Shown: piece after piece, positions 1 to 64,000 of the stretch
Layout of the letters: each line of letters opens with the position of its first letter
How positions within the stretch are numbered: the stretch's first letter is position 1
Source: an uncultured virus (IMG/VR IMGVR_UViG_3300035698_018388)
Taxonomy: Duplodnaviria > Heunggongvirae > Uroviricota > Caudoviricetes
Strand: one strand, 5' to 3'
Virus record (IMG/VR): IMGVR_UViG_3300035698_018388
Length of the DNA: 64,000 bases
Notes under the pieces: model-generated
Seen by the model: the letters and a program-made list of their open reading frames with translations, nothing else
What the model was told of the DNA's origin: nothing
Databases searched by the model: none
Program-made: the position numbers and the translations under genes

Positions 1-138
1 AAGGGCATGATGCGGGTTGCTGAAAAATTAGGCATGGCCGAAGAAGGAAGGTTTACTGAAGGCGTATTTTTAAATGGTGAGTTTGTTGATGTCATTGCCT
101 TCGGTGTAACGGCAGAAATGTGGGAGGCGGCAGAATGA
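1..138 (+). CDS. GNAT (RimJ/RimL/PseH-like) N-acetyltransferase, C-terminal fragment
   Basis: Frame 1 reads KGMMRVAEKLGMAEEGRFTEGVFLNGEFVDVIAFGVTAEMW, the typical KlG..EG...nG...D C-terminus of RimL-type GNATs; TGA overlaps next ATG. Confidence 0.65.
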   Translation, partial: KGMMRVAEKLGMAEEGRFTEGVFLNGEFVDVIAFGVTAEMWEAAE

Positions 139-596
139 AAAAAGATGAAATAATAAATACTCTGGAATGTATAAGGTCAACAAGAGTTTGCACCTATGCA
201 ACTCCAATATGTGATTGTAAATACGGGATTGTAGAAAATGGATTAACGCGAAGTACTGCTTTTTTCCATGTTGGGGAAAAAACTGGTTGTCCTGAAATGA
301 GGGATATCATTAACCAATTAAAAGAAATGCCAGAAGAAGTTTTTGAGGATTTTGTCACCGACAATATTCAAAAGGCAGGTTGGAAAAAAGTCAGTTCTAT
401 TGGAGGGCATGAACATTGTCACGGAACGCCCGATGACGTAATTGACAGAATGCAAGAAGTCAGAAGCGATAACAATAAACTTTGGATGGGCTTGCTTAAA
501 CTGGCTTTTAAATATGCTCCGCAAGAAGCAAAGGCAATCATGGCTAACATAACATTTAATGACGGAAAGATCTCCAACCTTTGCAAACAAATATGA
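135..596 (+). CDS. hypothetical protein
   Basis: ORF; ATGA coupling and GGAGG RBS favour start 135 over 120. Confidence 0.6.
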   Translation: MKKDEIINTLECIRSTRVCTYATPICDCKYGIVENGLTRSTAFFHVGEKTGCPEMRDIINQLKEMPEEVFEDFVTDNIQKAGWKKVSSIGGHEHCHGTPDDVIDRMQEVRSDNNKLWMGLLKLAFKYAPQEAKAIMANITFNDGKISNLCKQI

Positions 597-605
597 GAGG
601 ATAAA

Positions 606-3449
606 ATGAAAAAGAAAAAGAGTCTGTTATTACAAAAAAATATGAAAGCCTTGAAATTAATAAACCAAAGACTTCACGATTGGATTGAAAAAGAAAAGGA
701 TGTTCCTTGGATAGAAGAAATCTATAGCAAGAATGGAAACCCAAATCTTATCATAAAAAATGGTGGAGAAAACATTACTGCTTATGATATGGTCAATCCA
801 AGAAAAGTAGCAAGAGACCATATGAAAAATGCGAATCTATACAAAGAGAACATTTCTATTGTTATTGGATTCGGTCTTGGATATCTCGTAAAAGAAATGT
901 TAAACAAAACTGAAAAGGGTCATAAAATACTTGTTGTAGAACCGGTTGGTCATATGATTCGCCTTGCCCTAAATACTCATGACTTCTCCAAAGCAATTAA
1001 AGATACTTCATTAATAATATTAAAAGACAAAGATGATCTCGTATTCGCATTGCATTTTTTATCAAGTCAGGGCGTAGTAAGCGATTGGTCAATAACAATT
1101 AATAAGTACACACAACACAAACCAGAAGAATATGGAAAGCTATCTATCGCCGCTTCTGAAATATTAAATCAAGTTCTTTGTAATACCGCTACAATTGCAG
1201 GAAATGCCGGGGCTATAATTGCAGATAACGATATTGCTTGTCTTCCATATGTTATTAGACATCGTGGAGTAAACGAAATACGAGATTTATATAAAGACAA
1301 ACCAGCTATCCTCGTTAGCACAGGACCGTCTCTCGCAAAAAACATACATAACCTTATGGGTTTAGAAAATAAAGCCGTTATTATAGCCGTTGGACAGGCT
1401 CTACGGGTGCTTCTTGCCTATGGAATTACTCCCGACTTCATTTGTTCTGTTGATTTCGGAGAAGTTAATATTGGTCACTTTAATGGCATGATGGATTCCG
1501 GTGTTCCACTTGTTACAATTAATAGAACATATGCTCCTCTACTTCAAAAATGGCAAGGGCCGAAATTTATTGCTGCAACTCCTGTTCCCGGATTTGAAGA
1601 AATGGCAACTGGAATATTAACAAACAAAGGTTATGTTGATGCCGGTGGAAGTGTTGCCCATTTATGCTTCGGTCTTGCAAAGGCTTTAGGATGCAATCCA
1701 ATTACCTTTACTGGTCAGGATCTTGCCCTTGGAGAAACATCCCACATTCCACTTGCTGATGCTGCCGGTGAAGTTAAAATAAATGAACACGGAGCAATCG
1801 ATTGGAAAGTAAAGGATCAAAGATGTAGTCTTTACGATAGAAAATCAATAGGAATGGGAACTGTAAATTTTGTTCCCGGTTACTTCGGAAAACCGGTTCC
1901 TACGAATATGGGATTGGCGTCTTTCATAACTTCTTTTGAAGCAATCATAAGCGATTATAAAAAGAGCAATGAAGATGCAATCGTTTTAAATGCAACAGAA
2001 GGTGGGGCATGGATAGAAGGTGCCAAACCAATGCTATTGAAAGAAGTAATAAAAAAATATCATAAAAAGAAAATTGATAAAACAAAGGTAAAAAAACTAC
2101 TTTCATTAGCAGACGATGGTAATGAACTTATTTCAAAAGTAATTCCATTACTCCAAAATGATATTGACAATCTAAATAAAATTATTACTAACAGTAGAAA
2201 GGGCATGGCTATTTGCTCCGGTATAAAAAAATTAATGAATCGACCGGAATACGAAAACTTATTTTCAAAAGAAATCGAAAATCAATTCAAAAAACTTTTT
2301 CAGGAATGTCAAAAAGATACGGGGCCAGATAGATCTCCAACGTTAATCTTCTTCGATGCATTACTTGAAAATGTAAAAGGCAAAGAACTTAAAACTCTTA
2401 TAGTTTTATCGGAAAAAAACTATAGGTTCTCCGAACTGGCTCATGGAAGTTCTTTATTAAACCCGCTGGTAAATGTTGCTATCTATGGGGCTACACGCCA
2501 GATACAAATGCGAGAAGTAAAAGGAGACCAATCAATAGAGGCATTTCTGAAAGATAAAGAAAATGCCTTTGCGAGAATGAAAAGAAACGTTATAATATTA
2601 AATGCCGCAAAGGGCGCAGCAAAATCATTAAAAAAATCATATAAGAAAACATTAAAACTTCTTAAAAAATATGACGAAACAAAAGACAATTCACTTCTTG
2701 TAAATATGGAACTGGAACCAATCAATCTTGATGATGCAGAAACTTATTTTGAAGCCGGTAATTGGGCACATCCCCTTCTGGACGCAAGTAAAATAATAAA
2801 AAATAATCAAAGAGATCGAGAAGCCAATGTAATATTAAAAGATGCATTGGAAGAAAGAGCGAAAACAGTTAACAAGGCGAGGAAAAGAGAAGAAAAAGAA
2901 TCAGAAAACGAAAGTAAATTACTTCGGTATAATGAATTGATTTCTGAAAGCAGGAAAGCTGGAACCGAAGAAAGATTCAAAGAGGCATTGGATCTTTTAA
3001 GAAAAGCAGTCAAATTACTCCCTGAAGAAACAGCAGCCCAATGGGGATTGGCTTCTGCCTTGCACCACTTAAAATTGTACAGGCAATCATTAGTGAAATA
3101 TCAAAGGCTCGTTAAAAGGTTTCCAGAAAATCATCGCTTCCGTTTTGAATATGGTCAGGTACTTTTGGTCAGCCAAAATATTGATGAAGGAATAAAAGAA
3201 ATTAAAAAGGTAATGTCGCAAACAGAAGAATTCGATAGTTTCCTTTCACGTCTTGGGGAAATATATGAACAAGCAAAAATGTTTGACGATGCTATTATTG
3301 CCTATACTTCTTATTTAAAAAAGTTCCCGCACGATCATGTTATTTGGAAACGAAAGGGTGATTGTTATCGGAAGGAAAATAAACCGAAAAAGGCAAAGAT
3401 CTGTTACAAGCAAGCCAAAAAAATATCAGGACTTGGAATTAAAATTTAA
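606..3449 (+). CDS. Maf-like (DUF115/MAF_flag10) glycosyltransferase with C-terminal TPR repeats
   Basis: GFGLGY, VVEP, STGPSL.KN, GITPDF..SVD, GGSV.H, GCNPI.F.GQDL and NATEGGA motifs; TPR-like helices in last ~200 aa. Confidence 0.85.
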   Translation: MKKKKSLLLQKNMKALKLINQRLHDWIEKEKDVPWIEEIYSKNGNPNLIIKNGGENITAYDMVNPRKVARDHMKNANLYKENISIVIGFGLGYLVKEMLNKTEKGHKILVVEPVGHMIRLALNTHDFSKAIKDTSLIILKDKDDLVFALHFLSSQGVVSDWSITINKYTQHKPEEYGKLSIAASEILNQVLCNTATIAGNAGAIIADNDIACLPYVIRHRGVNEIRDLYKDKPAILVSTGPSLAKNIHNLMGLENKAVIIAVGQALRVLLAYGITPDFICSVDFGEVNIGHFNGMMDSGVPLVTINRTYAPLLQKWQGPKFIAATPVPGFEEMATGILTNKGYVDAGGSVAHLCFGLAKALGCNPITFTGQDLALGETSHIPLADAAGEVKINEHGAIDWKVKDQRCSLYDRKSIGMGTVNFVPGYFGKPVPTNMGLASFITSFEAIISDYKKSNEDAIVLNATEGGAWIEGAKPMLLKEVIKKYHKKKIDKTKVKKLLSLADDGNELISKVIPLLQNDIDNLNKIITNSRKGMAICSGIKKLMNRPEYENLFSKEIENQFKKLFQECQKDTGPDRSPTLIFFDALLENVKGKELKTLIVLSEKNYRFSELAHGSSLLNPLVNVAIYGATRQIQMREVKGDQSIEAFLKDKENAFARMKRNVIILNAAKGAAKSLKKSYKKTLKLLKKYDETKDNSLLVNMELEPINLDDAETYFEAGNWAHPLLDASKIIKNNQRDREANVILKDALEERAKTVNKARKREEKESENESKLLRYNELISESRKAGTEERFKEALDLLRKAVKLLPEETAAQWGLASALHHLKLYRQSLVKYQRLVKRFPENHRFRFEYGQVLLVSQNIDEGIKEIKKVMSQTEEFDSFLSRLGEIYEQAKMFDDAIIAYTSYLKKFPHDHVIWKRKGDCYRKENKPKKAKICYKQAKKISGLGIKI

Positions 3450-3462
3450 AGGAGCTAAATAA

Positions 3463-3951
3463 ATGAAAAAGTATTCAGAAGATATTATGGGACAACCGTG
3501 TATCCGGGGATTAAAACAATTTGAAGATACCGGTTGTCCCGGCCCTTGGGATGAAAAGAGTAAAACCGGTTGCCCTGCTTGTATTGAGGGAGACTTTGAG
3601 GAATTACAAGACGGAAATAAATCAAAAAAAACCATGAGAACCTGTATTGATATGTGGGCATTCTATTTTAATTTCTGGCAACAAAGTAGACTGTCAGGAA
3701 TTCAAAATGCGGTTATCTCCTTGCGAAATTCTACATGTGAGCCAAATCCAAACGATCCTCTTAATGATAATTCAGCAAGACCCAAAGCCCCGGCTGAAAC
3801 GGCTTTAATGGCACAAGCATTAAATAAGGTTGTTGAATTGGTAGTAAAGGGGAATACACTAAGTACAAAGCTTCAACTTGAAAAAATGGCCTCGAAGATC
3901 GAAGCAATCGAGGCCACTCAGTCAAAACAGATTGAACATAAAGAAGATTAA
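3463..3951 (+). CDS. hypothetical Cys-containing protein
   Basis: 162 aa ORF with AAGGAG RBS; converges on tail fibre gene. Confidence 0.6.
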   Translation: MKKYSEDIMGQPCIRGLKQFEDTGCPGPWDEKSKTGCPACIEGDFEELQDGNKSKKTMRTCIDMWAFYFNFWQQSRLSGIQNAVISLRNSTCEPNPNDPLNDNSARPKAPAETALMAQALNKVVELVVKGNTLSTKLQLEKMASKIEAIEATQSKQIEHKED

Positions 3952-4601
3952 GTCTTTGTTGCAATAATTATTTCAATATAATAAGGGGCAGTATTGTCAT
4001 TGATAGTATGAGTATGTGCTGAACCGCCTGATGTCGCTCCGTGACTATGAGAATCATCACTAAGCCCATCTGTTGTTCCATCTTCACTTGTATAAGATGA
4101 ACCGGCAGCGGCAATGTTTTTAACTGCTGCATCATATGACGGTCTTGAAACATTACTATAATAAACTTCATGTGTATGCTTCGGAAGTTCAGCTTTTGTT
4201 AATACATGACCCCCACCTGTATGCGTATGCAAAGATTCATTTGCAGCCGTATGGGTATGTGCTGCTTTTGCATCAACCGCACCACCGGCTGCAATTGCTC
4301 CTGCCTGTGAATAAACAAGTTGAGAACCATCCTGAAGTGCTGCGTCCCTTGTCCATCCGGTTGGAGGAAGAGTATTTACAAAAACCATTTTGGTATCAAC
4401 AGGAAAAGCCAATGATTGAATTGCCGCCCACAATTGATCTCTTGTCTCTGTTGCTGCCGTTTTAAGAATAAGGCCAGAACCTTCTATTACGTTACAAATT
4501 TCTTCTTGAACAGCATTAAGCCAATCCTCCTCAACAACAGTCCCCGGAGGCCCGTTCTCAAACAAATTGGCGGCATTATTTACTCCTTCTGTTCTATGCA
4601 T
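3948..4601 (-). CDS. tail fibre protein (short)
   Basis: WLNAVQEEI..VI...G...QL..AI N-terminus of Mu-type fibres; HTH(T) metal-binding repeats; follows baseplate genes. Confidence 0.75.
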   Translation of the reverse strand: MHRTEGVNNAANLFENGPPGTVVEEDWLNAVQEEICNVIEGSGLILKTAATETRDQLWAAIQSLAFPVDTKMVFVNTLPPTGWTRDAALQDGSQLVYSQAGAIAAGGAVDAKAAHTHTAANESLHTHTGGGHVLTKAELPKHTHEVYYSNVSRPSYDAAVKNIAAAGSSYTSEDGTTDGLSDDSHSHGATSGGSAHTHTINDNTAPYYIEIIIATKT

Positions 4602-4614
4602 AATTTACCTCCTT

Positions 4615-5220
4615 TTAGTTGGCAACAATTCCCCACCCATAAGAAGGATCAAATCTCCAAATATTTGTCGCTGCAACTAAACCAGTACTTTGCTCCGGCT
4701 CAATAAAGCCAAGAACGATACAGCTTGTCATTGAATCTGTTGTAATGCTTCCCGGAGCCCCTTCTACAGCGGTACTTGCCAGATAAACAGGGAACCCAAT
4801 TCTTCCTTCAAAACTTGCGCTCATATCAGAAATATAAACAAGACCACGACGAAGAACAGTACCAAAAGTGCTTGTTGCATAACTGTCACAAGCAACCCCA
4901 AGAGTCAAAGGCTTGTCTGAAACAACAGAACCAATTACTCCACTTGCCAATACCCATTGTCCAGAAGCCCCTCTTGTCAAAATGTTTCCAAATGAAACGG
5001 CTTCAGAAATCAATTGGGAATAATCCATCCACCCCCGAACATCTCCATCTGCACTTACTTGTGCGGAATCAGGATCTTTCCAAAAGTCGCCAACATAAGC
5101 AAATTCTTCTTCCATTACCGTCACCAGAAAATCACGCAAGTCTTGACATGAAACTTGTCCAGTAACATTGTCTGCCAATAAAGCAATTAAAGCCGCTCTT
5201 GTTCGTGCTGTATCTGCCAT
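4615..5220 (-). CDS. putative virion structural protein
   Basis: 201 aa ORF with GGAGG RBS in the tail module. Confidence 0.55.
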   Translation of the reverse strand: MADTARTRAALIALLADNVTGQVSCQDLRDFLVTVMEEEFAYVGDFWKDPDSAQVSADGDVRGWMDYSQLISEAVSFGNILTRGASGQWVLASGVIGSVVSDKPLTLGVACDSYATSTFGTVLRRGLVYISDMSASFEGRIGFPVYLASTAVEGAPGSITTDSMTSCIVLGFIEPEQSTGLVAATNIWRFDPSYGWGIVAN

Positions 5221-5248
5221 AATACTTTCCTCCTATTTTAACTGTTAA

Positions 5249-5953
5249 CTATTCGGGTCTATCAAACCCATCACCAAAAGCGGTAAATTCAAATCCGCCA
5301 CCATATCGAACATCGAAAGACACATCGAAACAACGGCCAAAACCACCCTCAAGATGCGAATCCGATGGTAAAGAAGCAAAACATGGGCCAAACCCCCTAT
5401 CAAATTCTGGCCCCTCAATAATGACTTGAAGCGTTGTATGAGCAGGTTTATATCTTTGAAGAACACAATTCAAAAGTTCAATGCCGGGAGCATATATTAA
5501 TGGATCGCCACTTTCACTTCCTCCAGATCGAAAGTAAATCCATTCATCTCCATACTCCATGTTGACTTGCCACTTAAAAGTATCTGCGGCAAACTCAGTT
5601 ATCGTAACAGTATATCCAAAGGTTGCCATTAAATCAATATAATACTGTTTGTCTTGTCTTCCTATTGCTGTTAACTTCGCATGAACAATACTCCTCCTTT
5701 GTTGTAATGTTTCTGCCAATTCAGAACATTCATCTGGTATTCCAAGATCGATTTCATGATCTGTTATTAATTCCGTAGTATAACGAGTATCCCTTTCTGT
5801 TAGTAAATCATTTGCTCTTGACTCCACACGAGCAAATTCATCTGCCAATCCCTTTAAAAAACTTGCAAGAATAGAATCTTCATCCAGATTCCATGCTTTC
5901 CCTCTTGGGAGCAAGGATTGGAATAATCTAAAATAATCCGTTGCATTTTTCAT
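5249..5953 (-). CDS. baseplate wedge protein, Mu gp48/YmfQ (DUF2313) family
   Basis: LLPRGKAW, L..LA.E..RV, G.PD.C, KPAHT motifs; directly after baseplate J. Confidence 0.9.
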   Translation of the reverse strand: MKNATDYFRLFQSLLPRGKAWNLDEDSILASFLKGLADEFARVESRANDLLTERDTRYTTELITDHEIDLGIPDECSELAETLQQRRSIVHAKLTAIGRQDKQYYIDLMATFGYTVTITEFAADTFKWQVNMEYGDEWIYFRSGGSESGDPLIYAPGIELLNCVLQRYKPAHTTLQVIIEGPEFDRGFGPCFASLPSDSHLEGGFGRCFDVSFDVRYGGGFEFTAFGDGFDRPE

Positions 5954-5968
5954 ATAATCATCCGTTGA

Positions 5969-7066
5969 TTAATAATCGTTAAATGTAACTGTTCCGAGAA
6001 CATGAACTTGCGTATTTGTTGCCGTTGAATCTAAAATAGGACTTGTTAAAACGTGTCTTACTTCTCCGATACTTTGACTTATTGCCTCATTAATATTTGA
6101 AAGATAAACAGTTTCGCCGGGGCCACCATCACGAAGTAATAGATCCTCTAAATTCTCTTCAATCGAATCTTGAACAGCAGACGTATTAGGAGAAAGAGTG
6201 ATTACAAAGTTTACAGCCAACTCGGTAATCGTAATGACTTCAAGCCCCGGTTCTGCAGTTACAGGAATACCAACGGTTTCGCCAGTATAAGGATCCTCAT
6301 GCTCAATTATATACGCTTCTACAATTGCCCTTTCAGCAAGACTTGGAACAATACTTCCAGAATCATCGTCTCGAACAAATGCAACACCAACAGTTCCAAC
6401 ACCATTATATTGAGGGAAGCACCATGCTCTTGTAACCCCTGCGACTTCTTTTGCCCAAGTAATATAATCAAAATCAGCACCACCATGAGGCGGCTGTCTT
6501 TTTCTTGCCAATACTCTTTCTCTTAATGATGAATCTATTTCCTTATCGGTACCACCAGAAATACCATCGGCATCTACAGTTACAGAAGTATTTACTCCAG
6601 CAATAGGACTTACAAATGTTAACGTTATCCCTGCATCATCATTAGCATCTTCTCCTCCAATTCCAGCAGTAAAAGCAAGTGTCCCCGCTCCAGCAACAAG
6701 AGTAACATCTGCATCAGTAGTATATGTATATCCGTTTGTAGAAACAAGTTCAGAACCTTCTGGAATTAATATTCCTGTTGTTCCTATTATCGCCCCAGAT
6801 CCAACTGCAAATTCTGCCGCTTTTCTAACAACACCATATTCAGAAGCAATCGCATCTAACCCCGCACTATCTGAAGTTGTCGCAAAAAGTTGTTTTGACA
6901 TATAATCTAAATATTCATATAAAAGATGAACGACACCAGCAACAATGCGAGCGATTACTCCAAGGACAGACCGACGAAGTAAAGAACTTGCCCCTTCAAT
7001 CCTTGTTTGAAAATCAGATAAAATCCGATCTATAATAGTTTGTAATGACGAACGGCTAAAAGGCAT
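5969..7066 (-). CDS. baseplate J / Mu gp47-like protein
   Basis: GG.D.E....LR.R, PPHGG...DY..WA..V.GV.RAW, GTVGV motifs. Confidence 0.95.
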   Translation of the reverse strand: MPFSRSSLQTIIDRILSDFQTRIEGASSLLRRSVLGVIARIVAGVVHLLYEYLDYMSKQLFATTSDSAGLDAIASEYGVVRKAAEFAVGSGAIIGTTGILIPEGSELVSTNGYTYTTDADVTLVAGAGTLAFTAGIGGEDANDDAGITLTFVSPIAGVNTSVTVDADGISGGTDKEIDSSLRERVLARKRQPPHGGADFDYITWAKEVAGVTRAWCFPQYNGVGTVGVAFVRDDDSGSIVPSLAERAIVEAYIIEHEDPYTGETVGIPVTAEPGLEVITITELAVNFVITLSPNTSAVQDSIEENLEDLLLRDGGPGETVYLSNINEAISQSIGEVRHVLTSPILDSTATNTQVHVLGTVTFNDY

Positions 7067-7084
7067 TTGTCTCCTCCAATAAAA

Positions 7085-8476
7085 TTAATAAGATGATTGA
7101 GATTTCCATTGCAATTCATATTTAAACGTTTTTACATTGTCATACTGCTGATAAATTTCAACAAGCAAAGCAAGAATATCATTTCCAACGATTCCAATTC
7201 GATCCACAGTAATATTAATTTTTACAGCAACTCCATCATCAAGCATCCATTTTAGGGCTTCTTCGGCATATATCTTTGCTTTCGCAAGAACTATTTCTTC
7301 TGTTTTCTCCCTACTTAATAACCATAATCGTGAACCGATTTGATCTCCTTCTACTTCTGGCCTTGCAAGATCTCCCCACCATCCACGGAGATCAATATTA
7401 TTTACATCCGGTAAAATATCGTCTTCATTTGCCCGACGATCTGAAAAAAGACTTATGATAACTGCTGTTTCAAGTCCTTCATCAGTTGACAAATCATTTG
7501 TATCCGATATTTCTTGTCTTCCGAGATGGACAAGCTCAAGCGAAAAATCATCAAGAATAAAGAAACTAACAGGGACAACATATTCAAATTTAATTTTAAG
7601 CCCGTATGCATCAACAGGACAAACAAAATTGTTTATCTCGTGAGTTCCATTTTCATAAGCAACATAAGTACTATGAGGAGTAATTGGGTTATCATTTATA
7701 TCGGTAAATAAAATATGAGCAGATTCTCCAACCCCCAATTCGGAAAGCACAAAAGATAAATTGTATACTGCATTTTTAATTAAAGAAACTGATTTATATA
7801 CTTCAGCATCCCAAAAAGTATAAAGACTTAATTTATATTCTGGCCCGGTAATAGGATCGAAAGAAGGATAGAATCTTTTCCCATCTATATCCCAATCGAA
7901 AATAGAATATTCATCAACAACAATATTTTTTAGATAAAATTTATCATTCCCGCCTAAATCTTGAAATGTAATTACGCCTCCATCCGATGCATAAAATTTT
8001 AGAACATTTCCCCCATAGAACCAATATTCAGCATCGGTAGCAACACCCAAGACAGAAAAATCAGATCCTCCAGAATTGTATCTAATTCCATCAATATTAC
8101 TTTGTCCTACCGGAATATAATATCTAAAACTTATTTTATATAACCTTCCATACGTTGTTGACCCAAGTTGCTTGTATGCAAAATGAGCACCATTTACATC
8201 ATTGCAAGTATATTCTAACCAATTATCTTCTCCTGCAATAGTTACCGGAGCAGACAAAGTTCCCGTTACTGGAGGATAAACATAAGATTTCCAATTATCT
8301 TCATCAATAATAAAATTAGAAATATACCAGTCAGTATGCTGTGATAATTGGCTAAAGTCACCATTCGCAATAAGATTTCCAACCGCCGGGGGAGCAGAAA
8401 AGATTTTGTTTCCAATAAAATTAAAATCCCCCTCCATCAAATCTAAATCCCAAGCTATTTTAATATCTCCTGACAT
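7085..8476 (-). CDS. Mu gp46-like baseplate protein with large internal insertion
   Basis: C-terminal LETAVIISLFSDRRA, GWWGD, GSRLWLL.REK, YAEEAL.W..DDG motifs of gp46. Confidence 0.85.
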   Translation of the reverse strand: MSGDIKIAWDLDLMEGDFNFIGNKIFSAPPAVGNLIANGDFSQLSQHTDWYISNFIIDEDNWKSYVYPPVTGTLSAPVTIAGEDNWLEYTCNDVNGAHFAYKQLGSTTYGRLYKISFRYYIPVGQSNIDGIRYNSGGSDFSVLGVATDAEYWFYGGNVLKFYASDGGVITFQDLGGNDKFYLKNIVVDEYSIFDWDIDGKRFYPSFDPITGPEYKLSLYTFWDAEVYKSVSLIKNAVYNLSFVLSELGVGESAHILFTDINDNPITPHSTYVAYENGTHEINNFVCPVDAYGLKIKFEYVVPVSFFILDDFSLELVHLGRQEISDTNDLSTDEGLETAVIISLFSDRRANEDDILPDVNNIDLRGWWGDLARPEVEGDQIGSRLWLLSREKTEEIVLAKAKIYAEEALKWMLDDGVAVKINITVDRIGIVGNDILALLVEIYQQYDNVKTFKYELQWKSQSSY

Positions 8477-8477
8477 T

Positions 8478-9128
8478 TTACGATGCCCTTGTTTTAGAAG
8501 TTAAATGTGCTGCCCCCAAAGTCGTTGTTGGTGCTCCAGTATTACCCGGCCCAACATCTACTCCGCTATGAACATGATCATTAAACAAATCAGTAAAACG
8601 ACTATCAACAAGTTCCCGTACAGATGCCCACTCAGCGCTACCAAGCATTACCTGTTTTGAATCAATTGCATGTGACGATAAATTTGTATGTAATTCAGTA
8701 GGAACAGTAGTAGTTTTAATTGTATCAAATGTCTCTATTAATTGATCGCCTTTAACATCGAAAATTCTTCCAGTCTTTAAATGAATTCTAAAAGAAGAAG
8801 TTTTATCTTCACTTGTATATAATGCAACTTCTCCTTCTATTAAATCAGTCGGTCTATACCTCCGGTCGTGGACGCAAAGAGCAATTCCATGACCCCGATT
8901 ACCATTTAAAAATCCTATAAAAACTTCTGCTTCGGCAAGTGGATAAGTTTCAAGACCATATTCTTGAAAGCGTTCTATGCCTGTAATTACTTCATCACTT
9001 AAAGCCATAACCTGAACCGTTTGTGTACTCTCACTATTATCAATTGCATACAATATAGCTCTTCCGAGTAAAAGAAATATCTTTTTTCTTATCGGATCTG
9101 TTAATCTTTTAAAATCTCTAAGGTTCAT
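8478..9128 (-). CDS. baseplate spike, Mu gp45/gpV-like
   Basis: ERFQEYG, G.R.H, D.RYRP..L..GEV.LY motifs; C-terminal H.H (HVHSGV). Confidence 0.9.
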   Translation of the reverse strand: MNLRDFKRLTDPIRKKIFLLLGRAILYAIDNSESTQTVQVMALSDEVITGIERFQEYGLETYPLAEAEVFIGFLNGNRGHGIALCVHDRRYRPTDLIEGEVALYTSEDKTSSFRIHLKTGRIFDVKGDQLIETFDTIKTTTVPTELHTNLSSHAIDSKQVMLGSAEWASVRELVDSRFTDLFNDHVHSGVDVGPGNTGAPTTTLGAAHLTSKTRAS

Positions 9129-9137
9129 TCTGTACTC

Positions 9138-10307
9138 CTAATTATCAATTTCTTCGGTCTCAGTTAACACCCGCTTATATTTACTCCAATCGAATTTTGT
9201 CGCAATACCTTCAATTGGTGTTTCTATAAGTTTAAAAGTTTCAGGATCAACAACATTTATACTTGTTACTGAACCACCATCAACATCAAGAGTAAAAGAA
9301 GTAGAAGCAATCAATAATTCCTTGTGAACCCCTAATAAATCATCCTTAACATTAACCAGAGAATTTAAAGGCCAAACCTTTCCATTTGTTTGAGTCCATC
9401 CTTGAACGATATACTCAATACTTCTTGACTTCCCTGCCCGATTTCTCGCCTCCCAACTTGCCCGATCCTTACATCTTCTTAGATCACCTGCTGTTTCTAA
9501 AAAGAAAACCATCGGTCTATATCTTAAAATAACATTATCCCATGCTTCACCAGATGGATTAGTCGTTGCAAACAAAGACTTCGCATCCTTCCCAACGCCC
9601 TGCCCTTTTACTATATACTTTTGGAACCTGTCTTTATTTGATTGCTCCATAGCCGCAGATATTATGTTTACACCAAATTCAAGAGCGTCACTTGCCTTCG
9701 CAACCGTTCCCGCTCTTGTTAATGTTAATTTCCCATCACCATAACTAACAGGAAGAATCGCTTTTGCATTACAAAGAGAAATAATTAAATCAAAAACAAC
9801 ATCCCCTTCATTTGCTTTAAATGATTCTGGAACTATATATTTTACGACATCAGTAACAGAACTATCAACAACAACATTTATATTATATGGTTTACACAAG
9901 GCCTTTACAATAGACAGAAGACTTTGCCCAGAGAATTCAGTTTCATTTGACGTTTCCCAAAAACTTTTTGGCTTTACTGATTTTACTTTTGTTTTTACGA
10001 AAGAACAATCCACAAGGTCTGCCGTTTTATCTCTACCTCCAACTTGAATGCTATGGCTTTCAGAATCATATGCAATCGGAATGTCTTCTATATAACCTTT
10101 TATGATTGACTGTCCATTTATTTCTACAACGCATTTATCTCCAAGTTTAAAATCCCACTTATCTCCATGACCGGGATATTTATCGGTTACAGATAATCCA
10201 AATGCTCCTGTCATTTGATATAAAGACTTATCAATTTGTGCAGAAGTCCATCCGTCAAATCGCTTGCCGTTTACGCTTAGAACGGGTATGTTTCTTTTAT
10301 CATTCAT
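9138..10307 (-). CDS. baseplate hub, Mu gp44/gpP-like
   Basis: F.GW, GRDKTADLVDCS, RA.WE...RAG, GW....G..W..N motifs. Confidence 0.9.
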   Translation of the reverse strand: MNDKRNIPVLSVNGKRFDGWTSAQIDKSLYQMTGAFGLSVTDKYPGHGDKWDFKLGDKCVVEINGQSIIKGYIEDIPIAYDSESHSIQVGGRDKTADLVDCSFVKTKVKSVKPKSFWETSNETEFSGQSLLSIVKALCKPYNINVVVDSSVTDVVKYIVPESFKANEGDVVFDLIISLCNAKAILPVSYGDGKLTLTRAGTVAKASDALEFGVNIISAAMEQSNKDRFQKYIVKGQGVGKDAKSLFATTNPSGEAWDNVILRYRPMVFFLETAGDLRRCKDRASWEARNRAGKSRSIEYIVQGWTQTNGKVWPLNSLVNVKDDLLGVHKELLIASTSFTLDVDGGSVTSINVVDPETFKLIETPIEGIATKFDWSKYKRVLTETEEIDN

Positions 10308-11835
10308 TTAAAATATTAATCTCCACACCACCCGGTAAAAATCCGGGATGTTTTATTGTCGGAGTATTTCTTTCAATAATTTCCTTTTCACGATCCAAAT
10401 TCATATACTTATCATATGCAACTGTTAATGTAGAAGTAACATCAACACCAATCAAAACGGTTTGTGTTTTTGAAAGAGATGAAGTAATTGCCTCCATTGC
10501 CCGAACAAAAATAGGTCTAAAATTTTTCAAAGCCTCATAAGAATATGGATCTGAAATAGATATATTGTAATCTGAATATGTAACATTTTCTGAATCGTTT
10601 CCAAGTTTAAGAAGAAAAGCATCTATGGCATCTAAAATATTATCTCTAACTTCAATAGCCATTTCGTAACTCGTATATTTTATTCTGACAGCAGTACGAG
10701 CAGCAATCAGAATTGAATTCAATCTCATAAAATTAACTGTTGCAACTGTATTTGCAGACTCAATTGCTCTTGTCTTTGTTGTAATATTTATGACCGGTAA
10801 AACTCCTCCATATTTATTATCCGTTGATACCGTTGTATCACCAAAAGAGTTTAATGCCAAACATGAATCAACAGTTGTCTTTCCAACAATTTCAGGTATG
10901 CTTCCAGAATCAGAAGTCGTACTTGCTTCATATCCTCCTGTTGTTAATTTTGATTCTGAATCCGTAGATGCACCGGACATAGGACCGGAAGAAATACCCC
11001 TTACAACGGCGCTACAAGGCCCAAACAACTGTTCAATTATTGTATCACCATACATACCACCAAAACTTAATAATCCATTTAACATTCCTACTGCTTTATT
11101 TGCAAAAGAACAAGTGTCTGCTATTTCCGGTAAAGTAATTGCAGAATATGATTCGGAAAGGTATCTTAATGCTTCTGCAACTTGAGTAGGCATTGCCCCT
11201 TGAACAGCAAGTGTTACCTGTTTTATCATAACATTTAAACTATCCATAGAACTCTTAATTGAATCTGCAACAAATCCAACAGAGTTTGCATAAACATTTC
11301 CAAGTCCGTCCTTTGAATCTTCTATTGCTTCTGACACAGCAACATCAACATCCCCGACAGGATCTTGAACTATTTCTGGCTGTTTAGATACAACATTATC
11401 ACCTTCGCCAAGTGGAGTAGATGCCGCCCCTACTTGAACAAAAGTCATTGTAAAATTAGCAATGCCGCCCCTTGAAAATGACTCTGCTATACTTGCCTTG
11501 CCAACAAGATTTACTTTTACACTTCCAAAAAATGGATGAATTAATGTTCCCGGACCCTTCTCTTTAAGGGCCGCAATTAATCGATCTCTTTCATCGAAGT
11601 AATCTTGACCGTTCTCTTTGTTCTGAACGACATATCCAGTAATCGTAAATTCTGAAACATCAAGGCCAAGATCTTCAATATATGGATCGTCCTTTTTAGG
11701 ATACCGATGAACAACAGTTTTCCTCCCGATACTTGCATCAGTATTGCTTACAAAGAAAAAAGCATTTCTAAAAGAAGCCTTCTTCCTTAGTTTATTCGAT
11801 GCGTCTGCCCAACTTAATCGATCTTTCCAAGACAT
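10300..11835 (-). CDS. Mu gpN-like DNA circularisation/tail protein
   Basis: ASFR...F.V, GR....H.YP....YIEDLG, GPGTLIHP.FG, C-terminal HPGFLP. Confidence 0.9.
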   Translation of the reverse strand: MSWKDRLSWADASNKLRKKASFRNAFFFVSNTDASIGRKTVVHRYPKKDDPYIEDLGLDVSEFTITGYVVQNKENGQDYFDERDRLIAALKEKGPGTLIHPFFGSVKVNLVGKASIAESFSRGGIANFTMTFVQVGAASTPLGEGDNVVSKQPEIVQDPVGDVDVAVSEAIEDSKDGLGNVYANSVGFVADSIKSSMDSLNVMIKQVTLAVQGAMPTQVAEALRYLSESYSAITLPEIADTCSFANKAVGMLNGLLSFGGMYGDTIIEQLFGPCSAVVRGISSGPMSGASTDSESKLTTGGYEASTTSDSGSIPEIVGKTTVDSCLALNSFGDTTVSTDNKYGGVLPVINITTKTRAIESANTVATVNFMRLNSILIAARTAVRIKYTSYEMAIEVRDNILDAIDAFLLKLGNDSENVTYSDYNISISDPYSYEALKNFRPIFVRAMEAITSSLSKTQTVLIGVDVTSTLTVAYDKYMNLDREKEIIERNTPTIKHPGFLPGGVEINILNE

Positions 11836-13628
11836 TATGGATAACCTCCCAAGTATGCTTCAGTTGCGATCATTGCTTTTGTCGCACCTTTACTCTTTAC
11901 CTTTTCAACTACTGCTGATGATCCTTGTTCCGCAGCAACTCTTATTTTTACTTCTGTTTCCGATTTTTGTGTATTAATTGTATTTACTGATTCTCCAGTA
12001 TCAGGGCCAAAACCACCCATACCAAGACCCCCGCTCATATTTTCACCAGCACTCTTAAAACCACTTCCCAAAAATTCTTTCAGGTACTTCGCCTCTTGTT
12101 TCAAAAATTGCCAGTTGTCATAAACGGCTTTAATCGCCATTGCAACAGCAGTAAATGCAGCAGCAAAAGCTAAAGCAGGGGCAGCAAAAGAGACCATTAA
12201 CCCAAGAAGTGTTCCAAGACCACCAATCGCCGTAAGACTTCCAATTGCAGAAGCGAGAAATCCAAAGACCATTAACAAAGGCCCAAGAGCAGCAGCAAGA
12301 AATCCAACTACCATTATGACTGCTTTTATAGCCGGATTTAATTTTGTAAACCAATCAACTATCGGCTTTAAAAAATTAATGATTCCAATTAAAACAGGCA
12401 GAAGAATATTCCCAAAAGAAACGGCCAACTGTTTAACTCTATTGCTAAACATTATTAATTGAGAAGCAACATCTTTATTTCTTTTCGCCGCTTCTTCCGT
12501 CAACGCTATATTTTCTTTATATGCCTTTGACGATTTTTCAATTGTTTGCCTAAACATGTCTCCAGAACCGGCGGCTCTCAATAGAGCATCCGCAATCCTC
12601 ATTCCATCCAGCCCCAACTTATCTAAAATAATATTTACATTCTTTCCTTCCTTATCAAGTCGGCCCAAACCTTCTGTAACTTTTATTAAAGCTCCAACAG
12701 CATCCGTCTTCCATTGCTCTTCAAATACTTTAACCGGCATTCCCGCAACCGTAGCAAAACCTAACATTTTTTGACTACCAGTTCCAATTTCTTTATCTAT
12801 CTTTCTCATGATTTGAGAAAATGCCGTCCCGCCAGATTCCGCTTTAATACCAAGCTGAGCCAAACCCGCTGCAAGCCCCAATATTTCCGGTTGGGCCAAT
12901 CCAATAATACTACCCGCACCAGCAAGCCTTTGTGTCATGTTGAGAATTCTATCTTCAGTTGTCGCTGTATTATTCCCAAGATAAACAAGAGCAGAAGCAA
13001 AATTGTCAAAATCCTGCTGTGACATTTTAGTCACATTTGCAAATTGAGCAATCTGTGTAGCTGCTAATTGCATATCTAATATAGGAGCAGCAGCACCAAG
13101 GTCTGCCATCGTCTTCACGAAAAGCGGAATATTTTTTCTTTTTACATCAAGTTGACCAGCCGTTTCTGCCAAAGCAAATAATTTATTTGTTGCAACGGGA
13201 ACCTTTAATGCCAAATCCAAAATCTCTTTTTTCAAGGCGGCATATTGAACTTCGGTTGCATCAACTGTTTTTCTAACCCCGGTAAAAGCACTTTGAGAAT
13301 TCATTGCCATTTTAATTGCAGCACCACCCATTAAAGCAATAGGCAATGTCACTTTTAATGCAATGTCTCTTCCAACAGCACTCAGCCGCTTTCCCATTTT
13401 CGTAAAGCCAGATCGTTCAATACTCCTTCCCGTTTTAGCCATACGACTATCAAGCATTCGCAATCTTGCACTTAAACGATCTACTCCAGTTCCGGCGGTC
13501 TTAAAAGAAGTTGTCATCGTTCTGAGAGGTCTTGAAACATTACCAATTGACCTCCCAATTTTGCGAAGTGGTCCCGTCGCTTTGTCAAGCACTTTTAAAA
13601 TAATACTAATGTCATATTGGTTCGCCAT
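11835..13628 (-). CDS. tail tape measure protein (TP901-type core)
   Basis: AF.GV.KTVD, GI.AE.GGTA.S motifs, hydrophobic C-terminal segment; start at ATG 13628 with GGAGG RBS. Confidence 0.9.
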   Translation of the reverse strand: MANQYDISIILKVLDKATGPLRKIGRSIGNVSRPLRTMTTSFKTAGTGVDRLSARLRMLDSRMAKTGRSIERSGFTKMGKRLSAVGRDIALKVTLPIALMGGAAIKMAMNSQSAFTGVRKTVDATEVQYAALKKEILDLALKVPVATNKLFALAETAGQLDVKRKNIPLFVKTMADLGAAAPILDMQLAATQIAQFANVTKMSQQDFDNFASALVYLGNNTATTEDRILNMTQRLAGAGSIIGLAQPEILGLAAGLAQLGIKAESGGTAFSQIMRKIDKEIGTGSQKMLGFATVAGMPVKVFEEQWKTDAVGALIKVTEGLGRLDKEGKNVNIILDKLGLDGMRIADALLRAAGSGDMFRQTIEKSSKAYKENIALTEEAAKRNKDVASQLIMFSNRVKQLAVSFGNILLPVLIGIINFLKPIVDWFTKLNPAIKAVIMVVGFLAAALGPLLMVFGFLASAIGSLTAIGGLGTLLGLMVSFAAPALAFAAAFTAVAMAIKAVYDNWQFLKQEAKYLKEFLGSGFKSAGENMSGGLGMGGFGPDTGESVNTINTQKSETEVKIRVAAEQGSSAVVEKVKSKGATKAMIATEAYLGGYP

Positions 13629-13629
13629 T

Positions 13630-13791
13630 TTATATATTCCCTCCAACCCACTTTGCAACTTTTGACATTCCTATATGCCAAAACAAAAGTTCTTTCATTT
13701 CCATTTCCCAAATTTCACTCGCCGGAAATTTGTAAATGTATGCGACCCCCCAGACTACTTCTCGCCAGTCGAGAGGGACGTTGATAAAAAA
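13630..13791 (-). CDS. tail chaperone -1 frameshift extension (P2 gpE'-like)
   Basis: -1 frame after U UUU UUA reads DWREVVWGVAYIYKFPASEIWEMEMKELLFWH and stops just before the tape measure ATG. Confidence 0.75.
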   Translation of the reverse strand, partial: FFINVPLDWREVVWGVAYIYKFPASEIWEMEMKELLFWHIGMSKVAKWVGGNI

Positions 13792-14060
13792 TTTCCTAAT
13801 TCCCCTGCAATTTCGATAAGATCCTCAAGATCCATTTCATCAACACATTCTATAGGAATATTGGCAAGGGCAGAAATCAAAGGAATCATTTCAACTGGTT
13901 TTACTTCCCCATCACCCTCAAACATTGAATCAGGCAAATGTCTTAAATGCTTTGCCTTTAAACGCCCGAGTCGAATGGAATCAACTTTAATATTCCCACC
14001 ATCCTTTTTTGGAATATCAATCGGAAATTTTAATTTTATAACTTTTTCTTCTGTACTCAT
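13755..14060 (-). CDS. tail assembly chaperone (Mu gp41/P2 gpE-like)
   Basis: I.L..P, R.KA..L, DEMDLED motif; between tube and tape measure. Confidence 0.85.
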   Translation of the reverse strand: MSTEEKVIKLKFPIDIPKKDGGNIKVDSIRLGRLKAKHLRHLPDSMFEGDGEVKPVEMIPLISALANIPIECVDEMDLEDLIEIAGELGNFLSTSLSTGEK

Positions 14061-14094
14061 TTATTTATTCCTTTTATTTTTTATTAAATACTAA

Positions 14095-14490
14095 TTATGT
14101 TTCGCTGGTATTTTCTGTCCAAAACGGACCTTCAAAAATAACCGCTGTTTCACCTTCGCCAGCAGTCAAAGTAAAGTTGCGAAGACAAGTCGCCCCTTCC
14201 ATCACGTACTCTTTTCCACCACCAGCGGCCCGAAAAATAACGGTTCCATTTTCTCGAATTCTTGCAAGATCAGAAAGACTGACATCACTCCGATCTGTAA
14301 TTGTAACTTCACATCTTGCAGGAACTGGCTTTTCAATATATCCATGACTACCGCTGTCACCTTGAATTGCTTCAAGTTCATAGTTTTGTTCCCCTGAAAT
14401 ACCAATACCAGAAGCCGTAGCGCCAGCCTTATTCAATAATAAAACTCCATTAACCAAAATTTCCACTCGACCAGTAATTCGTTTTGCCAT
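14095..14490 (-). CDS. tail tube protein (Mu gpM-like)
   Basis: RITG....VNG, HGY.E, GEGE....FEG; follows sheath; GGAGG RBS before ATG 14490. Confidence 0.85.
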   Translation of the reverse strand: MAKRITGRVEILVNGVLLLNKAGATASGIGISGEQNYELEAIQGDSGSHGYIEKPVPARCEVTITDRSDVSLSDLARIRENGTVIFRAAGGGKEYVMEGATCLRNFTLTAGEGETAVIFEGPFWTENTSET

Positions 14491-14513
14491 TTTGAAATCC
14501 TCCATTAAAATAT

Positions 14514-14560
14514 AAAAGAAAAAGAATGTTTGTGAGGGAGTTAATCCTCCCTCACAAACA
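14514..14560 (-). terminator. 14 bp hairpin plus U-tract between sheath and tube
   Basis: tgtttgtgagggag-ttaatc-ctccctcacaaaca, followed on minus strand by ttctttttctttt. Confidence 0.6.
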
Positions 14561-14581
14561 AATCAAACAAACAAATTATAT

Positions 14582-16108
14582 CTAAAGAATGAACTGAATA
14601 TTTCCGGCAAGGACTCTAAATTGATTAATCAAATCTGCCGGGAGTAATACATCAACACGATTTCGGTCTGCCAGATTTCTTTCAACAACAAGGTTATCAA
14701 TAAAGTCATCCAGATTTTCAATCAGACCAACATCCCTCAACAAAGTAAACAAGGCAATCGTTTCTTGTTTAACTGTTTTGGGAGTAGCAACATTCGATCC
14801 CGGTTGAACAGGAAAAGTATCATCGGCCAATTTGAATCGAGGAATAATAAAACGATTGACCATTCTGGTTTTATACTGATACCGAATTTCTCCCAATGTC
14901 GCCAGCGTTTGAATATCCAGATAACTTGGATCAGGAGTGCCAAGAGCATTTTCTTGATAAGAAGTAATACTCCGTTCGATCAAAACATTTCCACCAGAAT
15001 CTACAATCCATGTTGCAATTCCATCATACAAAAGGGTATCACGTTCTGAACGAATATACCGATCCGAAATCGGAGGAGGCAAGATGCCTTTCAATTTCAG
15101 GGTGTGGAGTGGTCGGGCCGGATCTATATTAAGGTTCCACGCCGCCTGAGCACCCCATGCAGCCGCCCATCTTTCGGGCGTTTGCGGTGCATTGGTATTT
15201 GCAATGATCGTGTTGTGAGGACTGTTCCTTGTGTTACCAAGAGTAGTAGCACTTGCCATTGCTCCACGGACACAAGTAAATCCATGACCCTGAAGATCTT
15301 CAAGAGGGAGAAAACGATCTTCCAATTCGTCTTCGATTTCCGTTAAATTTGCAGCAGCAATATAAGGTTGAATAATATAATGGAATTGCTCCCCGGCGAT
15401 TACTGCCCAAGCGTCTCCAAGATCAGGATCGGTTGCGCCACCAGTAAAACTGTAATAAAATGAAGTGCTGACCGCAGCGGTAGAAACAATTTTAATCATC
15501 TCTTGACTGAAGCAAGAAGGCGTTTGTGTTCCATAATAATTTTCAATAATGGAAATATAATTTCCAAGAGTTCCAGAACAAACAGCCGTCAACCCAACAG
15601 TACCCGCACTAATGGCTGCTGTTATTGGAAGATTTGAAGTACTATTAATCATCGATGCAATTTTTGTCGCCATTCCCACACCACTCATACCACTTGTGAA
15701 AGCAACTTCCAACTGCTGACCATCAATCATTATGTACCATGTATGCGTTCCAGAAATAATATCGGAGTAAATCGCAGCGGAAAGCATAATATCCGCTGAA
15801 GCCGCAGTTCCACCAATTCCACTTCCAAGAGCCATTGCATATACTTCCGTATTCGGATTATTATCCTTGAAAGTATTGCACATTCTGGCAAGAACACTTC
15901 CTGCCCCAAAAAAACCATCAGCCAGATTGTCTCTTGAAATTGCCGTAAGCGTATCAAACGGAGCACTTCCCGCTGCTAACTTTTGGCCCAAGATCAAAAC
16001 CTTATGAGGATTTTGAACGAGGCCTTTTAGTGCTCTTGAATTATCGATCTCGACATAAGCACCGGGAGTTCTAATCGTTGTCGGAATATTATTAAAAGTA
16101 ATCGCCAT
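14582..16108 (-). CDS. tail sheath protein (Mu gpL-like)
   Basis: F..IP...R.PG.YVE.DNS.A, FGAGS.LA.M, DPARPL.TL.L, DL.NQ.RV.A motifs. Confidence 0.95.
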   Translation of the reverse strand: MAITFNNIPTTIRTPGAYVEIDNSRALKGLVQNPHKVLILGQKLAAGSAPFDTLTAISRDNLADGFFGAGSVLARMCNTFKDNNPNTEVYAMALGSGIGGTAASADIMLSAAIYSDIISGTHTWYIMIDGQQLEVAFTSGMSGVGMATKIASMINSTSNLPITAAISAGTVGLTAVCSGTLGNYISIIENYYGTQTPSCFSQEMIKIVSTAAVSTSFYYSFTGGATDPDLGDAWAVIAGEQFHYIIQPYIAAANLTEIEDELEDRFLPLEDLQGHGFTCVRGAMASATTLGNTRNSPHNTIIANTNAPQTPERWAAAWGAQAAWNLNIDPARPLHTLKLKGILPPPISDRYIRSERDTLLYDGIATWIVDSGGNVLIERSITSYQENALGTPDPSYLDIQTLATLGEIRYQYKTRMVNRFIIPRFKLADDTFPVQPGSNVATPKTVKQETIALFTLLRDVGLIENLDDFIDNLVVERNLADRNRVDVLLPADLINQFRVLAGNIQFIL

Positions 16109-16111
16109 TGT

Positions 16112-16345
16112 TTATTTCTCCTTTCCTGTTGCACTTCTCGGTTTCTCGACGGGTACAACAACTGAAGATTTGTTTACCTCTTTCGGTTTGCCAATTGAAA
16201 CAGTTCCATCCTTAATTCTTCGTCTCCAATACCTCCCTTCAGGCCCGATCATCGGTTTAAGTTCTCCACCCTTAATAAGCGGAACATGTGACCTTGGATC
16301 TCTTACAATAAGGTCATTAAGCGGAATTAAAAAAGCTGATACCAT
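16112..16345 (-). CDS. DUF2635 / Mu gp38-like protein
   Basis: VRDP...YWRRRIKDG.V motif upstream of sheath. Confidence 0.85.
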   Translation of the reverse strand: MVSAFLIPLNDLIVRDPRSHVPLIKGGELKPMIGPEGRYWRRRIKDGTVSIGKPKEVNKSSVVVPVEKPRSATGKEK

Positions 16346-16366
16346 TTTAAGTTTCCTCCTTTTTTA

Positions 16367-17008
16367 TTAATAGATTTTATATGTATCAAATTCAATCGAA
16401 AAACCTCGGCCAAAAGCTCCGGCCCTTGGATCGTCAGTAAAATCAATTTTCGTTTCCATATCAGGAATAAATGATTCAACTGGAAGTACTTCAGTCACCG
16501 GCAAATTAGCACATGGAGACAAGACCCAATCAGCATAAATAGAATCAAAATCATCAAGGGCTCCCATCTCCACTCCATCTTCATCATCAATTCTAAAAGA
16601 AGCCTCGAACTCAAACTGATACCACAAATTAGATCTTGTCAGTTTAAATACTTTTCCTCCTGAATAAGAAACAAGACTTTCGGCACCTGTCATTTGCCAC
16701 CCAAGAAGGGCTTTAAACAATTGAGTTCTTACTTCATACAATGTATCATAAGCCGTCAATCCAGTTTTGTCTCTTTGCGTTGTCGCATTATCAATTGCGA
16801 CAATTACTCCGAACCGTTCTGTTATTTTTTGATTAATTCCACTATCCATAGCATTAGCATTTGCCCGTTCTGCCAATTGCACAACAAAAGCGACTTCCTT
16901 TTGAAGTGTTTGATCCACAACATTCACAAGTTCAGCAGCACCGGCAACACGGTCTTCAAACCGGGTTTCTGCTAATCTTATTTTGAGAACTATTGGGCCA
17001 ATTCTCAT
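16367..17008 (-). CDS. tail terminator (Mu gp37-like)
   Basis: V.GAAE, Q...E.F.V.V, L..ALLGW, LWYQ.EF motifs. Confidence 0.8.
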   Translation of the reverse strand: MRIGPIVLKIRLAETRFEDRVAGAAELVNVVDQTLQKEVAFVVQLAERANANAMDSGINQKITERFGVIVAIDNATTQRDKTGLTAYDTLYEVRTQLFKALLGWQMTGAESLVSYSGGKVFKLTRSNLWYQFEFEASFRIDDEDGVEMGALDDFDSIYADWVLSPCANLPVTEVLPVESFIPDMETKIDFTDDPRAGAFGRGFSIEFDTYKIY

Positions 17009-17021
17009 TTTGAATTACTCC

Positions 17022-17477
17022 TTATTTAATCGACGATTTTATTGCATCAAAAAGAACTTCACTTGCTGAATCTGCAAGATCATCTAAAAGTTGTTCTTTA
17101 TGTTCTTCTACAGATGGAGCAATAAATGGTCTCGCTTTCATTTTTGATGTTCCCAATTCTAAATACTCCCCATAAACAAGGCCACCAGATCCGATCTCAA
17201 GTTCCATTCCATTAACATCGAAGTCAATACTTTGTATAAGTTTACCACTATTGCTTGCGGGATATTCACCGGGAGCAGAAGCCTGATGATTGCCATATGT
17301 TTTCCCTGTCTTCGGCGGATTCATTATCCCTTCAATAATTGTATTCCTAATTTCAATTCCGGCAGCATTCAACGTGTTATTAACCATTTCAGGATAAAAT
17401 TCAATTGCTTTTGTAAACTTTCTCGCAAGTTTTTTAATCGTTCTATTAAATTTATTTAATTTTCTTACGTCAATCAT
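17022..17477 (-). CDS. neck protein, HK97 gp10-like
   Basis: HQASAPGE.PA..G.L..SI, Y..YLE.GTSKM.ARPF..P motifs. Confidence 0.9.
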   Translation of the reverse strand: MIDVRKLNKFNRTIKKLARKFTKAIEFYPEMVNNTLNAAGIEIRNTIIEGIMNPPKTGKTYGNHQASAPGEYPASNSGKLIQSIDFDVNGMELEIGSGGLVYGEYLELGTSKMKARPFIAPSVEEHKEQLLDDLADSASEVLFDAIKSSIK

Positions 17478-17920
17478 GCCGGATAACCTGTTCCTCGTTC
17501 TTCAACTTCTTCTGCCAGAATTGTCACATACTCATTTTGCTCTTTGTTATTTAAAAGATTATCAACCCTGAAAAGTCTTCCCTTAACAGTTGACCCACAT
17601 TCTAAAAATAGATAATAATCTGACTTTGGATTTGTCAAGTCATTCTGAATATTTAATCCAGAACCAAACCCAATTGCAAACTCTCCTCCAAACGCTGTTA
17701 CTTCTATATACCTTGCCATAAATTCATGAGTAATAGCAGCATTAATCTGTTGCCCACGAACATATCTCACCCCATCAGATTTATATCCGAAGGTCTTTAC
17801 TCCCATCCATAAGGTTGCTAACACATCCAAAGAAAAATCAAACCCGCCATCATCATTTTCAGTTTGTATTGGTTTCCCTATTTGAACTTGTTGATTTAAT
17901 TTCGGAGTAATCCAACTCAT
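17474..17920 (-). CDS. head closure protein (SPP1 gp16-like)
   Basis: L...V.I......DD.GG pattern and position; likely start ATG 17920. Confidence 0.7.
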   Translation of the reverse strand: MSWITPKLNQQVQIGKPIQTENDDGGFDFSLDVLATLWMGVKTFGYKSDGVRYVRGQQINAAITHEFMARYIEVTAFGGEFAIGFGSGLNIQNDLTNPKSDYYLFLECGSTVKGRLFRVDNLLNNKEQNEYVTILAEEVEERGTGYPA

Positions 17921-17921
17921 T

Positions 17922-18218
17922 TTAAGATCCTTCATCATGAATGTATTCAGTAAAGGGTTCACCGGGTGCCGCCCTTCCATCTGAAAAAGTAACATAACTC
18001 CAAAATGTCCATTCGCCAGAAACGCCCAATGTTTCTCCAAGAGTAAAATCTTTATAAACAACCCCATTGAGTTCGTCATCTACTGTCGTTACTGCCCATG
18101 ATCCTTCGGTACCATTAGGATCTTTATACTTTATAACAGCAGTAGCATCTGACAGAGTATAACCAATGTGAATCTTTATCCTGAGAAAATCTTGGTCTTT
18201 ATAAATTTTTCCAGACAT
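17922..18218 (-). CDS. small Ig-like (BppU-like) structural protein
   Basis: I.Y..P.G..GSW...GEW.....VTF.DG pattern. Confidence 0.55.
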   Translation of the reverse strand: MSGKIYKDQDFLRIKIHIGYTLSDATAVIKYKDPNGTEGSWAVTTVDDELNGVVYKDFTLGETLGVSGEWTFWSYVTFSDGRAAPGEPFTEYIHDEGS

Positions 18219-18223
18219 TCAGA

Positions 18224-18454
18224 TTACCTCCCCAACAATGACATTCTATTTAAAACTGATTTCAATTCCGATCCTTCTGAAAGTTCTTCTTTGATACCAG
18301 ACATTTTAACCAAAGTTTTTTTTATACTTGAACCCCCAATCAAAATTTCAGATGGAAGGAAAAGAGCATATCTGCTACTATAGTTCGTAAGGAATCCGGT
18401 GCCAAAATATCTTTGGTGTTGGTAGTACTCAAAATATGTCCATTCAAATATCAT
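18224..18454 (-). CDS. hypothetical protein
   Basis: ORF packed between neighbouring genes. Confidence 0.5.
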   Translation of the reverse strand: MIFEWTYFEYYQHQRYFGTGFLTNYSSRYALFLPSEILIGGSSIKKTLVKMSGIKEELSEGSELKSVLNRMSLLGR

Positions 18455-18459
18455 AGCAA

Positions 18460-19101
18460 TTATCCCGTCGTTACAATCGTGATTACTCTTTGATCCGCAC
18501 CGGTAGCTGTAAACTTTAATGTTATAATACTCGCATTCATTTCCGTTTGTGTCAAATTAATTTTATAAACACCGCCGGATATTTCAGATACCGAATTCGT
18601 ACACGCTGCAAATGCTTCTCCGTCTTTTGAAATTTCGGCAGTAACCGTTAAGGCGGGTTTCCCCGTAATATGATCACTACTTGCAACCATAAAGAACTCA
18701 AAGTTATCAAGAGCAACATTTTTTCTTACAGAAGAACTTGCAGTATCCACCGTCAAATTAAACATCTGGAAAAACACATAACATCCAGCAACTTTGATTG
18801 TAATAACAACCCAATCGGCTCCTGCAGCAAAGGCCGCATCAGATGAATCAAAACGGTATTGACCCGGAGTATTTGTAGAATCCACTTCTTTAAAACCACC
18901 GTCAGCATGTGCAGAATCAACAGCCGCAAGAGTAATAGCTGGAATATTAACCCTGATGCCCCCCTGCCGCCAATACGAAGCTGTTACATCACCAAAAACT
19001 TTTCCTGTTACCTCCGTATTGTCAGAAGTACTTCTTAAAATAACAGGAATGCTTAAATTAACACTACCAGCTAAAACTCCACCTTGTAATTTTTCGCTCA
19101 T
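18460..19101 (-). CDS. putative virion structural protein
   Basis: Two similar beta-rich halves (EVD....PG.Y / EIS.GVY); AGGTG RBS. Confidence 0.6.
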   Translation of the reverse strand: MSEKLQGGVLAGSVNLSIPVILRSTSDNTEVTGKVFGDVTASYWRQGGIRVNIPAITLAAVDSAHADGGFKEVDSTNTPGQYRFDSSDAAFAAGADWVVITIKVAGCYVFFQMFNLTVDTASSSVRKNVALDNFEFFMVASSDHITGKPALTVTAEISKDGEAFAACTNSVSEISGGVYKINLTQTEMNASIITLKFTATGADQRVITIVTTG

Positions 19102-19112
19102 TTAATTCACCT

Positions 19113-19622
19113 TTAAGCAAAAGTCAATGTCCAAGTTACAACAAGCGAATCGGCTGCCAACTTATTGACTGCTGCAAAATCAGCGTAAGTTAAAAGGTCA
19201 GTCGTATTCTGGGTAACCACATTAAAAATACCGGCTTCTGTAATTACGCCTGTTCCAACTCCTGCACCAAAAGTACAGATCATTGTTACGATTGCGTTTG
19301 CTCCTCTTGTTTTTGAATCAAGAGCCGTTCTTGATGCGACAATGTAGGTCGCTAATGTCGTGCTTGCCGCTGTCTGGCCGGTTCCTGTTCCTAATTCCAT
19401 CCAGCCGGGGCTGATAACTGCTGGCGCTGCCAAAATTCGATCTGCGGCCATTTTATGGCATAAAGTGGTAACAGTATTAAAAATCTTCCGGCTGTCTTTA
19501 AGATTGCCAAACTTATCAAACAGTTTTGCTTCAAAAATTCCTCGCATTCCAATAACATCCTGAATTGCTTTTCCTACCCCAAGACTTATTTCATCTTTCA
19601 TTGACATTCCATCATTAATCAT
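19113..19622 (-). CDS. putative structural protein (tail-fibre/baseplate-like)
   Basis: N.VT..., MELGTG, TEAGIFN, K...DSL..TWT.T pattern common in phage virion proteins. Confidence 0.65.
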   Translation of the reverse strand: MINDGMSMKDEISLGVGKAIQDVIGMRGIFEAKLFDKFGNLKDSRKIFNTVTTLCHKMAADRILAAPAVISPGWMELGTGTGQTAASTTLATYIVASRTALDSKTRGANAIVTMICTFGAGVGTGVITEAGIFNVVTQNTTDLLTYADFAAVNKLAADSLVVTWTLTFA

Positions 19623-19634
19623 TTGTTTTTCTCC

Positions 19635-20420
19635 TTAAAATAAATTTTGTAATGAGTGAAGACCAAGCTGTTCAATTATAAATCCGGCAAGGCCCGAAAT
19701 ATCATTTCTGTCTGAAAGCCTTATCATATCAGACTTGTTAATCCCAAATTGCTTTGCCACACTATCAGAAATCGAAATGGCATCTGCTTTATTTAATCCA
19801 AATCCTTTTAATAAAAGATCTGTCAAACTTATTGAATCCGATTTCGATAATTCTACAAGTTTGGAAGTGGCATCTGTCAAATTAATTACATCTTCTTTAC
19901 TTGCCAAAAAAGATTTTACAATTACATCAGACAAATTAATGGTATCTGATTCTGTAAGATATACTTCTTTAACAATTACATCTGTTAAATTAATTGTATC
20001 TGCTTTATTTGCTAAAAAAGATTTAAAAGGAGTATCTGTTAAATTAATTGTATCTGCTTTATTTGCGCCTATACTTTTAACAGATCCATCAGATAAAACA
20101 ATCACATCTGTTTTATATAATCCCGGTGTCTTAACAAGTCCATCTGATAGAGTAATTGTATCTGCTTCACTTAATCCAAACGCCTTAATCGGAGTATCTG
20201 ATAAAGTTATCGAATCAGATTCCGGCTTTCCTACCTTTTTAACAAGTCCATCTGAAAGAGTAATTGAATCAGATAATGATTTTGTTAATGCACTTCCCGC
20301 AAACTCATCATCAAACTCAATATAATCAGCAGACGCAACCCACCCTTTCTGGGTGATTAATATCGACCCATCGGGAAGTCTGACAATATTGAGATTTGTT
20401 CCTAATACTTCTTCAGCCAT
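19635..20420 (-). CDS. 18-aa tandem repeat protein
   Basis: About 11 copies of D-x-I-x-L-S/T-D-xxx-K; 54 bp DNA periodicity. Confidence 0.7.
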   Translation of the reverse strand: MAEEVLGTNLNIVRLPDGSILITQKGWVASADYIEFDDEFAGSALTKSLSDSITLSDGLVKKVGKPESDSITLSDTPIKAFGLSEADTITLSDGLVKTPGLYKTDVIVLSDGSVKSIGANKADTINLTDTPFKSFLANKADTINLTDVIVKEVYLTESDTINLSDVIVKSFLASKEDVINLTDATSKLVELSKSDSISLTDLLLKGFGLNKADAISISDSVAKQFGINKSDMIRLSDRNDISGLAGFIIEQLGLHSLQNLF

Positions 20421-20423
20421 AAT

Positions 20424-23330
20424 TTATCCTAACTGCACTTTCGGCAGCCAAATACTTTGTCCAAAGTTACTCCAATTATCAGGTGTGTACGGATTATCTG
20501 TAATAGCAAAATTTGCGATCATTATATTTGCCACATTTGTTTCAGAGGCATCATCAGCAGTAAAAAACATAGTGGCATCCAAAGTCGGTGCAACATCAAC
20601 ACCTGTTTGCAAAATACTACTTGCTCCTCCCAGACCATCAACTTCAATTTCTAAATAAGTACTTGCTTTCCAACGACATACAACGGGATGCCACTTTATA
20701 TCATCAGCGGGAAATGCAGTTGTCATTCTAACAGAATCAGTATTATATAGAAAAACAATATCATTATCCGAATCGTCCCACCAAATTTTAAAAGCAGCAT
20801 CAGCGTAAAAGAAGGTGCAATCACCAGCTAAAGCTGCGTTTGGAGCAAACCAGAAGCAAAGCATTCCTTCAGCAGCAGATATATTTCCTGCGGTTGCTGC
20901 TGAAGCGTATTCAGGATTTGCATCCGATTGATCATTTCTAAATGCTTTATCCCCACTTGGAGCATCTTGTGTATAATCACCATTACTGGTTATATCCGTA
21001 CCTATTGGAGTTACATCTGCACCATTCCATAAAAAATTTACATCCTCATCAGCCACGGCAACTTCAACTTCCCCATTGCCAACCCAAGGGCCACCGCCAA
21101 ATGGGATAATACAACCATCAAATAACTTTATTTCTTCCGCGTAGAACGCACCATAATATGACAGGCCAGCTATATGGAAAACAGTAGGCTTTCCGGCCCA
21201 ATCTTCCGCGATTGTCGGTGTGATAAAAATTGCATCATTGATCGCAAGGTAGCCAAATTTTTTAGCCACATTAATGCCAAATTTAATTGTATGCCATTGT
21301 TGTAAATTTGTATTAGATTTATAATAACTGCCAGTATGACAGGCCGCTGCAATACTATAGGAATTGCCACCAAAATACAGACCAAGAGTCCATGCTTGCT
21401 GTGCGGATGTAAAATAAAGCGTAATGAAATCATTGACACCATAAGAAAAGTAAAAATAGGATTCACTACCCGGAGTAATGGTATGATTTGGTTTTACTTT
21501 CATCATTATCGTGAAATTGCTTTCATCAAAAGTTGCATGAGCCAGAATTGATGACCAATTAATATATTCATCCGTACCATTAAAAAGAAAAGATTTTCCA
21601 CGAACAGCATCCGAATTTGTTACTTCATCACAAGTTGCATTTACCAATTCACCATCATAAGCTCCTAAAACATCATCAACGACTGTATCGACATCTATAT
21701 CATCACATTTTAAATAACCAAGAAGCGGGTCAGTTCCCGGTGAAGCCCCATAAAGCAAAGGCCAATCAGGGACAACAATAGCAGGACAATTTTCAGCTTG
21801 TCCAAAGGTAATCTTCCCTGCATTACTACTATGATCGATATGCCTTGCTGCATCTGTGGCTTGACCATCAGCATCGGTAATAATATCTGGAATATTCTGA
21901 TCAGTAATTGCCGTACCAGTATTTATTGTTGCTGCTGTATCATTTTTGTATTGAATTCCTAAAACAAGACGGTCAGCCGAATCATAAAGTAGTGCAGCCC
22001 CAACGCGTTCTTCGGTGTCAACAATAACCATATTTGCTATTGTATGTGTACCAGCACTTATTGTTGTTGCTGTGGTGTATCTGGAAAATACACCTACTGC
22101 CGCACTCCAAATGTATTCGTCAAATGTTGCACCAACTTCTGTGTGTTCAAGATTTATTACTTGAAGATTAACCTCATCAGAAGTTAATCCAATATAATCA
22201 CCCGTTTTTATCCCAACACTTCCACCATTGCCAGAATTCTTTTCCGCTGCACCATCCTCATATATATAATCTTCATTAGTATTTGCTCCAAATTCAAGTC
22301 GAAACAGACCACCACTTGAAACAAGAGTTATAGTATCTGAAGTTACCCAAGTACTTTGCCAAGTATAACGGTCTGAATAAATAGTCCAAATGACCTGATA
22401 AGAAGTGGAATTGGCCATTACTGTTGGCCCTGTCTCATACAAATTTCCTGTGACTCTTATAACCACCCTTGTTGAATTATTCTCAAGGATTTCCAAGACT
22501 CTATTCGAATCAATATCAAATTCAAAATAACCAGCAGAAGTACGCAAAGATCCTGTTTCTAAATTACATAAAACCGTTGATCCATTCAACATATAAATCT
22601 TTGATGAAACTGCTCCTTGAGCAATACGCAATATATAACCATCACAAGTAACATTGACATATGTGCTTTGTTCATCAATAGACAGATAAGGATCAATTAT
22701 CAGGCTATCCTTGACACCTTTTGGTTCAAAGATGATTTCATAAATCGGATGTTTCTCTTCATCAAAGCCAATAAAGTTTTCTTCAATATTACCTTTGTAA
22801 TCAGAATAATCCAATATGGTATCAAACTCATTATAAATAGTAACAACCATCCGCCCACGGATTACATAACCGGGTTTCTCCAAATAGAAGGTGAGTTTAT
22901 TCTTTCGCTCAGTTTTAGGATCGCCACCGATAAATTCAGAATTAATTTTAAAGCCAGTCATTTCAGCTGAAACTTTATCAGTCAAAACATCTTTTGTGAT
23001 TGTTGATTTCAAGCCGTCAAGTTCTTTGGTAACAGCCAGTGTTTTGGTATCAACCGTTTCCAAATATAATTTCATAACCGCTGCAAGTTTATTATTATAA
23101 AACAACTTGCAACAATCATTATAAATATGTAAATCCTGTAAGCCTTCATTCTCAGCACGTTTGCGGTAGCTTATGCCTTCTTTGAATTGGATCTCTTGGC
23201 ATGAAAGTGTATATGGATATTTGGTTTCGAGTACTTCACCCTTTTCGTCATAGGTTATCTCAGGGCGTGTTTCATCCGGGAGATAAAACAGGTGCGGAGT
23301 CTTTACACTATTTATTTCTTTGAGATTCAT
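20424..23330 (-). CDS. large virion protein with LamG/concanavalin-like domains
   Basis: 968 aa; F.GTDEYI, FTI...VKP, WH.I, KWH.V..RW LamG-like motifs. Confidence 0.65.
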   Translation of the reverse strand: MNLKEINSVKTPHLFYLPDETRPEITYDEKGEVLETKYPYTLSCQEIQFKEGISYRKRAENEGLQDLHIYNDCCKLFYNNKLAAVMKLYLETVDTKTLAVTKELDGLKSTITKDVLTDKVSAEMTGFKINSEFIGGDPKTERKNKLTFYLEKPGYVIRGRMVVTIYNEFDTILDYSDYKGNIEENFIGFDEEKHPIYEIIFEPKGVKDSLIIDPYLSIDEQSTYVNVTCDGYILRIAQGAVSSKIYMLNGSTVLCNLETGSLRTSAGYFEFDIDSNRVLEILENNSTRVVIRVTGNLYETGPTVMANSTSYQVIWTIYSDRYTWQSTWVTSDTITLVSSGGLFRLEFGANTNEDYIYEDGAAEKNSGNGGSVGIKTGDYIGLTSDEVNLQVINLEHTEVGATFDEYIWSAAVGVFSRYTTATTISAGTHTIANMVIVDTEERVGAALLYDSADRLVLGIQYKNDTAATINTGTAITDQNIPDIITDADGQATDAARHIDHSSNAGKITFGQAENCPAIVVPDWPLLYGASPGTDPLLGYLKCDDIDVDTVVDDVLGAYDGELVNATCDEVTNSDAVRGKSFLFNGTDEYINWSSILAHATFDESNFTIMMKVKPNHTITPGSESYFYFSYGVNDFITLYFTSAQQAWTLGLYFGGNSYSIAAACHTGSYYKSNTNLQQWHTIKFGINVAKKFGYLAINDAIFITPTIAEDWAGKPTVFHIAGLSYYGAFYAEEIKLFDGCIIPFGGGPWVGNGEVEVAVADEDVNFLWNGADVTPIGTDITSNGDYTQDAPSGDKAFRNDQSDANPEYASAATAGNISAAEGMLCFWFAPNAALAGDCTFFYADAAFKIWWDDSDNDIVFLYNTDSVRMTTAFPADDIKWHPVVCRWKASTYLEIEVDGLGGASSILQTGVDVAPTLDATMFFTADDASETNVANIMIANFAITDNPYTPDNWSNFGQSIWLPKVQLG

Positions 23331-23332
23331 TA

Positions 23333-23974
23333 TTACCTCACAACCAGACTTGATCTTCTATACAAATCCAATTTGCTTTTGGCTTCTGGTGGAGGATTCT
23401 TCGGGTCAACAACTCTGGTCGAATAAATAGCTGCTGCCCACAATTTTATTCCGTCCCTTATTATTTCAGGAACGTCTGAAGAAACCGTTCCATACCCTGC
23501 TTTATAGCGAATTCCAAAACCGCTATAATCCCTTGAAGTATTTTCCGGTTCACTCACAGACTGTTTTATTATTAACTTCCCCGGTTGTGCAGAAGGAATA
23601 CAATAATAACTCGAAGAACTATACTCCGTCTCAGCATCATCTTCGTCCAAAGTAAATACTTTTGTAATCGAAATCAATGGTGGCCTTGGAAGATCTATTA
23701 CATCACCGGGCCAAAAGTCCATAAGGGCTTTTATTGTCTGCTCTATAAATGCCCTTCCAGTATATTCCTCCGCTGCCATTCTTGCAGACACAATAAAGCC
23801 GGTAAGCAAATCATCTTCCGCAGAAGTAGTTATCCTTGAGAATGTTTTTAATTCCGCAAGAGAAACGGGTTCTGTCTCCGGCCCCGTTTCTACTACCCAA
23901 TTCATATTCCCATCTTTGGGGAGACGTTTACCAATTAAACTACTTGACTGCCCAAAAGGATTATAATCTGACAT
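23333..23974 (-). CDS. head-tail connector (HK97 gp6/phiE125 gp8-like)
   Basis: EPVSLAE.K...RI, I.SAR..AE.YTGRA.I.QT, Y.AGYG...DVP motifs. Confidence 0.9.
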   Translation of the reverse strand: MSDYNPFGQSSSLIGKRLPKDGNMNWVVETGPETEPVSLAELKTFSRITTSAEDDLLTGFIVSARMAAEEYTGRAFIEQTIKALMDFWPGDVIDLPRPPLISITKVFTLDEDDAETEYSSSSYYCIPSAQPGKLIIKQSVSEPENTSRDYSGFGIRYKAGYGTVSSDVPEIIRDGIKLWAAAIYSTRVVDPKNPPPEAKSKLDLYRRSSLVVR

Positions 23975-23986
23975 TTCTATGATCCT

Positions 23987-24496
23987 TTATTTTTTAATTG
24001 CTTCACGGATCTCATTAACTTCACTTTCCGTCAAACCCGAAGAAGACGTACTTGTAAAAATACCAAGCCCCTTTGCTACTTTAACAATTTTTTTGGATGA
24101 CCTTCCAAGTTCTTCAGCCAATTGAAAAACTCGCATGAATGCCCTTCCGGATTTATTATCTTTGTCTTCTTTTTCGTCATCATCATCGGAGTCATCATCG
24201 CTCTGATCATCATCATCTTTTTCATCATCGCCGCCGGTCAAAAGATCAGAAACAACATCATCTTCCGTTTTATCTTCTTCAGAACTTTTGTTATCAGGAG
24301 CGTTTCCCATCGCTGCATTTTTTGGAGCAGACGAAACTGCTTTTTCTTCAATCACAAATTCGGCAACACCCATTCCAACAAACGTTTTTGCCAACTTATC
24401 AACAACATGATATTTTATACCGGCAGCAAATTTCGTAACATGGCTACCATCCTGACTTCCCGGAGTTGACTTCTTCATCAAAATTTCAATAGTCAT
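23987..24496 (-). CDS. hypothetical protein with acidic linker and C-terminal IF2_N-like domain
   Basis: C-terminus MRVFQLAEELGRSSKKIVKVAKGLGI...SSGLTESEVNEIR. Confidence 0.65.
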   Translation of the reverse strand: MTIEILMKKSTPGSQDGSHVTKFAAGIKYHVVDKLAKTFVGMGVAEFVIEEKAVSSAPKNAAMGNAPDNKSSEEDKTEDDVVSDLLTGGDDEKDDDDQSDDDSDDDDEKEDKDNKSGRAFMRVFQLAEELGRSSKKIVKVAKGLGIFTSTSSSGLTESEVNEIREAIKK

Positions 24497-24559
24497 TTTT
24501 TATTTCTCCTTATTGATTATCACCGTTTATAAAATTCTCCTTCTTGAAAACGATAAAGT

Positions 24560-25132
24560 TTATTCTACAACATTTCCTTTTGTTGCAACAATCGCCCAAA
24601 TATTATCGGCAATAGCCAGAAGATGAACCATACAATCACTGGCAAGCGAAGTGTGCATTTCAAATCCACTAATATCGGCACCAACAGAACCAAGAATGAG
24701 ACAACCGGAATGCGAAAAATCAATTTGAGTACTTGCATTTGTAAACGTTCCTATTGAATCACCATGAAGATAAAGAAAAACCTCACGACCAGCAGATACA
24801 GAAGTCAACCAGAATGAAGCACTTTGCGTTGTATCCGACCCATAAAATCTCACATGGCGAACGTTCTTGGGCAGATTGGAAACCGCAAGATCAATAGCAG
24901 CCGGCTCAGGTTCAATTACTACCGTCCCGGCAAATTCACTTGCCAATATTCTTCGTGCATCATCAACAGCTAAATCGGCTCCGGCCAATCCGAGAACGGC
25001 ACAACTAATCATGCTCAAAGCAGCGCCACTTTCAAGAGTAATTTCTCCACCGCTTGCAGCGATAAACTTATCACCACCCGTTCGAGAACCACCCTCAAAA
25101 TACACTTTTGTAGTGTAAGTTTCATCAGGCAT
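24560..25132 (-). CDS. putative head-associated protein (paralogue 2)
   Basis: Paralogous to 25199-25774; downstream of capsid. Confidence 0.65.
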   Translation of the reverse strand: MPDETYTTKVYFEGGSRTGGDKFIAASGGEITLESGAALSMISCAVLGLAGADLAVDDARRILASEFAGTVVIEPEPAAIDLAVSNLPKNVRHVRFYGSDTTQSASFWLTSVSAGREVFLYLHGDSIGTFTNASTQIDFSHSGCLILGSVGADISGFEMHTSLASDCMVHLLAIADNIWAIVATKGNVVE

Positions 25133-25198
25133 AATAATTTCCTCCCCTTAACAATTTTAAAAATATTTAATATTAACTATATTTAATTCTGCTTTCTT

Positions 25199-25774
25199 TT
25201 ACTCCTGTTTGACGTATCCCATCTGCCCAACAATTGACCAGACATCATCGGCAATCGCTGTCAAATGAACCATCGTACAACTTGCAACTGAAGCGTAAAG
25301 CACAAAACTCGCAACCGCATCACCAACAGATCCAAGAATAATACAACCAGAAGTCAAAACAGTAAGGCCAGTTTCATTTGCCGTAAACGCTCCGGTGTGG
25401 TCTCCAAGCATCATTAAATACAATTCACGACCAGCAGATACAGAAGTCAACCAGATTGAAGGTTGAGAAGCAGATATCGCTCCAAGAACTTTAACAACTC
25501 TTTCATTTCTTGGAACATTACTGATTGCAAGAACACTTTCTGTTGCTAATACCGTTCCCGTTTCGATTAAAGTTGTACCACCAAATTCACTTGCCAATAT
25601 TCTTCTTGCATCGTCAGCAGCAACATCTGCTCCTGCAAGCCCTAAATTTGCGGAGCTAATCATGCTCAGTACTGCTCCACTTTCAAGAGTAATTTCGCCA
25701 CCACTTCCTGCGACCATACGCCCGGCACCATTTTCAAGATATACTTTTGTTTGATACGTTTCATCCTGAGCCAT
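25199..25774 (-). CDS. putative head-associated protein (paralogue 1)
   Basis: Shares DETY.TKVY.E, SGGEITLESGA, DDARRILASEF, WLTSVSAGRE with 24560-25132. Confidence 0.65.
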   Translation of the reverse strand: MAQDETYQTKVYLENGAGRMVAGSGGEITLESGAVLSMISSANLGLAGADVAADDARRILASEFGGTTLIETGTVLATESVLAISNVPRNERVVKVLGAISASQPSIWLTSVSAGRELYLMMLGDHTGAFTANETGLTVLTSGCIILGSVGDAVASFVLYASVASCTMVHLTAIADDVWSIVGQMGYVKQE

Positions 25775-25871
25775 ATTTAAAATCCTCCCAAAAATACATT
25801 AGAATTTTTAGAATAGAAGTGGAGGATTTCTCCCCCACTTCTCTTTTGTTATATTTAACTACAATTAACGA

Positions 25872-26501
25872 TTACGCACCAGCGGTTCCATCGGTCGCCC
25901 GTTTGACCATATTGATCGGCCAATCACCTTCCAACCCAAGGACACAGAAGGCAGCAAAACCAACACCGGATACTTCAGCAGCAGCACTTGCAGACAGGTG
26001 CATTCTTACCCATCTTCGAGTGCCAATATATCCGGCTCCCCATACATGAGATTCCACATAGCTGAGATAACCAGTAGCAACTGAAACTCCATAAAAATGG
26101 AAAGTACCTTCATCCGGTCCAGAGCCACAAGAGGTTCCATCCATACCGGCCATGAATCCCCAAGAAGTATTACCGACATCGGACATTTGCCCTTCAAGCG
26201 TTTCATCAAAGAGCATTTGCGATGCCTGACAATTCGACCAGACAACCGTTCCGGCGGCATTGCTTTCTCCATGCTGCATACGGCAGAAGTAACCAGACAA
26301 AGCACTTCCGGGCTGAACACCAGAAGCCCAAGTAGACGCCGATGTAATAACATCAAACTTCATAGCATGAAGAAAAGTTACTGTTTCATAACCCTGCCGA
26401 TCAATGGTTTCCCCATCGATACCGACAAGTCCAGCGGTCATTTGCGGCTGAATCGCCGTGAAAAATTTGAAATTGCTATAACCGTCTCTTACTCCACCCA
26501 T
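25872..26501 (-). CDS. putative head decoration protein
   Basis: G.TIDRQGYE and GYIG.RR..R motifs, common in genes right after HK97 capsid genes. Confidence 0.65.
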   Translation of the reverse strand: MGGVRDGYSNFKFFTAIQPQMTAGLVGIDGETIDRQGYETVTFLHAMKFDVITSASTWASGVQPGSALSGYFCRMQHGESNAAGTVVWSNCQASQMLFDETLEGQMSDVGNTSWGFMAGMDGTSCGSGPDEGTFHFYGVSVATGYLSYVESHVWGAGYIGTRRWVRMHLSASAAAEVSGVGFAAFCVLGLEGDWPINMVKRATDGTAGA

Positions 26502-26577
26502 AAGATTTCCTCCTTATGTTTATAATTAAAATTAAAAAAGATAAAACAATAAAGTTAGTCGTTAAAAGAAATACTAC

Positions 26578-28002
26578 TTAGACAGAAATAACACCCAATT
26601 TAATAGCCTGAAAATTGGTCACATCGCCGCCTACACGTTTGCGGGTATAGAACTCCACATACGGTTTGACGGTATAGGGGTCACGTTGCATTGTGATGCC
26701 CAAACGGTCAACAATCATGTATGCATCTCGCCAATCGGCAATCGCAACGGACAGCGCACTTGCGGCCACTACAGGCATGGTTGTAGACATACGAACAGGC
26801 AATCCCAGAATGGTGCTGGTTTCATCTCGGGAAAGTCCGGGGGACCAGATATATCTTCCCGATCCATCTTTGAGATACATTGCATCGGCAACAGACTGAC
26901 GATTCATCATCCACGTTCCGCGATTCAAGAACTGTTCAATCAAGGAGTACTTCAGACCAATAAAACCATCAGCAGTCAAAGCAGCGGCAGCACCCATTGC
27001 TACCTGTTCTACTTTACCCCATTGATCAACTCCGGCAGTATCATAATCGTCATAGGTCAGAAACCCACGAGGTTTTCCAACGCCATTACCATCAACAAAC
27101 GCAGCCGCTTCACCACGGAGGAAACGATTGGCAACTTTGTCTGCCAACCAGCTTTCAATATTGATACCGGAATCCTCCAGAAGTGTTTGAGTCGCTCTGG
27201 GTTTGGCATACATCACATGAACGGGAATTCTTTTCTTATACAACTGAGGAGTATCCGTTTCCCCTCCAGTTTCCGTTTCGCCTTCCCATCCCCAACCGGC
27301 CTCACCATAGTCAACAAGCCATTCAATTGCTCCTGTTGAAATTGACTCCACCGCAGAAATTTGCCGGATAGGATCGGATTCAAACATCCGTGTAATAACC
27401 CGGTTGCTCATTACCGGCGTGACCGTATAACCACCATCAGGATCAATACCAACCGAAAGGGCTTTCACCTGATCGGCAGTAGCACGACGTTCATCACTTC
27501 GGAGGAAACCCTCAAAGGATTTGATGTATGCCTTATACTCGTCAAGGTTAACCTCCATATCCTTGACACGATTAAAGGTTGCACCTTTTTCTCCTTTGTC
27601 TTTTACAACCAGAGCATTGATCATAAACGACTTCGCCGCTTCCATCATTTCAGCAGTTTCTTTTTCATCATCACCGCCAGAGCCACCAGTCCGTTGCATG
27701 GCAACTTCAATTTCATCCATGCGTTTGTTAGCCGCTTCTTCAGCAATGGTAGCCGAAGCAATGCTCTTGTCGATTTCATCCTGCCGGGTAGTAATATCAC
27801 TTGACAGTTTTGAGATCTTCTCCGCAACGGTAGCCTCCAGTTTATCGGTTCCCATACCCTCCTTAACCGAATCAACGACTGCGGCCAGTTCATCATAATT
27901 CTTGCGAAGAGCATCGTAGTTTTCCTTGGAATTGTCTCCAAGTTTTTTGATTTCCTTCTGAACAGCCTCGACAACTTCTTTAACATCAACAGGTTCGGCC
28001 AT
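26578..28002 (-). CDS. major capsid protein, HK97 fold
   Basis: ALS.G.DPDGGY.V, YA.P.ATQ.LL.DS, G.G..KP.GFL, RDPY..KPYV.FY..KRVGG motifs; coiled-coil delta domain. Confidence 0.97.
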   Translation of the reverse strand: MAEPVDVKEVVEAVQKEIKKLGDNSKENYDALRKNYDELAAVVDSVKEGMGTDKLEATVAEKISKLSSDITTRQDEIDKSIASATIAEEAANKRMDEIEVAMQRTGGSGGDDEKETAEMMEAAKSFMINALVVKDKGEKGATFNRVKDMEVNLDEYKAYIKSFEGFLRSDERRATADQVKALSVGIDPDGGYTVTPVMSNRVITRMFESDPIRQISAVESISTGAIEWLVDYGEAGWGWEGETETGGETDTPQLYKKRIPVHVMYAKPRATQTLLEDSGINIESWLADKVANRFLRGEAAAFVDGNGVGKPRGFLTYDDYDTAGVDQWGKVEQVAMGAAAALTADGFIGLKYSLIEQFLNRGTWMMNRQSVADAMYLKDGSGRYIWSPGLSRDETSTILGLPVRMSTTMPVVAASALSVAIADWRDAYMIVDRLGITMQRDPYTVKPYVEFYTRKRVGGDVTNFQAIKLGVISV

Positions 28003-28050
28003 GTTAAATCCTCCTTATCTTTTGATTAAAGTAAAAAACATAAAACAAAT

Positions 28051-28815
28051 TTACACGTTAACTTTTTTTAACGCATCCAAAATACCGGACATCCCTTTTG
28101 TTTGCCGGAAGACATCAAGATCATCATTGATGCTTTTTAATCCTTCCAACAAAATAGAAACACCTTCCACTCCTTCATCCAATTCTTCTTCGCCACCTGC
28201 TGACTCCCTCAGCTTCAGTTGCGGCCCAACAAGAGCAGTAATATATAACGCATCGGATTTAGAAACACCTAACTCCCTCAGGCCTTTCTCAAATTCCCTC
28301 GGCGTTTTCGCCTCGTCAAGTGCTTTGACTTGCGTGACGGTTGCTCCCAATTTTGCGGGAAAAGTAACAATACTCAATTCCCATAAGTCTACTTTTGTGA
28401 GTGTTCTTATTTTCTTTTCATCATCACGTTCTGATAAAATCGTATCATACCCAATTGACAATCCCATCTTAAAAGTTCCAAGTTGAGAAGACAATTTTAA
28501 AATTTCATACACATCACTTCCAAGAGAAGTCTTGAGCGCAAGAGCACCCGTAACCTTTAACCCTTTACCATCTTCAGCCATAGAAGCCCAGACACCGGGG
28601 ATCTTATCAGACTGATGTTGCCAGAGCATTGCTACTCCGGTTTTGTTTCTTCCACCAGCCAAAAGCGAATCAACAAAAGCTCCTTTAGCAACGAGATCGC
28701 CATACGCATCAGGAGTCTTATTAAACAAGGAGCCATGCCCCTTGAAAATTCCATCCTCCTGAATGTCCTCCGCCTTAACTTCTAATGGAACATCCAAAAA
28801 ATCATCTTTTCCCAT
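28051..28815 (-). CDS. HK97-family prohead protease
   Basis: MLWQH, GLSIGY, L.ELSIVTFPA motifs. Confidence 0.95.
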   Translation of the reverse strand: MGKDDFLDVPLEVKAEDIQEDGIFKGHGSLFNKTPDAYGDLVAKGAFVDSLLAGGRNKTGVAMLWQHQSDKIPGVWASMAEDGKGLKVTGALALKTSLGSDVYEILKLSSQLGTFKMGLSIGYDTILSERDDEKKIRTLTKVDLWELSIVTFPAKLGATVTQVKALDEAKTPREFEKGLRELGVSKSDALYITALVGPQLKLRESAGGEEELDEGVEGVSILLEGLKSINDDLDVFRQTKGMSGILDALKKVNV

Positions 28816-28845
28816 AATAATTCCTCCTTGTTATTAACAAAATTT

Positions 28846-28998
28846 TTATGCCCTATCACCTTCAGGATCTTGGGAAGTATCCTCCATTAATACTATTGGA
28901 TATGGGCTTCCATCTTTATGAACAAACTCAATTGAATCTAACCAAAGGTTAAAATCTTCTTCTTCTGCTTCTGTCCAATTGTCATATGGATCTTGCAT
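28846..28998 (-). CDS. small acidic protein, candidate immunity protein of the MuF fusion
   Basis: 50 aa MQDPYDNWTEAEEEDFNLWLDSIEF..., starts 2 nt after MuF stop; below ORF-track cut-off. Confidence 0.5.
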   Translation of the reverse strand: MQDPYDNWTEAEEEDFNLWLDSIEFVHKDGSPYPIVLMEDTSQDPEGDRA

Positions 28999-29000
28999 TT

Positions 29001-31937
29001 TTATTTAACCCCTTTTGGAACATTTTTTAGCCACCATCTATTTTTTAAATCCAAATCAGGGAACCCCAAATTTACTTTTCTTACCTTCTCTTTTTTTATC
29101 TTTCCCACAATATCCTTTTTCAAAAGACTGATCTTGCCCGTTTTAGAACCAACAATATATTCAAATTCTTCTTTCCCGCCGAAGACAAAATCAGAAGTAC
29201 GAATATATGGAGATGTATGATGACTGAATAAAATTTCGTCAATGCCAAATTCTTTTTTTATCACAACTCCATTTCTACCAGCAAATTTCTTCGCTATTGA
29301 TTCTTCAGATGTCCAACTTGACGCTGGTTTTACTCCAACTTCAACTTCGCCAAATTTTCCGATACCTTTCTTAATATCTTTTGCATAATCTCCAGTTACA
29401 CCACGATATAAAACAATCTTCTTTTTCGGATATCTCTTCTTCAAATCTAACAATGTTCTTTTAACTTCAGAACCAAATTGATTAACCGCATCTTGTCCAT
29501 TCTTTATTGCTGCTGCAGACATTGATGAAATATCTTCAAATTTATAAGTAAACAAATTCTTCTTATGATTCTTATATGCAGAAAGATTTTTCAAAAACTT
29601 TGCATATACTTTATCTTTTTTTGCCAATTTTACTAATTCTTTATATGATGCCTCACTTCTTTTTACCGTCGAACTAAAAGAGACTCCTGTTAATTTAGAC
29701 CGCTTCAAATATGCATCTGCATGGGCAGAAATAATTTCTGCCCCTTCTCTTTCTGTTAATGGTGATTTATACATATGCAAATTACTTGTAATTATATCTT
29801 GCCCTTTTACTTCTTTGAACTTTGCAAAATTGCCACCTTTCATTTCTTTAACAAGAAGTTTATACTCTTCATCAACAATGTCTGATATTTCTTTAATTTT
29901 ATATGCATCTTTTCCAAGCCATTCCTTTGGACCGATAACAACCTTTCCATCGAATTGAACCATATTGCCAGTAGACTTTCTCATGAATCCAGTACCACGA
30001 CAAATATAAATAATATCATCGTCTACCTTTACAAAATAACTACTACTTTCCAAAGAATTTCTTGAAATATCAAATTTATCAGTAATATCTAATATAACTC
30101 TTTTAATTGGCCCTTTTACCTTTGCAACGACCCTCTTCGGAACGCCTCCAATATAATCAAAGGTCAAAGGATCTATATAAGAATCCAACGCCATTTTAGG
30201 AGTATTCCTTAAAAAACCACTTACCTTTTTAGAAACATTTTTAATTATTTTCGCCTTCTCTTTATCATTTAATTTAACCAATCCATATTTCTTTAACTCC
30301 TGAAATGCAATCCTTGTCCCATGATATGTTCTAAAGTCCTTTACGGTATATGCTTTGTTCCCTGCAATCTGGCTCAAATAACTATTTAATTGATTCGCTG
30401 AAACATCAGGGAAAAGTTGTTCTCCTATTTTACTTGCCTTCTTTCTTTCCCTTAGAAACTTTGCCAGCACCTTATCTTGTATTTCATAATGAGCCTGTAT
30501 TCCTTCCTTCGCAGGAAAGTCAAATATAATTCGTTCACCCTTTATTATAACATGCTCATGTTGTAAAGTAGTTAATCCATATGCTTTTACTTTTGCCCTA
30601 TAATCTGTTGTACTCCCATTTCTTATTGCCGTTCTTTGTTCAATATCAAGAAGGAAACCTCTTGGGTCTGCTTCTTCTATTCCCTTTCTAATTCCTTTGC
30701 GAATCTTCGGCATATCTTTACTGAATACTTTTATACGATCAAAATTTTCTCGCTTCCTTAATATTTCAGGACCGGGATTTAATTTATACTGCCAACGTTC
30801 TGCTGCATCCTGCCCAATTGCAACATACTTCTTAGGATCTTTTGCAATCACAACATTTTTCCAAGAAGGAGGAATCGCTAATTTTTTAATTCTTTCAAGA
30901 TCAGCTTCACCAACAACTTCTTCACCTTGATAATAAAACTTTCCTCCCTTTCTTACAATATCTTTACATGGATCAATTCCACCCCTTGCCTTTCTCATGT
31001 CATAAATAAAAACGCCTTTTCTTTTTGCCGCTGAAGTCAAACACTTCTGAAGACCACCAATAGATGACATCGGCGCTCCATCAGCAAAATCTTTATTCCC
31101 CTGATACGGTTTAATATAATCATCTGTACTTTTTCTCGTATGATATAGGACAACGCAGCGGCAGTTTATAATATTTCCCGGACTCCCACTTGGATCACCC
31201 GGAAGTTTTAAGGCTTGACCGGTCATTACAAAATGACCATTCAACAAAGCCCTCTCTTTATTCGGCCCAAGTGGGAAGTCAAGGAAATGTTCATACTTTG
31301 CTCCTCTTATTCTTGATCGTGTTCTATTGTCTCTTGAAGAAACCCATTCCTTTTCTAAATCAAGTCTGGTGCTTTCCATACTGGCATCGGTACTCTTAAC
31401 GGCAGCGGTATGCGTTTCTGTTCTCGCAATTGTCATCGCTCTTTTTGGATTGGTTATTATTCCTGTCTTCCTTATTCGTTTTGCAATTTTAGTATTACTC
31501 TCTCCTTTTGCAACACCAACTTTTATTACCTTTGCGATATTATTCTTCGCTGTCTTTTGTAAACCCGATATTTTTTTAGCAGCTTGCGTATCCATCCAAC
31601 CGTTCATTTCCTTCCAATACTCATCTTTAGCCGACTTCACTTCCGGTATAAAAATATCTTTTGATTCTGCTAAAATGGCCTCAGCCTTGTCTCCAAATAT
31701 AACAGCCACCCTTTTATAATGATTTTTTAGAACGGCCTCAAGGCGACGTCTGTGGCGGTCTACTGCCACATCTATTCCGTCTCGCATACCCTGTTTAACA
31801 AAGGATGCAACATCGAAGTATTGCCGATTCAAAACCGGCCTTATCTCCTTTGCATTTATATTTTCAAGAGTAATCATCATCCGTGTAACCTCTATTCGAT
31901 AACGGTCTCTTGCTTTTGGATTTGTAATATTAATCAT
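29001..31937 (-). CDS. MuF/SPP1 gp7 minor head protein fused to type IB topoisomerase and ADP-ribosyltransferase-like domains
   Basis: RA.TIARTE, K.W....D.RTR, PGDP...IINCRC (MuF); IPPSW, GLTTL, KDFRT, NTP...SYIDP (Topo IB); LYRG...SSWT...EEFE (ART). Confidence 0.85.
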   Translation of the reverse strand: MINITNPKARDRYRIEVTRMMITLENINAKEIRPVLNRQYFDVASFVKQGMRDGIDVAVDRHRRRLEAVLKNHYKRVAVIFGDKAEAILAESKDIFIPEVKSAKDEYWKEMNGWMDTQAAKKISGLQKTAKNNIAKVIKVGVAKGESNTKIAKRIRKTGIITNPKRAMTIARTETHTAAVKSTDASMESTRLDLEKEWVSSRDNRTRSRIRGAKYEHFLDFPLGPNKERALLNGHFVMTGQALKLPGDPSGSPGNIINCRCVVLYHTRKSTDDYIKPYQGNKDFADGAPMSSIGGLQKCLTSAAKRKGVFIYDMRKARGGIDPCKDIVRKGGKFYYQGEEVVGEADLERIKKLAIPPSWKNVVIAKDPKKYVAIGQDAAERWQYKLNPGPEILRKRENFDRIKVFSKDMPKIRKGIRKGIEEADPRGFLLDIEQRTAIRNGSTTDYRAKVKAYGLTTLQHEHVIIKGERIIFDFPAKEGIQAHYEIQDKVLAKFLRERKKASKIGEQLFPDVSANQLNSYLSQIAGNKAYTVKDFRTYHGTRIAFQELKKYGLVKLNDKEKAKIIKNVSKKVSGFLRNTPKMALDSYIDPLTFDYIGGVPKRVVAKVKGPIKRVILDITDKFDISRNSLESSSYFVKVDDDIIYICRGTGFMRKSTGNMVQFDGKVVIGPKEWLGKDAYKIKEISDIVDEEYKLLVKEMKGGNFAKFKEVKGQDIITSNLHMYKSPLTEREGAEIISAHADAYLKRSKLTGVSFSSTVKRSEASYKELVKLAKKDKVYAKFLKNLSAYKNHKKNLFTYKFEDISSMSAAAIKNGQDAVNQFGSEVKRTLLDLKKRYPKKKIVLYRGVTGDYAKDIKKGIGKFGEVEVGVKPASSWTSEESIAKKFAGRNGVVIKKEFGIDEILFSHHTSPYIRTSDFVFGGKEEFEYIVGSKTGKISLLKKDIVGKIKKEKVRKVNLGFPDLDLKNRWWLKNVPKGVK

Positions 31938-31940
31938 TTT

Positions 31941-32474
31941 TTATACAACCATGTATAAACATAAACCTTGAAGTAATCCGTAAATAAGTTCGCCGGTTTC
32001 CCACCTACGATCAAGAAGTTTAATTTTAAATACTGGTATTCGTTTTGCAAATTCAAATGATAACGGAAATCCAACGCTACAAATCAATATTGAAACCAGA
32101 GCAAATATTGAAATCTTAAAACACAAGATTACTGGTAGCCACCAAAACAGACCAATTAGAGCAAGTGAAAAATAAGAGTACCTTAAATAATTTGTTGGAA
32201 ATATTCTCAAAGCAATCTCACTTGCAAACACTTCTCTTATTCCTTCAATTGGTTTTGGACTAATCACCTGATTTAAAATATATCCAATCCACCAGCCCCA
32301 ACCACAAGATTGACCAAGAAAATAAAATCCCGCTGCAAGTAATCCAATTATCCAAGAAGGCCAAAGCAAATAAAACAAGATCGCCATTATTCCTACTTTG
32401 CCGATCCATGTAAAACCATTTGCTCCCCTCAACCGATTAAGAATTGCGAATAATGGAATTAATAAAATATTCAT
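31941..32474 (-). CDS. membrane protein
   Basis: Multiple hydrophobic segments, NRLRG and WE.GEL.YG. Confidence 0.65.
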   Translation of the reverse strand: MNILLIPLFAILNRLRGANGFTWIGKVGIMAILFYLLWPSWIIGLLAAGFYFLGQSCGWGWWIGYILNQVISPKPIEGIREVFASEIALRIFPTNYLRYSYFSLALIGLFWWLPVILCFKISIFALVSILICSVGFPLSFEFAKRIPVFKIKLLDRRWETGELIYGLLQGLCLYMVV

Positions 32475-32476
32475 AA

Positions 32477-33967
32477 TTACTCCTGTCCCGGTCCGGGTCT
32501 TCCTTCACGTCTCATTTTGCCCCCACACTTCGGGCATTTAAAAGTGTTACAATGAACTTTAGAAGTCTTCTTATATCCGCAGCTAACACACTCGCATTTA
32601 TAACTTGCCTTTTCATCAGAGTATCCAAGCATATCATTTATTTCATCTTCTGAATAACCCTCTTCTCTTAACTTTTCTTTTTCATCTTCATCTTCTTCAT
32701 CTTCTATTTCTCCTTCGTCAACATCTTCTTCAATTTCCATATTGACATTTGCCAAAGGAACAAGACCAGCAGCAACGAGAATAACATCTCCATCATCATC
32801 CGGTTCATAACCAACCATTTTTCGTTTTTCGTTTTGAGTCAAAAAATTACTTTCTTGTGCTCTCTTCCAAATCTTATCTCTCTTGATTGCAAACGCCGGA
32901 ACGTCATCTAAAATATAATCTATAAATAAAGAACTTCCCTGCTGATACAACCAATTATTTAATTCCTCACGAATATAATTCAAATAAAAGAATACAGTAT
33001 TCTCCCAGAAGAACAATCTTGCCTCTGCTCTATTTGCATATGTTGCATCCTGAATACCAAGAAGTTCAGGAGGAACACCATAGGCAGTACATATTTTTCT
33101 CGAAAGTCTTAAATCACCTTCGTTAAAATCAAGATCTTTAGGAGACCATCCATACGGTTCTGCTTTCGTTCCTGTATCACCAGCAATAATTAAATTCTTC
33201 CCTGCATTTTGTGGCCCTGTTCTACTATCAAGATGTCTTTCTAATTCATCAAGTTGCGCTTCTCCGGCACCAATTAAAGTAAAGATCATCCCCGGACGGC
33301 CCTCATTATCCAGAATACTCTTATTCCATTGTGTCGCGGAATTACTTGTATCAATTTCTCTTGCCGCTGGTTGCGTTGCTGCGGCTCCCCACCAATCGTC
33401 TAACGGATGAAACCCTTTAAGATGAAGAACATTTGCTTGACCCGTAATTTTATTGACATCAAAATCCGCATGTCTATTCGAGACGGAGTAAATGTATTTT
33501 ACAATTTGTCCAGTATCTGGATTTATTTTTATTTTAAAACGATCCGGTCTTAAAACATATAACTCCTTCGGTGTTCCTTTATTCGGGCCTGTAATTGGAG
33601 CAACCTTTTCAAAAAACGAATTGCCAGACATCGCCAAATAAGCAGAAGCACGGAGTAATAAATATGGAAGACCGTCATTTGGATTTGGTCTTTCAAGTAA
33701 ATCAGGAATTGTCCCCTCCTCACTTATTTCCCTTTCATCATCCGAAAGTTTTCTGAATTGCTTCCAAGGAACAGAAGCAACACTTTTGCCTATTTCATCA
33801 ATAGATTTGAAGGCAATAACATTTTTCAGATACGTTTCTTTGGCAAAATTTGTGTAGTCAACAGGACTGAAAACAGCACCACCAGAACCCGGAGTCGCTA
33901 TCACCTTTGCCACTGCACTTTGTTTTTTACCAAATACAAACTGTTTAAAAGAATTCCATCGGCCCAT
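32477..33967 (-). CDS. portal protein, HK97 family
   Basis: LL.RPNP, EL..LRPDR, F.PLDD..G, YGVPP.LLG...ATYAN..EAR..FW motifs. Confidence 0.95.
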   Translation of the reverse strand: MGRWNSFKQFVFGKKQSAVAKVIATPGSGGAVFSPVDYTNFAKETYLKNVIAFKSIDEIGKSVASVPWKQFRKLSDDEREISEEGTIPDLLERPNPNDGLPYLLLRASAYLAMSGNSFFEKVAPITGPNKGTPKELYVLRPDRFKIKINPDTGQIVKYIYSVSNRHADFDVNKITGQANVLHLKGFHPLDDWWGAAATQPAAREIDTSNSATQWNKSILDNEGRPGMIFTLIGAGEAQLDELERHLDSRTGPQNAGKNLIIAGDTGTKAEPYGWSPKDLDFNEGDLRLSRKICTAYGVPPELLGIQDATYANRAEARLFFWENTVFFYLNYIREELNNWLYQQGSSLFIDYILDDVPAFAIKRDKIWKRAQESNFLTQNEKRKMVGYEPDDDGDVILVAAGLVPLANVNMEIEEDVDEGEIEDEEDEDEKEKLREEGYSEDEINDMLGYSDEKASYKCECVSCGYKKTSKVHCNTFKCPKCGGKMRREGRPGPGQE

Positions 33968-33978
33968 AATGTCTCCTG

Positions 33979-34128
33979 TTATCGTCCACCTTCTTCCATT
34001 GAATCAAAACCGTCGTCAACAAAAAAGTCATCTAATTCTTTACACCTTGGGCAAACAAAACACTCATCTTCATCAGAAGTAAACTCATTTCCACACTCCT
34101 CACAAATTATTGTTTCCCGAACAGTCAT
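33979..34128 (-). CDS. small zinc-ribbon protein
   Basis: 49 aa MTVRETIICEECGNEF...CPRC...; TAATG coupling to upstream gene. Confidence 0.55.
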   Translation of the reverse strand: MTVRETIICEECGNEFTSDEDECFVCPRCKELDDFFVDDGFDSMEEGGR

Positions 34129-34583
34129 TAGCGATTCATCGGTTTTACAATTAAAATTCCGCTCTTACTTCTATCCCAATTCCTTGTATCAAAATGAAAC
34201 CATGTTTTTGCGATTGCTCCGTCTTCAATACAAGTAATATGTTTAAACGTTGGTCTCCTTGGATTCTTTTCTAAATCTTCTCTTACTTCATCTGCTGAAA
34301 GTTGTTCAAACCACGGATCTGCCGCAGTTCCCCTTCGATGTTGAGAAAGTTTTGCTCCTTCAGGATCTTCAGGAGAACGATAACCACGGCTGTCGTCTTG
34401 TCCTCCCCATTGCCAGTTATTCATATTCGTCTTGCCATATCTTTCACGAAGACGATCAAGAGTAATCAGCATTGCCGCATCAAAAATAAACCAAAGGTTA
34501 TTGCCATACTTCGCAATATTATCTTCATAAACAGCTTTTGAAAGAAGTTCTTGAAGACCAAAATGTTTGCATTTATAAATCAT
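34128..34583 (-). CDS. endolysin, peptidase M15 family
   Basis: RGYR, SQH..G.A.D, W.H.D.R zinc peptidase motifs. Confidence 0.85.
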   Translation of the reverse strand: MIYKCKHFGLQELLSKAVYEDNIAKYGNNLWFIFDAAMLITLDRLRERYGKTNMNNWQWGGQDDSRGYRSPEDPEGAKLSQHRRGTAADPWFEQLSADEVREDLEKNPRRPTFKHITCIEDGAIAKTWFHFDTRNWDRSKSGILIVKPMNR

Positions 34584-35065
34584 TTTACTTCACCCTCTAT
34601 TTTTTCAGTTGGTTTACTCTTAATCCCTTCTCTAACGGCTTCCTTTATTGCTTTTAATAACGCAGCCGGTTTTATTTGATGATTTAAAATCGACTGTTGA
34701 TTATCGACAACTTCGATTTGTGTCTCTCTAATTTGACTTATTGTTTCTGACATCTGACACATTCTTTTATCAAGTGCTTCTATTTCTTTATTCTCTTTTA
34801 CAATCGCAGTTGTATTATTTGCTCTTAATTCTTTTTCCTGAGCAAATGATCCCATTGCAAAAACAATAAAGATAGCAAGGATAGAGCAGACCGCAACGAG
34901 AGTACTAAAGAAGCCAATCTTAGACATCTTCGTCTTCTGCATTTTCGACACGCATCCAAAGACGCCACTAAATCCATCTTCACCAACAATAAGAACCTTA
35001 TTTGTATGAATATCTTTTTTCACCGGAGCAAATTTGTCGTCGCATTGTTTTGGAGTACAAACCAT
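34580..35065 (-). CDS. single-TM coiled-coil protein (possible lysis accessory)
   Basis: One TM segment then coiled coil; adjacent to endolysin. Confidence 0.5.
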   Translation of the reverse strand: MVCTPKQCDDKFAPVKKDIHTNKVLIVGEDGFSGVFGCVSKMQKTKMSKIGFFSTLVAVCSILAIFIVFAMGSFAQEKELRANNTTAIVKENKEIEALDKRMCQMSETISQIRETQIEVVDNQQSILNHQIKPAALLKAIKEAVREGIKSKPTEKIEGEVK

Positions 35066-35066
35066 T

Positions 35067-35483
35067 TTATTTCTCCTCAGACCATTTGTCAGGATTCATT
35101 ATCTTGAAATCAAGTTCTCCCCGATCAGACATATACTGCAATAAATGGTTCAACTCATGGCCCAAGGCCCATTGATTAAAGATATGTTCATGTGTATTTT
35201 TAAAACGAGAAGATAAAATCCACAATTCAGATTCATTGGTATTTGGATCATTATCTCTCCATGCCAAGCCAACGCAATTTGGCATTTCCTGTTGATGCTT
35301 TATAAAATAATATCCTCTCATTTCTTTTTCGCTACAGAAAGCATATAACTTAAATTTGACTTCTACTCCCTCGAAGATCCAGTCACTACTCTCCTGCCCC
35401 TTTGTAACGGCATTCCACCAAGAGTTTATACCCTTTATCATTTCACGAAAGTGATCACCAAAACTCCAAGAAAAGAAGCCCAT
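35067..35483 (-). CDS. hypothetical protein with HExxH motif
   Basis: LGHELNH; AAGGAG RBS before ATG 35483. Confidence 0.5.
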   Translation of the reverse strand: MGFFSWSFGDHFREMIKGINSWWNAVTKGQESSDWIFEGVEVKFKLYAFCSEKEMRGYYFIKHQQEMPNCVGLAWRDNDPNTNESELWILSSRFKNTHEHIFNQWALGHELNHLLQYMSDRGELDFKIMNPDKWSEEK

Positions 35484-35496
35484 TATTTTTCTCCTT

Positions 35497-36591
35497 TTAT
35501 CTATATTCCACAAAGCCATTCAGTGATATTCTAAAAAATAACAAAAGGCTAAAATCATCCTCAATCGTAAATGTTATTTTGTCTAAGTCTTCTGACTTCA
35601 ACACGAGAGGCACATTATACTCCTGATGAATACTTATCATTGTATTTGATTTGTCCGACATTGCATCAACCAATTTCGATTGCGGAAAACTTAACAGGTC
35701 AAGCAAACTGGTTATTCTTTCTTCATCTTCTGGATCATCTTTTCCTTCAGCATATCGTTTATAAATATAACCAGCCGTAGGACTCATTCCTAAAATCTGG
35801 TCAAACGATAAGTTCGGCAAAGTTGCATCCGCATCAATTGTAATCAGTGCATCGGCGAAGATTGTTTTGAATGCATTTACATGAAGCCATGTACCCTTAT
35901 CAGGTTCAACCGTGTAGATAATAGGAACACCGGATGTCTGCAAATACATATTGTCGATATAAAACTTCGGACTCTTGCCTCCTTCTCTTGCCGCATTTTC
36001 TATTCTAAATGCATCGACAAGACTTGCTTCTATTCCCAAATCTGTTAATGGAATATTAACATATTGATAAATATCATAAGTATCATAATCAAAATAATCT
36101 TCTAATGCGACCGAATTTCCAACAAGTACTCCGCCTACATATGCATAAAGAGTAATTGAATCTCCGGCAAGCCAATCTTTATCAACATTAATCCACATCG
36201 TAAGAGCAATATAACCACCCATATCAACATCGGTGCCGGGGCCGACATTGTTTATCAATTGCATTATATCTCCGATAGCAGGATTGTCACACTTTAATGA
36301 CTTCGTTCCGGCATACGGTCTATCTGTTGAATTGTCGTCCCACTTCCCTCCAACTTCATTACTCATTGTCCATGCTACATTATCTGTCCCATTATGGAGT
36401 AAAAGTTCTCCAGCCCCAAATGCTGCGTCCTGCGCCATTTCCCTTCCATAAGTTTCATTGGTAAAGAATTTAGTCACAGGATAAAACGTTTTATGTGGGC
36501 GTGTTGCAACTACCAATCCGGTATCCTCTCCAAGATCGGTATTTACTTCGACTGGTTTCCCGCTTTTATTTGATAATATAAATTTCCACAT
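35497..36591 (-). CDS. putative structural protein with carbohydrate-binding-like domain
   Basis: G.KSL, Y...NIPL.DLG, FYIDN.Y pattern of galactose-binding-like folds. Confidence 0.5.
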   Translation of the reverse strand: MWKFILSNKSGKPVEVNTDLGEDTGLVVATRPHKTFYPVTKFFTNETYGREMAQDAAFGAGELLLHNGTDNVAWTMSNEVGGKWDDNSTDRPYAGTKSLKCDNPAIGDIMQLINNVGPGTDVDMGGYIALTMWINVDKDWLAGDSITLYAYVGGVLVGNSVALEDYFDYDTYDIYQYVNIPLTDLGIEASLVDAFRIENAAREGGKSPKFYIDNMYLQTSGVPIIYTVEPDKGTWLHVNAFKTIFADALITIDADATLPNLSFDQILGMSPTAGYIYKRYAEGKDDPEDEERITSLLDLLSFPQSKLVDAMSDKSNTMISIHQEYNVPLVLKSEDLDKITFTIEDDFSLLLFFRISLNGFVEYR

Positions 36592-36600
36592 AATTAGATC

Positions 36601-37161
36601 CTACGAATGATAATAAAAAACTACTGTTCCCCTGATATTTGTATCTCCTCCAACACACCACAAACTGAAAATTTGATTTTGTGGCAGGATAACATCCATC
36701 TCAAAATTATGCCATTTTTTATCAGCAAGCGCAGTTATCCAAAGTCGATCAATTTCTCTTCCGGTTCCGTCCATACCTGTTATGTCAACAGCCCCATCAC
36801 CCGTATTACTCCAACAATCTACGTCCGCTGGATTGGCACTTCCAGAATTACAGTTTGCCGGCGTTTGAATGGCTCCGGCAGTTAGCACTGCCGTACCAGT
36901 ATTTGCGATCTTAACAATGATTTCCTCGGCAGCAGAAGACATATAAGAAAACCCTTCTATCATCATTACTTGAATATCTTTATTTTTTAAATAGAAAAAA
37001 CAATCTCCAGCCGCATCAGGATCAACAGCAAACGGCACCTGAAATGCTTTTTTCGTAACGTGATTGGCATAATGTTCGGCTGAATGTGTAATTGCTTCTG
37101 TTTCTAAATGGCCTTGTGCATTTACATTTGCAGGCTTGCCGTCTGGTCCATAAATAATCAT
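36601..37161 (-). CDS. hypothetical (putative structural) protein
   Basis: 186 aa ORF with AAGGAG RBS. Confidence 0.55.
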   Translation of the reverse strand: MIIYGPDGKPANVNAQGHLETEAITHSAEHYANHVTKKAFQVPFAVDPDAAGDCFFYLKNKDIQVMMIEGFSYMSSAAEEIIVKIANTGTAVLTAGAIQTPANCNSGSANPADVDCWSNTGDGAVDITGMDGTGREIDRLWITALADKKWHNFEMDVILPQNQIFSLWCVGGDTNIRGTVVFYYHS

Positions 37162-37173
37162 TTTAAATTCTCC

Positions 37174-37365
37174 TTATATTCCGTCGTCGTTAAGTTCATC
37201 ACCACTTCCAACCGACAAGTGATACTCTATTTTTTCTAACCTTATAAGTTGTTGTTCAAGCAAATCAATTATTTTTAATTCTCCAACGGTAGCCTCAGCT
37301 TCACTACCAAAGATAGCTGCCCATATTTCAGAAATATTCCTTCTCATTGCAATTGTATCAATCAT
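37174..37365 (-). CDS. hypothetical protein
   Basis: Short ORF; start adjusted to ATG after upstream stop. Confidence 0.5.
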   Translation of the reverse strand: MIDTIAMRRNISEIWAAIFGSEAEATVGELKIIDLLEQQLIRLEKIEYHLSVGSGDELNDDGI

Positions 37366-37367
37366 TA

Positions 37368-38072
37368 TTATACTCCGAAATAATCTCTTTCGTATCCAAA
37401 AAGAGTGCTCCATTCAGACGCAGATAAAGCACGATTCCAAAAACGAGGCCTCCATAATTTTCCATTATACCAATCCCAATCCTGCGAAAACCGGCAATTG
37501 CATAAATCGTTTGGACTTGTCTCTGGATCAAGAAGGCCTCCTGTAACCATATCAACAGCAGCACCGTTTCTATAATGTAATGCTTCTCCTCCGCCAGTTC
37601 TGCTGATACCCAAAAACAACCATTCTCCCGGTGTCCAGTGAACAGAGTAACATGCCGATCTTGTTGTTGCCCCTGCTGCATGAGAATGACGAAGTGTTAA
37701 ATAATTTATGCCTCCAGCGCCGAATAAATATATTTCCCATCCGCAAACATTTAACTCATATCTTCCCATTATAATTTGAGAAGACGTATCGTCAGTCCAA
37801 TTAATCCAACAACCAAAACTGTAGTCACCGCCCATGAAGTTAAGATCAACACAATCGGCAGCAGCTAATTTTAAATATTCATCACTAATTCCATCGAAGG
37901 TTAAAACGCTAAGACCACTTGCAAGAGTTTCCCATGTAGGAGTATTAATTAAATCAACATCCTGATGGTGCGGCTTTGCTACATCCCTTGTTACCGCTCC
38001 TCCGGCTTCATAAAATGGAAGGTCCATTAACAGGCCAGAAGCATTTTCAGGTATTTTATCATAGCTTATCAT
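37368..38072 (-). CDS. LamG-like jellyroll protein
   Basis: L.FDG...Y, S...WI, W......, YRNG, WNRALS..E motifs. Confidence 0.75.
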   Translation of the reverse strand: MISYDKIPENASGLLMDLPFYEAGGAVTRDVAKPHHQDVDLINTPTWETLASGLSVLTFDGISDEYLKLAAADCVDLNFMGGDYSFGCWINWTDDTSSQIIMGRYELNVCGWEIYLFGAGGINYLTLRHSHAAGATTRSACYSVHWTPGEWLFLGISRTGGGEALHYRNGAAVDMVTGGLLDPETSPNDLCNCRFSQDWDWYNGKLWRPRFWNRALSASEWSTLFGYERDYFGV

Positions 38073-38869
38073 ATCTTAAAAATACCTTCATAATCGTAAT
38101 CCTGATTTGTACCACCGGTCTTTTCAATCGTTACCTTTACTCCGTATCTGTTTTCTTCAAGATGGATATTTATTAATTCAGGATCTTGTACTCCGGCAAA
38201 TGTTTTTTCATCTAACAGAATAAAGTCACCACCAGTTTTTATTCTATAGTATTCTCTTATCACAACCGTCTCTGTCGCAGTTTGGTTTGTAAAGTCAATT
38301 TGAATAATCTTGGGATCGAAAACAGCAGGAGGAGCGTTGTTATAATAAAGATTCTGCTCCGTTCCATCTGTAGTTAATGTCGCTCCCGTTTCTGTCAATA
38401 CCAAAAACATAGATAAGAAGGAAAAAAGTGTAGCATAGACTTGTTTAATTATCGCAACAATAGAAGTTGTATTACTCGGTGCAGCAGCAACGTCTTCTTT
38501 ATTTCCAATTACGTTTGAAGGCAAAAGATTAGCTGCAGAATCAGGAGCCGAAATTAAAGCCATATCGGCAACAAGAATAACGTATGCAACTAATCCCGGA
38601 GTGGAAGTAAAAGGATTATCAGCATCAAGAGAAAATATACCCGTTACACCACCAGAGTAAGAAGCAATCTTCCGCATCTGATAGGCGCAGTCGCCCGTTA
38701 AAGGCATTAACAGCTTGCCATCCCAATAACCGGCATCCTTTAAATAAACGTCATCTGCAGGGGCCGTTGCCGAGTCTGTAGTAAAGATACCTGTAGCAAT
38801 AATATTATCTTCAAGAATACTCTTGTCAATATTAAATATATTGCCCGTTTTATTTCCAAAATTACTCAT
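38069..38869 (-). CDS. hypothetical (putative structural) protein
   Basis: ORF coupled to both neighbours. Confidence 0.55.
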   Translation of the reverse strand: MSNFGNKTGNIFNIDKSILEDNIIATGIFTTDSATAPADDVYLKDAGYWDGKLLMPLTGDCAYQMRKIASYSGGVTGIFSLDADNPFTSTPGLVAYVILVADMALISAPDSAANLLPSNVIGNKEDVAAAPSNTTSIVAIIKQVYATLFSFLSMFLVLTETGATLTTDGTEQNLYYNNAPPAVFDPKIIQIDFTNQTATETVVIREYYRIKTGGDFILLDEKTFAGVQDPELINIHLEENRYGVKVTIEKTGGTNQDYDYEGIFKI

Positions 38870-39276
38870 GCTGTTCCTAACCTTGCAATTGCTACACCTG
38901 ATTCATAATCGTCTTTTTTAATTCCTAAACGATACCAACAGACTTCTGGCTCACCCTTATCAGATATGTTTTCGCTACATGATTCTTCCCCATCAACCGC
39001 AACAATAGACCATGATTCAACATCATGCCAGAAGTCTCCGCCCATTTCCTCCCTGTTTTGCCTTTGGACTGTAATGACGGCAGAGCAATTAGACAAAGGC
39101 CCGGAAAGAGGAGAACTAAGAACCGCTTCAGATAACATATCAGAGACAATCGAGCCGACAACAATACCAACATTTACTCTTTGATATGCCTGAACAAGAA
39201 TTGTACTTGTGTAGACATTATCAGAAAGCAGAAGAACGGTTGCTGCCTTTCTATCTATGGTTCTAAAGAAGGTCAT
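38866..39276 (-). CDS. hypothetical protein
   Basis: VQR......W.DV...E...WYRLG.K...Y.SG pattern. Confidence 0.55.
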   Translation of the reverse strand: MTFFRTIDRKAATVLLLSDNVYTSTILVQAYQRVNVGIVVGSIVSDMLSEAVLSSPLSGPLSNCSAVITVQRQNREEMGGDFWHDVESWSIVAVDGEESCSENISDKGEPEVCWYRLGIKKDDYESGVAIARLGTA

Positions 39277-39278
39277 TT

Positions 39279-39557
39279 CTATTCCCCAACAGGCTCAACA
39301 TAATCAGGGTCATCAATCTGGCGCAAGAAGGTCGAATACGTTTTGATCTTATCCAGCAGAGCATTGTTCTTCGTATGAAGATCTGTCAATGCGGATATAA
39401 TGGCTGCGTCCATTCCGCAATTGGTAGCATTCAACAAATGCCCTTTAAGAATTTCACAGACCGGCTCCACTTTATTCATTAATTGCTGAAGTGCTTTGAG
39501 ATACATATACTGGTCATGCCCTGTTTTGTACTCTACGATTGTATCAATTATAGCCAT
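39279..39557 (-). CDS. hypothetical protein
   Basis: ORF with AGGAGG RBS. Confidence 0.6.
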   Translation of the reverse strand: MAIIDTIVEYKTGHDQYMYLKALQQLMNKVEPVCEILKGHLLNATNCGMDAAIISALTDLHTKNNALLDKIKTYSTFLRQIDDPDYVEPVGE

Positions 39558-39583
39558 TTGTAAATCCTCCTAATTTAAAATTG

Positions 39584-42385
39584 TTATGCCATTTCCCTTG
39601 CAATATTTTCTATTTGTTCCCATTCAAGAACAGGATCAAGCAAAGGAAGAAATAATAGATCCCTTAATTCAAATGGACGTTCGCTATCATAGCCTGCAAT
39701 GATATCTGCTCCTGTTGTATACGCTCCATCAAAGGCAAATATCGCTCCCCACTTAATGATACGAGAAGAACAATCAAGCGCTCCAATTTGAAACTTTCTA
39801 CTCGTTCCATCTTTAGATCCCCAATGTATAAAAAGGATATAAGAAGTACCGGCAACAAAAGTCAATGCAAGAGTTGCTTCTGTTGTTCCATCATGGGACG
39901 CAAAGCCATTACTACTAACATCATGATAAAGAAATAAGCCGTCTGCATTAATGGATAGAAAAGCATTATCGGCAGATGCTTGGGCTTCTGAAAATCCGGG
40001 GGTAATTCTACAAAACATAGTTCCTTGCGCTTCTACCTCTACTTCCTTTACTGTAAAATTGGTAACAGATCCGTTGAATGTTGTAGATGATTCAACCGCA
40101 AATCGTGTGCTTGTTGCTTTTATGTAACTGGTGAATACTCCATCAGCACCACCAGAAGCACCAATGGCTCCACTTCCCAACCGCAACCAAGCACTTCCTG
40201 CAATCCAATTCTTAATTTCAAAAGAGCATTTATACATTTGGCCAACAGTCAATACTACATCTTCCCACATTCGCCATTGACTAAATTGAGTTCCGTCTTG
40301 ATCATATTCATCATTTACAGCATCGTAAGTCCAGTTCCCTTGGGCAACATCAAACCAATCAGTAGTACAATCACCAAGAGGAAGTAATTCAGCTCCAAGT
40401 TCTTCTGCAAATTTAACATCGGCAGGAAGTGAAATCTTCTGTATTCCTGCTTCGGAAACACGAACATGGCCGTATTCTACTACTTCGACATCATCAACGG
40501 ATATAACCAAAGCAGCAGCGCTGATAATACTTAGAGATCCACCGGCCCCGGCAATCCCGTACAACACATAGTCACCAGACGCAGTGATGTCTTTTATTTT
40601 TGTGGCCCCAAAATAGATCCGCGCAGTTCCAACACAATCTGTCAAAGATGCACTAAATCTATAAACAAGACCCTCCGTTAATATCGCTTGCGAAAGTGTT
40701 GCAATCCCATTTCCAATCTTCTGCGCCTTCCCCGTAAGACTTCCCGCCGTGGCTTGAGGAGCCCAGCCTGTTCCTGCGGTCCAGTGAGTGAAGGTGACCG
40801 GAAACACCTTGTCCCCTGCGTCCAGAAGTCCTACACCTGTAGTTGTCGCGTTAAAGTAGGTTCCCGCAACATTATCCGGCGAACCCGCAGAAATAAAATC
40901 ACCATCTGTTCTAAGGGATATGAGATAACAATTACCGATTGTGAGCAGGCCGGTAGCAAGCTCTCCAACATCGTCAGTCACACAATCAAAACCGGGATCA
41001 ATTACTTTCTCGATTGCGCCGTCGGTGAGGGTGAGATTTGCTACCCAACCGGAGATGTCTTTTGCTGTCTGTCCGTTATTACGGGAAGCAATACCGTAGG
41101 CATATCTAAAGGCTGTATTAATTACGGTGCCGCCAATCGTATCAATATCGCCAGCAGCGCCAGCGTCACGGAGTGCTGCCGTTGAATATATCTCTGCCGC
41201 AGCGGTAGTTCCTGTGCGATCAATAGACAAATAAACCACAGTCCCCGTATCGATTTTCTCGGACGTGTCAATCGCAGCCGTTAATGCCCCTTCATCACAC
41301 TCCTGTAGTCTGATTTGATACTGTGTAGGACTGGCCCATATCATCGAAATAGATAAATAGCTCCCATTTGCAATATCTATATCTCCAAGATCATCATCAG
41401 CATTAGATACTGCCCAAGTGTAAAATTCTGAGTACCCATCAACTCCATTATCTGTCATACATATAGTCACCCGATGCGTGAAATCAGTTATCGCACCAGC
41501 GGTTTGATCCAGCGTCAAGTAGTAATCTTCGTCTCTGTCACCATTTACAAGTTCAATTATACTTGGGTAGACATTCAATTTGCCGGGAACATCTGTTTCT
41601 GAGCCGGTCGAGAAATCTTGCATCGTCGCAAGCGAAAGGCCATCATTGTTAATCGCGCTTGTCGCATATATGGTAGTAAAAAGATTTGGAATACAAACTT
41701 CGATTGTATCACCAGAAGTAGCAAGTTTAAACCCTAATTGAGGATCGGCTGCGGCCTTACTAACAGAAAAGTATTGATAGGAAGACGTCAATACTTTTAC
41801 TGTCCATGTCCCTCCATTATCAATGGTCATACTAAAAGCACCAGTTCCAGTTTTTCTTCTTACCCCAACAAGGAAAGTATGATCAGTTGTAGATGATGTT
41901 TGAACAGCAGAAATTAATGTTCCATCATTTGCTCCAGCAGTTAAAGTCCATGCTTTATTTGCAACACCGAACCAATCTGTAGCGTCCATTACCGGAGTAA
42001 GATTCGTATCCGTCCAATCGGTCAGAACTTGCAGAAGTATATTCGCCCCTGCGCCTTCATTCAGTAATCCATTCTGCTGGATACGAGGAGTATTGGTTAC
42101 TCCATATTGCATTATCCCATCTTTATCAATATAGGTAGCATATCCCATACGAGTCAATGTATAATCGACAGTCCATGCATCTATACCCCACCACCAAGGA
42201 GTATTAAACCGATGGAATGGAATGAAGGCTTTTGTGCTAAACCTTTTCTCTATTCCATTTACGGATATATAATCCCTCTGGATATTGGCATTAATAGTTA
42301 AACCATTTCCTCCACCACGGCTAAGAAGAAGGTTTTCGCCATTAACTTCAAGAACAGGATTCTTTGATCGTATCGGTGCTAACAT
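39584..42385 (-). CDS. large fibre/spike-like virion protein
   Basis: TR...ATY.D.DG......N.PR....GLL.EG...N.L N-terminal motif of phage fibre proteins; several CBM-like blocks. Confidence 0.65.
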   Translation of the reverse strand: MLAPIRSKNPVLEVNGENLLLSRGGGNGLTINANIQRDYISVNGIEKRFSTKAFIPFHRFNTPWWWGIDAWTVDYTLTRMGYATYIDKDGIMQYGVTNTPRIQQNGLLNEGAGANILLQVLTDWTDTNLTPVMDATDWFGVANKAWTLTAGANDGTLISAVQTSSTTDHTFLVGVRRKTGTGAFSMTIDNGGTWTVKVLTSSYQYFSVSKAAADPQLGFKLATSGDTIEVCIPNLFTTIYATSAINNDGLSLATMQDFSTGSETDVPGKLNVYPSIIELVNGDRDEDYYLTLDQTAGAITDFTHRVTICMTDNGVDGYSEFYTWAVSNADDDLGDIDIANGSYLSISMIWASPTQYQIRLQECDEGALTAAIDTSEKIDTGTVVYLSIDRTGTTAAAEIYSTAALRDAGAAGDIDTIGGTVINTAFRYAYGIASRNNGQTAKDISGWVANLTLTDGAIEKVIDPGFDCVTDDVGELATGLLTIGNCYLISLRTDGDFISAGSPDNVAGTYFNATTTGVGLLDAGDKVFPVTFTHWTAGTGWAPQATAGSLTGKAQKIGNGIATLSQAILTEGLVYRFSASLTDCVGTARIYFGATKIKDITASGDYVLYGIAGAGGSLSIISAAALVISVDDVEVVEYGHVRVSEAGIQKISLPADVKFAEELGAELLPLGDCTTDWFDVAQGNWTYDAVNDEYDQDGTQFSQWRMWEDVVLTVGQMYKCSFEIKNWIAGSAWLRLGSGAIGASGGADGVFTSYIKATSTRFAVESSTTFNGSVTNFTVKEVEVEAQGTMFCRITPGFSEAQASADNAFLSINADGLFLYHDVSSNGFASHDGTTEATLALTFVAGTSYILFIHWGSKDGTSRKFQIGALDCSSRIIKWGAIFAFDGAYTTGADIIAGYDSERPFELRDLLFLPLLDPVLEWEQIENIAREMA

Positions 42386-42409
42386 TTGCTACTCCTCAAA
42401 AAATGAATA

Positions 42410-42814
42410 TTAACTCCAACCACCAGCCGGTTGTGTAACGGCCCAGCCAGCGATTTCAAGGCCGAAGACATTGACAGCCGATATAATCAAAGACATATTA
42501 AGAACGTCTCCTGAGTGCAATATGAGAGTCCTTCCCGGCTGATACAGAACGTCATCTACTCCTAACATCGCTTGGGATATCAGAAGTTGATTATAGGCAG
42601 AATCAAGATGGTGGCTTAGATTAAGTGTATAATCTACAACGCTGATATGAACGGCAGACATATGCAACCGTATCATATCAATCTCAAATGCAAATGAAGG
42701 AGCAAAGGCTTCTGTAAACTCAACATCAGGAGCCACAGCAGCACTTCCACCACTTGCAAAAAAGGTAAAGTACTTTTGTCGTTGAACTGGCAGGTATTTG
42801 GCTGTAAAAGACAT
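42410..42814 (-). CDS. hypothetical protein
   Basis: ORF with AAGGAG RBS. Confidence 0.55.
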   Translation of the reverse strand: MSFTAKYLPVQRQKYFTFFASGGSAAVAPDVEFTEAFAPSFAFEIDMIRLHMSAVHISVVDYTLNLSHHLDSAYNQLLISQAMLGVDDVLYQPGRTLILHSGDVLNMSLIISAVNVFGLEIAGWAVTQPAGGWS

Positions 42815-42816
42815 TG

Positions 42817-43053
42817 TTATTCTCCTTTGTTTTCTTGGGACTCTTCAATTAATTTTTGTTTCAAATACATTGCTAAATCCAGTACCTCTTGATAAGCATC
42901 CAACAAAGAACTTCTGCCATTATTGGATTGTAAAGTGGTTCCATATTTCTTACGGCCAACTATATCCCGATCTTTCAAGTCTTTTATCACTTCAGGCAGA
43001 ACATCGATACGCCCTTTCTTTGGTTTTTGTTGTTTTGTCGCAGCTTCGTTCAT
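42817..43053 (-). CDS. small conserved phage protein (possibly MazG-like fold)
   Basis: G.KKYGTTL...DAYQE.LD...YL pattern. Confidence 0.55.
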   Translation of the reverse strand: MNEAATKQQKPKKGRIDVLPEVIKDLKDRDIVGRKKYGTTLQSNNGRSSLLDAYQEVLDLAMYLKQKLIEESQENKGE

Positions 43054-43685
43054 CTTCCTATTACTCCTTTTCCAAATAGCTTTAGAAGGTCTTTTATGGG
43101 GAGGTTATTATTGGGACTTACCAACTTTGCCTGATTCACCTTTTCAAGCCCTCTACTGCCCGCTGTGACCCCCAGAACGGTTGTCCATAGCATATATACA
43201 GACGAAGGAATATGGGTCCATGTAAAGATAAAGGGCACATATTCAATTCCGGCCTTTAATGCAGCGACTTTCAACACTTCCATTTTGTAATTAATGAAGT
43301 TTTGAACTATTTGGGAAACGAAGTAATCGCAGAATAAGGTAATGCCAAAAGCGAACCCATTAAAAGGTCTCCATGATCTTTGCCATAAGGAACTGGAAGT
43401 GCTTTCTGCCCTCATGGTCGTGTTGACTGTTTCTAAGCGCTTGGTGTCTTCCTTATACAGATCAAGGGTTAATTGCATGCCGGCTTTTTCGAATTCAAGT
43501 GCAATCTTCGGATCAGCCATTATCGCATCATGGGCCTGTTGCGGATCGGCCTTCCCTGTAATAGAAGAAGCCATACCAACAACCTGTTCAGCAACCTTTT
43601 CAGCATTGTCTCCTGCAAGTTTTCCTATAAGAGAAGGAATGTACTTTGCTGCTAATGAAATTGCAATTGGTATTAATGGAAGCAT
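43050..43685 (-). CDS. putative holin (3TM gene-transfer-release type)
   Basis: MR.E..S...W...WRP..GF, TM segments, LG....R..EK. Confidence 0.7.
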   Translation of the reverse strand: MLPLIPIAISLAAKYIPSLIGKLAGDNAEKVAEQVVGMASSITGKADPQQAHDAIMADPKIALEFEKAGMQLTLDLYKEDTKRLETVNTTMRAESTSSSLWQRSWRPFNGFAFGITLFCDYFVSQIVQNFINYKMEVLKVAALKAGIEYVPFIFTWTHIPSSVYMLWTTVLGVTAGSRGLEKVNQAKLVSPNNNLPIKDLLKLFGKGVIGR

Positions 43686-43897
43686 TCATTTTCTCCTTCT
43701 GTGAATATATTAACTTCTTCACACCGACATCTTAAAATTCCTGAATTGGCCGGGCACTTAGCAATTGACAAATCATGAAACTTTTCGCAAATAGAACAGT
43801 AGCCATATGTTGAAGCACAAGTATGACAATCTCCAATGCGATAAGCCTGACCACAATGGGAACAAACAACAAAATGATCGCCTGATGAATATAACAT
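43673..43897 (-). CDS. small Cys-rich protein
   Basis: Multiple CxxC pairs; AAGGAG RBS. Confidence 0.5.
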   Translation of the reverse strand: MLYSSGDHFVVCSHCGQAYRIGDCHTCASTYGYCSICEKFHDLSIAKCPANSGILRCRCEEVNIFTEGENECFH

Positions 43898-43907
43898 TCT
43901 TCACTCC

Positions 43908-44105
43908 TTAATGAATAGTCGGTTGTTCTCTTAAAAAATCTTCGTAATCTATATTCCTTTTTGCCATTACAATATTACAATTGGAGCACTTTATTAATAA
44001 TCCATCTTCGCTTTCTGTAACCATACCACAACCGCAATTAGGACAAGAGACGGTAAAGATTCTTTTTGCATCCAAGATATTAATGGGAACATTTTTAATA
44101 GCCAA
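43908..44105 (-). CDS. small zinc-ribbon protein
   Basis: CPNCG...CSNC; probable TTG start with GAGGAG RBS overlapping terminase stop. Confidence 0.5.
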   Translation of the reverse strand: MAIKNVPINILDAKRIFTVSCPNCGCGMVTESEDGLLIKCSNCNIVMAKRNIDYEDFLREQPTIH

Positions 44106-45804
44106 TTCCGCTTCTCCTCTTCCCACCGATCTTTTCGTATGCGATAACCTTATCGCCTTCATATACAGCAACGAGTTCTTCACCCTGTTTCATTTCCGGT
44201 TTCTCTAATGCCGTATTCTTATTCTCCCCTTCAACATGAACACGAATACCGAATACTTTCTTGGGCGCAGTTACCTTATTAAATGCTCCTGCTGATGAAT
44301 CCCATTGGTCTTTAAATTCGTAATTAGGAGCCTTTTCATGTTCATCAATAAACCCTCTATTCCAAGGAGCAATAAGGAGATACACTAATCCGTTATCAAC
44401 CGCTGCCTGATACGGTTCAGAACGGATTACTTTATTTCCTGTTACTCTTTCTGCTTCACTAAGTAAACCATTTTTAATAAGATTCTTCGTTGTCCTTTCT
44501 GCTGATTCTTTTCCTCCTGAACCCGGTTCCTGCTCATGCCATGTTTTAACATTTATATTTTTATAATAAGCATTACATAGAATAGCGAATGTTAATATTC
44601 GTTTTTCTCTTTTCGTATAATCCCATTGTCCTCTTTCAACACCTGCAACCAAAACATTCCCTGTCATTAATTGGAGCATAAAGATACCAGAGGAAAAATC
44701 TCCGCCACCTTCCGTTCCTGCTTTATCCCAATAAATTAATGCTTCCTTTACTAATGATTCATCAGGCATATCTTTCATGAACTTAAAATTTTCAACTTTA
44801 AAGATACCACCACCACGAGGAGAAGGTCGCTGCTGTAATTGACCTGCCCTTGAATACTCCGTCATCCGTGCTTCTCTCTTTTTTAACTTGCGATCAGGGA
44901 AACGACCCTTATCTAATTCTTCGCCTTCTTTCGTTCTGGGATCTTCAAACTGTAATGGTGTTCTTGTTTGTAAATTTAATTCTCTTTCCTTTTCAAAACG
45001 AGCAGGTAGTATTAAACGAACAACATCATTTCCGCTTTCAACATCCATTGCCTTTTCCATTACATGACCGCAAAGATCCATATAATGTGTTCGTTGTGCA
45101 ATAATTACATATGCTCCTGTATCTTCATCATCTAAACGAGTAGACATACTTTCATCCCACCAAACGTTTGTCTCCCCTCTGATTCTATCCGATTCAGCTT
45201 GCTTCACATTATGTGGATCATCGACAACTATTCTATCTCCACCTTCACCAGTTCCCATTCCACCAACAGATGTAGCAATACGATATCCTGTTTTGTTATT
45301 ATCGTATCTTGTTTTTTGGTTCTGATCAGAAGTTAGAGTAAAACGATCACCCCAATTATTCTGATACCAATCAGATTGTATAATTCTTCTTGATTTTAAT
45401 GCGTCTCTTGTAGAAAGATCTTGTGCATATGAGGAGTACACATAACGCATTGTAGGAAGGTTTCTCGGACCCCATTCCCATGTAGGCCAAAGAACTGAAA
45501 CACATAATGACTTCATATGACGAGGAGGAACGTTTATAATAAGATAATGGATTACTCCATTCGTAACCGCTTCAAGGTGTTCACAAATAGCATCTAAATG
45601 CCAGTTCCATATCAGCGGTTTCTTTGGCTCTAACAAAGGCCATGCTAATCTGGCATACTGTCTCAAAGACTTTTCCGCAAGAACCATTTCAACAAGAGCA
45701 ATAGATGGGATATTTTCTAATATCGCTCTACTCTGACTCTTGCTGATCGTCTTCGGTATTCGCCTTGTTATTGATCTTTTGGAGGATATCTGTAAAGTGT
45801 TCAA
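44095..45804 (-). CDS. terL: terminase large subunit
   Basis: INVPPRHMKS Walker A, IVVDDPH Walker B, YWDKA and DQWD nuclease motifs, QQ.P.P.GG.IFK; start uncertain. Confidence 0.95.
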   Translation of the reverse strand: MNTLQISSKRSITRRIPKTISKSQSRAILENIPSIALVEMVLAEKSLRQYARLAWPLLEPKKPLIWNWHLDAICEHLEAVTNGVIHYLIINVPPRHMKSLCVSVLWPTWEWGPRNLPTMRYVYSSYAQDLSTRDALKSRRIIQSDWYQNNWGDRFTLTSDQNQKTRYDNNKTGYRIATSVGGMGTGEGGDRIVVDDPHNVKQAESDRIRGETNVWWDESMSTRLDDEDTGAYVIIAQRTHYMDLCGHVMEKAMDVESGNDVVRLILPARFEKERELNLQTRTPLQFEDPRTKEGEELDKGRFPDRKLKKREARMTEYSRAGQLQQRPSPRGGGIFKVENFKFMKDMPDESLVKEALIYWDKAGTEGGGDFSSGIFMLQLMTGNVLVAGVERGQWDYTKREKRILTFAILCNAYYKNINVKTWHEQEPGSGGKESAERTTKNLIKNGLLSEAERVTGNKVIRSEPYQAAVDNGLVYLLIAPWNRGFIDEHEKAPNYEFKDQWDSSAGAFNKVTAPKKVFGIRVHVEGENKNTALEKPEMKQGEELVAVYEGDKVIAYEKIGGKRRSGIGY

Positions 45805-46354
45805 GTTCTTTACCTGTTAATGTTCTTAATGCTTCAAGAGTTATTTCTTTTATTCCCTGCCCAACATCGCCAGTTATATCCGCTTCTATTTTTAACTTTT
45901 CGTTGGTAACTTCTTCATCATGGATATTATAATTGCGGTTCTGTCCATATGTTTCTCGTGCTATTAATTCAAGATAACGAGCAGCAGCTTTCCAATCAGG
46001 ATTGGTTATCTTATTTACAGTTGTTATTTCTCTTCCTTTTGGCCCTCTTACTACTTTCTTTTCTTTAAACGAATGACCGCCTTTTGCTGCAAGACGTATG
46101 ATTTCAATTGCTTCTTTTTCCCGTTCATTTATAATTGATTTAACATTTCTCCTAAAACGATTGTGAAAGAAATCATTAGGGTCTCTTCCCTTTATCATCC
46201 AATCTCTAAAAGTAGCATATGTGATACCAGAAAGTTCAACTGCTCTTGTTAATGGAAGTTTTGCTTTCAATGAATCGTAAATGATTCTTTGGATTGCTCT
46301 GGTAAACTTTGATCGATTAGCTCTTGGATTCTTTCTTCTTGTTATTGCTCTCAT
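45728..46354 (-). CDS. terS: terminase small subunit
   Basis: HTH (A..LSGI...TF..W), DWKAAA.YLE motif, directly upstream of terL. Confidence 0.75.
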   Translation of the reverse strand: MRAITRRKNPRANRSKFTRAIQRIIYDSLKAKLPLTRAVELSGITYATFRDWMIKGRDPNDFFHNRFRRNVKSIINEREKEAIEIIRLAAKGGHSFKEKKVVRGPKGREITTVNKITNPDWKAAARYLELIARETYGQNRNYNIHDEEVTNEKLKIEADITGDVGQGIKEITLEALRTLTGKELEHFTDILQKINNKANTEDDQQESE

Positions 46355-46398
46355 TTTTCCTTTCCTTAACCCAAATACTTCTCATGTAATTTAATGAC

Positions 46399-46427
46399 AA
46401 TATATTCGTTATAATACCATATGACAA
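46399..46427 (-). promoter_or_regulatory. sigma70-type promoter for the morphogenesis arm
   Basis: TTGTCA-17bp-TATATT on minus strand about 45 nt upstream of terS; atgacaata occurs twice. Confidence 0.5.
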
Positions 46428-47188
46428 TAAAAAAGATTATAATTGCCTTTATTTGCGAAAAAGCATGTATAGAACGTAAAAAATATATTGATTATAGTAT
46501 ATATGGCCTCTTAAGTACCATTATACTTTTATTGTATTCTTTCAATTACTTCTATATAAGAACTGATAAGAACTCCTTTAATACCGGCTTTGAATAAAAA
46601 ACCGAAGAAAAGGGGAACAATGTGGTATTTTACTTAAATATACCCATGTTATATCACATTTTTATGCTATAAATACAGTAACTTAGCAAAATAGCTGAAT
46701 CCCCGATTAACAGGGACTAACAGAAGCCGCTTGCAATATGGCATAAAAACAGTCACTTATAGTCAGTTGCAGGTCCCCGATTGAAGGTACTTTACAAGCG
46801 GCATTTAATCCCTTATTCTATACGGCTTCGCATAGAAAGCGGCCCAATGATATCAGGGATCTACAGCGTTTTTAAAAGTTGCCATTTTCAATGGATCGAA
46901 ATGGGTTTTTTCAGTCCCTTTTGTAAACGAGCCATTGAAGCGGCTTTAGGTGGTGTTTTTTATGTTGTGAAGGCGCTTCAATCGGGGCTTTATGAAATTG
47001 GCTCTAAAAAACGTAAAATATGACGATTTATTGCATTTTTAGGCTGTTTTTAGCCTAAGTGACCGATATATAACGAAATAATAATTTTTTAAGGTGTTTT
47101 TAGGTCTTTGAATATCGTCAATGATTATAGTCAGTTAAAAACGGCGCTGCCTGGTAGCCGATCGGGGCATTTATGGCCTGTTTTTATG

Positions 47189-47216
47189 TTGCATACAGCA
47201 GCAGGGGATATATAAT
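47189..47216 (+). promoter_or_regulatory. sigma70-type early promoter
   Basis: TTGCAT-16bp-TATAAT. Confidence 0.5.
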
Positions 47217-47219
47217 GGT

Positions 47220-48078
47220 TGTGGTTCCGGGGTCCGGTGCCTTCACGCTCTTTACATAACGTTTTAATGATCGAATTTTTTAATGGCCTTTGCCGCTGGG
47301 TTTAATTTGTTGGTCGGCATTGGCTGCGCATCCCGCAAGTTGTCTTTTGGCCTTTACAGGTTTTTTCGGTTTGTATCGCGGGCGCTGTCTAAGCTTCTGG
47401 AAATCATTAAAACTTGGGATAACCTTTTCGGTGGCCTTGTTGCGAAACAATGCCGGATCTAATCGATCCCCTTTCAAAAGTAAAGTTTTTTAATCTTCTA
47501 CAGTAACCTCTGAGATACGGTGGGCGAATTCATTAGGTTGAAAGATTTTACCATAGACCCATTCAGTGAGCCATAATGTCAAATCCAAAAATCTACCTGT
47601 CCATAAACTTCATGCATACGAGGATGTTTTTCTTCTCCCAGATGCTATATGGAATTTTTGAAATGCGTGCCTGATTTATTTAGTAGGGAGCGTCCGCATT
47701 ATGCATATATCCCACAAGTCCATTTAAAAGTAACCGCGAAACGAGAATAGAGAAGGCGAATATCTTCAGTAGCCCCAAAATAAACAAGACGGCGAAAATA
47801 TGGATTATGGTTATGTTTTAAAACATGATGTTTGTACCGGGAAGAAAATAGCGTAGGTGAAGAAATTAAGTAGCCTCATGGCAAAACCAGTCAGGAAGTA
47901 AAGATTGAATCGAGTCCAGTTATTTTAAAGCCTCGGATCTTTGCTTTCTTAAAGATTGGCTCTTATAAGTCCGGGCGGCATTACAAAGCCAATTGATCGT
48001 TTTATTGGCACTTCATGTTTAAAGGCATAACTTAGGGATTCTCCTCCTCCTTAAAGATGGGACCGGGCAACCGGTCCC
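47220..48078 (+). ncRNA. putative large structured leader/ncRNA (~850 nt)
   Basis: No credible ORF; several hairpins (ttgtt-gcga-aacaa, ggatc/gatcc, agccataat/attatggtt); ends in gggaccgg-gcaa-ccggtccc. Confidence 0.45.
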
Positions 48079-48111
48079 TACCTTTTAAGTACACGATGGA
48101 AAGGAAATAAT

Positions 48112-48330
48112 ATGAAAAGATTTATTATTATGGCTACTGGAAAAAAAGAAGTTTACGGATACTCTAAAGTGATGTGTAATTTTATTTCTTTCCGACCGGG
48201 TCGTTTGAATATTTCAGAATGTAGTATCTTTGTTGAAAACGAAGTTGATAAAAAAGTTAATGCTCTTATGACCTTCTGGAATAACGTTCCTAATAGTGGT
48301 TATTCAGATATTAAAAAAATTGAAATATAA
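48112..48330 (+). CDS. hypothetical early protein
   Basis: AAGGA RBS; enclosed by 21 bp inverted repeat. Confidence 0.6.
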   Translation: MKRFIIMATGKKEVYGYSKVMCNFISFRPGRLNISECSIFVENEVDKKVNALMTFWNNVPNSGYSDIKKIEI

Positions 48331-48398
48331 ATTTTGCATCGTGTATTTAAAAGGTAGAATATCTTAAAAAAACAAAACCTAACAAGGAGGAGTTAAAA

Positions 48399-48674
48399 AT
48401 GATTAAGAAAACTATTAATGTTGAAGAATTAAAGAACATGGTAAATTCAAGACTTTTACATTCTTTAGATGACCACAAAGGAAAACGAGAAGGTCAAATT
48501 GATTTGATCGAAACCATTCTAATGAAAACTGGAAATTATAATGGCTACAATTTTTTGGATGCTGAAAAAATGAAAGGCTCCTCAAATGGCACTACCGTTG
48601 GTATTAAAGAACAAAAAGCAGACGGAAGTTGGAATTTTGACGATACCGACCACACCCGAATTTATTTTTATTAA
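48399..48674 (+). CDS. hypothetical early protein
   Basis: AAGGAGGAG RBS. Confidence 0.7.
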   Translation: MIKKTINVEELKNMVNSRLLHSLDDHKGKREGQIDLIETILMKTGNYNGYNFLDAEKMKGSSNGTTVGIKEQKADGSWNFDDTDHTRIYFY

Positions 48675-48683
48675 AAAAAAGTA

Positions 48684-48740
48684 TTTCTAATTTCATCGGT
48701 GCTTTACTTGAAAGGGTAAAGCACTCATTGAAGATAGAAA
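48684..48740 (+). repeat. type A intergenic stem (RNase III-like), copy 1
   Basis: tttctaatttcatcg-gtgctttac..gtaaagcac-tcattgaagatagaaa. Confidence 0.75.
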
Positions 48741-48770
48741 GTTAACGTAAAACAAATAAGGGGGAGAAAA

Positions 48771-48944
48771 ATGTTAAAAACAAGTACGAGAAAAACAAAG
48801 TATGGATACCGTGGATATGTTATTTGTTACAACGGCAAAAAAAGGTTATGGTGTGAAAGTGCAGGAATTGACAGGATCAAAAGAGAACATGCTCAAGAAG
48901 ATGCGAATTTGAGAAAAAAAGATAGAGAACAAACATGGGTTTAA
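48771..48944 (+). CDS. hypothetical early protein (57 aa)
   Basis: MLKTSTRKTKYGYRGY...; AAGGGGGAGAA RBS. Confidence 0.65.
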   Translation: MLKTSTRKTKYGYRGYVICYNGKKRLWCESAGIDRIKREHAQEDANLRKKDREQTWV

Positions 48945-48948
48945 TAAA

Positions 48949-49013
48949 TATCGAAACGGGGAGTAATCCCCGTCTATGTAAAGTGATTCTTTGCATACTG
49001 ACGAGATAAATCA
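48949..49013 (+). ncRNA. hammerhead ribozyme, type II (canonical core)
   Basis: tatc-GAAA-cgggga/tccccg-TC-tatgtaaag/ctttgcata-CTGACGA-gata; loop tgatt pairs with 3' aatca; predicted cut after 48974. Confidence 0.92.
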
Positions 49014-49039
49014 AACAACAATTAAATAAGGAGGAGAAA

Positions 49040-49549
49040 ATGATTACTTTAGAACAAGCAAAAAAACTTTCCAACGGACAAATTATTTTTCATGCAGTTG
49101 CAAAAAATGCCGATGGTTCTCCCATGAGATGGAGAGTAAACGGGATGGTGAAGTTGTGGAAGCGTAATCCCAAACGGATTCAGGTTCCTTTGAAGCATGG
49201 TCTCTATGATCACGGCTATCTGGTCGAATCGAATTTGAAAGAATTCTTTCTGACAGAAGAAAAAGTTAAAATGGCAGTTTGCTCCTGTGGTCTTCAATGG
49301 CAATGGGATTTTGATGTTGACACTTTCTTCTATGCCAACACGGATGAAGAAGTTAAAACGGTTGATTTGTTTCCCGATTCTGGTTCTGTTGAAGACGATG
49401 ACGATGAAATCCACGGCGTCACCGTTTATATCTGCTCTTGCGGAAAAGTAAATTCTGCTATTATTAATAATGGCGGGGCGACCGTCGTTCAGATCAAAGA
49501 ATGGGATAAGATCGATTGGGAAAATGATTTGAATTCGTACTGTTTCTAA
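49040..49549 (+). CDS. hypothetical early protein
   Basis: AAGGAGGAGAA RBS; stop lies inside type A stem. Confidence 0.75.
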   Translation: MITLEQAKKLSNGQIIFHAVAKNADGSPMRWRVNGMVKLWKRNPKRIQVPLKHGLYDHGYLVESNLKEFFLTEEKVKMAVCSCGLQWQWDFDVDTFFYANTDEEVKTVDLFPDSGSVEDDDDEIHGVTVYICSCGKVNSAIINNGGATVVQIKEWDKIDWENDLNSYCF

Positions 49550-49641
49550 TTTCATCGGTGGTTCAAGGATCAAAATGGGAGGGTAACAACTGATCACTTT
49601 ATTCTTCAATTAGATTCTTGAACCACTCATTGAAAATAGAA
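49543..49641 (+). repeat. type A intergenic stem, copy 2 (extended apical stem)
   Basis: Same base and tcg/tcat internal loop; gtggttcaagga/ttcttgaaccac upper stem. Confidence 0.75.
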
Positions 49642-49670
49642 GTTAACGTAAAACAAATAAGGAGGAGAAA

Positions 49671-49961
49671 ATGTTAAACAACTTTAAAAAAGTAAGAGAG
49701 TTTGATGACAACGATTGGGACGGTTTGGCTGGTGCTGAAAAATTTGAAGATGGAAGTCTTCCTGTAATTAGGGAAGCAACAAATTTTATGGCTATTGGTG
49801 ATGCAACCGGAATTGAAATTTATCTGGAGGCCGATGCCGAAAACAATTTTAATGTTTCAATCAAAACCAGTCAAAAAGTAATCGCAGCATTCATTGAAAA
49901 TATGGATGCCAATTTAACCGAAGAAAAACTTTTGGCAATGGGATTTAAAGCCGTTTATTAA
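49671..49961 (+). CDS. hypothetical early protein
   Basis: AAGGAGGAGAA RBS. Confidence 0.75.
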   Translation: MLNNFKKVREFDDNDWDGLAGAEKFEDGSLPVIREATNFMAIGDATGIEIYLEADAENNFNVSIKTSQKVIAAFIENMDANLTEEKLLAMGFKAVY

Positions 49962-49964
49962 AAG

Positions 49965-50045
49965 CGTATCAGGTCCTGAGCGGCAGGGGGTAGCAATACT
50001 CCCTGCGTTGCGATTAACGAAGTATGTCAGGACATACTTCAAAAA
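49965..50045 (+). ncRNA. pistol-like ribozyme, circularly permuted (P1 on the 3' side)
   Basis: P2 cgta, TCAGG, tcctga, GCG, P3 10 bp GNRA hairpin, GT, tgcg; then P1 gaagtatg/catacttc with loop tcagga, then AAAAA; predicted cut 50007/50008. Confidence 0.75.
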
Positions 50046-50060
50046 TAAGGAGGAGAAAAA

Positions 50061-50285
50061 ATGAAAGTTGATAAGAAAATAATTGATGCCGGAATATCAG
50101 AAAAGAAAATTGTTGCTCAGTTGGCCGTCATAGTCAAGAATATTGACAACCGACGTTTTCTATTCAAAAGAATTAAAAACCTTTATACGGCTAATCTGGT
50201 GGCTTATTACTATGCTGCCAGGACGTATGCGGATTGGAATTTATCAGCAGCAATCAGAACGGCAATTTTTGAAAGAGCACTTTAA
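50061..50285 (+). CDS. hypothetical early protein
   Basis: AAGGAGGAGAA RBS. Confidence 0.75.
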   Translation: MKVDKKIIDAGISEKKIVAQLAVIVKNIDNRRFLFKRIKNLYTANLVAYYYAARTYADWNLSAAIRTAIFERAL

Positions 50286-50342
50286 TTTCTGTTGTCTTCG
50301 GTGTCATATGTGAAAGCATATGACACTCATAGAAAATAGAAG
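50286..50342 (+). repeat. type A intergenic stem, copy 3
   Basis: tct-tcg-gtgtcatatg/catatgacac-tcat-aga, covarying with other copies. Confidence 0.75.
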
Positions 50343-50369
50343 TTAATATAAACATAAGGAGGAGAAAAG

Positions 50370-50603
50370 ATGAGAATGACAAAAGAACATTTTGCCGCCA
50401 TTAAAAAAGCAATGGATGAAACGATGAAGCGATATCCAAAAATGAAACAGGAATATAAAAAACAAAGTCTCAGCAAAATCCGCTATGCATGGGATATTTT
50501 CAATGCTTCTTTCCGATCAGATTATATTTGTAAATTTCTTTATCCATATTTAAACGATTCGCATATTCAAACAGCACTTCTTAAAATCGTAGGAGAATAT
50601 TAA
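50370..50603 (+). CDS. hypothetical early protein
   Basis: AAGGAGGAGAA RBS; R..WD...LY.YLND.HI.TAL. Confidence 0.75.
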   Translation: MRMTKEHFAAIKKAMDETMKRYPKMKQEYKKQSLSKIRYAWDIFNASFRSDYICKFLYPYLNDSHIQTALLKIVGEY

Positions 50604-50605
50604 AT

Positions 50606-50680
50606 CCTATTAGGTCTTGTGCTGGACAGGATTGCTCCTGTCCATTGGGTGAAACGTCAAGTGGCAAGAGACTTGACATA
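50606..50680 (+). ncRNA. permuted pistol-like element, divergent core
   Basis: ccta, TTAGG, tcttgt, GCT, P3 ggacagga/tcctgtcc, AT, tggg; P1 gtcaagt/acttgac loop contains gcaaga. Confidence 0.6.
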
Positions 50681-50707
50681 ACAATTAACTAAGGAGGAGA
50701 AAAGAAA

Positions 50708-50908
50708 ATGGCAAAAATGAAAATTGCATCGGACAATGTGAAGATGAATGTGGATGATGGAATCCTGACGATCAAAGTCAATTTGAAAAAAGACTTTGGT
50801 GAAAGCAAATCCGGGAAAACGATTATTGTTGCTTCTACTCTGGGCAACAAAAAAATCGAAGGAACGGAAATGACAATGGGATTGAACATCTACAAGTACG
50901 CTGAGTAA
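50708..50908 (+). CDS. small conserved hypothetical protein
   Basis: LTI.V.L....G.SKSGKT.IVAST.GN; AAGGAGGAGAA RBS. Confidence 0.8.
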   Translation: MAKMKIASDNVKMNVDDGILTIKVNLKKDFGESKSGKTIIVASTLGNKKIEGTEMTMGLNIYKYAE

Positions 50909-50966
50909 TTTCTGTTTTAACCAGTACTCTTAATCCTAAAATTAAGAGTACTCATGAAGATAGAAG
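50909..50966 (+). repeat. type A-related intergenic stem, copy 4
   Basis: tttctgtttt...agtactcttaat/attaagagtact-catgaagatagaa. Confidence 0.7.
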
Positions 50967-50997
50967 TTAAACAACAACAACAAACAAGGAGGAGAAA

Positions 50998-51243
50998 ATG
51001 AAAAAAGTAAAAGGAAGTGATCTTCGGTTACGAGATGAAATCAGAAGTTTTAATGATAGCCCTTACAACACATCAACCGTTATTAAAATTGAAGAACATT
51101 CTGTCCATTTGTTTCGGCCCTATGTTCACACTTCTGATTTTTCATCGACTGCCGGAGTAATCCCGTATGTTGGATTTGAAAACTATTCAATCGGTAAAAA
51201 TACGGAAGTTGAATTGCTTCGCAGGAACAAAGCTCCAAAATAG
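50998..51243 (+). CDS. hypothetical early protein
   Basis: AAGGAGGAGAA RBS. Confidence 0.75.
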   Translation: MKKVKGSDLRLRDEIRSFNDSPYNTSTVIKIEEHSVHLFRPYVHTSDFSSTAGVIPYVGFENYSIGKNTEVELLRRNKAPK

Positions 51244-51263
51244 ATTTCTACAGGGAGACAAAA

Positions 51264-51458
51264 ATGAAAAGCGATTTAAGCGGAATTTATTTTAATGGTT
51301 CTCCAATTGATCCTGATTGCTTTATCCCCAGAAATAAAGATACAAAAGAAATAATGGACTCCGCAATGGCAATCAAAAAAAGTATTTATCGGAAACCAAC
51401 AAAAAGATTCTCCTGTCAAGATGAAAAAGATGGGCCTTTAAAAATTATTCATTTCTAA
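51264..51458 (+). CDS. hypothetical early protein
   Basis: GGGAG RBS; stop inside type A stem. Confidence 0.6.
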   Translation: MKSDLSGIYFNGSPIDPDCFIPRNKDTKEIMDSAMAIKKSIYRKPTKRFSCQDEKDGPLKIIHF

Positions 51459-51508
51459 TTTCATCGGTGTCATACTTTGAGGAGTATGACACTCATTGAA
51501 AATAGAAG
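51452..51508 (+). repeat. type A intergenic stem, copy 5
   Basis: gtgtcatact/agtatgacac upper stem with conserved base. Confidence 0.75.
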
Positions 51509-51538
51509 TTAACCACAACAACATAAGGAGGAGAAAAA

Positions 51539-51853
51539 ATGTTAAGAAAATTTGAAAAAAGCGACTATGTGAAGTATCCCGGTGTTGAATCAAAAGACTG
51601 CCAAATTGACGACGATCTAAAAATGATGATAAAAGGTATAGAGTTCAAAGCCACTTTGCTTCGTGATGGATCATTAGTTCATCTTTATTGCTACAACGAA
51701 GATGGGAAAATGGTTCTAATGTATTATCGCAATGTTTCAACAAACAACTTCGCAGTTGAAGTTACAAAAGCTCTTTCGTCAATGTCGTCAATTACCGAAA
51801 ACTTTTTAATGACCGCTCTCGGTTTTGAAAAAAACACATACCGGTCTTTTTAA
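51539..51853 (+). CDS. hypothetical early protein
   Basis: AAGGAGGAGAA RBS. Confidence 0.75.
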   Translation: MLRKFEKSDYVKYPGVESKDCQIDDDLKMMIKGIEFKATLLRDGSLVHLYCYNEDGKMVLMYYRNVSTNNFAVEVTKALSSMSSITENFLMTALGFEKNTYRSF

Positions 51854-51866
51854 AAAGGAGTATAAG

Positions 51867-52031
51867 ATGGACAGGAAGCAAAAGCGGTTCATAAAGAAAA
51901 AAGTCAAGTCGCTTGGATCAAGATCGGAAGCCAAATTATTTTATCGGAGTAACGATGCCGTCAGCAAATTTGCAAATGATTTTGCTGAAGAAATCTTTCC
52001 GGTAGAAATCACAAGGAGAAAAAAGAAATGA
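51867..52031 (+). CDS. small basic protein ending in ITRRKKK
   Basis: AAGGAG RBS before ATG 51867. Confidence 0.6.
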   Translation: MDRKQKRFIKKKVKSLGSRSEAKLFYRSNDAVSKFANDFAEEIFPVEITRRKKK

Positions 52032-52198
52032 TTAACATGATTGCTTTAAAAAGTTATGATGACAAAATGCACGTTTCCAATTTTAAAGACCGAGAAAAGG
52101 CATTTGAAAAGGCACAAGAGCTAATTGATACCGGACAGGGATTGCAAGTAATCCTTCTTTGCGATTCTGAAATTATCTTTAATGAAAACAGTTTCTAA
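52028..52198 (+). CDS. hypothetical protein (56 aa)
   Basis: ATGA coupling, AAGGAG RBS; stop inside type A stem. Confidence 0.6.
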   Translation: MINMIALKSYDDKMHVSNFKDREKAFEKAQELIDTGQGLQVILLCDSEIIFNENSF

Positions 52199-52248
52199 TT
52201 TCATCGGTGCTTTACTTGAAAGAGTAAAGCACTCATTGAAGATAGAAA
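52192..52248 (+). repeat. type A intergenic stem, copy 6
   Basis: Near-identical to copy 1. Confidence 0.75.
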
Positions 52249-52275
52249 ACAATAACAAACCATAAGGAGGAGAAA

Positions 52276-52521
52276 ATGAAACTATCAGAATTTTTTAATG
52301 ACCTTTCAACTATTTTCTTTAAACATGGAGATCTTGATTTAAAGTTTAAAATTTTTCATCCAGAATGCCCAATCAATAACGAAACGGTTGCAAAGGAAGG
52401 AACTCTTTTACTTCCAATAGATACGGATGAAATAATTGAAAATGTCCATCTTGGAAACGGAAACAAAAAAGAAAGAGTAACACCAGCAACACAATTAACA
52501 ATAGTAATTGAATGTAAATAG
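52276..52521 (+). CDS. hypothetical early protein
   Basis: AAGGAGGAGAA RBS. Confidence 0.75.
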   Translation: MKLSEFFNDLSTIFFKHGDLDLKFKIFHPECPINNETVAKEGTLLLPIDTDEIIENVHLGNGNKKERVTPATQLTIVIECK

Positions 52522-52591
52522 TGTCGAAACGGGGAGCCTAACGTTCCCCTTCTATGTAAAGTGATTCTTTGCATATTGATAAGACAAATCA
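52522..52591 (+). ncRNA. hammerhead ribozyme, type II (U3-A8 core variant)
   Basis: tgtc-GAAAc-ggggagc/gttcccc-tTC-stem I-TTGATAA-gaca-aatca; predicted cut after 52552. Confidence 0.82.
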
Positions 52592-52622
52592 ATTTTATTC
52601 ATAATTAACTAAGGAGGAGAAA

Positions 52623-54077
52623 ATGGAAAACAAAGCAAAAGAAATCGTCAGCTACCTAAGAGCGGGATTTTCAACATTCTGGATTCCAACGGCTGAACCA
52701 ATGAGATTAGAATCTTATATCCAACCGATCATTGAAGACTTTGAATCCAAAGCGGGAGACAAGTGGAATGTGAAATCGTGGCGATGCACCATTGACAACG
52801 GGACTCCGGAAGACAAAGATCCGGTGAAGTTTTTAAATAAACTTTCAAATGATGACTCCCCGGAAGGAACTGTCTTTTTCCTTCACAACTTCAATTGGTT
52901 CATCGAAAAGAATAAGCTGCTTGTCCAAATTATTCAGGACCAGTCTCCGGTCTGGGCGAGTCAGGGAAAAGCGATTGTTGTTATTTCTCAAAGTGCAAGT
53001 ATCCCGGTTGAATTGCAAAAGTTTTTTTGTTTATTGAAATTAGATCTGCCGAATGAAGAAGAAATAATTAAATCGGTAGAAAAGATTTCTTCGGCAATTC
53101 CAAATGCAAAACCGGATAAAAAATGCCTTCCAAAAATTGTCAATGCTGCTAAGGGATTAACGTTAAATGAAATTGAAAACGTTTTCTCTTTATCACTTGT
53201 CGAAAAGAGTGCAATCGCACCGGAAGTGATTAACAGTTACAAAGCCCAAATGATTGCCAAAACGGGATTTCTGGAAGTTATTCCGCCGACAAGAAATTTT
53301 TCTTCAATTATCGGTTACGATAGCTGGAAGCAATTTACTCTTGAAACGGGTCGTGACCCACGGAGTAAAGGTTCTCTTTTGATTGGTCATCCGGGAACCG
53401 GCAAGACCATGTTGCTTTATGGAACTGCCGGTGAGTTTCCAGACAAGTCTACCGTAAAACTTGTTATTGGAAAACTCTTTTCAAAATTTGTTGGTGAAAC
53501 GGATGCGAATGTTGATTACGTTATTGATTTCCTAACAGCAATCGGTAATTGCAATTTAATTATTGACGAATTCGAGAAGCAATTCTCGGGCGTTGGTGGT
53601 TCTGACGATGGAACGGGTGGAACAACTATCCGGGCAAATTCCAGATGGCTTGACTTTCTTCAATTCAGACCACCGGGAATTAATGTTTATGGAACCGCAA
53701 ACTCTGTTCGTGGTATTCCACCGGAGTACTTAAGAGCCGGTCGTTGGGATGTTGCTCCCTTTTTCGTTGGATTGCCTTCTGATAATGTTAAAGGAGAAAT
53801 CCTAAATCATTATCTGAAAATTAATGAAATGAAAAAACCGGCTGCTTCTTTAATCCCGAAGATGGAAAAATGGGCTGGATGCGATATTGAAGCATGTTGC
53901 AATCTGGCAAGTATGCGGAGCATTTCATTAATTGAAGCCTCTAAGTTTATCAGGCCTCAGGCATTAACGATGAAAAGGGAAATTGACGAGTTAGAAAGTT
54001 GGGCAAAGGATCGGTGCATCCCTGCTGAAGATGCTCCCGTATCAACGCCCATAAAGAGACGGAAGTTAGCGATCTAA
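52623..54077 (+). CDS. AAA+ ATPase, Ycf46/SpoVK-like
   Basis: GHPGTGKT Walker A, LIIDEFEK Walker B, PPE.LR.GRWD, SK.VGET. Confidence 0.9.
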   Translation: MENKAKEIVSYLRAGFSTFWIPTAEPMRLESYIQPIIEDFESKAGDKWNVKSWRCTIDNGTPEDKDPVKFLNKLSNDDSPEGTVFFLHNFNWFIEKNKLLVQIIQDQSPVWASQGKAIVVISQSASIPVELQKFFCLLKLDLPNEEEIIKSVEKISSAIPNAKPDKKCLPKIVNAAKGLTLNEIENVFSLSLVEKSAIAPEVINSYKAQMIAKTGFLEVIPPTRNFSSIIGYDSWKQFTLETGRDPRSKGSLLIGHPGTGKTMLLYGTAGEFPDKSTVKLVIGKLFSKFVGETDANVDYVIDFLTAIGNCNLIIDEFEKQFSGVGGSDDGTGGTTIRANSRWLDFLQFRPPGINVYGTANSVRGIPPEYLRAGRWDVAPFFVGLPSDNVKGEILNHYLKINEMKKPAASLIPKMEKWAGCDIEACCNLASMRSISLIEASKFIRPQALTMKREIDELESWAKDRCIPAEDAPVSTPIKRRKLAI

Positions 54078-54137
54078 TTTCTATTTTAACGCTTGCCTTT
54101 GATTTTAGGAGGTCAAGGGCAATCATGAAAATAGAAA
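54078..54137 (+). repeat. type A-related intergenic stem, copy 7
   Basis: tttctatttt...ttgcctttgat/gtcaagggcaa-tcatgaaaatagaaa. Confidence 0.7.
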
Positions 54138-54192
54138 ATGAAAATTTCAAAACCGTGTTATAATATTAATATCAACCCATAAGGAGGAGAAA

Positions 54193-54360
54193 ATGAAAAA
54201 GGCAATTGGAAAAAAAGAAATTATTGAAATTTTTGAATTCGATCCAAAATGGAGAAAAGACGGAACAAGTCTACCACTTTGCCGACATCTTCGCCGTCTT
54301 CTCCCCGCTTACAAAAAAGAAAATGGATACCGAATTGAAATTACAGAAGTTAAACCTTAA
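54193..54360 (+). CDS. hypothetical protein (55 aa)
   Basis: MKKAIGKKEIIEIFEF...; AAGGAGGAGAA RBS. Confidence 0.7.
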   Translation: MKKAIGKKEIIEIFEFDPKWRKDGTSLPLCRHLRRLLPAYKKENGYRIEITEVKP

Positions 54361-54429
54361 CAGCAGATAGCCATTAGGATCTGTGCGGTAGCAAGTAATT
54401 GGAAGATTACTTGCTACGTTGGCTAAAAA
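54361..54429 (+). ncRNA. pistol-like element lacking P1, copy 1
   Basis: gcagat, agcca, TTAGG, atctgt, GCG, P3 gtagcaagtaat/attacttgctac, GT, tggct; predicted cut 54418/54419. Confidence 0.65.
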
Positions 54430-54464
54430 TTTTATTAATGTAAAAACAAAATAAGGAGGAGAAA

Positions 54465-54689
54465 ATGAAAAAAATTGTAATCACTCTTGGCAAGAACGGT
54501 TCTAAGAAAGTTGAAACTTTTGGTTTCAGCGGCCCGAGTTGTAAAGAGCAAACCGGCTTTCTAAATAATATTTTTGGCGCTCCTGTAGAATCGGAGTTAA
54601 AACCAGAATTTTATGAAGAAAACGAAACGGAGTCTAACGTAATGTTAGATGTTCACGGACTGCCTGAAGGTGGCCGCTTTTGCGGATAA
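54465..54689 (+). CDS. DUF2997-like protein
   Basis: I.I....G...V...GF.G.SC...T.......G......LKPEFY. Confidence 0.8.
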   Translation: MKKIVITLGKNGSKKVETFGFSGPSCKEQTGFLNNIFGAPVESELKPEFYEENETESNVMLDVHGLPEGGRFCG

Positions 54690-54735
54690 AAAAATCTTTA
54701 AAAAATATAATCCGTTATCCAAAAGGAGAAAAGAA

Positions 54736-55107
54736 ATGAGCCATATTTCAACTTTTTCTGAAAGAATCAAAAACGTCAAGAAGCTTGTAGAGATTGCAAA
54801 AAAATGTGGTTATGAAGTAAAAGAAGATGTGACCGTAACCATGTTCGGTTCTCAAAAGGTTTTTAATGCCGTCTCTATTTCACTCCCCAAATGGGGATAT
54901 CCGGTTGCCATTAGTTCTGTTGGAGACGTTCTTTATGATTTCTTCGGCGCTGAAAAAGGACCGGGGGTTTTTGAACAGCTTGGCAGTCTTGTCCAAAATT
55001 ACAATGAAGCAATTGTAATGGATGAAATTCAGTATGATTGCATCACAAGCGTCGATACCATAGAAAACAAAACCACCGGAGATCGTGTCATTACAATCAC
55101 AATCTAA
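54736..55107 (+). CDS. DUF1257/Ycf35-like protein
   Basis: MSHIST..., LP.W.YPV, YD...G...L..L.Q.Y; AAGGAG RBS. Confidence 0.75.
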   Translation: MSHISTFSERIKNVKKLVEIAKKCGYEVKEDVTVTMFGSQKVFNAVSISLPKWGYPVAISSVGDVLYDFFGAEKGPGVFEQLGSLVQNYNEAIVMDEIQYDCITSVDTIENKTTGDRVITITI

Positions 55108-55167
55108 TTTCTGTTTTAACGCTTGCCTTTGATTTAAGGAGGTCAAAGGCAATCATGAAGATAGAAG
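55108..55167 (+). repeat. type A-related intergenic stem, copy 8
   Basis: Near-identical to copy 7. Confidence 0.7.
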
Positions 55168-55202
55168 TTAATATTAACACAACACCAAACAAGGAGGAGA
55201 AA

Positions 55203-55502
55203 ATGGAAAAGAAATTTGCACAATCAATTTTGGATGCTGCCGAAATAAGAGAAGAATCTTATGATAATGTTGCAGCAGAAACAGCATCAAGAAAAGAAAA
55301 GTATCCAGATTTTTCAACATATTATCGGAAGACGATTGTAAAATCGGCGGAAGAATCTTGCAAGAAAAACAAGATTAATGAAGCCTTTGCAGAAGTCATC
55401 GATTGGGCTTTGTATTCCCATTGGAATGACATCATCGATTGGGCTCAACGAATTCTTGGAAAAGTTAATGCCCATGAGAAAAAAAAGAATAACAATTTCT
55501 AA
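55203..55502 (+). CDS. hypothetical early protein
   Basis: AAGGAGGAGAA RBS before ATG 55203. Confidence 0.75.
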   Translation: MEKKFAQSILDAAEIREESYDNVAAETASRKEKYPDFSTYYRKTIVKSAEESCKKNKINEAFAEVIDWALYSHWNDIIDWAQRILGKVNAHEKKKNNNF

Positions 55503-55550
55503 TTTCTTCGGTGCCGTAACTTCGGTTATGGCACTCATAGAAAATAGAAG
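55496..55550 (+). repeat. type A intergenic stem, copy 9 (cUUCGg loop)
   Basis: gtgccgtaac-ttcg-gttatggcac. Confidence 0.75.
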
Positions 55551-55580
55551 TAAACAACAACAACATAAGGAGGAGAACCG

Positions 55581-55931
55581 ATGAGAACTAAAATTGCAAG
55601 AAACGAATGTCTTTTCTGTAATTTGTTTAATGGTTTTGTATGCGAATGGGGGAATTCCGAAGATTGGAAGTTTGTCTTCCATAACCACATGACCAAGTCG
55701 ATGATCGATGACTCCCTCCAGAAATGCCGCTTGGTCACGGAGGCAAACAGGATCACGGATACCAGAATCAAGATCGAAAGGTTCTGGGGATTCAAAATAA
55801 ACAAACAGGTCGGTCCCAAAAGAACGTTCCTGTTCATTGCCCCGTTATATGTCAAACTGATTAAGGAGTATATCACCAATTTCGCTTTCACAATTCCCGT
55901 TCACTTCTGGAAAATGAAATCCAATTTCTAA
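55581..55931 (+). CDS. hypothetical early protein
   Basis: AAGGAGGAGAA RBS. Confidence 0.7.
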   Translation: MRTKIARNECLFCNLFNGFVCEWGNSEDWKFVFHNHMTKSMIDDSLQKCRLVTEANRITDTRIKIERFWGFKINKQVGPKRTFLFIAPLYVKLIKEYITNFAFTIPVHFWKMKSNF

Positions 55932-55981
55932 TTTCATCGGTGTCATACTTTGAGGAGTATGACACTCATTGAAGATAGAAA
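55925..55981 (+). repeat. type A intergenic stem, copy 10
   Basis: Near-identical to copy 5. Confidence 0.75.
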
Positions 55982-56006
55982 ACAACAACAACATAAGGAG
56001 GAGAAA

Positions 56007-56270
56007 ATGAAATTTTTAACGTGCAAAGAAAGAATGGAAAAAATAAGAAAAATAAAAGATGAAGCAAAAAAACCAATCGAATGCAAAAGCTGCGGAATGG
56101 AAATTTCAAGAACGGCAAAAACCTGCCCCTATTGCGGAGAATTGGCATCAGGTGAAAAGGTAGCCCAAGCAGGGAAGGCAATGATCTTCTTCGGTTTGGG
56201 ATTTATCGGTGTAATTGGGTTAGTTGCATTTGGATTAATTATTTTTGCAATTATATTTGGGAATGTATAG
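56007..56270 (+). CDS. zinc-ribbon membrane protein
   Basis: C.SCG.EIS..A..CPYCG plus C-terminal TM; AAGGAGGAGAA RBS. Confidence 0.75.
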   Translation: MKFLTCKERMEKIRKIKDEAKKPIECKSCGMEISRTAKTCPYCGELASGEKVAQAGKAMIFFGLGFIGVIGLVAFGLIIFAIIFGNV

Positions 56271-56272
56271 GG

Positions 56273-56342
56273 TGTCGAAACGGGGAGCGTTATGCTCCTC
56301 TTCTATGTAAAGTGATTCTTTACATATTGATAAGACAAATCA
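56273..56342 (+). ncRNA. hammerhead ribozyme, type II (U3-A8 variant)
   Basis: Stem III ggggagc/gctcctc, stem I tatgtaaag/ctttacata; predicted cut after 56303. Confidence 0.82.
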
Positions 56343-56377
56343 AAAGCAACTAACAGCTAACTAAGGAGGAGAAAAAA

Positions 56378-56803
56378 ATGGAAAACAAAGCAAAAGAAAA
56401 AAAACCGAAAAAAGGAACAATCAAAAAGAAAAGAATGCCAATTATTAAAAACAAAAAAGATGAATTTATGGCGATTGTAAAAAGGATTCAATCGGCCAGT
56501 CCAAAAGAACTCGATCAGTTAAAAGAAGACATTGGTGTTTTAACTGATCAGATTGAAGAAAAAGAAAGTGGCCTTGCCGAAATAAAAGAAATGACACTTG
56601 AAGCAGAAAAGGCATTTGTAAAAGCCAAAAAAATCTTTGAAAGGATTACCCAAAACGGGGATAAATTTTTCAAAGACAAAAAAGGACCAATCAATTCGGA
56701 TATAATCAATTTCCTTTTCACCGAACAAGAACATGATACAATCAAAGAGTATTTATATACAATCGAAGAGTTGTTCGATTTTTACGCTACCTTGACAGAT
56801 TAG
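56378..56803 (+). CDS. hypothetical coiled-coil protein
   Basis: AAGGAGGAGAA RBS. Confidence 0.75.
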   Translation: MENKAKEKKPKKGTIKKKRMPIIKNKKDEFMAIVKRIQSASPKELDQLKEDIGVLTDQIEEKESGLAEIKEMTLEAEKAFVKAKKIFERITQNGDKFFKDKKGPINSDIINFLFTEQEHDTIKEYLYTIEELFDFYATLTD

Positions 56804-56875
56804 TGTCGAAACGGCGAGGGCAAGACCCTCGCCTTCTATGTAAAGTGATTCTTTGCATATTGATAAGACAAATCA
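56804..56875 (+). ncRNA. hammerhead ribozyme, type II (U3-A8 variant)
   Basis: Stem III ggcgaggg/ccctcgcc; predicted cut after 56836. Confidence 0.82.
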
Positions 56876-56913
56876 ATTTTATTAACGTAACAATTAAATA
56901 AGGAGGAGAACCA

Positions 56914-58014
56914 ATGAAGTTAATCGGATTTGGTAGTACAGTAAAAGGAACAGCAATTCATGGGATTATGGGGATTCGTGAAGGGGTAAAGAAAAATTCT
57001 GCTCTTTGCGATAAAAGAATCGTCGGGCTTATTATCGACAAGGGTTTGACTGCCGAAATGGTAACTTGCAAAAAGTGTTTAAAGAAGGCCTCTATCTTAA
57101 AAGGGGAAAAACCCAAAAAGAAAGCACCGGACAAAAAAGCACTTTCGCAAACAACTCCTGTTCCGGCAAAGAAGACTCCAGCACCGGTAAAGGAAACGGC
57201 TAAGAAGCCACCTATAAAGCCCAAGGCAACACCCAAAACACCGGTCAAGCCCAAAACCAAACCGGTCAAAAAAGCACCGGTTAAAAAGGCACCTGCTAAA
57301 AAAGCATCTGCTGCTGTTCCACCGAAAACAAAGCAAAAACAAATTGAACTACCGCTGAAGGCTTTAAATGAATTCAAACTCGATCAACAATCAACAAACG
57401 GTTTATTTTTTATAACTCATACTCCATCTGAAAAAGTCTTCTTCAAAAACATTGAAGCCGGTCTCGCAACCGAAATTTTGAAAATTGTAAATCAACTGAC
57501 CGTCGGTTGGAATGGGAAAGAAAGTCTTCCCAAGGAATTTCGGTCTTCCGTTCTTACTGCATTTAAACAGGCTCATGTAAATTTGGAATTGGCCCTGCCA
57601 ACAAAATTTGAAGAACGGGAAGAAAAGGAACAAAATGATGAACCGCCGAAAATAACAAGACGGGGAGTCAAAAAAGGTAATTCCAAAACGGAAACGAAAA
57701 TAACAAGACGCCATGCAAAAAAAAGATCAACTGTTAATATTGATCAGCCGATTACAAGGAGAAAAAGGACTCCAACAAAGGTTGTCCGGCACTTCTTACA
57801 TTATGGAGGACAACTTACATCTGTTCTGGTTGAACTGGTAACCGAATTTGGGTTTACCGAAACCAGAGCACAAGCAAAATTCAAATCTATTCTCCGGAAA
57901 ATAACCAGAATACAAAGAAGAACGGTCGTTCATACCATAACAAATCACCCGTTAAACGACCACTACATTTTTTTACCGTCAAGAAAATTACCGGAAGATG
58001 AAGCTAAGGAATAA
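56914..58014 (+). CDS. basic protein with Lys/Pro/Ala-rich (histone H1-like) linker and ITRR repeats
   Basis: PAKK/PVKK repeats, N-terminal Cys cluster, three ITRR motifs. Confidence 0.75.
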   Translation: MKLIGFGSTVKGTAIHGIMGIREGVKKNSALCDKRIVGLIIDKGLTAEMVTCKKCLKKASILKGEKPKKKAPDKKALSQTTPVPAKKTPAPVKETAKKPPIKPKATPKTPVKPKTKPVKKAPVKKAPAKKASAAVPPKTKQKQIELPLKALNEFKLDQQSTNGLFFITHTPSEKVFFKNIEAGLATEILKIVNQLTVGWNGKESLPKEFRSSVLTAFKQAHVNLELALPTKFEEREEKEQNDEPPKITRRGVKKGNSKTETKITRRHAKKRSTVNIDQPITRRKRTPTKVVRHFLHYGGQLTSVLVELVTEFGFTETRAQAKFKSILRKITRIQRRTVVHTITNHPLNDHYIFLPSRKLPEDEAKE

Positions 58015-58021
58015 ACCTTAA

Positions 58022-58089
58022 CAGCAGATAGCCATTAGGATCTGTGCGGTAGTACTCAATTGGAGGACTGAGTACTGCGTTGGCTAAAA
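58022..58089 (+). ncRNA. pistol-like element lacking P1, copy 2
   Basis: Core identical to 54361 copy, different P3 (gtagtactca/tgagtactgc); predicted cut 58079/58080. Confidence 0.65.
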
Positions 58090-58119
58090 TAAATTAATAA
58101 ACAACATAAGGAGGAGAAA

Positions 58120-58995
58120 ATGAAAAGTCAGAAGGTAGATCTTCACGAAGACGGAATTCTTATTTCCATAAAGATTAGAAAGTGGGATGCTCGTAAATCG
58201 CAGAATGTCAAACAATTAGGAAAAGACATTCCCGCTGAAATTATTAGAGCATCGAAAAGTCTTATTGATGACCGAACCGTTCTCAAGGACTTTTCCCGGC
58301 TTGGAAGGGAGGCAAAACATTTTATAAAAATGAATAGTGCTCCTTTCCCGGTTGATAGTGTTTTCTGGATTCCCAAAGAAAGAGTAATTGCCATAGACGA
58401 AAAGCTCATTGATATCGAACAAAGATTTACAGTTTTAAAAAATGAGCTTGCAAAAAACATCGGCAAATTTCAGAAGCGTTATGCAAAAAAATATCCTGCA
58501 TTTTATGACCCTGAAAAATATCCCTCTCCAGAAGAAATAAAAGCAAAATTTAATATCAAATGGAGATTCTTTGATATGACATTACCAACAACAAAGAAAG
58601 GTCTTTCTGTAAAGATGCTTCGCCGAGAAGAAGAAAAAGCAAAACAAATGGTGAAGGAAATTGAAGAAATGACCCTCAATATGTTTGGTAATGCGATCAT
58701 AAGAAGACTTGCGAAACTGAATACTCAGTGTAGCGATGGCAGGGCAAATCAGGGAACTTTAAATTCGATAAATAAACTTCTGAAAAATTGGGAAGACCTC
58801 TGGGGTAATCATGTTGACGATAACTCCTTCAGAATGGCAATCAACCGAATTAAAAAACAAATGAAAAAAACAGATGCGGTAAGACTCAGGGACAACGATG
58901 ATTTCAGAAACAAAGTCGAAAAGGAAACTAAAAAGATCATCGGCAAAATTAAGAACGTTCCCAACTTCCAGTTGAACCGAAAAATTTCTTTGTAA
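58120..58995 (+). CDS. DUF3150-like protein
   Basis: I.I..W..RK, K.LID, FWIP, YP....I..KF...W pattern; AAGGAGGAGAA RBS. Confidence 0.6.
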   Translation: MKSQKVDLHEDGILISIKIRKWDARKSQNVKQLGKDIPAEIIRASKSLIDDRTVLKDFSRLGREAKHFIKMNSAPFPVDSVFWIPKERVIAIDEKLIDIEQRFTVLKNELAKNIGKFQKRYAKKYPAFYDPEKYPSPEEIKAKFNIKWRFFDMTLPTTKKGLSVKMLRREEEKAKQMVKEIEEMTLNMFGNAIIRRLAKLNTQCSDGRANQGTLNSINKLLKNWEDLWGNHVDDNSFRMAINRIKKQMKKTDAVRLRDNDDFRNKVEKETKKIIGKIKNVPNFQLNRKISL

Positions 58996-59093
58996 AAACC
59001 GGCCTGACGAAAATAAAACAGGGTTAAACCGCCGAAGCACTTGAGAAGTACTTTATAAGTATTTGAATTAATGGGCAATAAAAAATATTGCAA

Positions 59094-59122
59094 TTGCCCG
59101 TTATTTAATGTTAGGTTATAAC
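59094..59122 (+). promoter_or_regulatory. possible promoter for replication genes
   Basis: TTGCCC-17bp-TATAAC, overlapping an inverted-repeat arm. Confidence 0.4.
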
Positions 59123-59161
59123 CCTGTTTTATTTTTAAATAAACGCATATGGAGATAAGAA

Positions 59162-59605
59162 ATGAAAAAAAAATTAACGCTCTGTCTTTACTGTGAATTC
59201 GCCCCGCCATTGTTCAGCGAAAAAAAAACAAGATGCCCTCAATCTAAAAAGATGGTAAACACCCAAAGCAAGAACTGTAAAAAATTCTCCCCGAAAAATT
59301 ATTTTCGCTGCCTTAAATCTAATCAACGGATACACTTTGCTGCATGCATTGGCCGCCGACTTAATACACAACTAAGTCCACATGAAAAATGCAAAAAGTG
59401 TCGGCAATTTGAAACAGAAATTTTGCCAATCATAACTTCATTTGGAATCGAAATGCAAAAAAGACCGAAAAAAAAGAAAGGGTCAACAATTACAAGACGA
59501 GAAAAAACAGAAACAATTGAAGAACCAAAATCAAAAATAACAAGACGGGGAAAAACAAAAATCGCAAGGCGTAAAAAATCAACGATCACAAGGAGGGGAA
59601 AATAA
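59162..59605 (+). CDS. Cys-rich basic protein with ITRR repeats
   Basis: Several Cys pairs; tail TITRR..KITRR..KIARR..TITRR. Confidence 0.7.
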   Translation: MKKKLTLCLYCEFAPPLFSEKKTRCPQSKKMVNTQSKNCKKFSPKNYFRCLKSNQRIHFAACIGRRLNTQLSPHEKCKKCRQFETEILPIITSFGIEMQKRPKKKKGSTITRREKTETIEEPKSKITRRGKTKIARRKKSTITRRGK

Positions 59606-59980
59606 ATGAAGGTAGTAAAAGCCTCAAATTATCAATCCGCATATGCCGTTCTAACCGGAAGGTGGTTGCGGATAAACACGATAGAATCAACATTTGATAG
59701 AGATGAAGAAAACGGCCAAATATTACCCTCTAAAATTGAAAGTCCTGAAAAAACATTATTAAAAAAAGAAGCATTTGAATTATTATCTGCCGAAGCCAAA
59801 GAAATAATAAATACCATTTTAAATGGCCCCGAAGAAATTCTCGATCTATTTGCAAGTCCTGTCGAAAAGAAAATAAATAAGAGGAGAATCACAAAGTACT
59901 ACTGTGATCAATGGAATTCAAAATTAATTGTCAACTCTGTTATTGCCGAGATAAAGGAATGGACACAAAACCTCAAATAA
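59606..59980 (+). CDS. hypothetical protein (possible DNA-binding)
   Basis: ORF abutting upstream stop; LS.EAKEII helix. Confidence 0.6.
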   Translation: MKVVKASNYQSAYAVLTGRWLRINTIESTFDRDEENGQILPSKIESPEKTLLKKEAFELLSAEAKEIINTILNGPEEILDLFASPVEKKINKRRITKYYCDQWNSKLIVNSVIAEIKEWTQNLK

Positions 59981-61350
59981 AAATTCTTGATGCCGTTCAT
60001 TGCAAAGCAAATGCCAAAGCAAGGAAATTAATACTCCCTTGTCTGACGGTAAAAATTGCAACAAGAGAAAAAACGAAATACGGAACCGTCCCGGGGACAG
60101 GAACCAAATCACTTATCACCGGGTATAATGGTTCTGCAGGAATCTTCTTAACTGGTTTTTTGCCGAAAATTAAAAAGTACTGCAAAAAAAATGAAATAAA
60201 AATTAAAATAAAAGGAATGGAGGAGAAGATTGTCCCTGAGACAAAAAGCCCAAAATTAAAAGGGATAACATTCAGGAACAATCAAATAAAAGCAATTAAA
60301 AAGGCTTGCAGAAAAGGCCGAGGGCAAATCGTATTTCCTACAGGAAGTGGGAAGACGATTATAGCCCTCGGCCTTTTTTTGTGCTTTAAATCCAGTGTTA
60401 GATTATTCCTTTGTCACACTAATGATATATACGATCAAACAATAGCGGAGTTAAAAAAATATAAATTAAAACATTATGAAATTACTACCAAATCAAATTG
60501 GGATGAAATTAAAAAAAAGAAATCCTGCATATTAATTTCAAAAGTTCAATCATTTGCAAGAATAAATATTGATAATTATATTGACTTCATTGATATGGTT
60601 ATTGTTGATGAGGTACACCATGTGAATAAAGAAGATAGTCAATATGGGAAAATCCTAAAACACATGCTTGCCCCTATTAGGATTGGCCTCACCGCAACAA
60701 TTGATCCAAACAAATTAAAAGCATTAATAGCAGAAGGACTATTCGGACCGATAATATATGAACTATCAATAAAAGAAGGAGTAGAACTCGGACAAATAGT
60801 AAAACCAAAAATAAACTTAGAGGCGGTTCCTTATGATATAAGAATAAATAAAAAGGGAAACTACAAATTTAAAGATCTCTATAAATATGGCATTGTAGAA
60901 AACAGAGCCAGAAATAGAATTATTGCAAATATAGCGAAAGAAGAAGTTGATAAAAATAATATTGTTTTAATTCTTATTGAAAAAATTGAACATGGTGAAA
61001 GAATAAAAAAAGCTCTTGCCAGAAAAAACATAAAGGCCCCTTTTGTTCATGGTGGAACCAAAAGAGAAATTAGAACAGAAGTAAAAAACAAATTAATAAA
61101 TAAAAAAATAAATATAGCAATTGCTTCTCGTGTATGGAAAGAGGGAATAAATATTCCATCTTTAAACCATATCATAAATGCTGCTGGTTATAAGGATGAA
61201 AAAGGTGTACTACAAGCCCTCGGGCGTGGTCTGCGGCCTGATAAAAATAAATCAATGATAACCCTAACAGATTTTTGCGACCCGTACAGATTCCTCGCAG
61301 AGCATTCTATTTTCCGAATTCAAATATATATCCAAAAGGGGTGGCTATGA
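59959..61350 (+). CDS. SF2 DNA helicase (UvsW/ResIII-like)
   Basis: PTGSGKT, IVDEVHH, GLTAT, EGINIP.L, QALGRGLR motifs; AAGGA RBS before ATG 59959. Confidence 0.92.
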   Translation: MDTKPQIKILDAVHCKANAKARKLILPCLTVKIATREKTKYGTVPGTGTKSLITGYNGSAGIFLTGFLPKIKKYCKKNEIKIKIKGMEEKIVPETKSPKLKGITFRNNQIKAIKKACRKGRGQIVFPTGSGKTIIALGLFLCFKSSVRLFLCHTNDIYDQTIAELKKYKLKHYEITTKSNWDEIKKKKSCILISKVQSFARINIDNYIDFIDMVIVDEVHHVNKEDSQYGKILKHMLAPIRIGLTATIDPNKLKALIAEGLFGPIIYELSIKEGVELGQIVKPKINLEAVPYDIRINKKGNYKFKDLYKYGIVENRARNRIIANIAKEEVDKNNIVLILIEKIEHGERIKKALARKNIKAPFVHGGTKREIRTEVKNKLINKKINIAIASRVWKEGINIPSLNHIINAAGYKDEKGVLQALGRGLRPDKNKSMITLTDFCDPYRFLAEHSIFRIQIYIQKGWL

Positions 61351-61598
61351 CAAATCTTCTAACTATGAAAAAAGCAATGGATACAATTGGCTGTCATGGA
61401 TTGCCAAAAGAAGTAGGACAACCCGATTGGCAAACATTTATTTGTCACCCTATGGTTTATCATAATCTGACGTTGGTAGAGGCAAGAGCCCTTCTTGAAT
61501 TTTTTGGAACACTTGTAGATCGGGGTAAGCCAATAGATAGGATTTTAAAACAGATAGCTGAAAAATATCCGCAACAAATCGGGAGGGATAAAAAATGA
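61347..61598 (+). CDS. hypothetical protein
   Basis: ATGA coupling to helicase. Confidence 0.6.
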   Translation: MTNLLTMKKAMDTIGCHGLPKEVGQPDWQTFICHPMVYHNLTLVEARALLEFFGTLVDRGKPIDRILKQIAEKYPQQIGRDKK

Positions 61599-62152
61599 TT
61601 ACTCTCTCAAAAATTAAAAGAGCCATAAAAGAATTAAATTTTTTCTCAAGAATTAATTTTGCAGATGTTAACGAAAAAAGGCAAATGATAGGTCTTGATC
61701 CGCTTACCAAAACAGATGTATGGCCTAAAATTGAAACGAATTATTATCCAAGTGAAAATGTAGCAATGATGACAAAAGAAACAGTAACAAAATACAAAGA
61801 TAGAACGAATATAGAAATAGAAGAAGTATTTGCAGATATGGCATTTGGATTTAATCAACCACCACCAACTCCGTATATAGATACAGAAGGAGAACTTGTA
61901 ACAGATAGATCATTTGAAAACGATCTTGAAAATGCTCTTCTTGAAAGTAGAACTTTCGATCCTTCTCCATTTGCACTACCAGCCCATACCCATAGTCATA
62001 CTGGCGCCGACCATGCCAATCATAGTCATCAGGGTAGTTTAGTTTATGGAACCGGAGCAAATCCACCCCAAGGAATAATTAGAGACTTAATCGAAAAAGA
62101 AGAAAAACCAAAAATTCATCCATCTAAACTCCTAAGGAAAATAGTATTATGA
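61595..62152 (+). CDS. hypothetical protein with His-rich segment
   Basis: ATGA coupling; HTHSHTGADHANHSH. Confidence 0.6.
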   Translation: MITLSKIKRAIKELNFFSRINFADVNEKRQMIGLDPLTKTDVWPKIETNYYPSENVAMMTKETVTKYKDRTNIEIEEVFADMAFGFNQPPPTPYIDTEGELVTDRSFENDLENALLESRTFDPSPFALPAHTHSHTGADHANHSHQGSLVYGTGANPPQGIIRDLIEKEEKPKIHPSKLLRKIVL

Positions 62153-63078
62153 CAATCATAGATCTTCTAAAAGAACAAGGAGTAAGAATCTGGACTGAAG
62201 GAAAAAATGTTAGAAAAGGATGCGTAAATATTCAGTGCTGCTATTGCGATGATAAAAGTAACCACCTTGGAATAAACAAAAGAACACTAAAATCAGATTG
62301 CTGGCGATGCGGTGAAAAAAACATATACTCCATTTTAGCAACAGTAACAGATTTATCCAAAAAACAAATAAGAGAAGAAATTAGAAAAATCCGTTCTGAA
62401 AACAAAGGAGATATATCTTATGAAAAAGAATCAACAACAAAGGATACAGCATCAATAACCCATCTACCAAAAGAAGCAATAGATATTTTTCCAAAAGGCC
62501 ATATTAGATACCTTAGAAAAGAAAGGTGTCTTTCAAATAATCGAATAAAAGAAATAATATCAAAATATAAATTAAAAGCCGTTCATACAGAAAGCAAATA
62601 TAGATTCAGGATTATTATCCCTATATACATGAATCATAAACTCGTTGCTTTTACTTCAAGAGCAATATCTAAAAAGCAAGAACCAAAATATTTAAACTGC
62701 ACCCCAAAAGATTGTTCCTTAAATCCAAAATGTCTTATTTATAATTATGATACAATTGAATCCGGTGGAAACGCTATCGCTGTTGAAGGCCCAACGGATG
62801 TATGGGCTCTTGGAGATAAGAGCTTTGCATTGTTAGGTGTTGAAACAACAAAAGAACAATTGACGATGTTAATAAAAAAGAAGATCAAAAAACTATTTGT
62901 TTTCTTTGATAATGATGGTCCGGGTAGAAGAAGATCATATTTCTTCGCAAGGAACATGTCGCATATTTGCCGCAATGTTACAAATATAAAATTAAAGAGG
63001 GGGACAAAACTTGATCCGGGAGAATTAACAGAAACAGAAGTAGAAAAAATAAAGTATGATATTAATTTTTATAATTGA
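62149..63078 (+). CDS. DNA primase (DnaG-type)
   Basis: Zn finger C.YC.D...H...CWRC; RIIIP; TOPRIM VEGPTD and FDND..G. Confidence 0.92.
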   Translation: MTIIDLLKEQGVRIWTEGKNVRKGCVNIQCCYCDDKSNHLGINKRTLKSDCWRCGEKNIYSILATVTDLSKKQIREEIRKIRSENKGDISYEKESTTKDTASITHLPKEAIDIFPKGHIRYLRKERCLSNNRIKEIISKYKLKAVHTESKYRFRIIIPIYMNHKLVAFTSRAISKKQEPKYLNCTPKDCSLNPKCLIYNYDTIESGGNAIAVEGPTDVWALGDKSFALLGVETTKEQLTMLIKKKIKKLFVFFDNDGPGRRRSYFFARNMSHICRNVTNIKLKRGTKLDPGELTETEVEKIKYDINFYN

Positions 63079-63089
63079 AGGAGGATAAA

Positions 63090-63470
63090 ATGGGAGAACA
63101 AAAAGTTACAAATAAAAACCTTGAAGATATTAAACGAGTTTTAAAACACCCGTCTCTTTTAGTCTCAAAAGAAATGGTTCTATCCTTTGGAATTAAAACC
63201 GCTGTATTCTTATCCTTTCTTCAAATAGAACATGAAAATTTTGAAGATGAAAATAAATTAACAAAAGATGGATATTTTTATTGTGGAAAAAGAAAAATTG
63301 AAAGATCGACAAAAATTTCGTTTAAAGCCCAGACGAAAATTATAAAAACTCTAAAGAGTACAAAGATCATAGATGTAAAAAAAAGAGGTGTTCCGGGGAA
63401 ATACTATTATAAAATTCTTCTTGGTGTTGAAAAACATAGAAAATATTCTAATATGATGGAGGCAATATGA
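63090..63470 (+). CDS. winged-helix replication initiator-like protein
   Basis: DGYFY......T......Q...IK.L....II....RG.P...YY.I; AAGGAGG RBS. Confidence 0.7.
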   Translation: MGEQKVTNKNLEDIKRVLKHPSLLVSKEMVLSFGIKTAVFLSFLQIEHENFEDENKLTKDGYFYCGKRKIERSTKISFKAQTKIIKTLKSTKIIDVKKRGVPGKYYYKILLGVEKHRKYSNMMEAI

Positions 63471-64000
63471 AATCAGAAAATAGATATAAACAAATGGTTG
63501 GAGGTGGGCGATTTCATATCATAAGTGAAAATTGGAGAATAATTCTTGGATTAAAAGCAGCTTTATTTATTTCCGATCTAAAATTAAAATATAGTATATG
63601 GAAAAACAATCTTGATGACGACGGATATTTTTATTGTACCCAAGAAAAAATTCAAGAGGATACTGGCCTTACTCCAAAACAACAACGCAAAATAATAAAG
63701 ACGTTGAAAGAACTAAACGTATTAGAAATAAAAAAGAAGGGTGTTCCTAAAAAAAGTTATTACAAAATAAATTTTGATGCAGAAATGGAAGCGATAAAAA
63801 AGGGCGCAACTGAACAGGCAAAAAGTGCCTATACAGATAGGCAAAAAGTGCGTAAAAGAATTAATACTAAAACAACTAATAACTATAAACATAAAGAAGT
63901 TTATAGTTATGCTAACGAAGATAAATCTTCGTTAGATAATAATTTTTCCTCTGGAAAAATAAAGATTACAAGACGGAATAAAAAACCACGATTAAAAAAT
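63467..64000 (+). CDS. replication initiator protein, truncated by window end
   Basis: MKSENRY...DGYFYCTQEKIQEDTGLT..QQRKIIKTL...KGVPKKSYYKINF; open to window end. Confidence 0.75.
   Translation, partial: MKSENRYKQMVGGGRFHIISENWRIILGLKAALFISDLKLKYSIWKNNLDDDGYFYCTQEKIQEDTGLTPKQQRKIIKTLKELNVLEIKKKGVPKKSYYKINFDAEMEAIKKGATEQAKSAYTDRQKVRKRINTKTTNNYKHKEVYSYANEDKSSLDNNFSSGKIKITRRNKKPRLKN
63816..63935. repeat. iteron-like direct repeats and palindromes (candidate origin)
   Basis: aggcaaaaagtgc at 63816 and 63839; inverted repeats taactataaac/gtttatagtta and ctaacgaagat/atcttcgttag. Confidence 0.5.

Follow-up and report, generated by a model that had tools for sequence, protein, structure and literature searches.

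Our analysis of the window, a stretch of 64 000 nt of phage DNA, revealed a short anti-RBS tract (TTCTCCTCCTCCTTAA, 48039–48054, plus strand) that is complementary to the ribosome-binding site (RBS) shared by the early genes of the same phage. This tract is the conserved core of our finding: it recurs in three related phages, it changes together with the RBS of each of them, and it stands immediately before the first RNA-processing element of the early gene array. Weighing the sequence comparisons together with structure models, we would put at about even the chances that the tract is an anti-RBS mask acting in cis, located at the 3′ end of a long untranslated early leader and coupled to the processing of that leader.

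The window is divided into two gene arms. Minus-strand genes extend from approximately 3948 to 46354 and end in terL (44095–45804) and terS (45728–46354), and small plus-strand genes begin at 48112 and are followed further to the right by an ATPase-like gene (52623–54077) and a helicase gene (59911–61350). The gap between the arms (46355–48111; 1.76 kb) holds no convincing ORF, and the tract forms its right edge. The plus-strand ORF at 48112–48330 encodes 72 aa and had no PHROG match, and the gene at 48399–48674, the second of the array, is the first early gene with a strong early-type RBS. Neither a tRNA nor an Rfam family at its gathering score, c4 antisense RNA included, was found within the window. 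Low-scoring Rfam matches over the tract (E up to 10), namely SIB_RNA (18.2 bits against a gathering score of 56) and lysM-Prevotella, were rejected as chance. A blastn search of the gap region (46300–48400) against public phage records gave no match, the closest TerL proteins in such records were less than 60 % identical and a scan with the TerS protein found no close relative among them. Searches with the 169-aa and 72-aa early proteins returned only unrelated loci, all of which were without the array. An identical 12.5-kb fragment (G001) ends short of the gap. The DNA of the window is also present in salt-lake metagenome runs, and contigs of four DNA runs over 46400–49400 were identical across the tract, with 48104 G>A as the only nearby change; there was therefore no population variation to exploit.

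The relationship between the tract and the early RBS can be read directly from the letters. GGAGGAGAA, of which TTCTCCTCC at 48039–48047 is the reverse complement, has 21 copies in the window, with 0.39 expected (sd 0.63; 0 of 100 shuffles reached 21). Eighteen of these copies lie on the plus strand between 49030 and 60219, and all of them except the last (60219), which is not at a start codon, stand 1–7 nt before an ATG. The 17 RBSs so defined (49030–58118, plus strand) have the reading TAAGGAGGAG in 15 cases. The two other minus-strand copies, at 6658 and 37592, lie inside minus-strand ORFs (5969–7066 and 37368–38072, respectively), which leaves 48039–48047 as the only intergenic inverted copy. 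An earlier note on this DNA had described the nine nucleotides as the complement of a sequence found in 17 downstream RBSs, and both the letters and the count were confirmed. The overlapping CTCCTCCTTA, which in the view of the same note would become available to the array RBS once its proposed stem opens, is likewise present (48044–48053), and the placing of the tract on the early-gene strand, complementary to the shared early RBS, was supported. The AGAA tail of the array RBS, as the note remarked, differs in sequence from the standard 16S complement.

The structure in which that note had set the tract fared less well. It proposed a 7-bp stem closing a 9-nt loop (48032–48054, plus strand), and the pairing can indeed form: TTAGGGA at 48032–48038 pairs with TCCTTAA at 48048–48054 through seven pairs, one of them G.T, around TTCTCCTCC. 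The stem forms part of the minimum free energy (MFE) structure of a 136-nt context but drops out of the centroid, and no counterpart exists in any of the three relatives. Across three further contexts, the mean unpaired probability of the tract was 0.39–0.50, with partners that varied, and inclusion of the downstream RBS in the fold caused the local stem to give way to long-range pairing. The tract is predicted to be half paired in these contexts, and on these models the hairpin is possible, marginal and not confirmed as more than chance. The tract does not display a C-rich seed in the loop of a stable and conserved hairpin, as seen in RNAs of the RNAIII/RsaE type.

Conservation of the tract was assessed across four phages, two of which are close to each other in the tract region. 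Besides the window, these were L018, a 65-kb IMG/VR contig with an ATPase-like protein 56 % identical and a TerL 63–65 % identical to those of the window; L019, an 83-kb IMG/VR contig (ATPase-like protein 42 % identical), the leader of which is approximately 97 % identical to the short metagenome contig L123; and G002:C1, an 83-kb phage-like contig binned in a MAG (ATPase-like protein 46 % identical). L018 and G002:C1 have the layout of the window, with terL and terS leftward, then the gap, then the early array rightward. In L019, the gap is instead preceded by helicase and primase genes on the same strand, and minus-strand genes are lacking over a distance of 5 kb. All three relatives, at an ATPase identity of 42–56 %, carry (T)CTCCTCCTT(A) on the early-gene strand. 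In L018, TCTCCTCCTCCTTAA is identical at 15 of 15 positions within an otherwise unalignable 1.7-kb gap; only four short collinear blocks connect this gap to that of the window (a T-rich repeat, the 15-mer itself and the two arms of an inverted repeat), and no other alignable stretch exceeds 41 nt. Variants of the tract occupy the same place in G002:C1 (TTCTCCTCCTTA) and in L019 and L123 (CCTCCTCCTT), and TCCTCCTTA and CTCCTCCTTA are the only 9-mer and 10-mer common to at least three of the four leaders compared. In the window, L018 and G002:C1, 4–10 nt separate the tract from the first hairpin or ribozyme downstream, and in L019 it abuts a predicted hairpin. The relatives retain it immediately upstream of the first RNA-processing element in their arrays, amid a leader that is otherwise unalignable, and it is clearly non-random.

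Wider scans added little to this set of phages. An exact search of IMG/VR with the 15-mer gave 98 matches, one of which was judged by eye to share the context (L077, which is the L018 contig); the others were ordinary RBSs, coding sequence or unrelated repeats. Of six short contigs recovered in a metagenome scan, L123 alone extends into a leader. Among 80 loci recovered with TerL, the tract was seen in the L018 contig only, the match in L140/L141 lying inside a gene. L140, a more distant relative (TerL 54 %), has early RBSs of the same type, but its gap and array contain neither CCTCC nor CTCCT on the early strand, which carries AAAGGAGGTGATC in the sense orientation 25 nt after a promoter-like site.

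A single rule describes the tract in all four phages: when the array RBS of a phage is extended by one GGA/GAG unit, its reverse complement gives the tract of that phage. The array RBS consensus is TAAGGAGGAGAA in the window, AAGGAGGAGAA in L018, CAAGGAGGAC in L019 and AAGGAGAA in G002:C1, and the corresponding reverse complements of the tract are TTAAGGAGGAGGAGAA, TTAAGGAGGAGGAGAT, CAAGGAGGAGGAC and TAAGGAGGAGAA. Covariation of loop and RBS in related phages, which the earlier note had named as a check on its proposal, is thus borne out for the tract in four of four phages, and it is also the pattern looked for in a cis anti-RBS mask. Complementarity beyond the Shine–Dalgarno (SD) sequence is extensive in L019, with a match of approximately 20 pairs that takes in the start codon; G002:C1 also shows it, and in the window it is slight. 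When tracts and RBSs were compared in a cross-phage matrix, the duplex of L019 with its own RBS averaged −27.3 kcal/mol, the best value of its row and column. The tract of G002:C1 nonetheless fits the window-type RBS (−22.6) better than its own, shorter RBS (−15.6), and so the conserved core may be a general anti-SD sequence rather than a matched mask.

The elements that follow the tract differ between the phages, although their position does not. Directly 3′ of the tract in the window is a G+C-rich hairpin (GGGACCGG-GCAA-CCGGTCCC, 48059–48078, plus strand), at the place of which L018 has a different but likewise perfect 10-bp stem. A consensus scan lists 48059–48088 as a candidate intrinsic terminator. 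The run contains only 4 T's, and the T's of TACCTTTTAA, which follows the hairpin, belong to a conserved stem arm; at the corresponding place G002:C1 and L019 have no terminator and the stem in L018 has a 37-nt loop. The arm in question is the 5′ arm (48078–48102, plus strand) of a 25-nt inverted repeat and is a candidate site for a double-strand RNase; the 3′ arm (48333–48357, plus strand) overlaps a promoter-like TTTGCA-16-TAGAAT. The repeat is 92 % complementary, with 24 of 25 positions pairing and one G.T at position 12. Its outer 12 bp are kept in L018, and its inner 12 bp are changed there on both sides and are still paired. The G.T at position 12 is present on the plus strand of both phages and would be A.C on the minus strand. 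In L018, only 17 nt separate the arms, and the repeat was therefore rejected as an invertible DNA segment. In G002:C1, the tract ends 9–10 nt before a type II hammerhead (Hammerhead_II, RF02276; L137, 2583–2661, minus strand; 46.1 bits, gathering score 37). This phage has six such hammerheads, one before each early gene, and the tract precedes only the first. No hammerhead is enclosed in the window, where the hairpin and a 24-bp stem are found instead.

We infer that the tract is transcribed as part of a long plus-strand leader. The best sigma-70-like promoter predicted in the gap (TTGCAT-16-TATAAT, 47189–47216, plus strand) would imply a leader of approximately 820 nt, and in all four phages the best or near-best plus-strand site predicted by this model lies 412–822 nt upstream of the tract (412–598 nt in the three relatives). 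L019 has TTTACT-16-TATAAT as its predicted form, and the other three phages have TTGCAT-16/17-TAT[AG]AT. A structured RNA in the 400 nt upstream of the tract was also considered and rejected, with z-scores of −0.16, −0.43 and +0.42 and only L018 reaching −2.9.

When each stretch beginning with the tract and ending with the first strong RBS was folded, the two were predicted to pair in four of four phages, with the processing element enclosed. The tract is complementary in each case to an RBS on the same strand and within the same predicted transcript. In the window the predicted cis partner of 48044–48052 is AAGGAGGAG (48384–48392, plus strand), the RBS of the gene at 48399–48674. The MFE structure has nine contiguous pairs between these segments (pair probability 0.62–0.79), and it encloses the G+C-rich hairpin and the stem 48079–48102/48333–48356, the loop of which holds the ORF at 48112–48330. 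The fold of L018 has eight pairs with the first real RBS and four with a nearer AGGA (0.65–0.84); that of G002:C1 has three nested segments, 16 pairs in all, that extend the open stem II of the hammerhead (approximately 0.6); and that of L019 has 8 + 7 pairs around a long hairpin in two registers (approximately 0.5 each). Compared with all other leader windows (1139, 994, 654 and 658 windows in the four phages), the tract window was the best partner of the first strong RBS, although the margins were small in our stretch (−18.1 vs −16.7 elsewhere among its 1139 windows) and in L018 (−19.2 vs −18.5). Energy models will fold any C-rich tract onto the nearest strong SD, and the tract–RBS folds are therefore weak evidence on their own. 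In the window, moreover, the partner lies 330 nt away and belongs to the second gene, and the duplex with the weak RBS of the first gene reaches only −7.4. In L018, the leader itself offers the tract another strong partner upstream (−18.6), with which it is predicted to pair if the downstream sequence is omitted; such a partner is present in L018 only, and a conserved upstream element that sequesters the tract was rejected. What favours pairing in cis with the first RBS is the nesting of the tract around the first processing element, together with the flanking complementarity in L019 and G002:C1.

Based upon these observations, the following mechanism can be envisaged. During synthesis of the predicted plus-strand transcript the tract would pair in cis with the first strong early RBS (48044–48052 with 48384–48392), and this pairing would close a domain containing the G+C-rich hairpin and the 24-bp stem, with the ORF 48112–48330 in its loop, and hide the RBS. 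A cut inside the enclosed element would then part the mask from the message. The cutter would be the hammerhead in G002:C1; in the window and L018 it would presumably be a double-strand RNase that attacks the long stem. Cleavage might release the RBS, in the manner of engineered anti-RBS/ribozyme switches, although the residual duplex of 9–20 bp may be too stable to separate spontaneously after cleavage. Alternatively, the leader fragment with its 3′ hairpin might survive and be able to pair with the identical RBSs of other genes in the array. Pairing in cis is possibly compatible with such later action in trans once cleavage has occurred. The strongest form of this second outcome, that cleavage frees the 3′ end of the leader (the tract with its protective hairpin) as a stable small RNA that builds up in the course of infection, pairs with the identical RBSs of at least 17 early genes and shuts off the early class, seems to us rather unlikely.

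Our data favour the plus strand as the functional strand of the tract. A functional hammerhead 9–10 nt downstream in G002:C1 implies that plus-strand transcription starts at or before the tract, and the 24-bp stem remains paired despite the 12 double-sided changes that distinguish L018 from the window, with a G.T that pairs on the plus strand only. Read on the minus strand, the tract (TTAAGGAGGAGGAGAA) could instead be a gene-less 30S landing site of the STAB-SD type for a leftward terS/terL transcript, or the RBS of a tiny leader ORF, and we consider this unlikely. It is true that terS and terL lie on the minus strand to the left of the gap in the window, L018 and G002:C1, and that an extra GGA unit would give two 30S registers. 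In G002:C1 the minus strand reads as an SD well spaced, by 9 nt, from an ATG with nine codons, and in the window an ATG stands 10 nt after GAGAA and opens a mini-ORF of eight codons plus stop (MPLNMKCQ, 48002–48028, minus strand). However, these ORFs vary in presence, length and sequence: an ATG is found in two of the four phages, the two peptides are unrelated, L018 has no ATG, GTG or TTG and L019 has only ATT. L019 keeps the tract beside its array without any minus-strand gene within 5 kb, and this, together with the lack of conservation of the mini-ORF, makes an ordinary minus-strand RBS unlikely; the alternative that the earlier note had raised against itself, a plain RBS for a minus-strand peptide, fails on both points. 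More generally, the tract travels with the array and not with terS, and what lies to its right in G002:C1 is the antisense of a hammerhead. The best minus-strand promoter-like sites adjoin terS, and none is consistently present to the right of the tract. With a promoter in the mirrored arm, transcription would begin within the conserved hairpin, the co-variation of which would then have no explanation, and the G.T pairs of the adjoining stem would become A.C. As described for Bacillus, a STAB-SD binds 16S rRNA without starting translation (PMC4113751), and the likeness to our tract is that of an SD-type sequence in an untranslated region from which no protein is started. The STAB-SD, however, is in sense near the 5′ end of the mRNA that it stabilizes, whereas the SD sense of the phage tract is on the minus strand, opposite to the array, and L019 has nothing to stabilize there.

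Two further explanations place the function of the tract elsewhere than in cis masking. The earlier note had favoured a purely trans-acting role, in which a small leader hairpin exposes the tract in its loop and the tract binds early, or host, RBSs like the seed of an sRNA, leading to joint shut-off. The 17 array RBSs are possible targets: the leader segment is predicted to form duplexes of −17.4 to −22.4 kcal/mol with them, compared to a mean of −11.6 kcal/mol with 49 late-gene start candidates, sites that score approximately −11.8 with a generic 16S-tail yardstick. A stable hairpin then follows the tract in the window, L018 and G002:C1, which is the typical layout of a seed with a 3′ hairpin, and C-rich SD-binding motifs are described as acting in trans in RNAIII and RsaE of Staphylococcus aureus (PMC3868564). 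Nevertheless, the 7-bp hairpin is marginal and not conserved, and each transcript would bear one copy of the leader and at least 17 targets, so that titration would need differential stability. The flanks in L019 and G002:C1 and the symmetric nesting also point to the first RBS in cis, and we regard an exclusively trans-acting tract as quite improbable. It is very unlikely, in our view, that the tract is a site acting on DNA or through a protein, whether as a bound polypurine/polypyrimidine tract, part of a promoter or a C-rich loader for Rho, with complementarity to the RBS being incidental or the relic of an inverted duplication. Rho binds C-rich unstructured leader RNA, the gap holds iteron-like T-rich repeats that are also found in L018, and the tract of L019 resembles a whole RBS leader that has been inverted, with ATG changed to ATT. 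Neither the rule of own RBS plus one unit nor the flanking complementarity would be expected of a protein or Rho site, however, and a neutral inverted relic would not remain identical at 15 of 15 positions amid unalignable surroundings. A fixed promoter part was rejected separately, as the position of the tract differs: in the window it follows the −10, and in G002:C1 it falls between the two hexamers.

A cis mask of the kind that we favour would be a variation on known anti-SD masking, best recast as a mask coupled to processing. Engineered hammerhead switches, in the designs of Ogawa and Maeda, are described as removing an anti-RBS and so freeing the RBS (PMC5621056), and G002:C1 presents the same order of anti-RBS, ribozyme and RBS with a natural type II hammerhead. 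Those switches are man-made and ligand-gated, whereas the phage arrangement is natural and no ligand domain was seen in it; moreover, the element enclosed by the phage tract varies among relatives (hammerhead, long stems or another hairpin). In the icaR mRNA of S. aureus, a UCCCCUG motif in the 3′-UTR is described as pairing with the SD of the same mRNA, blocking 30S loading and creating an RNase III site, and its authors leave open whether it acts in cis or in trans (PMC3868564). Both have a pyrimidine-rich anti-SD in a non-coding part of the transcript that bears the SD; the icaR motif, though, belongs to the 3′ UTR of a bacterial mRNA with a single gene, whereas the phage tract is in the 5′ leader of a multi-gene array that shares the target. 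A further likeness is to the c4 RNA, which Citron and Schuster reportedly found in 1990 to be cut from the leader of the same transcript and to target the icd RBS region. As proposed for our tract, an RNA encoded in the leader would act on an RBS region further down its own operon. The c4 antisense RNA is encoded by the operon c4-icd-ant of phages P1 and P7 (PMC8198154). It is a structured Rfam family with a single target and a part in the lysogenic immunity of temperate phages, whereas no Rfam family matched the tract at the thresholds applied. Finally, Perreault et al. (2011, PMC3088659) describe clusters of hammerheads on either side of single prophage genes, in an article that leaves their function open and the main text of which has 0 occurrences of ‘Shine-Dalgarno’. 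These prophages share with G002:C1 early arrays that are cut into gene-length units, and the window differs from them in that its first element is not a hammerhead. In the freely accessible full-text literature, a natural phage arrangement of this kind was absent among the matches listed.

In summary, the presence of a conserved anti-RBS sequence, matched to the RBS of each phage, before the first ribozyme or processing stem suggests a testable role for such elements, namely translation control coupled to cleavage at the head of the early operon. The ribozymes that flank phage genes have been without a function since their description in 2011 (PMC3088659), and the tract offers a possible one. 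If our reading is correct, it would constitute a natural counterpart of the synthetic anti-RBS/ribozyme switches. Phage T4 switches off its early class by means of the nuclease RegB, which cuts early SDs. Should the freed leader end act on the early class as a whole, it would be an RNA-only timer of that class, coupled to processing by a ribozyme or RNase III, and would give clustered phage ribozymes their first concrete role. The tract may be a further phage example of control by RNA alone over a whole class of genes.

Positions 48953–49004 (+) of the window form a unit that resembles a type II hammerhead and whose core is intact: GAAAC is followed by a hairpin of 5 bp, GTC, a hairpin of 9 bp and CTGACGA. 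The loop UGAUU is complementary to AAUCA a little further 3′, and this possible pairing would match the known pseudoknot. The unit was not reported by Rfam at E-values up to 10. Further copies, with mutated cores, are located in the window at ~52545–52592, before 56365 and before 56902. The Rfam model of the Pistol ribozyme also gave sub-threshold matches on the + strand, both in the window (49946–50012 and 54367–54423) and in L018 (9891–9943 and 11428–11484), a 65-kb IMG/VR contig that shares the anti-RBS tract. Their scores of 24.2–29.1 bits fall short of the 34.5-bit gathering threshold; the matches are situated between early genes and align with the majority of the conserved core letters.

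The spaces between the early genes of the window additionally harbour long imperfect hairpins (48683–48780, 49544–49642, 50282–50364, 51448–51548 and 52188–52288, all +) that repeat the pattern TTTCTAATTTCATCGGTG ... CACTCATTGAA[AG]ATAGAA. The sequence of their upper stems varies from copy to copy while pairing is kept. The hairpins resemble either sites for a double-strand RNase or a ribozyme not yet recognised. A separate, 25-nt inverted repeat (48078–48102/48333–48357) surrounds a complete 72-aa ORF (48112–48330), the weak RBS of which overlaps the 5′ arm. As the corresponding arms in L018 are separated by 17 nt and enclose no ORF, the window ORF seems to have been inserted into the loop of a hairpin.

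Among the other tract-bearing relatives, the 83-kb contig L019 (5957–6400) and the short metagenome contig L123 (1–450) share a leader of ~450 nt that is ~97 % identical, after which their first genes diverge. All eight substitutions in the leader comparison were transitions, and folding z-scores did not reveal a structure in this leader. The 83-kb contig G002:C1 (loci L137 and L138), assigned by binning to a Desulfobacteraceae MAG, resembles a phage: it carries six hammerheads besides terL and an early array. A second copy of its first 100 nt lies 177 nt from the contig end, suggesting that the genome is circular or has a terminal repeat.

Iteron-like T-rich repeats of the TTTTTAGGCTGTTTTTA type were found in the gap of the window (47018–47103 and 47167–47186), of L018 (~6050–6106) and of G002:C1 (L137 reverse strand, ~5741–5790), immediately 5′ of the plus-strand site that most resembles a promoter. 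Between the window and L018, one block agrees at 17 of 18 positions. These repeats may represent an origin, a packaging site or operators.

Five copies of one unit (L022, L053, L067, L097 and L098) lie on a single 244-kb IMG/VR contig. In the orientation of the SD, each has TTAAGGAGGAGGAG-ATG-TTT-TAA and, 3′ of it, an A/T-rich hairpin; a strong RBS before a two-codon ORF recurs across this very A+T-rich large phage. On the reverse strand of L140 (~10224–10295), a relative without the tract, TTGATT-17-TATAAT is followed ~25 nt on by sense AAAGGAGGTGATC, which lacks a start codon; the early leader of L140 appears to bear a STAB-SD-like site at its 5′ end.

Follow-up and report, generated by a model that had tools for sequence, protein, structure and literature searches.

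Type II hammerhead ribozymes were described in 2011 by Perreault et al. (PMC3088659), and their topology, the pseudoknot between loop I and the 3′ tail, their clustering around prophage genes and the natural occurrence of a U3-A8 core pair have all been known since that study. According to its text, clustered hammerheads, with C. scindens, A. caulinodans and A. tumefaciens as examples, flank prophage genes and cleave transcripts of about 2 kb in vitro. Natural U3-A8 variants are reported there and are said to have been shown active in vitro; type II examples of this change may be present in the supplements (Dataset S1, Figures S6–S8). The hammerheads of Penelope-like elements gave about 1,300 U3-A8 matches in the survey of Cervera and de la Pena (2014, PMC4209133). 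What bacterial ribozymes do biologically is described as an open question (PMC6765202).

The window, that is, the whole stretch of 64,000 nucleotides that was analysed, belongs to an uncultured, myovirus-like phage recovered in salt-lake metagenome runs. Genes for terminase, portal, head, sheath, tape measure and baseplate proteins on the minus strand identify it as a phage, and the plus strand carries helicase, primase and AAA-ATPase genes. A long operon of the early/replication type lies on the plus strand and ends in a large inverted repeat with a U-run (spacer 58996–59161). Within it, 18 of the 20 spacers of at least 18 nt between 48.3 and 58.1 kb contain an RNA cassette, giving four hammerheads, four pistol-like elements and ten long hairpins in about 9.8 kb.

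A promoter scan of the window gave hits at chance level only. Megablast against phage records returned no match to the window; the nearest virus record has no hammerhead copy and no match to positions 46400–64000, and a search of genome_contigs for host or prophage relatives of the window ATPase returned none. Contigs from four other salt-lake runs cover 48300–58200 with no base differences at the hammerheads, and therefore provide no population covariation. Among RNA runs, none contains this sequence. The operon and its four hammerheads are as follows.

48112–59161, plus strand: cassette-rich operon of about 22 short genes
48949–49013, plus strand: type II hammerhead, copy 1, canonical core, 69.3 bits with covariance model R1
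52522–52591, plus strand: type II hammerhead, copy 2, UUGAUAA with C15.2/U16.2, 49.1 bits (R1)
56273–56342, plus strand: type II hammerhead, copy 3, U3-A8 with C15.2/U16.2, 45.6 bits (R1)
56804–56875, plus strand: type II hammerhead, copy 4, U3-A8 with C15.2/U16.2, 47.1 bits (R1)

These are exactly the four type II elements, at the same positions, that had been proposed in the original prediction. In each, three helices surround the core, with stems I (9 bp) and III (6–8 bp) closed by loops and stem II (4 bp) open, and loop I (UGAUU) can form a 5-bp pseudoknot with the 3′ AAUCA. All four copies share the same stem I, loop I and 3′ AAUCA, except that a single G>A replacement in stem I of copy 3 turns a G·U pair, kept by the others, into A-U. 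All copies begin 0–4 nt past a stop codon and end 27–39 nt ahead of the next start codon. Copy 1 lies between a stop codon at 48942–48944 and a start codon at 49040, and copy 2 directly follows the stop codon 52519–52521, upstream of the AAA-ATPase gene (52623–54077).

The layout of copy 1 is UAUC-GAAA-C GGGGA guaa UCCCC G-UC / UAUGUAAAG ugauu CUUUGCAUA-CUGACGA-GAUA-AAUCA, where the slash marks the predicted cut. It has the complete conserved core (C3 U4 G5 A6 N7 G8 A9, G12 A13 A14, A15.1-U16.1, H17), read as CUGACGA, GAAA and GUC, with a C15.2-G16.2 pair beside the cut site. Copies 2–4 read UGUC-GAAA-C...U-UC / stem I as in copy 1-UUGAUAA-GACA-AAUCA; they depart from the conserved core at positions 3 and 8 only, jointly to U-A, and carry C opposite U, unpaired, at 15.2/16.2. 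None of the four has a change at any other invariant position of the core. Both the canonical status of copy 1 and the altered motif of the other three had been predicted correctly, and the cuts proposed after 48974, 52552, 56303 and 56836 (copies 1 to 4) agree with the placement of C17.

Stem III varies among the copies with pairing kept throughout, as had also been anticipated, together with the match of loop I to the 3′ tail. Copies 2–4 have 7–8 pairs beyond the mismatch, and in copy 4, with 8 bp, a G-C pair has been swapped for C-G in a compensated manner. The predicted folding energy of stem III is −12.0 to −17.0 kcal/mol in copies 2–4 vs. −12.0 kcal/mol in copy 1, and the minimum-energy fold of each isolated RNA consists of the hammerhead stems.

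A chance origin of these elements is excluded by three results taken together. The 23-nt word of stem I occurs four times against 0.00 expected; a loose descriptor scan gave 0.3 weak matches per shuffled window; and R1, trained on 29 hammerheads from elsewhere than the window contig, picked exactly the four copies (45.6–69.3 bits), the next best score being 15 bits. Some dependence of R1 on the window remains, since its training set consisted of matches to a pattern derived from the stem I base of copy 1. That base, UAUG...CAUA, is common to 52 structured matches in viral contigs, where the exact stem I and core word had no match. Rfam model RF02276 at E ≤ 10 reported none of the four; its sensitivity here is limited, as it also missed the canonical hammerhead L067:1741–1808 and the one in L005.

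The family alignment (A3, 60 sequences) has 96.9% of cells paired and a covariation score of 0.702, vs. 0.197 for shuffled and 0.075–0.126 for slid alignments. A pseudoknot helix of at least 4 bp can form in 53 of 59 members, with a mean length of 4.92 vs. 3.56 for shuffled tails. At the level of sequence, the four elements are confirmed as genuine members of the type II hammerhead family.

The change at positions 3 and 8 was expected to be compensatory, and it is: C3-G8 becomes U3-A8 with the pair kept. In viral contigs, 40 of 75 matches to a U3-A8 pattern were structured type II candidates, 27 of them distinct and additional to the window copies. The corresponding figures were 29 of 109 (22 distinct) for U3·G8 and only 4 of 39 structured for C3·A8. 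By these counts, U3-A8 and U3·G8 are routine among candidate phage type II hammerheads, and the find is largely an ordinary one, because the core variant of three of its copies proves common in phages.

The C15.2/U16.2 mismatch is rare. Positions 15.2–16.2 are C-G in 54 sequences of A3, U-A in 2 and unpaired in 4, three of these four being in the window; outside it, the mismatch occurs in 1 of 56 copies (L005/L008), with a canonical core. The 15.2–16.2 pair is thus a usual, not an absolute, feature of the family. An association of the mismatch with U3-A8 is not upheld, as all 22 non-window U3-A8 copies in A3 have C-G and none combines U3-A8 with loss of this pair. Among the matches listed for a U3-A8 plus U16.2 pattern in genome_contigs (at least 120), none was structured. 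The literature yielded nothing useful on 15.2/16.2 mismatches. In minimal hammerheads, innermost stem III mismatches reduce the cleavage rate.

Outside stem III, copies 2–4 are identical to each other at 50–51 of 51 positions, compared with 11–14 of 19–21 in stem III and 10–17 of 20–24 in the leaders. The variant copies therefore look constrained, and this part of the original view of them stands, while the notion of U3-A8 as something special does not. Gene conversion, not selection, could be the cause of the near-identity.

Four further spacers contain elements resembling the pistol ribozyme.

49955–50042, plus strand: pistol-like element, RF02679 24.5 bits, core 49962–50012, no upstream P1
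50597–50679, plus strand: pistol-like element, junction AU in place of GU
54361–54424, plus strand: pistol-like element, RF02679 24.2 bits, linker complement CAGAU directly 5′ of P2
58022–58085, plus strand: pistol-like element of the same build as 54361–54424

The upstream P1, a hairpin 5′ of P2 whose loop pairs with the P2–P3 junction, is absent from these cassettes, which are therefore named pistol-like and not members of the pistol class. The RF02679 gathering score of 34.5 is reached neither by the window elements (24.5 and 24.2 bits) nor by those of the related contigs L001/L066 (27.1 and 29.1 bits). In the first, the loop CAGGAC of a downstream hairpin (50019–50040) complements the linker GUCCUG, and in the second the downstream hairpin loop contains GCAAGA, complementary to the linker UCUUG. 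A linker-complementary loop 3′ of P2 is thus found in two window copies, as well as in six copies of L066, and the other two window copies have the linker complement directly 5′ of P2. A search of viral contigs with the linker pattern gave 25 loci, of which only 5, all on the L066 contig, proved genuine. Some of the pistol-like elements are apparently circularly permuted. Natural circular permutations are described as known only for hammerhead and twister (PMC10085705), and among the titles and abstracts listed in a literature search on pistol permutation, none points to a natural permuted form.

The most numerous cassettes are long hairpins, designated class C.

48683–48740, plus strand: class C long hairpin, first of ten
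49542–49642, plus strand: class C long hairpin
50285–50342, plus strand: class C long hairpin
50908–50966, plus strand: class C long hairpin
51451–51508, plus strand: class C long hairpin
52191–52248, plus strand: class C long hairpin
54077–54137, plus strand: class C long hairpin
55107–55167, plus strand: class C long hairpin
55495–55550, plus strand: class C long hairpin
55924–55981, plus strand: class C long hairpin

All ten fold to 22–23 bp with one general build, and the 5′ arm contains, or immediately follows, the stop codon of the upstream gene. Six consist of about 6 bp, an A·A mismatch, 5 bp, a 2 × 3 internal loop (UC/CAU) and an upper stem of about 12 bp; the remaining four lack the A·A mismatch or have another internal loop. 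These structures were taken from single-sequence folds; RNAalifold on a MAFFT alignment recovered the lower stem alone, because the upper stems were misaligned. The class C word pattern had no match in viral contigs. Phages T7 and SP82 have RNase III processing sites between their early genes, and a site of this kind comprises about two turns of double-stranded RNA. The class C hairpins look like such host RNase III sites, and from shape alone we infer that they are.

The type of cassette at one and the same spacer, upstream of the ATPase homologue, differs between related phages: a U3-A8 hammerhead in the window, a canonical hammerhead in L067 (RF02276, 53.3 bits), a pistol-like element in L001/L066 (27.1 bits) and a repeated 61-nt hairpin in L002. 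The equivalent placement of the three types and their mutual replacement are circumstantial evidence that all of them cut the transcript between genes.

As a whole, we consider it likely that the four elements are genuine phage type II hammerheads separating cistrons, copies 2–4 being an ordinary and probably active variant. In the growing polycistronic RNA, each hammerhead would fold and cut after C17. The upstream cistron would be left with a stem III hairpin end and a 2′,3′-cyclic phosphate, and the downstream one would begin with a 5′-OH and the stem I hairpin, about 55–70 nt before its Shine-Dalgarno motif. Hammerheads would be one of three interchangeable cassette types placed between nearly all cistrons of the operon, along with the pistol-like elements and the putative RNase III hairpins. 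Copies 2–4 would share a single ancestral variant in which C3-G8 changed to U3-A8 and C15.2-G16.2 was lost; they are probably still active, possibly at a slower rate, with the longer stem III as a likely aid. The wider proposal, that hammerheads, permuted pistols with a 3′ P1 and RNase III-type hairpins are swappable RNA-cutting cassettes that do the same job in equivalent spacers and are exchanged between related phages, is offered tentatively and may well prove wrong.

Copies 2–4 might instead be dead or near-dead relics, kept as structured spacers (protective hairpins, for instance) or by repeat recombination, with copy 1 alone cutting. Their three consensus departures cost about 20 bits under R1, and the mismatch has the single non-window counterpart noted above. 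In a double-mutant scan of a type III hammerhead (eLife 2023, PMC9901934), the equivalent of C3-G8 is reported to be rescued by a G:C swap only, other changes of this pair giving low activity, and Perreault et al. (2011, PMC3088659) list natural core variants that are weakly active or inactive. Another sample has a contig in which copies 4 and 2 are fused at the repeat, which fits recombination, or else an assembly artefact. Yet U3-A8 restores the pair and is common in structured copies (27 distinct) where C3·A8 is rare (4), the rest of the invariant core is intact, stem III changes are compensated, and near-identity outside stem III persists while neighbouring sequence diverges. Loss of function in three copies is rather unlikely.

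It is more improbable still that the hammerheads cut for a purpose beyond simple cistron separation, such as ligation or circularisation, protection from or triggering of RNases, or release of a ribosome-binding site from an anti-Shine-Dalgarno strand. The last would suit copy 3, whose minimum-energy fold with flanks joins the 3′ strand of stem III (CUCCUC) to the downstream AAGGAGGAG, so that a cut would part the two, but such pairing is seen in one copy only. Splicing or circular products were raised as a possibility by Perreault et al. (2011, PMC3088659), who report that they did not detect them; the openness of the ribozyme role (PMC6765202) leaves room for such purposes, whereas plain processing is the better fit to hammerheads and long hairpins alternating between equivalent spacers. 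Hardly credible is the idea that G16.2U turns stem III and the following UUCUAUGU of copies 2–4 into a weak intrinsic terminator or attenuator. A plus-strand terminator scan does flag stem III of copies 2, 3 and 4 and not that of copy 1, but overall it performs at chance level (10 found vs. 10.6 expected), the U-run is interrupted (UUCUAUGU), and the downstream genes continue with strong ribosome-binding sites.

Taken as cistron-separating ribozymes, the hammerheads by themselves add members to the family described in 2011; the crowded operon is the more interesting part. The locus bears on the purpose of self-cleaving ribozymes in bacteria and phages, a question raised in PMC6765202. If the cassette-set proposal is true, phage ribozymes would be tied to separation of cistrons independently of host RNases, and hammerheads with U3-A8 and C/U would be slower or salt-dependent members setting the order or yield of processing. 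With its canonical copy, the copies combining U3-A8 and the mismatch, and revertants, the locus is also a natural series for the cost of the core variant vs. the mismatch.

Compared with known systems, class C hairpins are similar to the T7 and SP82 RNase III sites in that long hairpins, each with an internal loop, recur between cistrons of an early operon, and differ in being known here by predicted fold alone. The pistol-like cassettes share with the pistol ribozyme (Harris et al. 2015, PMC4604425; RF02679) P2, the linker UUAGG..GNGCG, P3 and the two-nucleotide GU junction, and, as in Firmicutes phages, they stand in a phage context with a strong Shine-Dalgarno motif. Unlike the pistol ribozyme, they have no upstream P1, their pseudoknot partner lies 3′ of P2 in a hairpin or directly 5′ of it, and all score 24–29 bits against the gathering score of 34.5. 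The hammerheads agree with type II (Perreault et al. 2011, PMC3088659; RF02276) in core, topology, short open stem II and 5-bp pseudoknot; they differ from the consensus in that three copies combine U3-A8 with C15.2/U16.2 and none of the four has an Rfam match. The two-base change that keeps the 3-8 pair is the same as in the natural U3-A8 variants of Perreault et al. and of Penelope-like elements, but unlike those, the window variants have also lost the 15.2–16.2 pair. As in the prophage clusters of Perreault et al., the hammerheads flank individual genes or short runs of genes in a phage transcript, with cutting of polycistronic RNA as their proposed role; unlike in those clusters, they alternate with two other types of cassette.

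The + strand of the window carries four type II hammerheads, copies 1–4, of which copies 2–4 are referred to below as the variants.

48949–49013, + strand, hammerhead copy 1: canonical, with core CUGACGA and a C15.2–G16.2 pair; predicted cut after C 48974.
52522–52591, + strand, hammerhead copy 2: core UUGAUAA, C15.2 opposite U16.2; C17 at 52552.
56273–56342, + strand, hammerhead copy 3: core UUGAUAA, C15.2 opposite U16.2; C17 at 56303.
56804–56875, + strand, hammerhead copy 4: core UUGAUAA, C15.2 opposite U16.2; C17 at 56836.

All four copies read in the same order: the 3′ strand of stem II, GAAA, the stem III hairpin, UC, the stem I hairpin, the core heptamer, the 5′ strand of stem II and AAUCA. 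Stem I is 9 bp long and stem III 6–8 bp, and in 4/4 copies loop I (UGAUU) is complementary to the 3′ AAUCA, giving the potential for a pseudoknot. Outside stem III, 6 of 51 positions separate copy 1 from the variants: those of two compensated pairs (3/8 and 10.3/11.3), N7, which is free to vary, and 16.2. Stem II reads GAUA/UAUC in copy 1 and GACA/UGUC in copies 2–4, a compensated change. The original prediction had described these hammerheads, the canonical and variant cores, the mismatch, the four C17 positions and the loop I match in every copy, and reading of the sequence bears it out on all these points.

Chance is excluded by three results. The stem I word occurs 4 times in the window versus 0.00 expected, and a loose descriptor run on shuffled windows returned 0.3 weak matches per window. 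A covariance model made in this analysis (R1), trained on 29 natural hammerheads from other contigs and run on the whole 64-kb window, both strands, with filters off, found exactly the four copies, with 69.3 bits for copy 1, 49.1 for copy 2, 45.6 for copy 3 and 47.1 for copy 4, the next match reaching 15 bits; the model favours this particular sub-family because its training sequences matched a pattern with copy 1's UAUG...CAUA stem I base. The Rfam model RF02276 (Hammerhead_II) matched 0/4 copies; loosening the threshold to E ≤ 10 for a 101-nt slice gave no match either. It does match hammerheads in two other viral contigs (L067:4–69, 53.3 bits; L014, 41.5 bits), and it also misses the canonical type II hammerhead at L067:1741–1808 (at permissive E-values too) and the one in L005, so the blank is read as limited model sensitivity. 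The observation of four hammerheads is confirmed.

The mismatch at 15.2–16.2 is rare. In a 60-sequence hammerhead alignment (A3), the position is C–G in 54 sequences, U–A in 2 and unpaired in 4, three of the latter being copies 2–4. The fourth, a type II hammerhead at 391–468 of L005 (identical in L008), has the same C15.2/U16.2 mismatch but a canonical core, CUGAUGA. Since all 22 U3–A8 sequences of the alignment from outside the window have C–G here and the core in L005 is canonical, the two features are not generally linked, and copies 2–4 have both through common descent from a single variant. A scan of the genome_contigs collection for U3–A8 together with U16.2 gave no structured element among the 120 matches listed.

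The U3–A8 core of the variants is nothing special. Natural C3–G8 to U3–A8 covariation is reported in the available part of Perreault et al. 2011 (PMC3088659), and that of Cervera & de la Pena 2014 (PMC4209133) gives about 1,300 U3–A8 matches in Penelope-like elements. A first scan of viral contigs, with GAAAC...UCUAUG...CAUA fixed and the 3–8 pair left as Y3 and R8, gave 62 matches in 61 viral loci; both stems were present in 52, all of which read CUGAYGA, and stem III was missing from all 7 matches carrying U3. Further scans fixed stem II as GUC/GAC and varied the 3–8 pair.

Structured hammerheads in the viral contig scans with stem II fixed
U3–A8: 40 of 75 loci matched; 27 distinct sequences (one weak)
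U3·G8: 29 of 109 loci matched; 22 distinct sequences
C3·A8: 4 of 39 loci matched; 4 distinct sequences

On these counts, 3–8 behaves as an ordinary helix pair, and U–A is routine among the type II hammerheads of phages. Pairing holds for 96.9% of the cells of A3, whose covariation score is 0.702 versus 0.197 for shuffles and 0.075–0.126 for slid partners, the 3–8 column being set by how the sequences were collected and hence no evidence in itself.

As a separate observation, the U3·G8 wobble hammerheads (viral loci L176–L323) are nearly as common as U3–A8 (22 vs 27 distinct sequences) and C3·A8 is rare (4). Several copies with these pairs come from one sequence family showing all states; a path C–G > U·G > U–A fits.

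The variants appear to be under constraint. Their pairwise identity is 50–51 of 51 positions outside stem III, 11–14 of 19–21 within it and 10–17 of 20–24 in the leaders down to the ribosome-binding site. As predicted, stem III diverges with pairing kept: G·U and G–C replace each other when copies 2 and 3 are compared, and copy 4 has C–G in place of G–C. The variant stem III is also longer (7–8 pairs beyond the mismatch), with an energy of −12.0 to −17.0 kcal/mol versus −12.0 for copy 1, and the minimum-energy fold of all four isolated RNAs consists of the hammerhead stems. The predicted maintenance of the variants thus draws support from the near-identity outside stem III and from the paired changes within it; however, gene conversion among repeated spacers could produce a similar near-identity, and a contig from another sample does have copy 4 fused to copy 2 across 52 shared letters.

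Several points count against full activity of copies 2–4. Minimal hammerheads are slowed by innermost stem III mismatches, and tolerance depends on the surrounding elements, to judge by the title of Przybilski & Hammann 2007. In the available part of a type III hammerhead double-mutant scan (eLife 2023, PMC9901934), the 3–8 pair was rescued only by the G:C swap. We consider it rather likely that copies 2–4 cut at a useful rate in vivo. The sequencing runs containing the window are labelled salt lake metagenome, and a hammerhead variant from a saltern depended on very high Mg2+ according to the accessible text of Perreault 2011 (PMC3088659); ionic rescue of the variants' putative activity is therefore conceivable.

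The 3′ strand of stem III in copy 3 includes CUCCUC (56290–56300), complementary to the downstream Shine–Dalgarno sequence (56363–56371). When copy 3 is folded with its flanks the two pair, and the predicted cut would separate them; this applies to one copy only.

The cassette-dense operon around the hammerheads merits more attention than the variants themselves. The window is phage DNA, with terminase, portal, major head, tail sheath, tape measure and baseplate genes on the − strand and genes including an AAA ATPase, a DUF3150 protein, a helicase and a primase on the + strand. At 48.3–58.1 kb the + strand holds about 22 short genes whose ribosome-binding sites read AAGGAGGAG, and 18 of the 20 spacers of at least 18 nt are filled by a structured RNA cassette (4 hammerheads, 4 pistol-like elements and 10 class C hairpins). 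In 15/18 the cassette begins no more than about 10 nt from the stop codon, and three of the four pistol-like cores begin about 10–20 nt 3′ of it.

Within 48683–55981, + strand: class C hairpin, 10 repeated copies of about 22–23 bp.
49955–50042: pistol-like element, 3′ hairpin build, loop CAGGAC.
50597–50679: pistol-like element, 3′ hairpin build, loop GCAAGA.
54361–54424 and 58022–58085: pistol-like elements, third build, linker complement CAGAU directly 5′ of P2.

In the spacer at 58996–59161, a U-run follows a large inverted repeat (AAAACAGGGTTA...TAACCCTGTTTT); this is likely the end of the operon, as no cassettes lie beyond. Contigs from other salt-lake samples part from the window and continue as unrelated DNA in or close to spacers and ribosome-binding sites (window positions ~50041–50083, 52275, 52513, 54436, 56363–56404 and 56603–56643), a hint of gene-by-gene mosaicism at the cassettes or of repeat-caused assembly breaks.

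All ten class C copies fold alike, with a lower stem, an internal loop and an upper stem. The commonest build (6/10) has about 6 bp, an A·A mismatch, 5 bp, a 2×3 internal loop (UC/CAU) and a 12-bp upper stem; in the remaining four, the A·A mismatch is missing or the internal loop differs. The upper stems are of seven different sequences, and in most copies the 5′ arm contains the upstream stop codon. Rfam gave no family, its sole matches being spurious miRNA, and the class C word pattern had 0 matches in viral contigs. In the early operons of phages, RNase III sites comprise about 22 bp of dsRNA with a small internal loop and are repeated between early genes. By this analogy, class C is somewhat probably a host endonuclease site, a candidate of RNase III type; a new ribozyme is improbable, since few unpaired positions are conserved. 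Related phages (L002, L068, L069, L070 and L073) have other repeated long hairpins in the same kind of spacer, and those of L070 share the lower stem, 2×3 loop and 12-bp upper stem geometry of class C with a different sequence. The repeats lie at 2818–2878, 5571–5631, 5892–5952 and 7430–7490 in L002 and at ~640–720 and ~915–995 in L073; others occur in L068, L069 and L070.

Two of the window's pistol-like elements score 24.5 and 24.2 bits with Rfam RF02679, versus a gathering threshold of 34.5. The pistol ribozyme is defined, in the available part of Harris 2015 (PMC4604425), by helices P1, P2 and P3, the loop of P1 forming a pseudoknot with the P2–P3 junction. The upstream P1 is absent in the window cassettes and in the six copies of phage contig L066 (~6500–11560), and at 54361–54424 and 58022–58085 a P1 hairpin is found on neither side. 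In two window copies and the six of L066, a hairpin lies about 14–21 nt 3′ of the P2 3′ strand, with a loop complementary to the P2–P3 junction (CAGGAC with GUCCUG in one copy, (G)CAAGA with UCUUG in the others); the loops are kept although their stems vary. Compared with the pistol as so defined, the parts stand as a circular permutation opened between P1 and the AAA linker would place them. Any one 5-mer loop match is weak, since shuffles reach it in 24–40% of trials and a 6-mer in 1.5%, and the 3′-hairpin form occurs in two phages only. A circularly permuted pistol, of which we found no published description, is a lead and not a finding.

Elements in the spacer 5′ of the ATPase homologue (amino-acid identity in brackets)
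Window: U3–A8 hammerhead
L067 (50%): canonical hammerhead
L001/L066 (56%): pistol-like element
L002 (42%): repeated 61-nt hairpin

L066 contains at least six pistol-like cassettes. That two ribozyme classes and long hairpins sit in equivalent places and are exchanged between relatives is the strongest argument at hand that all of them would serve to cut the transcript between cistrons. The window hammerheads are additions to a known class, the U3–A8 core variant being already known and common. The accessible text of Perreault et al. 2011 (PMC3088659) describes type II hammerheads from nature, their pseudoknot of loop I with the 3′ tail, and single prophage genes flanked by several hammerheads, with transcripts of about 2 kb cut in vitro; the topology, the pseudoknot, the gene-flanking clusters and U3–A8 reported there all have counterparts in the window.

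What the first reader, a model, noticed from the sequence alone, without database searches (positions are those of the whole stretch)
49965..50680. Circularly permuted pistol-like ribozymes with P1 moved to the 3' side
Seen: 49965-50045 has the pistol core order P2, YYAGG, 6 nt pseudoknot strand, GCG, P3, GU, P2'. The P1 hairpin whose loop (UCAGGA) pairs with that strand (UCCUGA), plus the A-run, comes after P2 rather than before it. The copy at 50606-50680 differs in sequence but keeps every pairing (UCUUGU/GCAAGA), which is covariation; its core reads GCU...AU instead of GCG...GU. Established: canonical pistol is P1-AAA-P2-UUARG-pk-GCG-P3-GU-P2'. Inference: a natural permutation that standard models would probably miss. 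I cannot confirm whether it has been reported.
Basis: partly seen in the sequence, partly recalled or inferred. Interest (0 to 1): 0.85.

Follow-up and report, generated by a model that had tools for sequence, protein, structure and literature searches.

The report
Natural rearranged pistol ribozymes in phage
Two gaps between genes of an uncultured phage carry a pistol self-cutting RNA whose first hairpin has moved to the far end, a natural rearrangement not found in print for this ribozyme class and one that standard search models miss.

Summary
Window 49959-50045 and 50601-50683 (+ strand) each carry a complete pistol core: P2, UYAGG, a 6-nt pseudoknot strand, GCK, P3, a 2-nt junction and P2'. 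A 6-7 nt linker follows, then a hairpin (P1) whose loop is fully complementary to the pseudoknot strand.

Six more copies lie in a related 65.6-kb phage genome (G002). Across the 8 copies all 159 cells pair, and 14 of 20 pairs show compensatory change. None of 100 shuffled windows gives the full pattern. Rfam's Pistol model scores every copy below its cut-off.

I read them as natural circularly permuted pistol ribozymes. Predicted cuts are G50007|U50008 and A50644|U50645. They probably chop a polycistronic phage message gene by gene.

Cleavage is untested, because no RNA data exist. Copy 2 carries G42U, which may weaken it.

Literature searches found only a synthetic permuted pistol. The scan earlier noted a differently rearranged pistol on other DNA (e1-5961379).

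Context: 18 RNA elements lie between the genes of this 10-kb operon. They include type II hammerheads, two pistol cores without P1, and an unknown class with 10 copies.

The parts
49959..49964 (+). Copy 1: stop codon UAA of ORF 49671-49961 plus an A-run (UAAAAG) directly 5' of P2. This is the canonical position of the pistol A-rich linker.
   Evidence: the Rfam consensus line AUAAAuA-P2 aligns here
49965..49968 (+). Copy 1: P2 5' strand CGUA, which pairs with 50009-50012.
   Evidence: helix 1: 100% of cells paired, 2 of 4 pairs with changes on both sides
49969..49973 (+). Copy 1: UC-AGG, equivalent to U29 U30 A31 R32 G33 of the pistol core.
   Evidence: roles taken from PMC6795133 and PMC6154101 passages
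49974..49979 (+). Copy 1: pseudoknot strand UCCUGA.
49980..49982 (+). Copy 1: GCG, equivalent to G40 (general base), C41 and G42.
49983..50006 (+). Copy 1: P3 hairpin.
   Evidence: in the minimum-energy fold
50007..50008 (+). Copy 1: 2-nt junction GU. The predicted scissile bond lies between G50007 and U50008.
   Evidence: by position in the pistol consensus. Cleavage is not tested.
50009..50012 (+). Copy 1: P2' UGCG.
50013..50019 (+). Copy 1: new linker AUUAACG joining P2' to P1. Canonical pistols have no such linker.
50020..50039 (+). Copy 1: P1 hairpin. Its loop UCAGGA (50027-32) pairs with 49974-79.
50040..50060 (+). Copy 1: A-run CAAAAA, then the Shine-Dalgarno site AAGGAGGAG, ahead of the ATG at 50061.
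50601..50683 (+). Copy 2, whole element: UAAAU; P2 50606-09; UUAGG; pseudoknot strand 50615-20; GCU 50621-23; P3 50624-43; A50644|U50645; P2' 50646-49; linker 50650-55; P1 50656-77 with GCAAGA at 50664-69.
   Evidence: (74.8 bits with model R1)
54363..54424 (+). Related pistol core without a P1 hairpin. GCAGAU, the complement of the pseudoknot strand AUCUGU, lies directly 5' of P2 AGCCA. Predicted cut: G54418|U54419.
   Evidence: (20.3 bits)
58024..58085 (+). Second P1-less pistol core. Flanks and core are the same as in 54363-54424, but the P3 sequence differs.

Best explanation
Both elements are natural circular permutations of the pistol self-cleaving ribozyme. The catalytic core keeps its canonical order: P2, UYAGG, pseudoknot strand, GCK, P3, 2-nt junction, P2'. 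The P1 hairpin, whose loop forms the 6-bp pseudoknot, is attached to the 3' end of P2' by a 6-7 nt linker instead of preceding P2.

Inferred folding. P1, the pseudoknot and P3 stack coaxially and P2 lies alongside, as in solved pistols. The G of GCK acts as general base. The chain is cut between the two junction nucleotides (G50007|U50008 and A50644|U50645), leaving a 2',3'-cyclic phosphate and a 5'-OH.

Inferred biology. The elements begin at or within about 11 nt of the upstream stop codon and end 7-25 nt before a strong Shine-Dalgarno site. Co-transcriptional cutting would therefore split a polycistronic phage transcript gene by gene. The upstream message would end in the P3 hairpin. Because of the permutation, the downstream message would begin with the P1 hairpin, about 11 nt from its 5' end.

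Shown: sequence, pairings, covariation, recurrence and position. Inferred: fold, cleavage, cleavage site and role.
For: (1) Core match to Rfam Pistol over P2 to P2' for copy 1: 24.5 bits, E 0.051 in 1.2 kb.

(2) Eight copies in two phage genomes, 2 in the window and 6 in G002/L003, were found first by a descriptor that does not fix the pseudoknot sequence and then by a covariance model.

(3) On the model-based alignment A3, 159 of 159 cells form standard pairs. 14 of 20 pairs have changes on both sides: P1 6 of 6, outer P3 4 of 4, P2 2 of 4, pseudoknot 2 of 6. No shuffle of 500 reaches the observed percentage paired, number of pairs changed on both sides, or covariation score. Sliding the partners by 1-3 columns drops pairing to 39-51%. 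The pseudoknot was not part of the model, so that helix is an independent test.

(4) Core residues in the 8 copies: U29, A31, R32, G33, G40, C41 and U(+1) in 8 of 8; a junction of exactly 2 nt in 8 of 8; GU in 7 and AU in 1. Harris 2015 says the junction length is strictly conserved while its letters vary (section 5). A32G is active (PMC6154101 passage).

(5) None of 100 shuffled windows gives the full pattern.

(6) Joining P2' to P1 is compatible with activity. The engineered CPP pistol links the native 5' and 3' ends and even tolerates an aptamer in that linker (PMC10103173 passages).

(7) Context rich in ribozymes. A canonical type II hammerhead core lies at 48949-49008, and three variant copies occupy equivalent gaps between genes.
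Against: No cleavage data. No RNA run holds this phage, so expression could not be examined.

The family is narrow. All 8 copies come from two related phages, 7 share one pseudoknot sequence, and the pseudoknot covariation rests on copy 1 alone.

Copy 2 and one G002 copy have U at the G42 position. Removing G42 O6 costs 700-fold in rate (PMC6795133 passage), so these two may be slow or dead.

None reaches Rfam's gathering score.

P2 is only 4 bp.

Which A-run, if either, forms the minor-groove triple with P1 is unresolved.

Wider searches found no further lineage: pattern scans; model R2 on 150 scored genomes; blastn.
Confidence: 0.7

Rival explanations
1. The RNAs derive from pistols and do fold, but they no longer cut, or barely cut. 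They would act as folded punctuation between cistrons: 3' and 5' hairpins that stabilise messages, insulate translation, or serve as sites for a host or phage RNase.
For: Two of 8 copies carry G42U, and one of those also has A at position -1. G42 O6 matters 700-fold. The same gaps in this operon also hold 10 copies of a plain hairpin-with-internal-loop element (class B) that has no known ribozyme core, so structure alone may be what is selected. There is no RNA evidence either way.
Against: Six of 8 copies keep every catalytic residue tested. The 2-nt junction and U(+1) are invariant. Hairpins alone would not need a conserved UUARG...GCG core, or a pseudoknot that covaries.
Confidence: 0.18
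2. These are canonical pistols, with a real P1 lying upstream in the preceding gene. The 3' hairpin would be an unrelated leader hairpin of the next gene.
For: Rfam's alignment places a 4-bp A/U 'P1' at 49946-49957. An A-run lies at the canonical place 5' of P2 in 7 of 8 copies. Weak upstream complements exist in 2 of 8 copies.
Against: The loop of the upstream 'P1' in copy 1 cannot pair with UCCUGA. The upstream complements in 2 of 8 copies lie in no hairpin (flanking stems of 0-2 bp) and need 2-3 G-U pairs. The 3' hairpin loop pairs 6 of 6 in 8 of 8 copies and covaries with the pseudoknot strand.
Confidence: 0.03
3. This is a chance resemblance. A repeated cassette between genes, spread by recombination, merely looks like a pistol.
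For: The copies in G002 are close duplicates that include the spacer and Shine-Dalgarno site. Assembly graphs join at these repeats.
Against: None of 100 shuffles gives the pattern. Copy 1 differs from the others in P1, P2, P3 and the pseudoknot sequence yet keeps every pairing and the core letters. Rfam's Pistol model, which was built without these sequences, finds the core.
Confidence: 0.04

Closest known systems
Canonical pistol self-cleaving ribozyme (Rfam RF02679; Harris et al. 2015, PMC4604425, section 5 read; Weinberg et al. 2015 not held)
   Same: Three helices, and a 6-bp pseudoknot between the P1 loop and the P2-P3 junction. The core UUARG...GCG is present. A strictly 2-nt junction carries the cut site. 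The phage setting between genes also matches.
   Different: The 5'-to-3' order differs: P1 follows P2' through a new 6-7 nt linker. P1 is 6-9 bp, and its loop is 8 nt in 7 of 8 copies. All copies score below Rfam's cut-off. G42 is U in 2 of 8 copies.
Synthetic circularly permuted pistol, CPP (Mustafina et al. 2021; seen only as described in PMC10103173 passages, and in a reference list)
   Same: The native 3' end (P2') is joined to the native 5' end (P1) by a linker. That construct cuts in cells.
   Different: CPP is engineered and opens the chain in the P3 loop (L3). The natural form keeps P3 closed and opens the chain next to the A-rich linker, either between P1 and the A-run or between the A-run and P2.
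Natural circular permutations of hammerhead (types I-III) and twister (P1/P3/P5), and non-circular hammerhead permutations (Eckert et al. 2023, PMC10085705, passages). Hairpin and TS-like permutations are named in PMC11620745 passages.
   Same: The principle is the same: the conserved core and helices are kept while the strand order is rotated.
   Different: The ribozyme class differs. One search lists only hammerhead and twister as naturally circularly permuted. The passage names hammerhead, twister, hairpin and TS-like. Neither lists pistol.
Pseudoknot-containing hammerhead (Zhan et al. 2024, PMC11300833, abstract and passages)
   Same: It has the same fold and connectivity as canonical pistol: hairpin loop to pseudoknot, an A-minor triple on that hairpin, and a helix lying parallel to the pseudoknot.
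   Different: It needs the CUGANGA and GAAA cores, which these elements lack. Its hairpin is 5', as in canonical pistol.

Membership tests
Pistol ribozyme (RF02679) | [quoted passage not shown] | tested here: met
   8 of 8 copies. 159 of 159 cells pair, and 14 of 20 pairs show changes on both sides, including 2 of 6 pseudoknot pairs.
Pistol ribozyme (RF02679) | Core residues U29, A31, purine 32, G33, G40 and C41 | tested here: met
   Present in 8 of 8 copies. Their roles are taken from passages.
Pistol ribozyme (RF02679) | G42 (its O6 contacts the -1 guanine) | tested here: inconclusive
   G in 6 of 8 copies. U in window copy 2 and in L003 copy 8529. G42 without O6 is 700-fold slower.
Pistol ribozyme (RF02679) | Junction of exactly 2 nt (usually GU) between P3 and P2', carrying the scissile bond | tested here: met
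   The length is 2 in 8 of 8 copies. GU in 7, AU in 1. The rule comes from Harris 2015, section 5.
Pistol ribozyme (RF02679) | Strand order P1, A-rich linker, P2 ... P3 ... P2' | tested here: not met
   P1 lies 3' of P2' in 8 of 8 copies, and no usable upstream hairpin exists.
Pistol ribozyme (RF02679) | A-rich linker lying in the P1 minor groove | tested here: inconclusive
   UAAA lies 5' of P2 in 7 of 8 copies, but it contains the stop codon in 6. An A-run directly 3' of P1 is present in 8 of 8, but all spacers in this operon are A-rich.
Pistol ribozyme (RF02679) | Score at or above Rfam's gathering threshold (34.5 bits) | tested here: not met
   Window: 24.5 bits for copy 1, and copy 2 not reported. 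G002: best 29.1 bits, with 0 of 5 matches over the cut-off.
Pistol ribozyme (RF02679) | Mg2+-dependent self-cleavage giving a 2',3'-cyclic phosphate and a 5'-OH | not testable with these tools
   No RNA holder is listed for this phage.
Pseudoknot hammerhead / hammerhead | CUGANGA and GAAA core blocks with a UH cut site | tested here: not met
   Absent from 49959-50045 and 50601-50683. The window's true hammerhead cores lie in other gaps.
Synthetic CPP pistol | New termini made in the P3 loop | tested here: not met
   P3 is a closed hairpin in 8 of 8 copies.

The most novel reading that the evidence does not exclude
The 10-kb operon at 48.1-58.2 kb would be a message in which essentially every gene boundary is a self-cleaving ribozyme. 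It would use at least four architectures side by side: permuted pistol with P1 on the 3' side (2 copies); a minimal pistol with no P1 hairpin, whose pseudoknot partner is a plain 5' strand (2 copies); type II hammerhead (4 copies); and the unclassified class B element (10 copies; a hairpin with an invariant internal loop, starting at the stop codon). Class B would then be a new self-cleaving class, found by the same guilt-by-association logic that yielded pistol itself.
Probability: 0.25. Interest if true: 0.85.

Novelty: new variant of a known kind. Interest (0 to 1): 0.66.

Why it matters
In what I could search, natural circular permutation is recorded for hammerhead, twister, hairpin and TS-like ribozymes, but not for pistol. 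A natural pistol with P1 on the 3' side would have four consequences.

- It would show that the pistol fold tolerates rewiring in nature, as engineers found with CPP.
- It would show that annotation based on Rfam misses a whole topological form, so pistol counts in phages are too low.
- It offers a functional rationale that can be tested. After cutting, the upstream message ends in P3 and the downstream message starts with P1, so both products carry a hairpin at the new end.
- Together with the neighbouring hammerheads, it gives a compact natural system (18 elements in 10 kb) for asking what phage ribozymes are for, which is still an open question.

Tried and rejected
**RNA evidence.** No RNA holder is listed for window 48300-58200.

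**DNA contigs.** Four DNA runs were laid. They gave identical sequence at the ribozymes, so no natural variants, and only assembly joints at the repeated Shine-Dalgarno regions.

**Own assembly.** It is not held. The nearest record, G001, does not cover the region.

**More family members.**
- Exact 19-mer in viral contigs: 0.
- Pattern AATCCNNTTARGTCTTGTGCK. Viral contigs gave only G002. Metagenome contigs gave G002 again, two contigs identical to the window (L017, L025), one truncated copy (L020) and chance hits. Genome contigs gave 8 loci, all chance by inspection.
- A pattern that does not fix the pseudoknot sequence: 38 loci, of which only the 3 from G002 are real.
- Type-3 18-mer: 0.
- Protein-anchored loci: only G002 and G003. 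G003 has no copy.
- Model R2 on 150 scored genomes of one phylum sample: none.
- blastn against cultured phages: nothing relevant.

**Readings rejected.**
- Upstream P1: rejected.
- Hammerhead or pseudoknot-hammerhead reading of these two elements: rejected, because they have no CUGANGA or GAAA.
- GCU/AU in copy 2 as a covarying pair: rejected, because L003 copy 8529 has GCU with GU.

**Class B.** No Rfam match, and its motif is absent from viral contigs. The hatchet and TS-like passages I read gave no convincing likeness.

**Papers not held.** Wilson 2019 JACS and Weinberg 2015. Their supplements might list rare pistol variants that I could not see.

Full report
**Observation**

Copy 1 reads, in order:
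- UAAAAG
- CGUA (P2)
- UC AGG
- UCCUGA (pseudoknot strand)
- GCG
- a 24-nt P3 hairpin
- GU
- UGCG (P2')
- AUUAACG (linker)
- a hairpin AAGUAUG / CAUACUU with loop UCAGGA
- CAAAAA, then the Shine-Dalgarno site

Copy 2 has the same plan with other letters: P2 is CCUA/UGGG, the pseudoknot is UCUUGU/GCAAGA, the triplet is GCU and the junction is AU.

The canonical order is P1, then an A-rich linker, then P2 and so on. I take this from Harris 2015, section 5, and from the Rfam consensus line printed.

**Is it more than chance?**

I wrote a descriptor that asks for:
- A[AG]G, then 6 nt, then GC[GT];
- a P3 of 5 bp or more, then [GA]U;
- a 4-bp P2;
- a downstream hairpin of 5 bp or more whose loop pairs 6 of 6 with the 6-mer.

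It finds 4 cores and 2 full hits in the window. In 100 dinucleotide shuffles it finds a mean of 0.27 cores and 0 full hits. A somewhat looser version run over 18 other loci returned only the known copies.

Both stretches fold more stably than shuffles: z = -4.7 with 0 of 200 shuffles as stable, and z = -2.9 with 2 of 200.

**Independent recognition**

Rfam's Pistol model aligns copy 1 from P2 to P2' at 24.5 bits (gathering score 34.5; E 0.051 in 1.2 kb). To do so it has to invent a 4-bp A/U 'P1' at 49946-49957, whose short loop cannot pair with UCCUGA. Copy 2 is not reported at E up to 10. Nothing in the window reaches any gathering score.

**Relatives**

The window's own assembly is not held. 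A 484-aa AAA ATPase encoded at 52623-54077 (Pfam AAA) led to two complete phage genomes:
- G002, 65.6 kb, 56% identity;
- G003, 82.8 kb, 42% identity.

G002 carries six elements of the same architecture within 5 kb, all on the gene strand. G003 carries none. In G002 the Rfam Pistol model again stays under its cut-off: best 29.1 bits, with 0 of 5 matches over it.

Two metagenome contigs (L017, L025) are identical to the window at the elements. A third contig (L020) breaks off 5 nt into what looks like another copy.

**Covariation**

I built a covariance model from six copies, without the pseudoknot. I used it to align all eight copies (A3). On A3, with the pseudoknot added by hand:
- 159 of 159 cells are standard pairs;
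- 14 of 20 pairs change on both sides: P1 6 of 6, outer P3 4 of 4, P2 2 of 4, pseudoknot 2 of 6;
- no shuffle of 500 reaches the observed percentage paired, number of pairs changed on both sides, or covariation score;
- sliding the partners by 1-3 columns gives 39-51% pairing.

Two caveats apply. The alignment was fitted to P1, P2 and P3, though not to the pseudoknot. Both pseudoknot changes come from copy 1, because the other seven copies share UCUUGU/GCAAGA.

**Core residues**

Across the eight copies:
- U29, A31, purine 32 (A in 4, G in 4), G33, G40, C41 and U(+1) are present in 8 of 8;
- the P3-P2' junction is 2 nt in 8 of 8;
- position -1 is G in 7 and A in 1;
- G42 is G in 6 and U in 2 (window copy 2 and L003 copy 8529).

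What the papers say about these residues:
- A32G is active (PMC6154101 passage).
- U(+1) pairs with U29. The -1 G amine contacts G42 O6, and removing that O6 costs 700-fold (PMC6795133 passages).

So copy 1 and five G002 copies look fully equipped. Copy 2 may be impaired. Its GCU/AU is not a pair rule, because L003 copy 8529 has GCU with GU.

**Topology**

In solved pistols the pseudoknot stacks coaxially on P1 and P3. P2 lies parallel beside the pseudoknot, and the A-rich linker forms A-minor triples in the P1 minor groove (PMC11300833 passages; PMC6795133).

My inference from this: the far end of P2 and the base of P1, which the canonical A-rich linker joins, are the same two points that the new 6-7 nt linker joins here, in the opposite strand direction.

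Such a link is tolerated. The engineered CPP pistol joins the native termini and even accepts an aptamer there, but it opens the chain in L3 (PMC10103173 passages).

Where nature opened the chain is ambiguous.
- UAAA lies 1-2 nt before P2 in 7 of 8 copies. In 6 of those it contains the upstream stop codon. The one copy whose stop lies 11 nt before P2 lacks the UAAA. In another copy the upstream ORF reads through the A-run and stops inside UUUAGG.
- An A-run (AUAAC, AAAAC or CAAAAA) directly follows P1 in 8 of 8 copies, but every spacer in this operon is A-rich.

Either reading is a circular permutation.

**Setting**

From 48.1 to 58.2 kb the + strand carries about 25 mostly small genes of unknown function. 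Twenty were scanned. Pfam matched five: AAA, DUF2997, DUF3150, zinc ribbon, and weak sub-threshold hits to one more. PHROGs gave mostly unknown function.

Each gene is preceded by UAAGGAGGAG, and the gaps between genes are 77-121 nt. These gaps hold 18 structured elements that begin at or near the stop codon.

- Two permuted pistols, described above.
- Two pistol cores with no P1 hairpin, at 54363-54424 and 58024-58085. Their complement of the pseudoknot strand (GCAGAU) lies directly 5' of P2. The two copies differ only in P3, so this pseudoknot is untested by covariation.
- Four type II hammerheads.
  - The one at 48949-49008 has a textbook core: CUGACGA, GAAA, the A15.1-U16.1 pair, and C17 at 48974.
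  - Three others, in gaps 52522-52622, 56271-56377 and 56804-56913, read UUGAUAA. I recall this as the U3/A8 form of the C3-G8 pair. They also carry a C-U mismatch at 15.2/16.2 (read by eye).
  - Rfam reports none of them.
- Ten copies of class B. It starts UAAUUUC, then a variable hairpin closed by GGUG/CACU in 6 of the 9 aligned copies, then an invariant UCAU, GAA and AUAGAA. Seven of 11 predicted pairs show changes on both sides. It has no Rfam match.

The co-occurrence of ribozyme classes in phage gaps between genes is the same association that led to the discovery of pistol (Harris 2015, section 5; Eckert 2023, introduction).

**Mechanism proposed**

This is inference. The elements would cut themselves during transcription at the junction. 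The upstream cistron would be released ending in the P3 hairpin with a cyclic phosphate. The downstream cistron would start with 5'-OH, U, P2', the linker and then the P1 hairpin, followed 7-25 nt later by its Shine-Dalgarno site.

[quoted passage not shown] I recall that 5'-proximal hairpins stabilise bacterial mRNAs; that is not tested here. The permutation also means the ribozyme cannot fold until P1, its last part, has been transcribed.

**Known or new**

Three full-text searches returned 11, 11 and 29 papers (27 listed); none describes a natural permuted pistol:
- 'pistol ribozyme' with 'circularly permuted';
- pistol, self-cleaving, bacteriophage and permut;
- pistol, permut and ribozyme, from 2022 on.

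I checked passages in four of these papers. Eckert 2023 states that only hammerhead and twister are naturally circularly permuted. A 2024 paper adds hairpin and TS-like.

Weinberg 2015 and Wilson 2019 are not held, and I saw no supplements, so a rare variant listed there would have escaped me.

Another reports an operon punctuated by RNA modules (e1-5778435). I did not test either.

**Verdict**

This is a new topological variant of a known ribozyme class. It is so far seen in two related phages, plus one truncated hit. Catalysis is unproven.

Noticed in passing
window 54363-54424 and 58024-58085 (+): Two pistol cores (AGCCA UUAGG AUCUGU GCG, P3, GU, UGGCU) have no P1 hairpin. The only 6-of-6 complement of the pseudoknot strand, GCAGAU, lies directly 5' of P2. 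This would make a plain H-type pseudoknot, a possible minimal pistol. The two copies differ only in P3, so the pseudoknot is untested by covariation. The 18-mer core was not found in viral contigs.
   Followed up: partly
window 48949-49008; gaps 52522-52622, 56271-56377, 56804-56913 (+): Type II hammerhead ribozymes with an open stem II. One has a canonical core (CUGACGA, GAAA, C17 at 48974). Three have UUGAUAA and a C-U mismatch at 15.2/16.2. The stem I loop UGAUU is complementary to AAUCA just 3' of stem II, a possible tertiary pseudoknot. Rfam reports none of them.
   Followed up: partly
window, elements starting at 48688, 49547, 50283, 50906, 51456, 52196, 54075, 55105, 55500, 55929 (+): Class B: ten copies of an unclassified element. 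It starts with UAAUUUC, where UAA is the upstream stop codon at 9 of the 10 starts (at 48688 the stop lies 16 nt upstream). A variable, covarying hairpin follows, closed by GGUG/CACU in 6 of the 9 aligned copies, then an invariant UCAU, GAA and AUAGAA(GUUAA). UAAUUUC can pair with GAAGUUA. It has no Rfam match and no match in viral contigs. It occupies the same position as the ribozymes, so it is a candidate processing site or a new ribozyme.
   Followed up: partly
window 55155 and 55959 (ORF starts): The mechanically called starts of ORFs 55155-55502 and 55959-56270 fall inside complete class B elements (55105-55171 and 55929-55985). The true starts are probably further downstream.
   Followed up: no
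window 50604-50707, 58015-58119; L037 6824-6925, 10521-10625: In nested minimum-energy folds, the CCU-rich 5' edge of the ribozymes (for example AUCCCUUU or ACCUUA) pairs with the downstream Shine-Dalgarno site about 85 nt away. If this is real, cutting would separate an anti-SD from its SD. Copy 1 lacks this pairing, so it may be chance.
   Followed up: no
L020 1-33 (-), metagenome contig: A contig end carries AAUCCUC UUAAG UCUUGU GCG CCUGG and then stops. It is probably a third carrier of the family, cut off before P3.
   Followed up: partly
window 49670/50043, 49671/52545, 50071/53979 and others: Contigs from other DNA runs join distant gene starts at the repeated UAAGGAGGAG leaders, with short flanks of 21-32 nt. 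This suggests either assembly ambiguity or cassette shuffling between related phages.
   Followed up: no
G002:C1:62806-62878 (-), locus L011: A weak match of model R1 (18.9 bits, E 0.021), far from the six-copy cluster. The looser descriptor found no pistol core in L011. Not examined further.
   Followed up: partly
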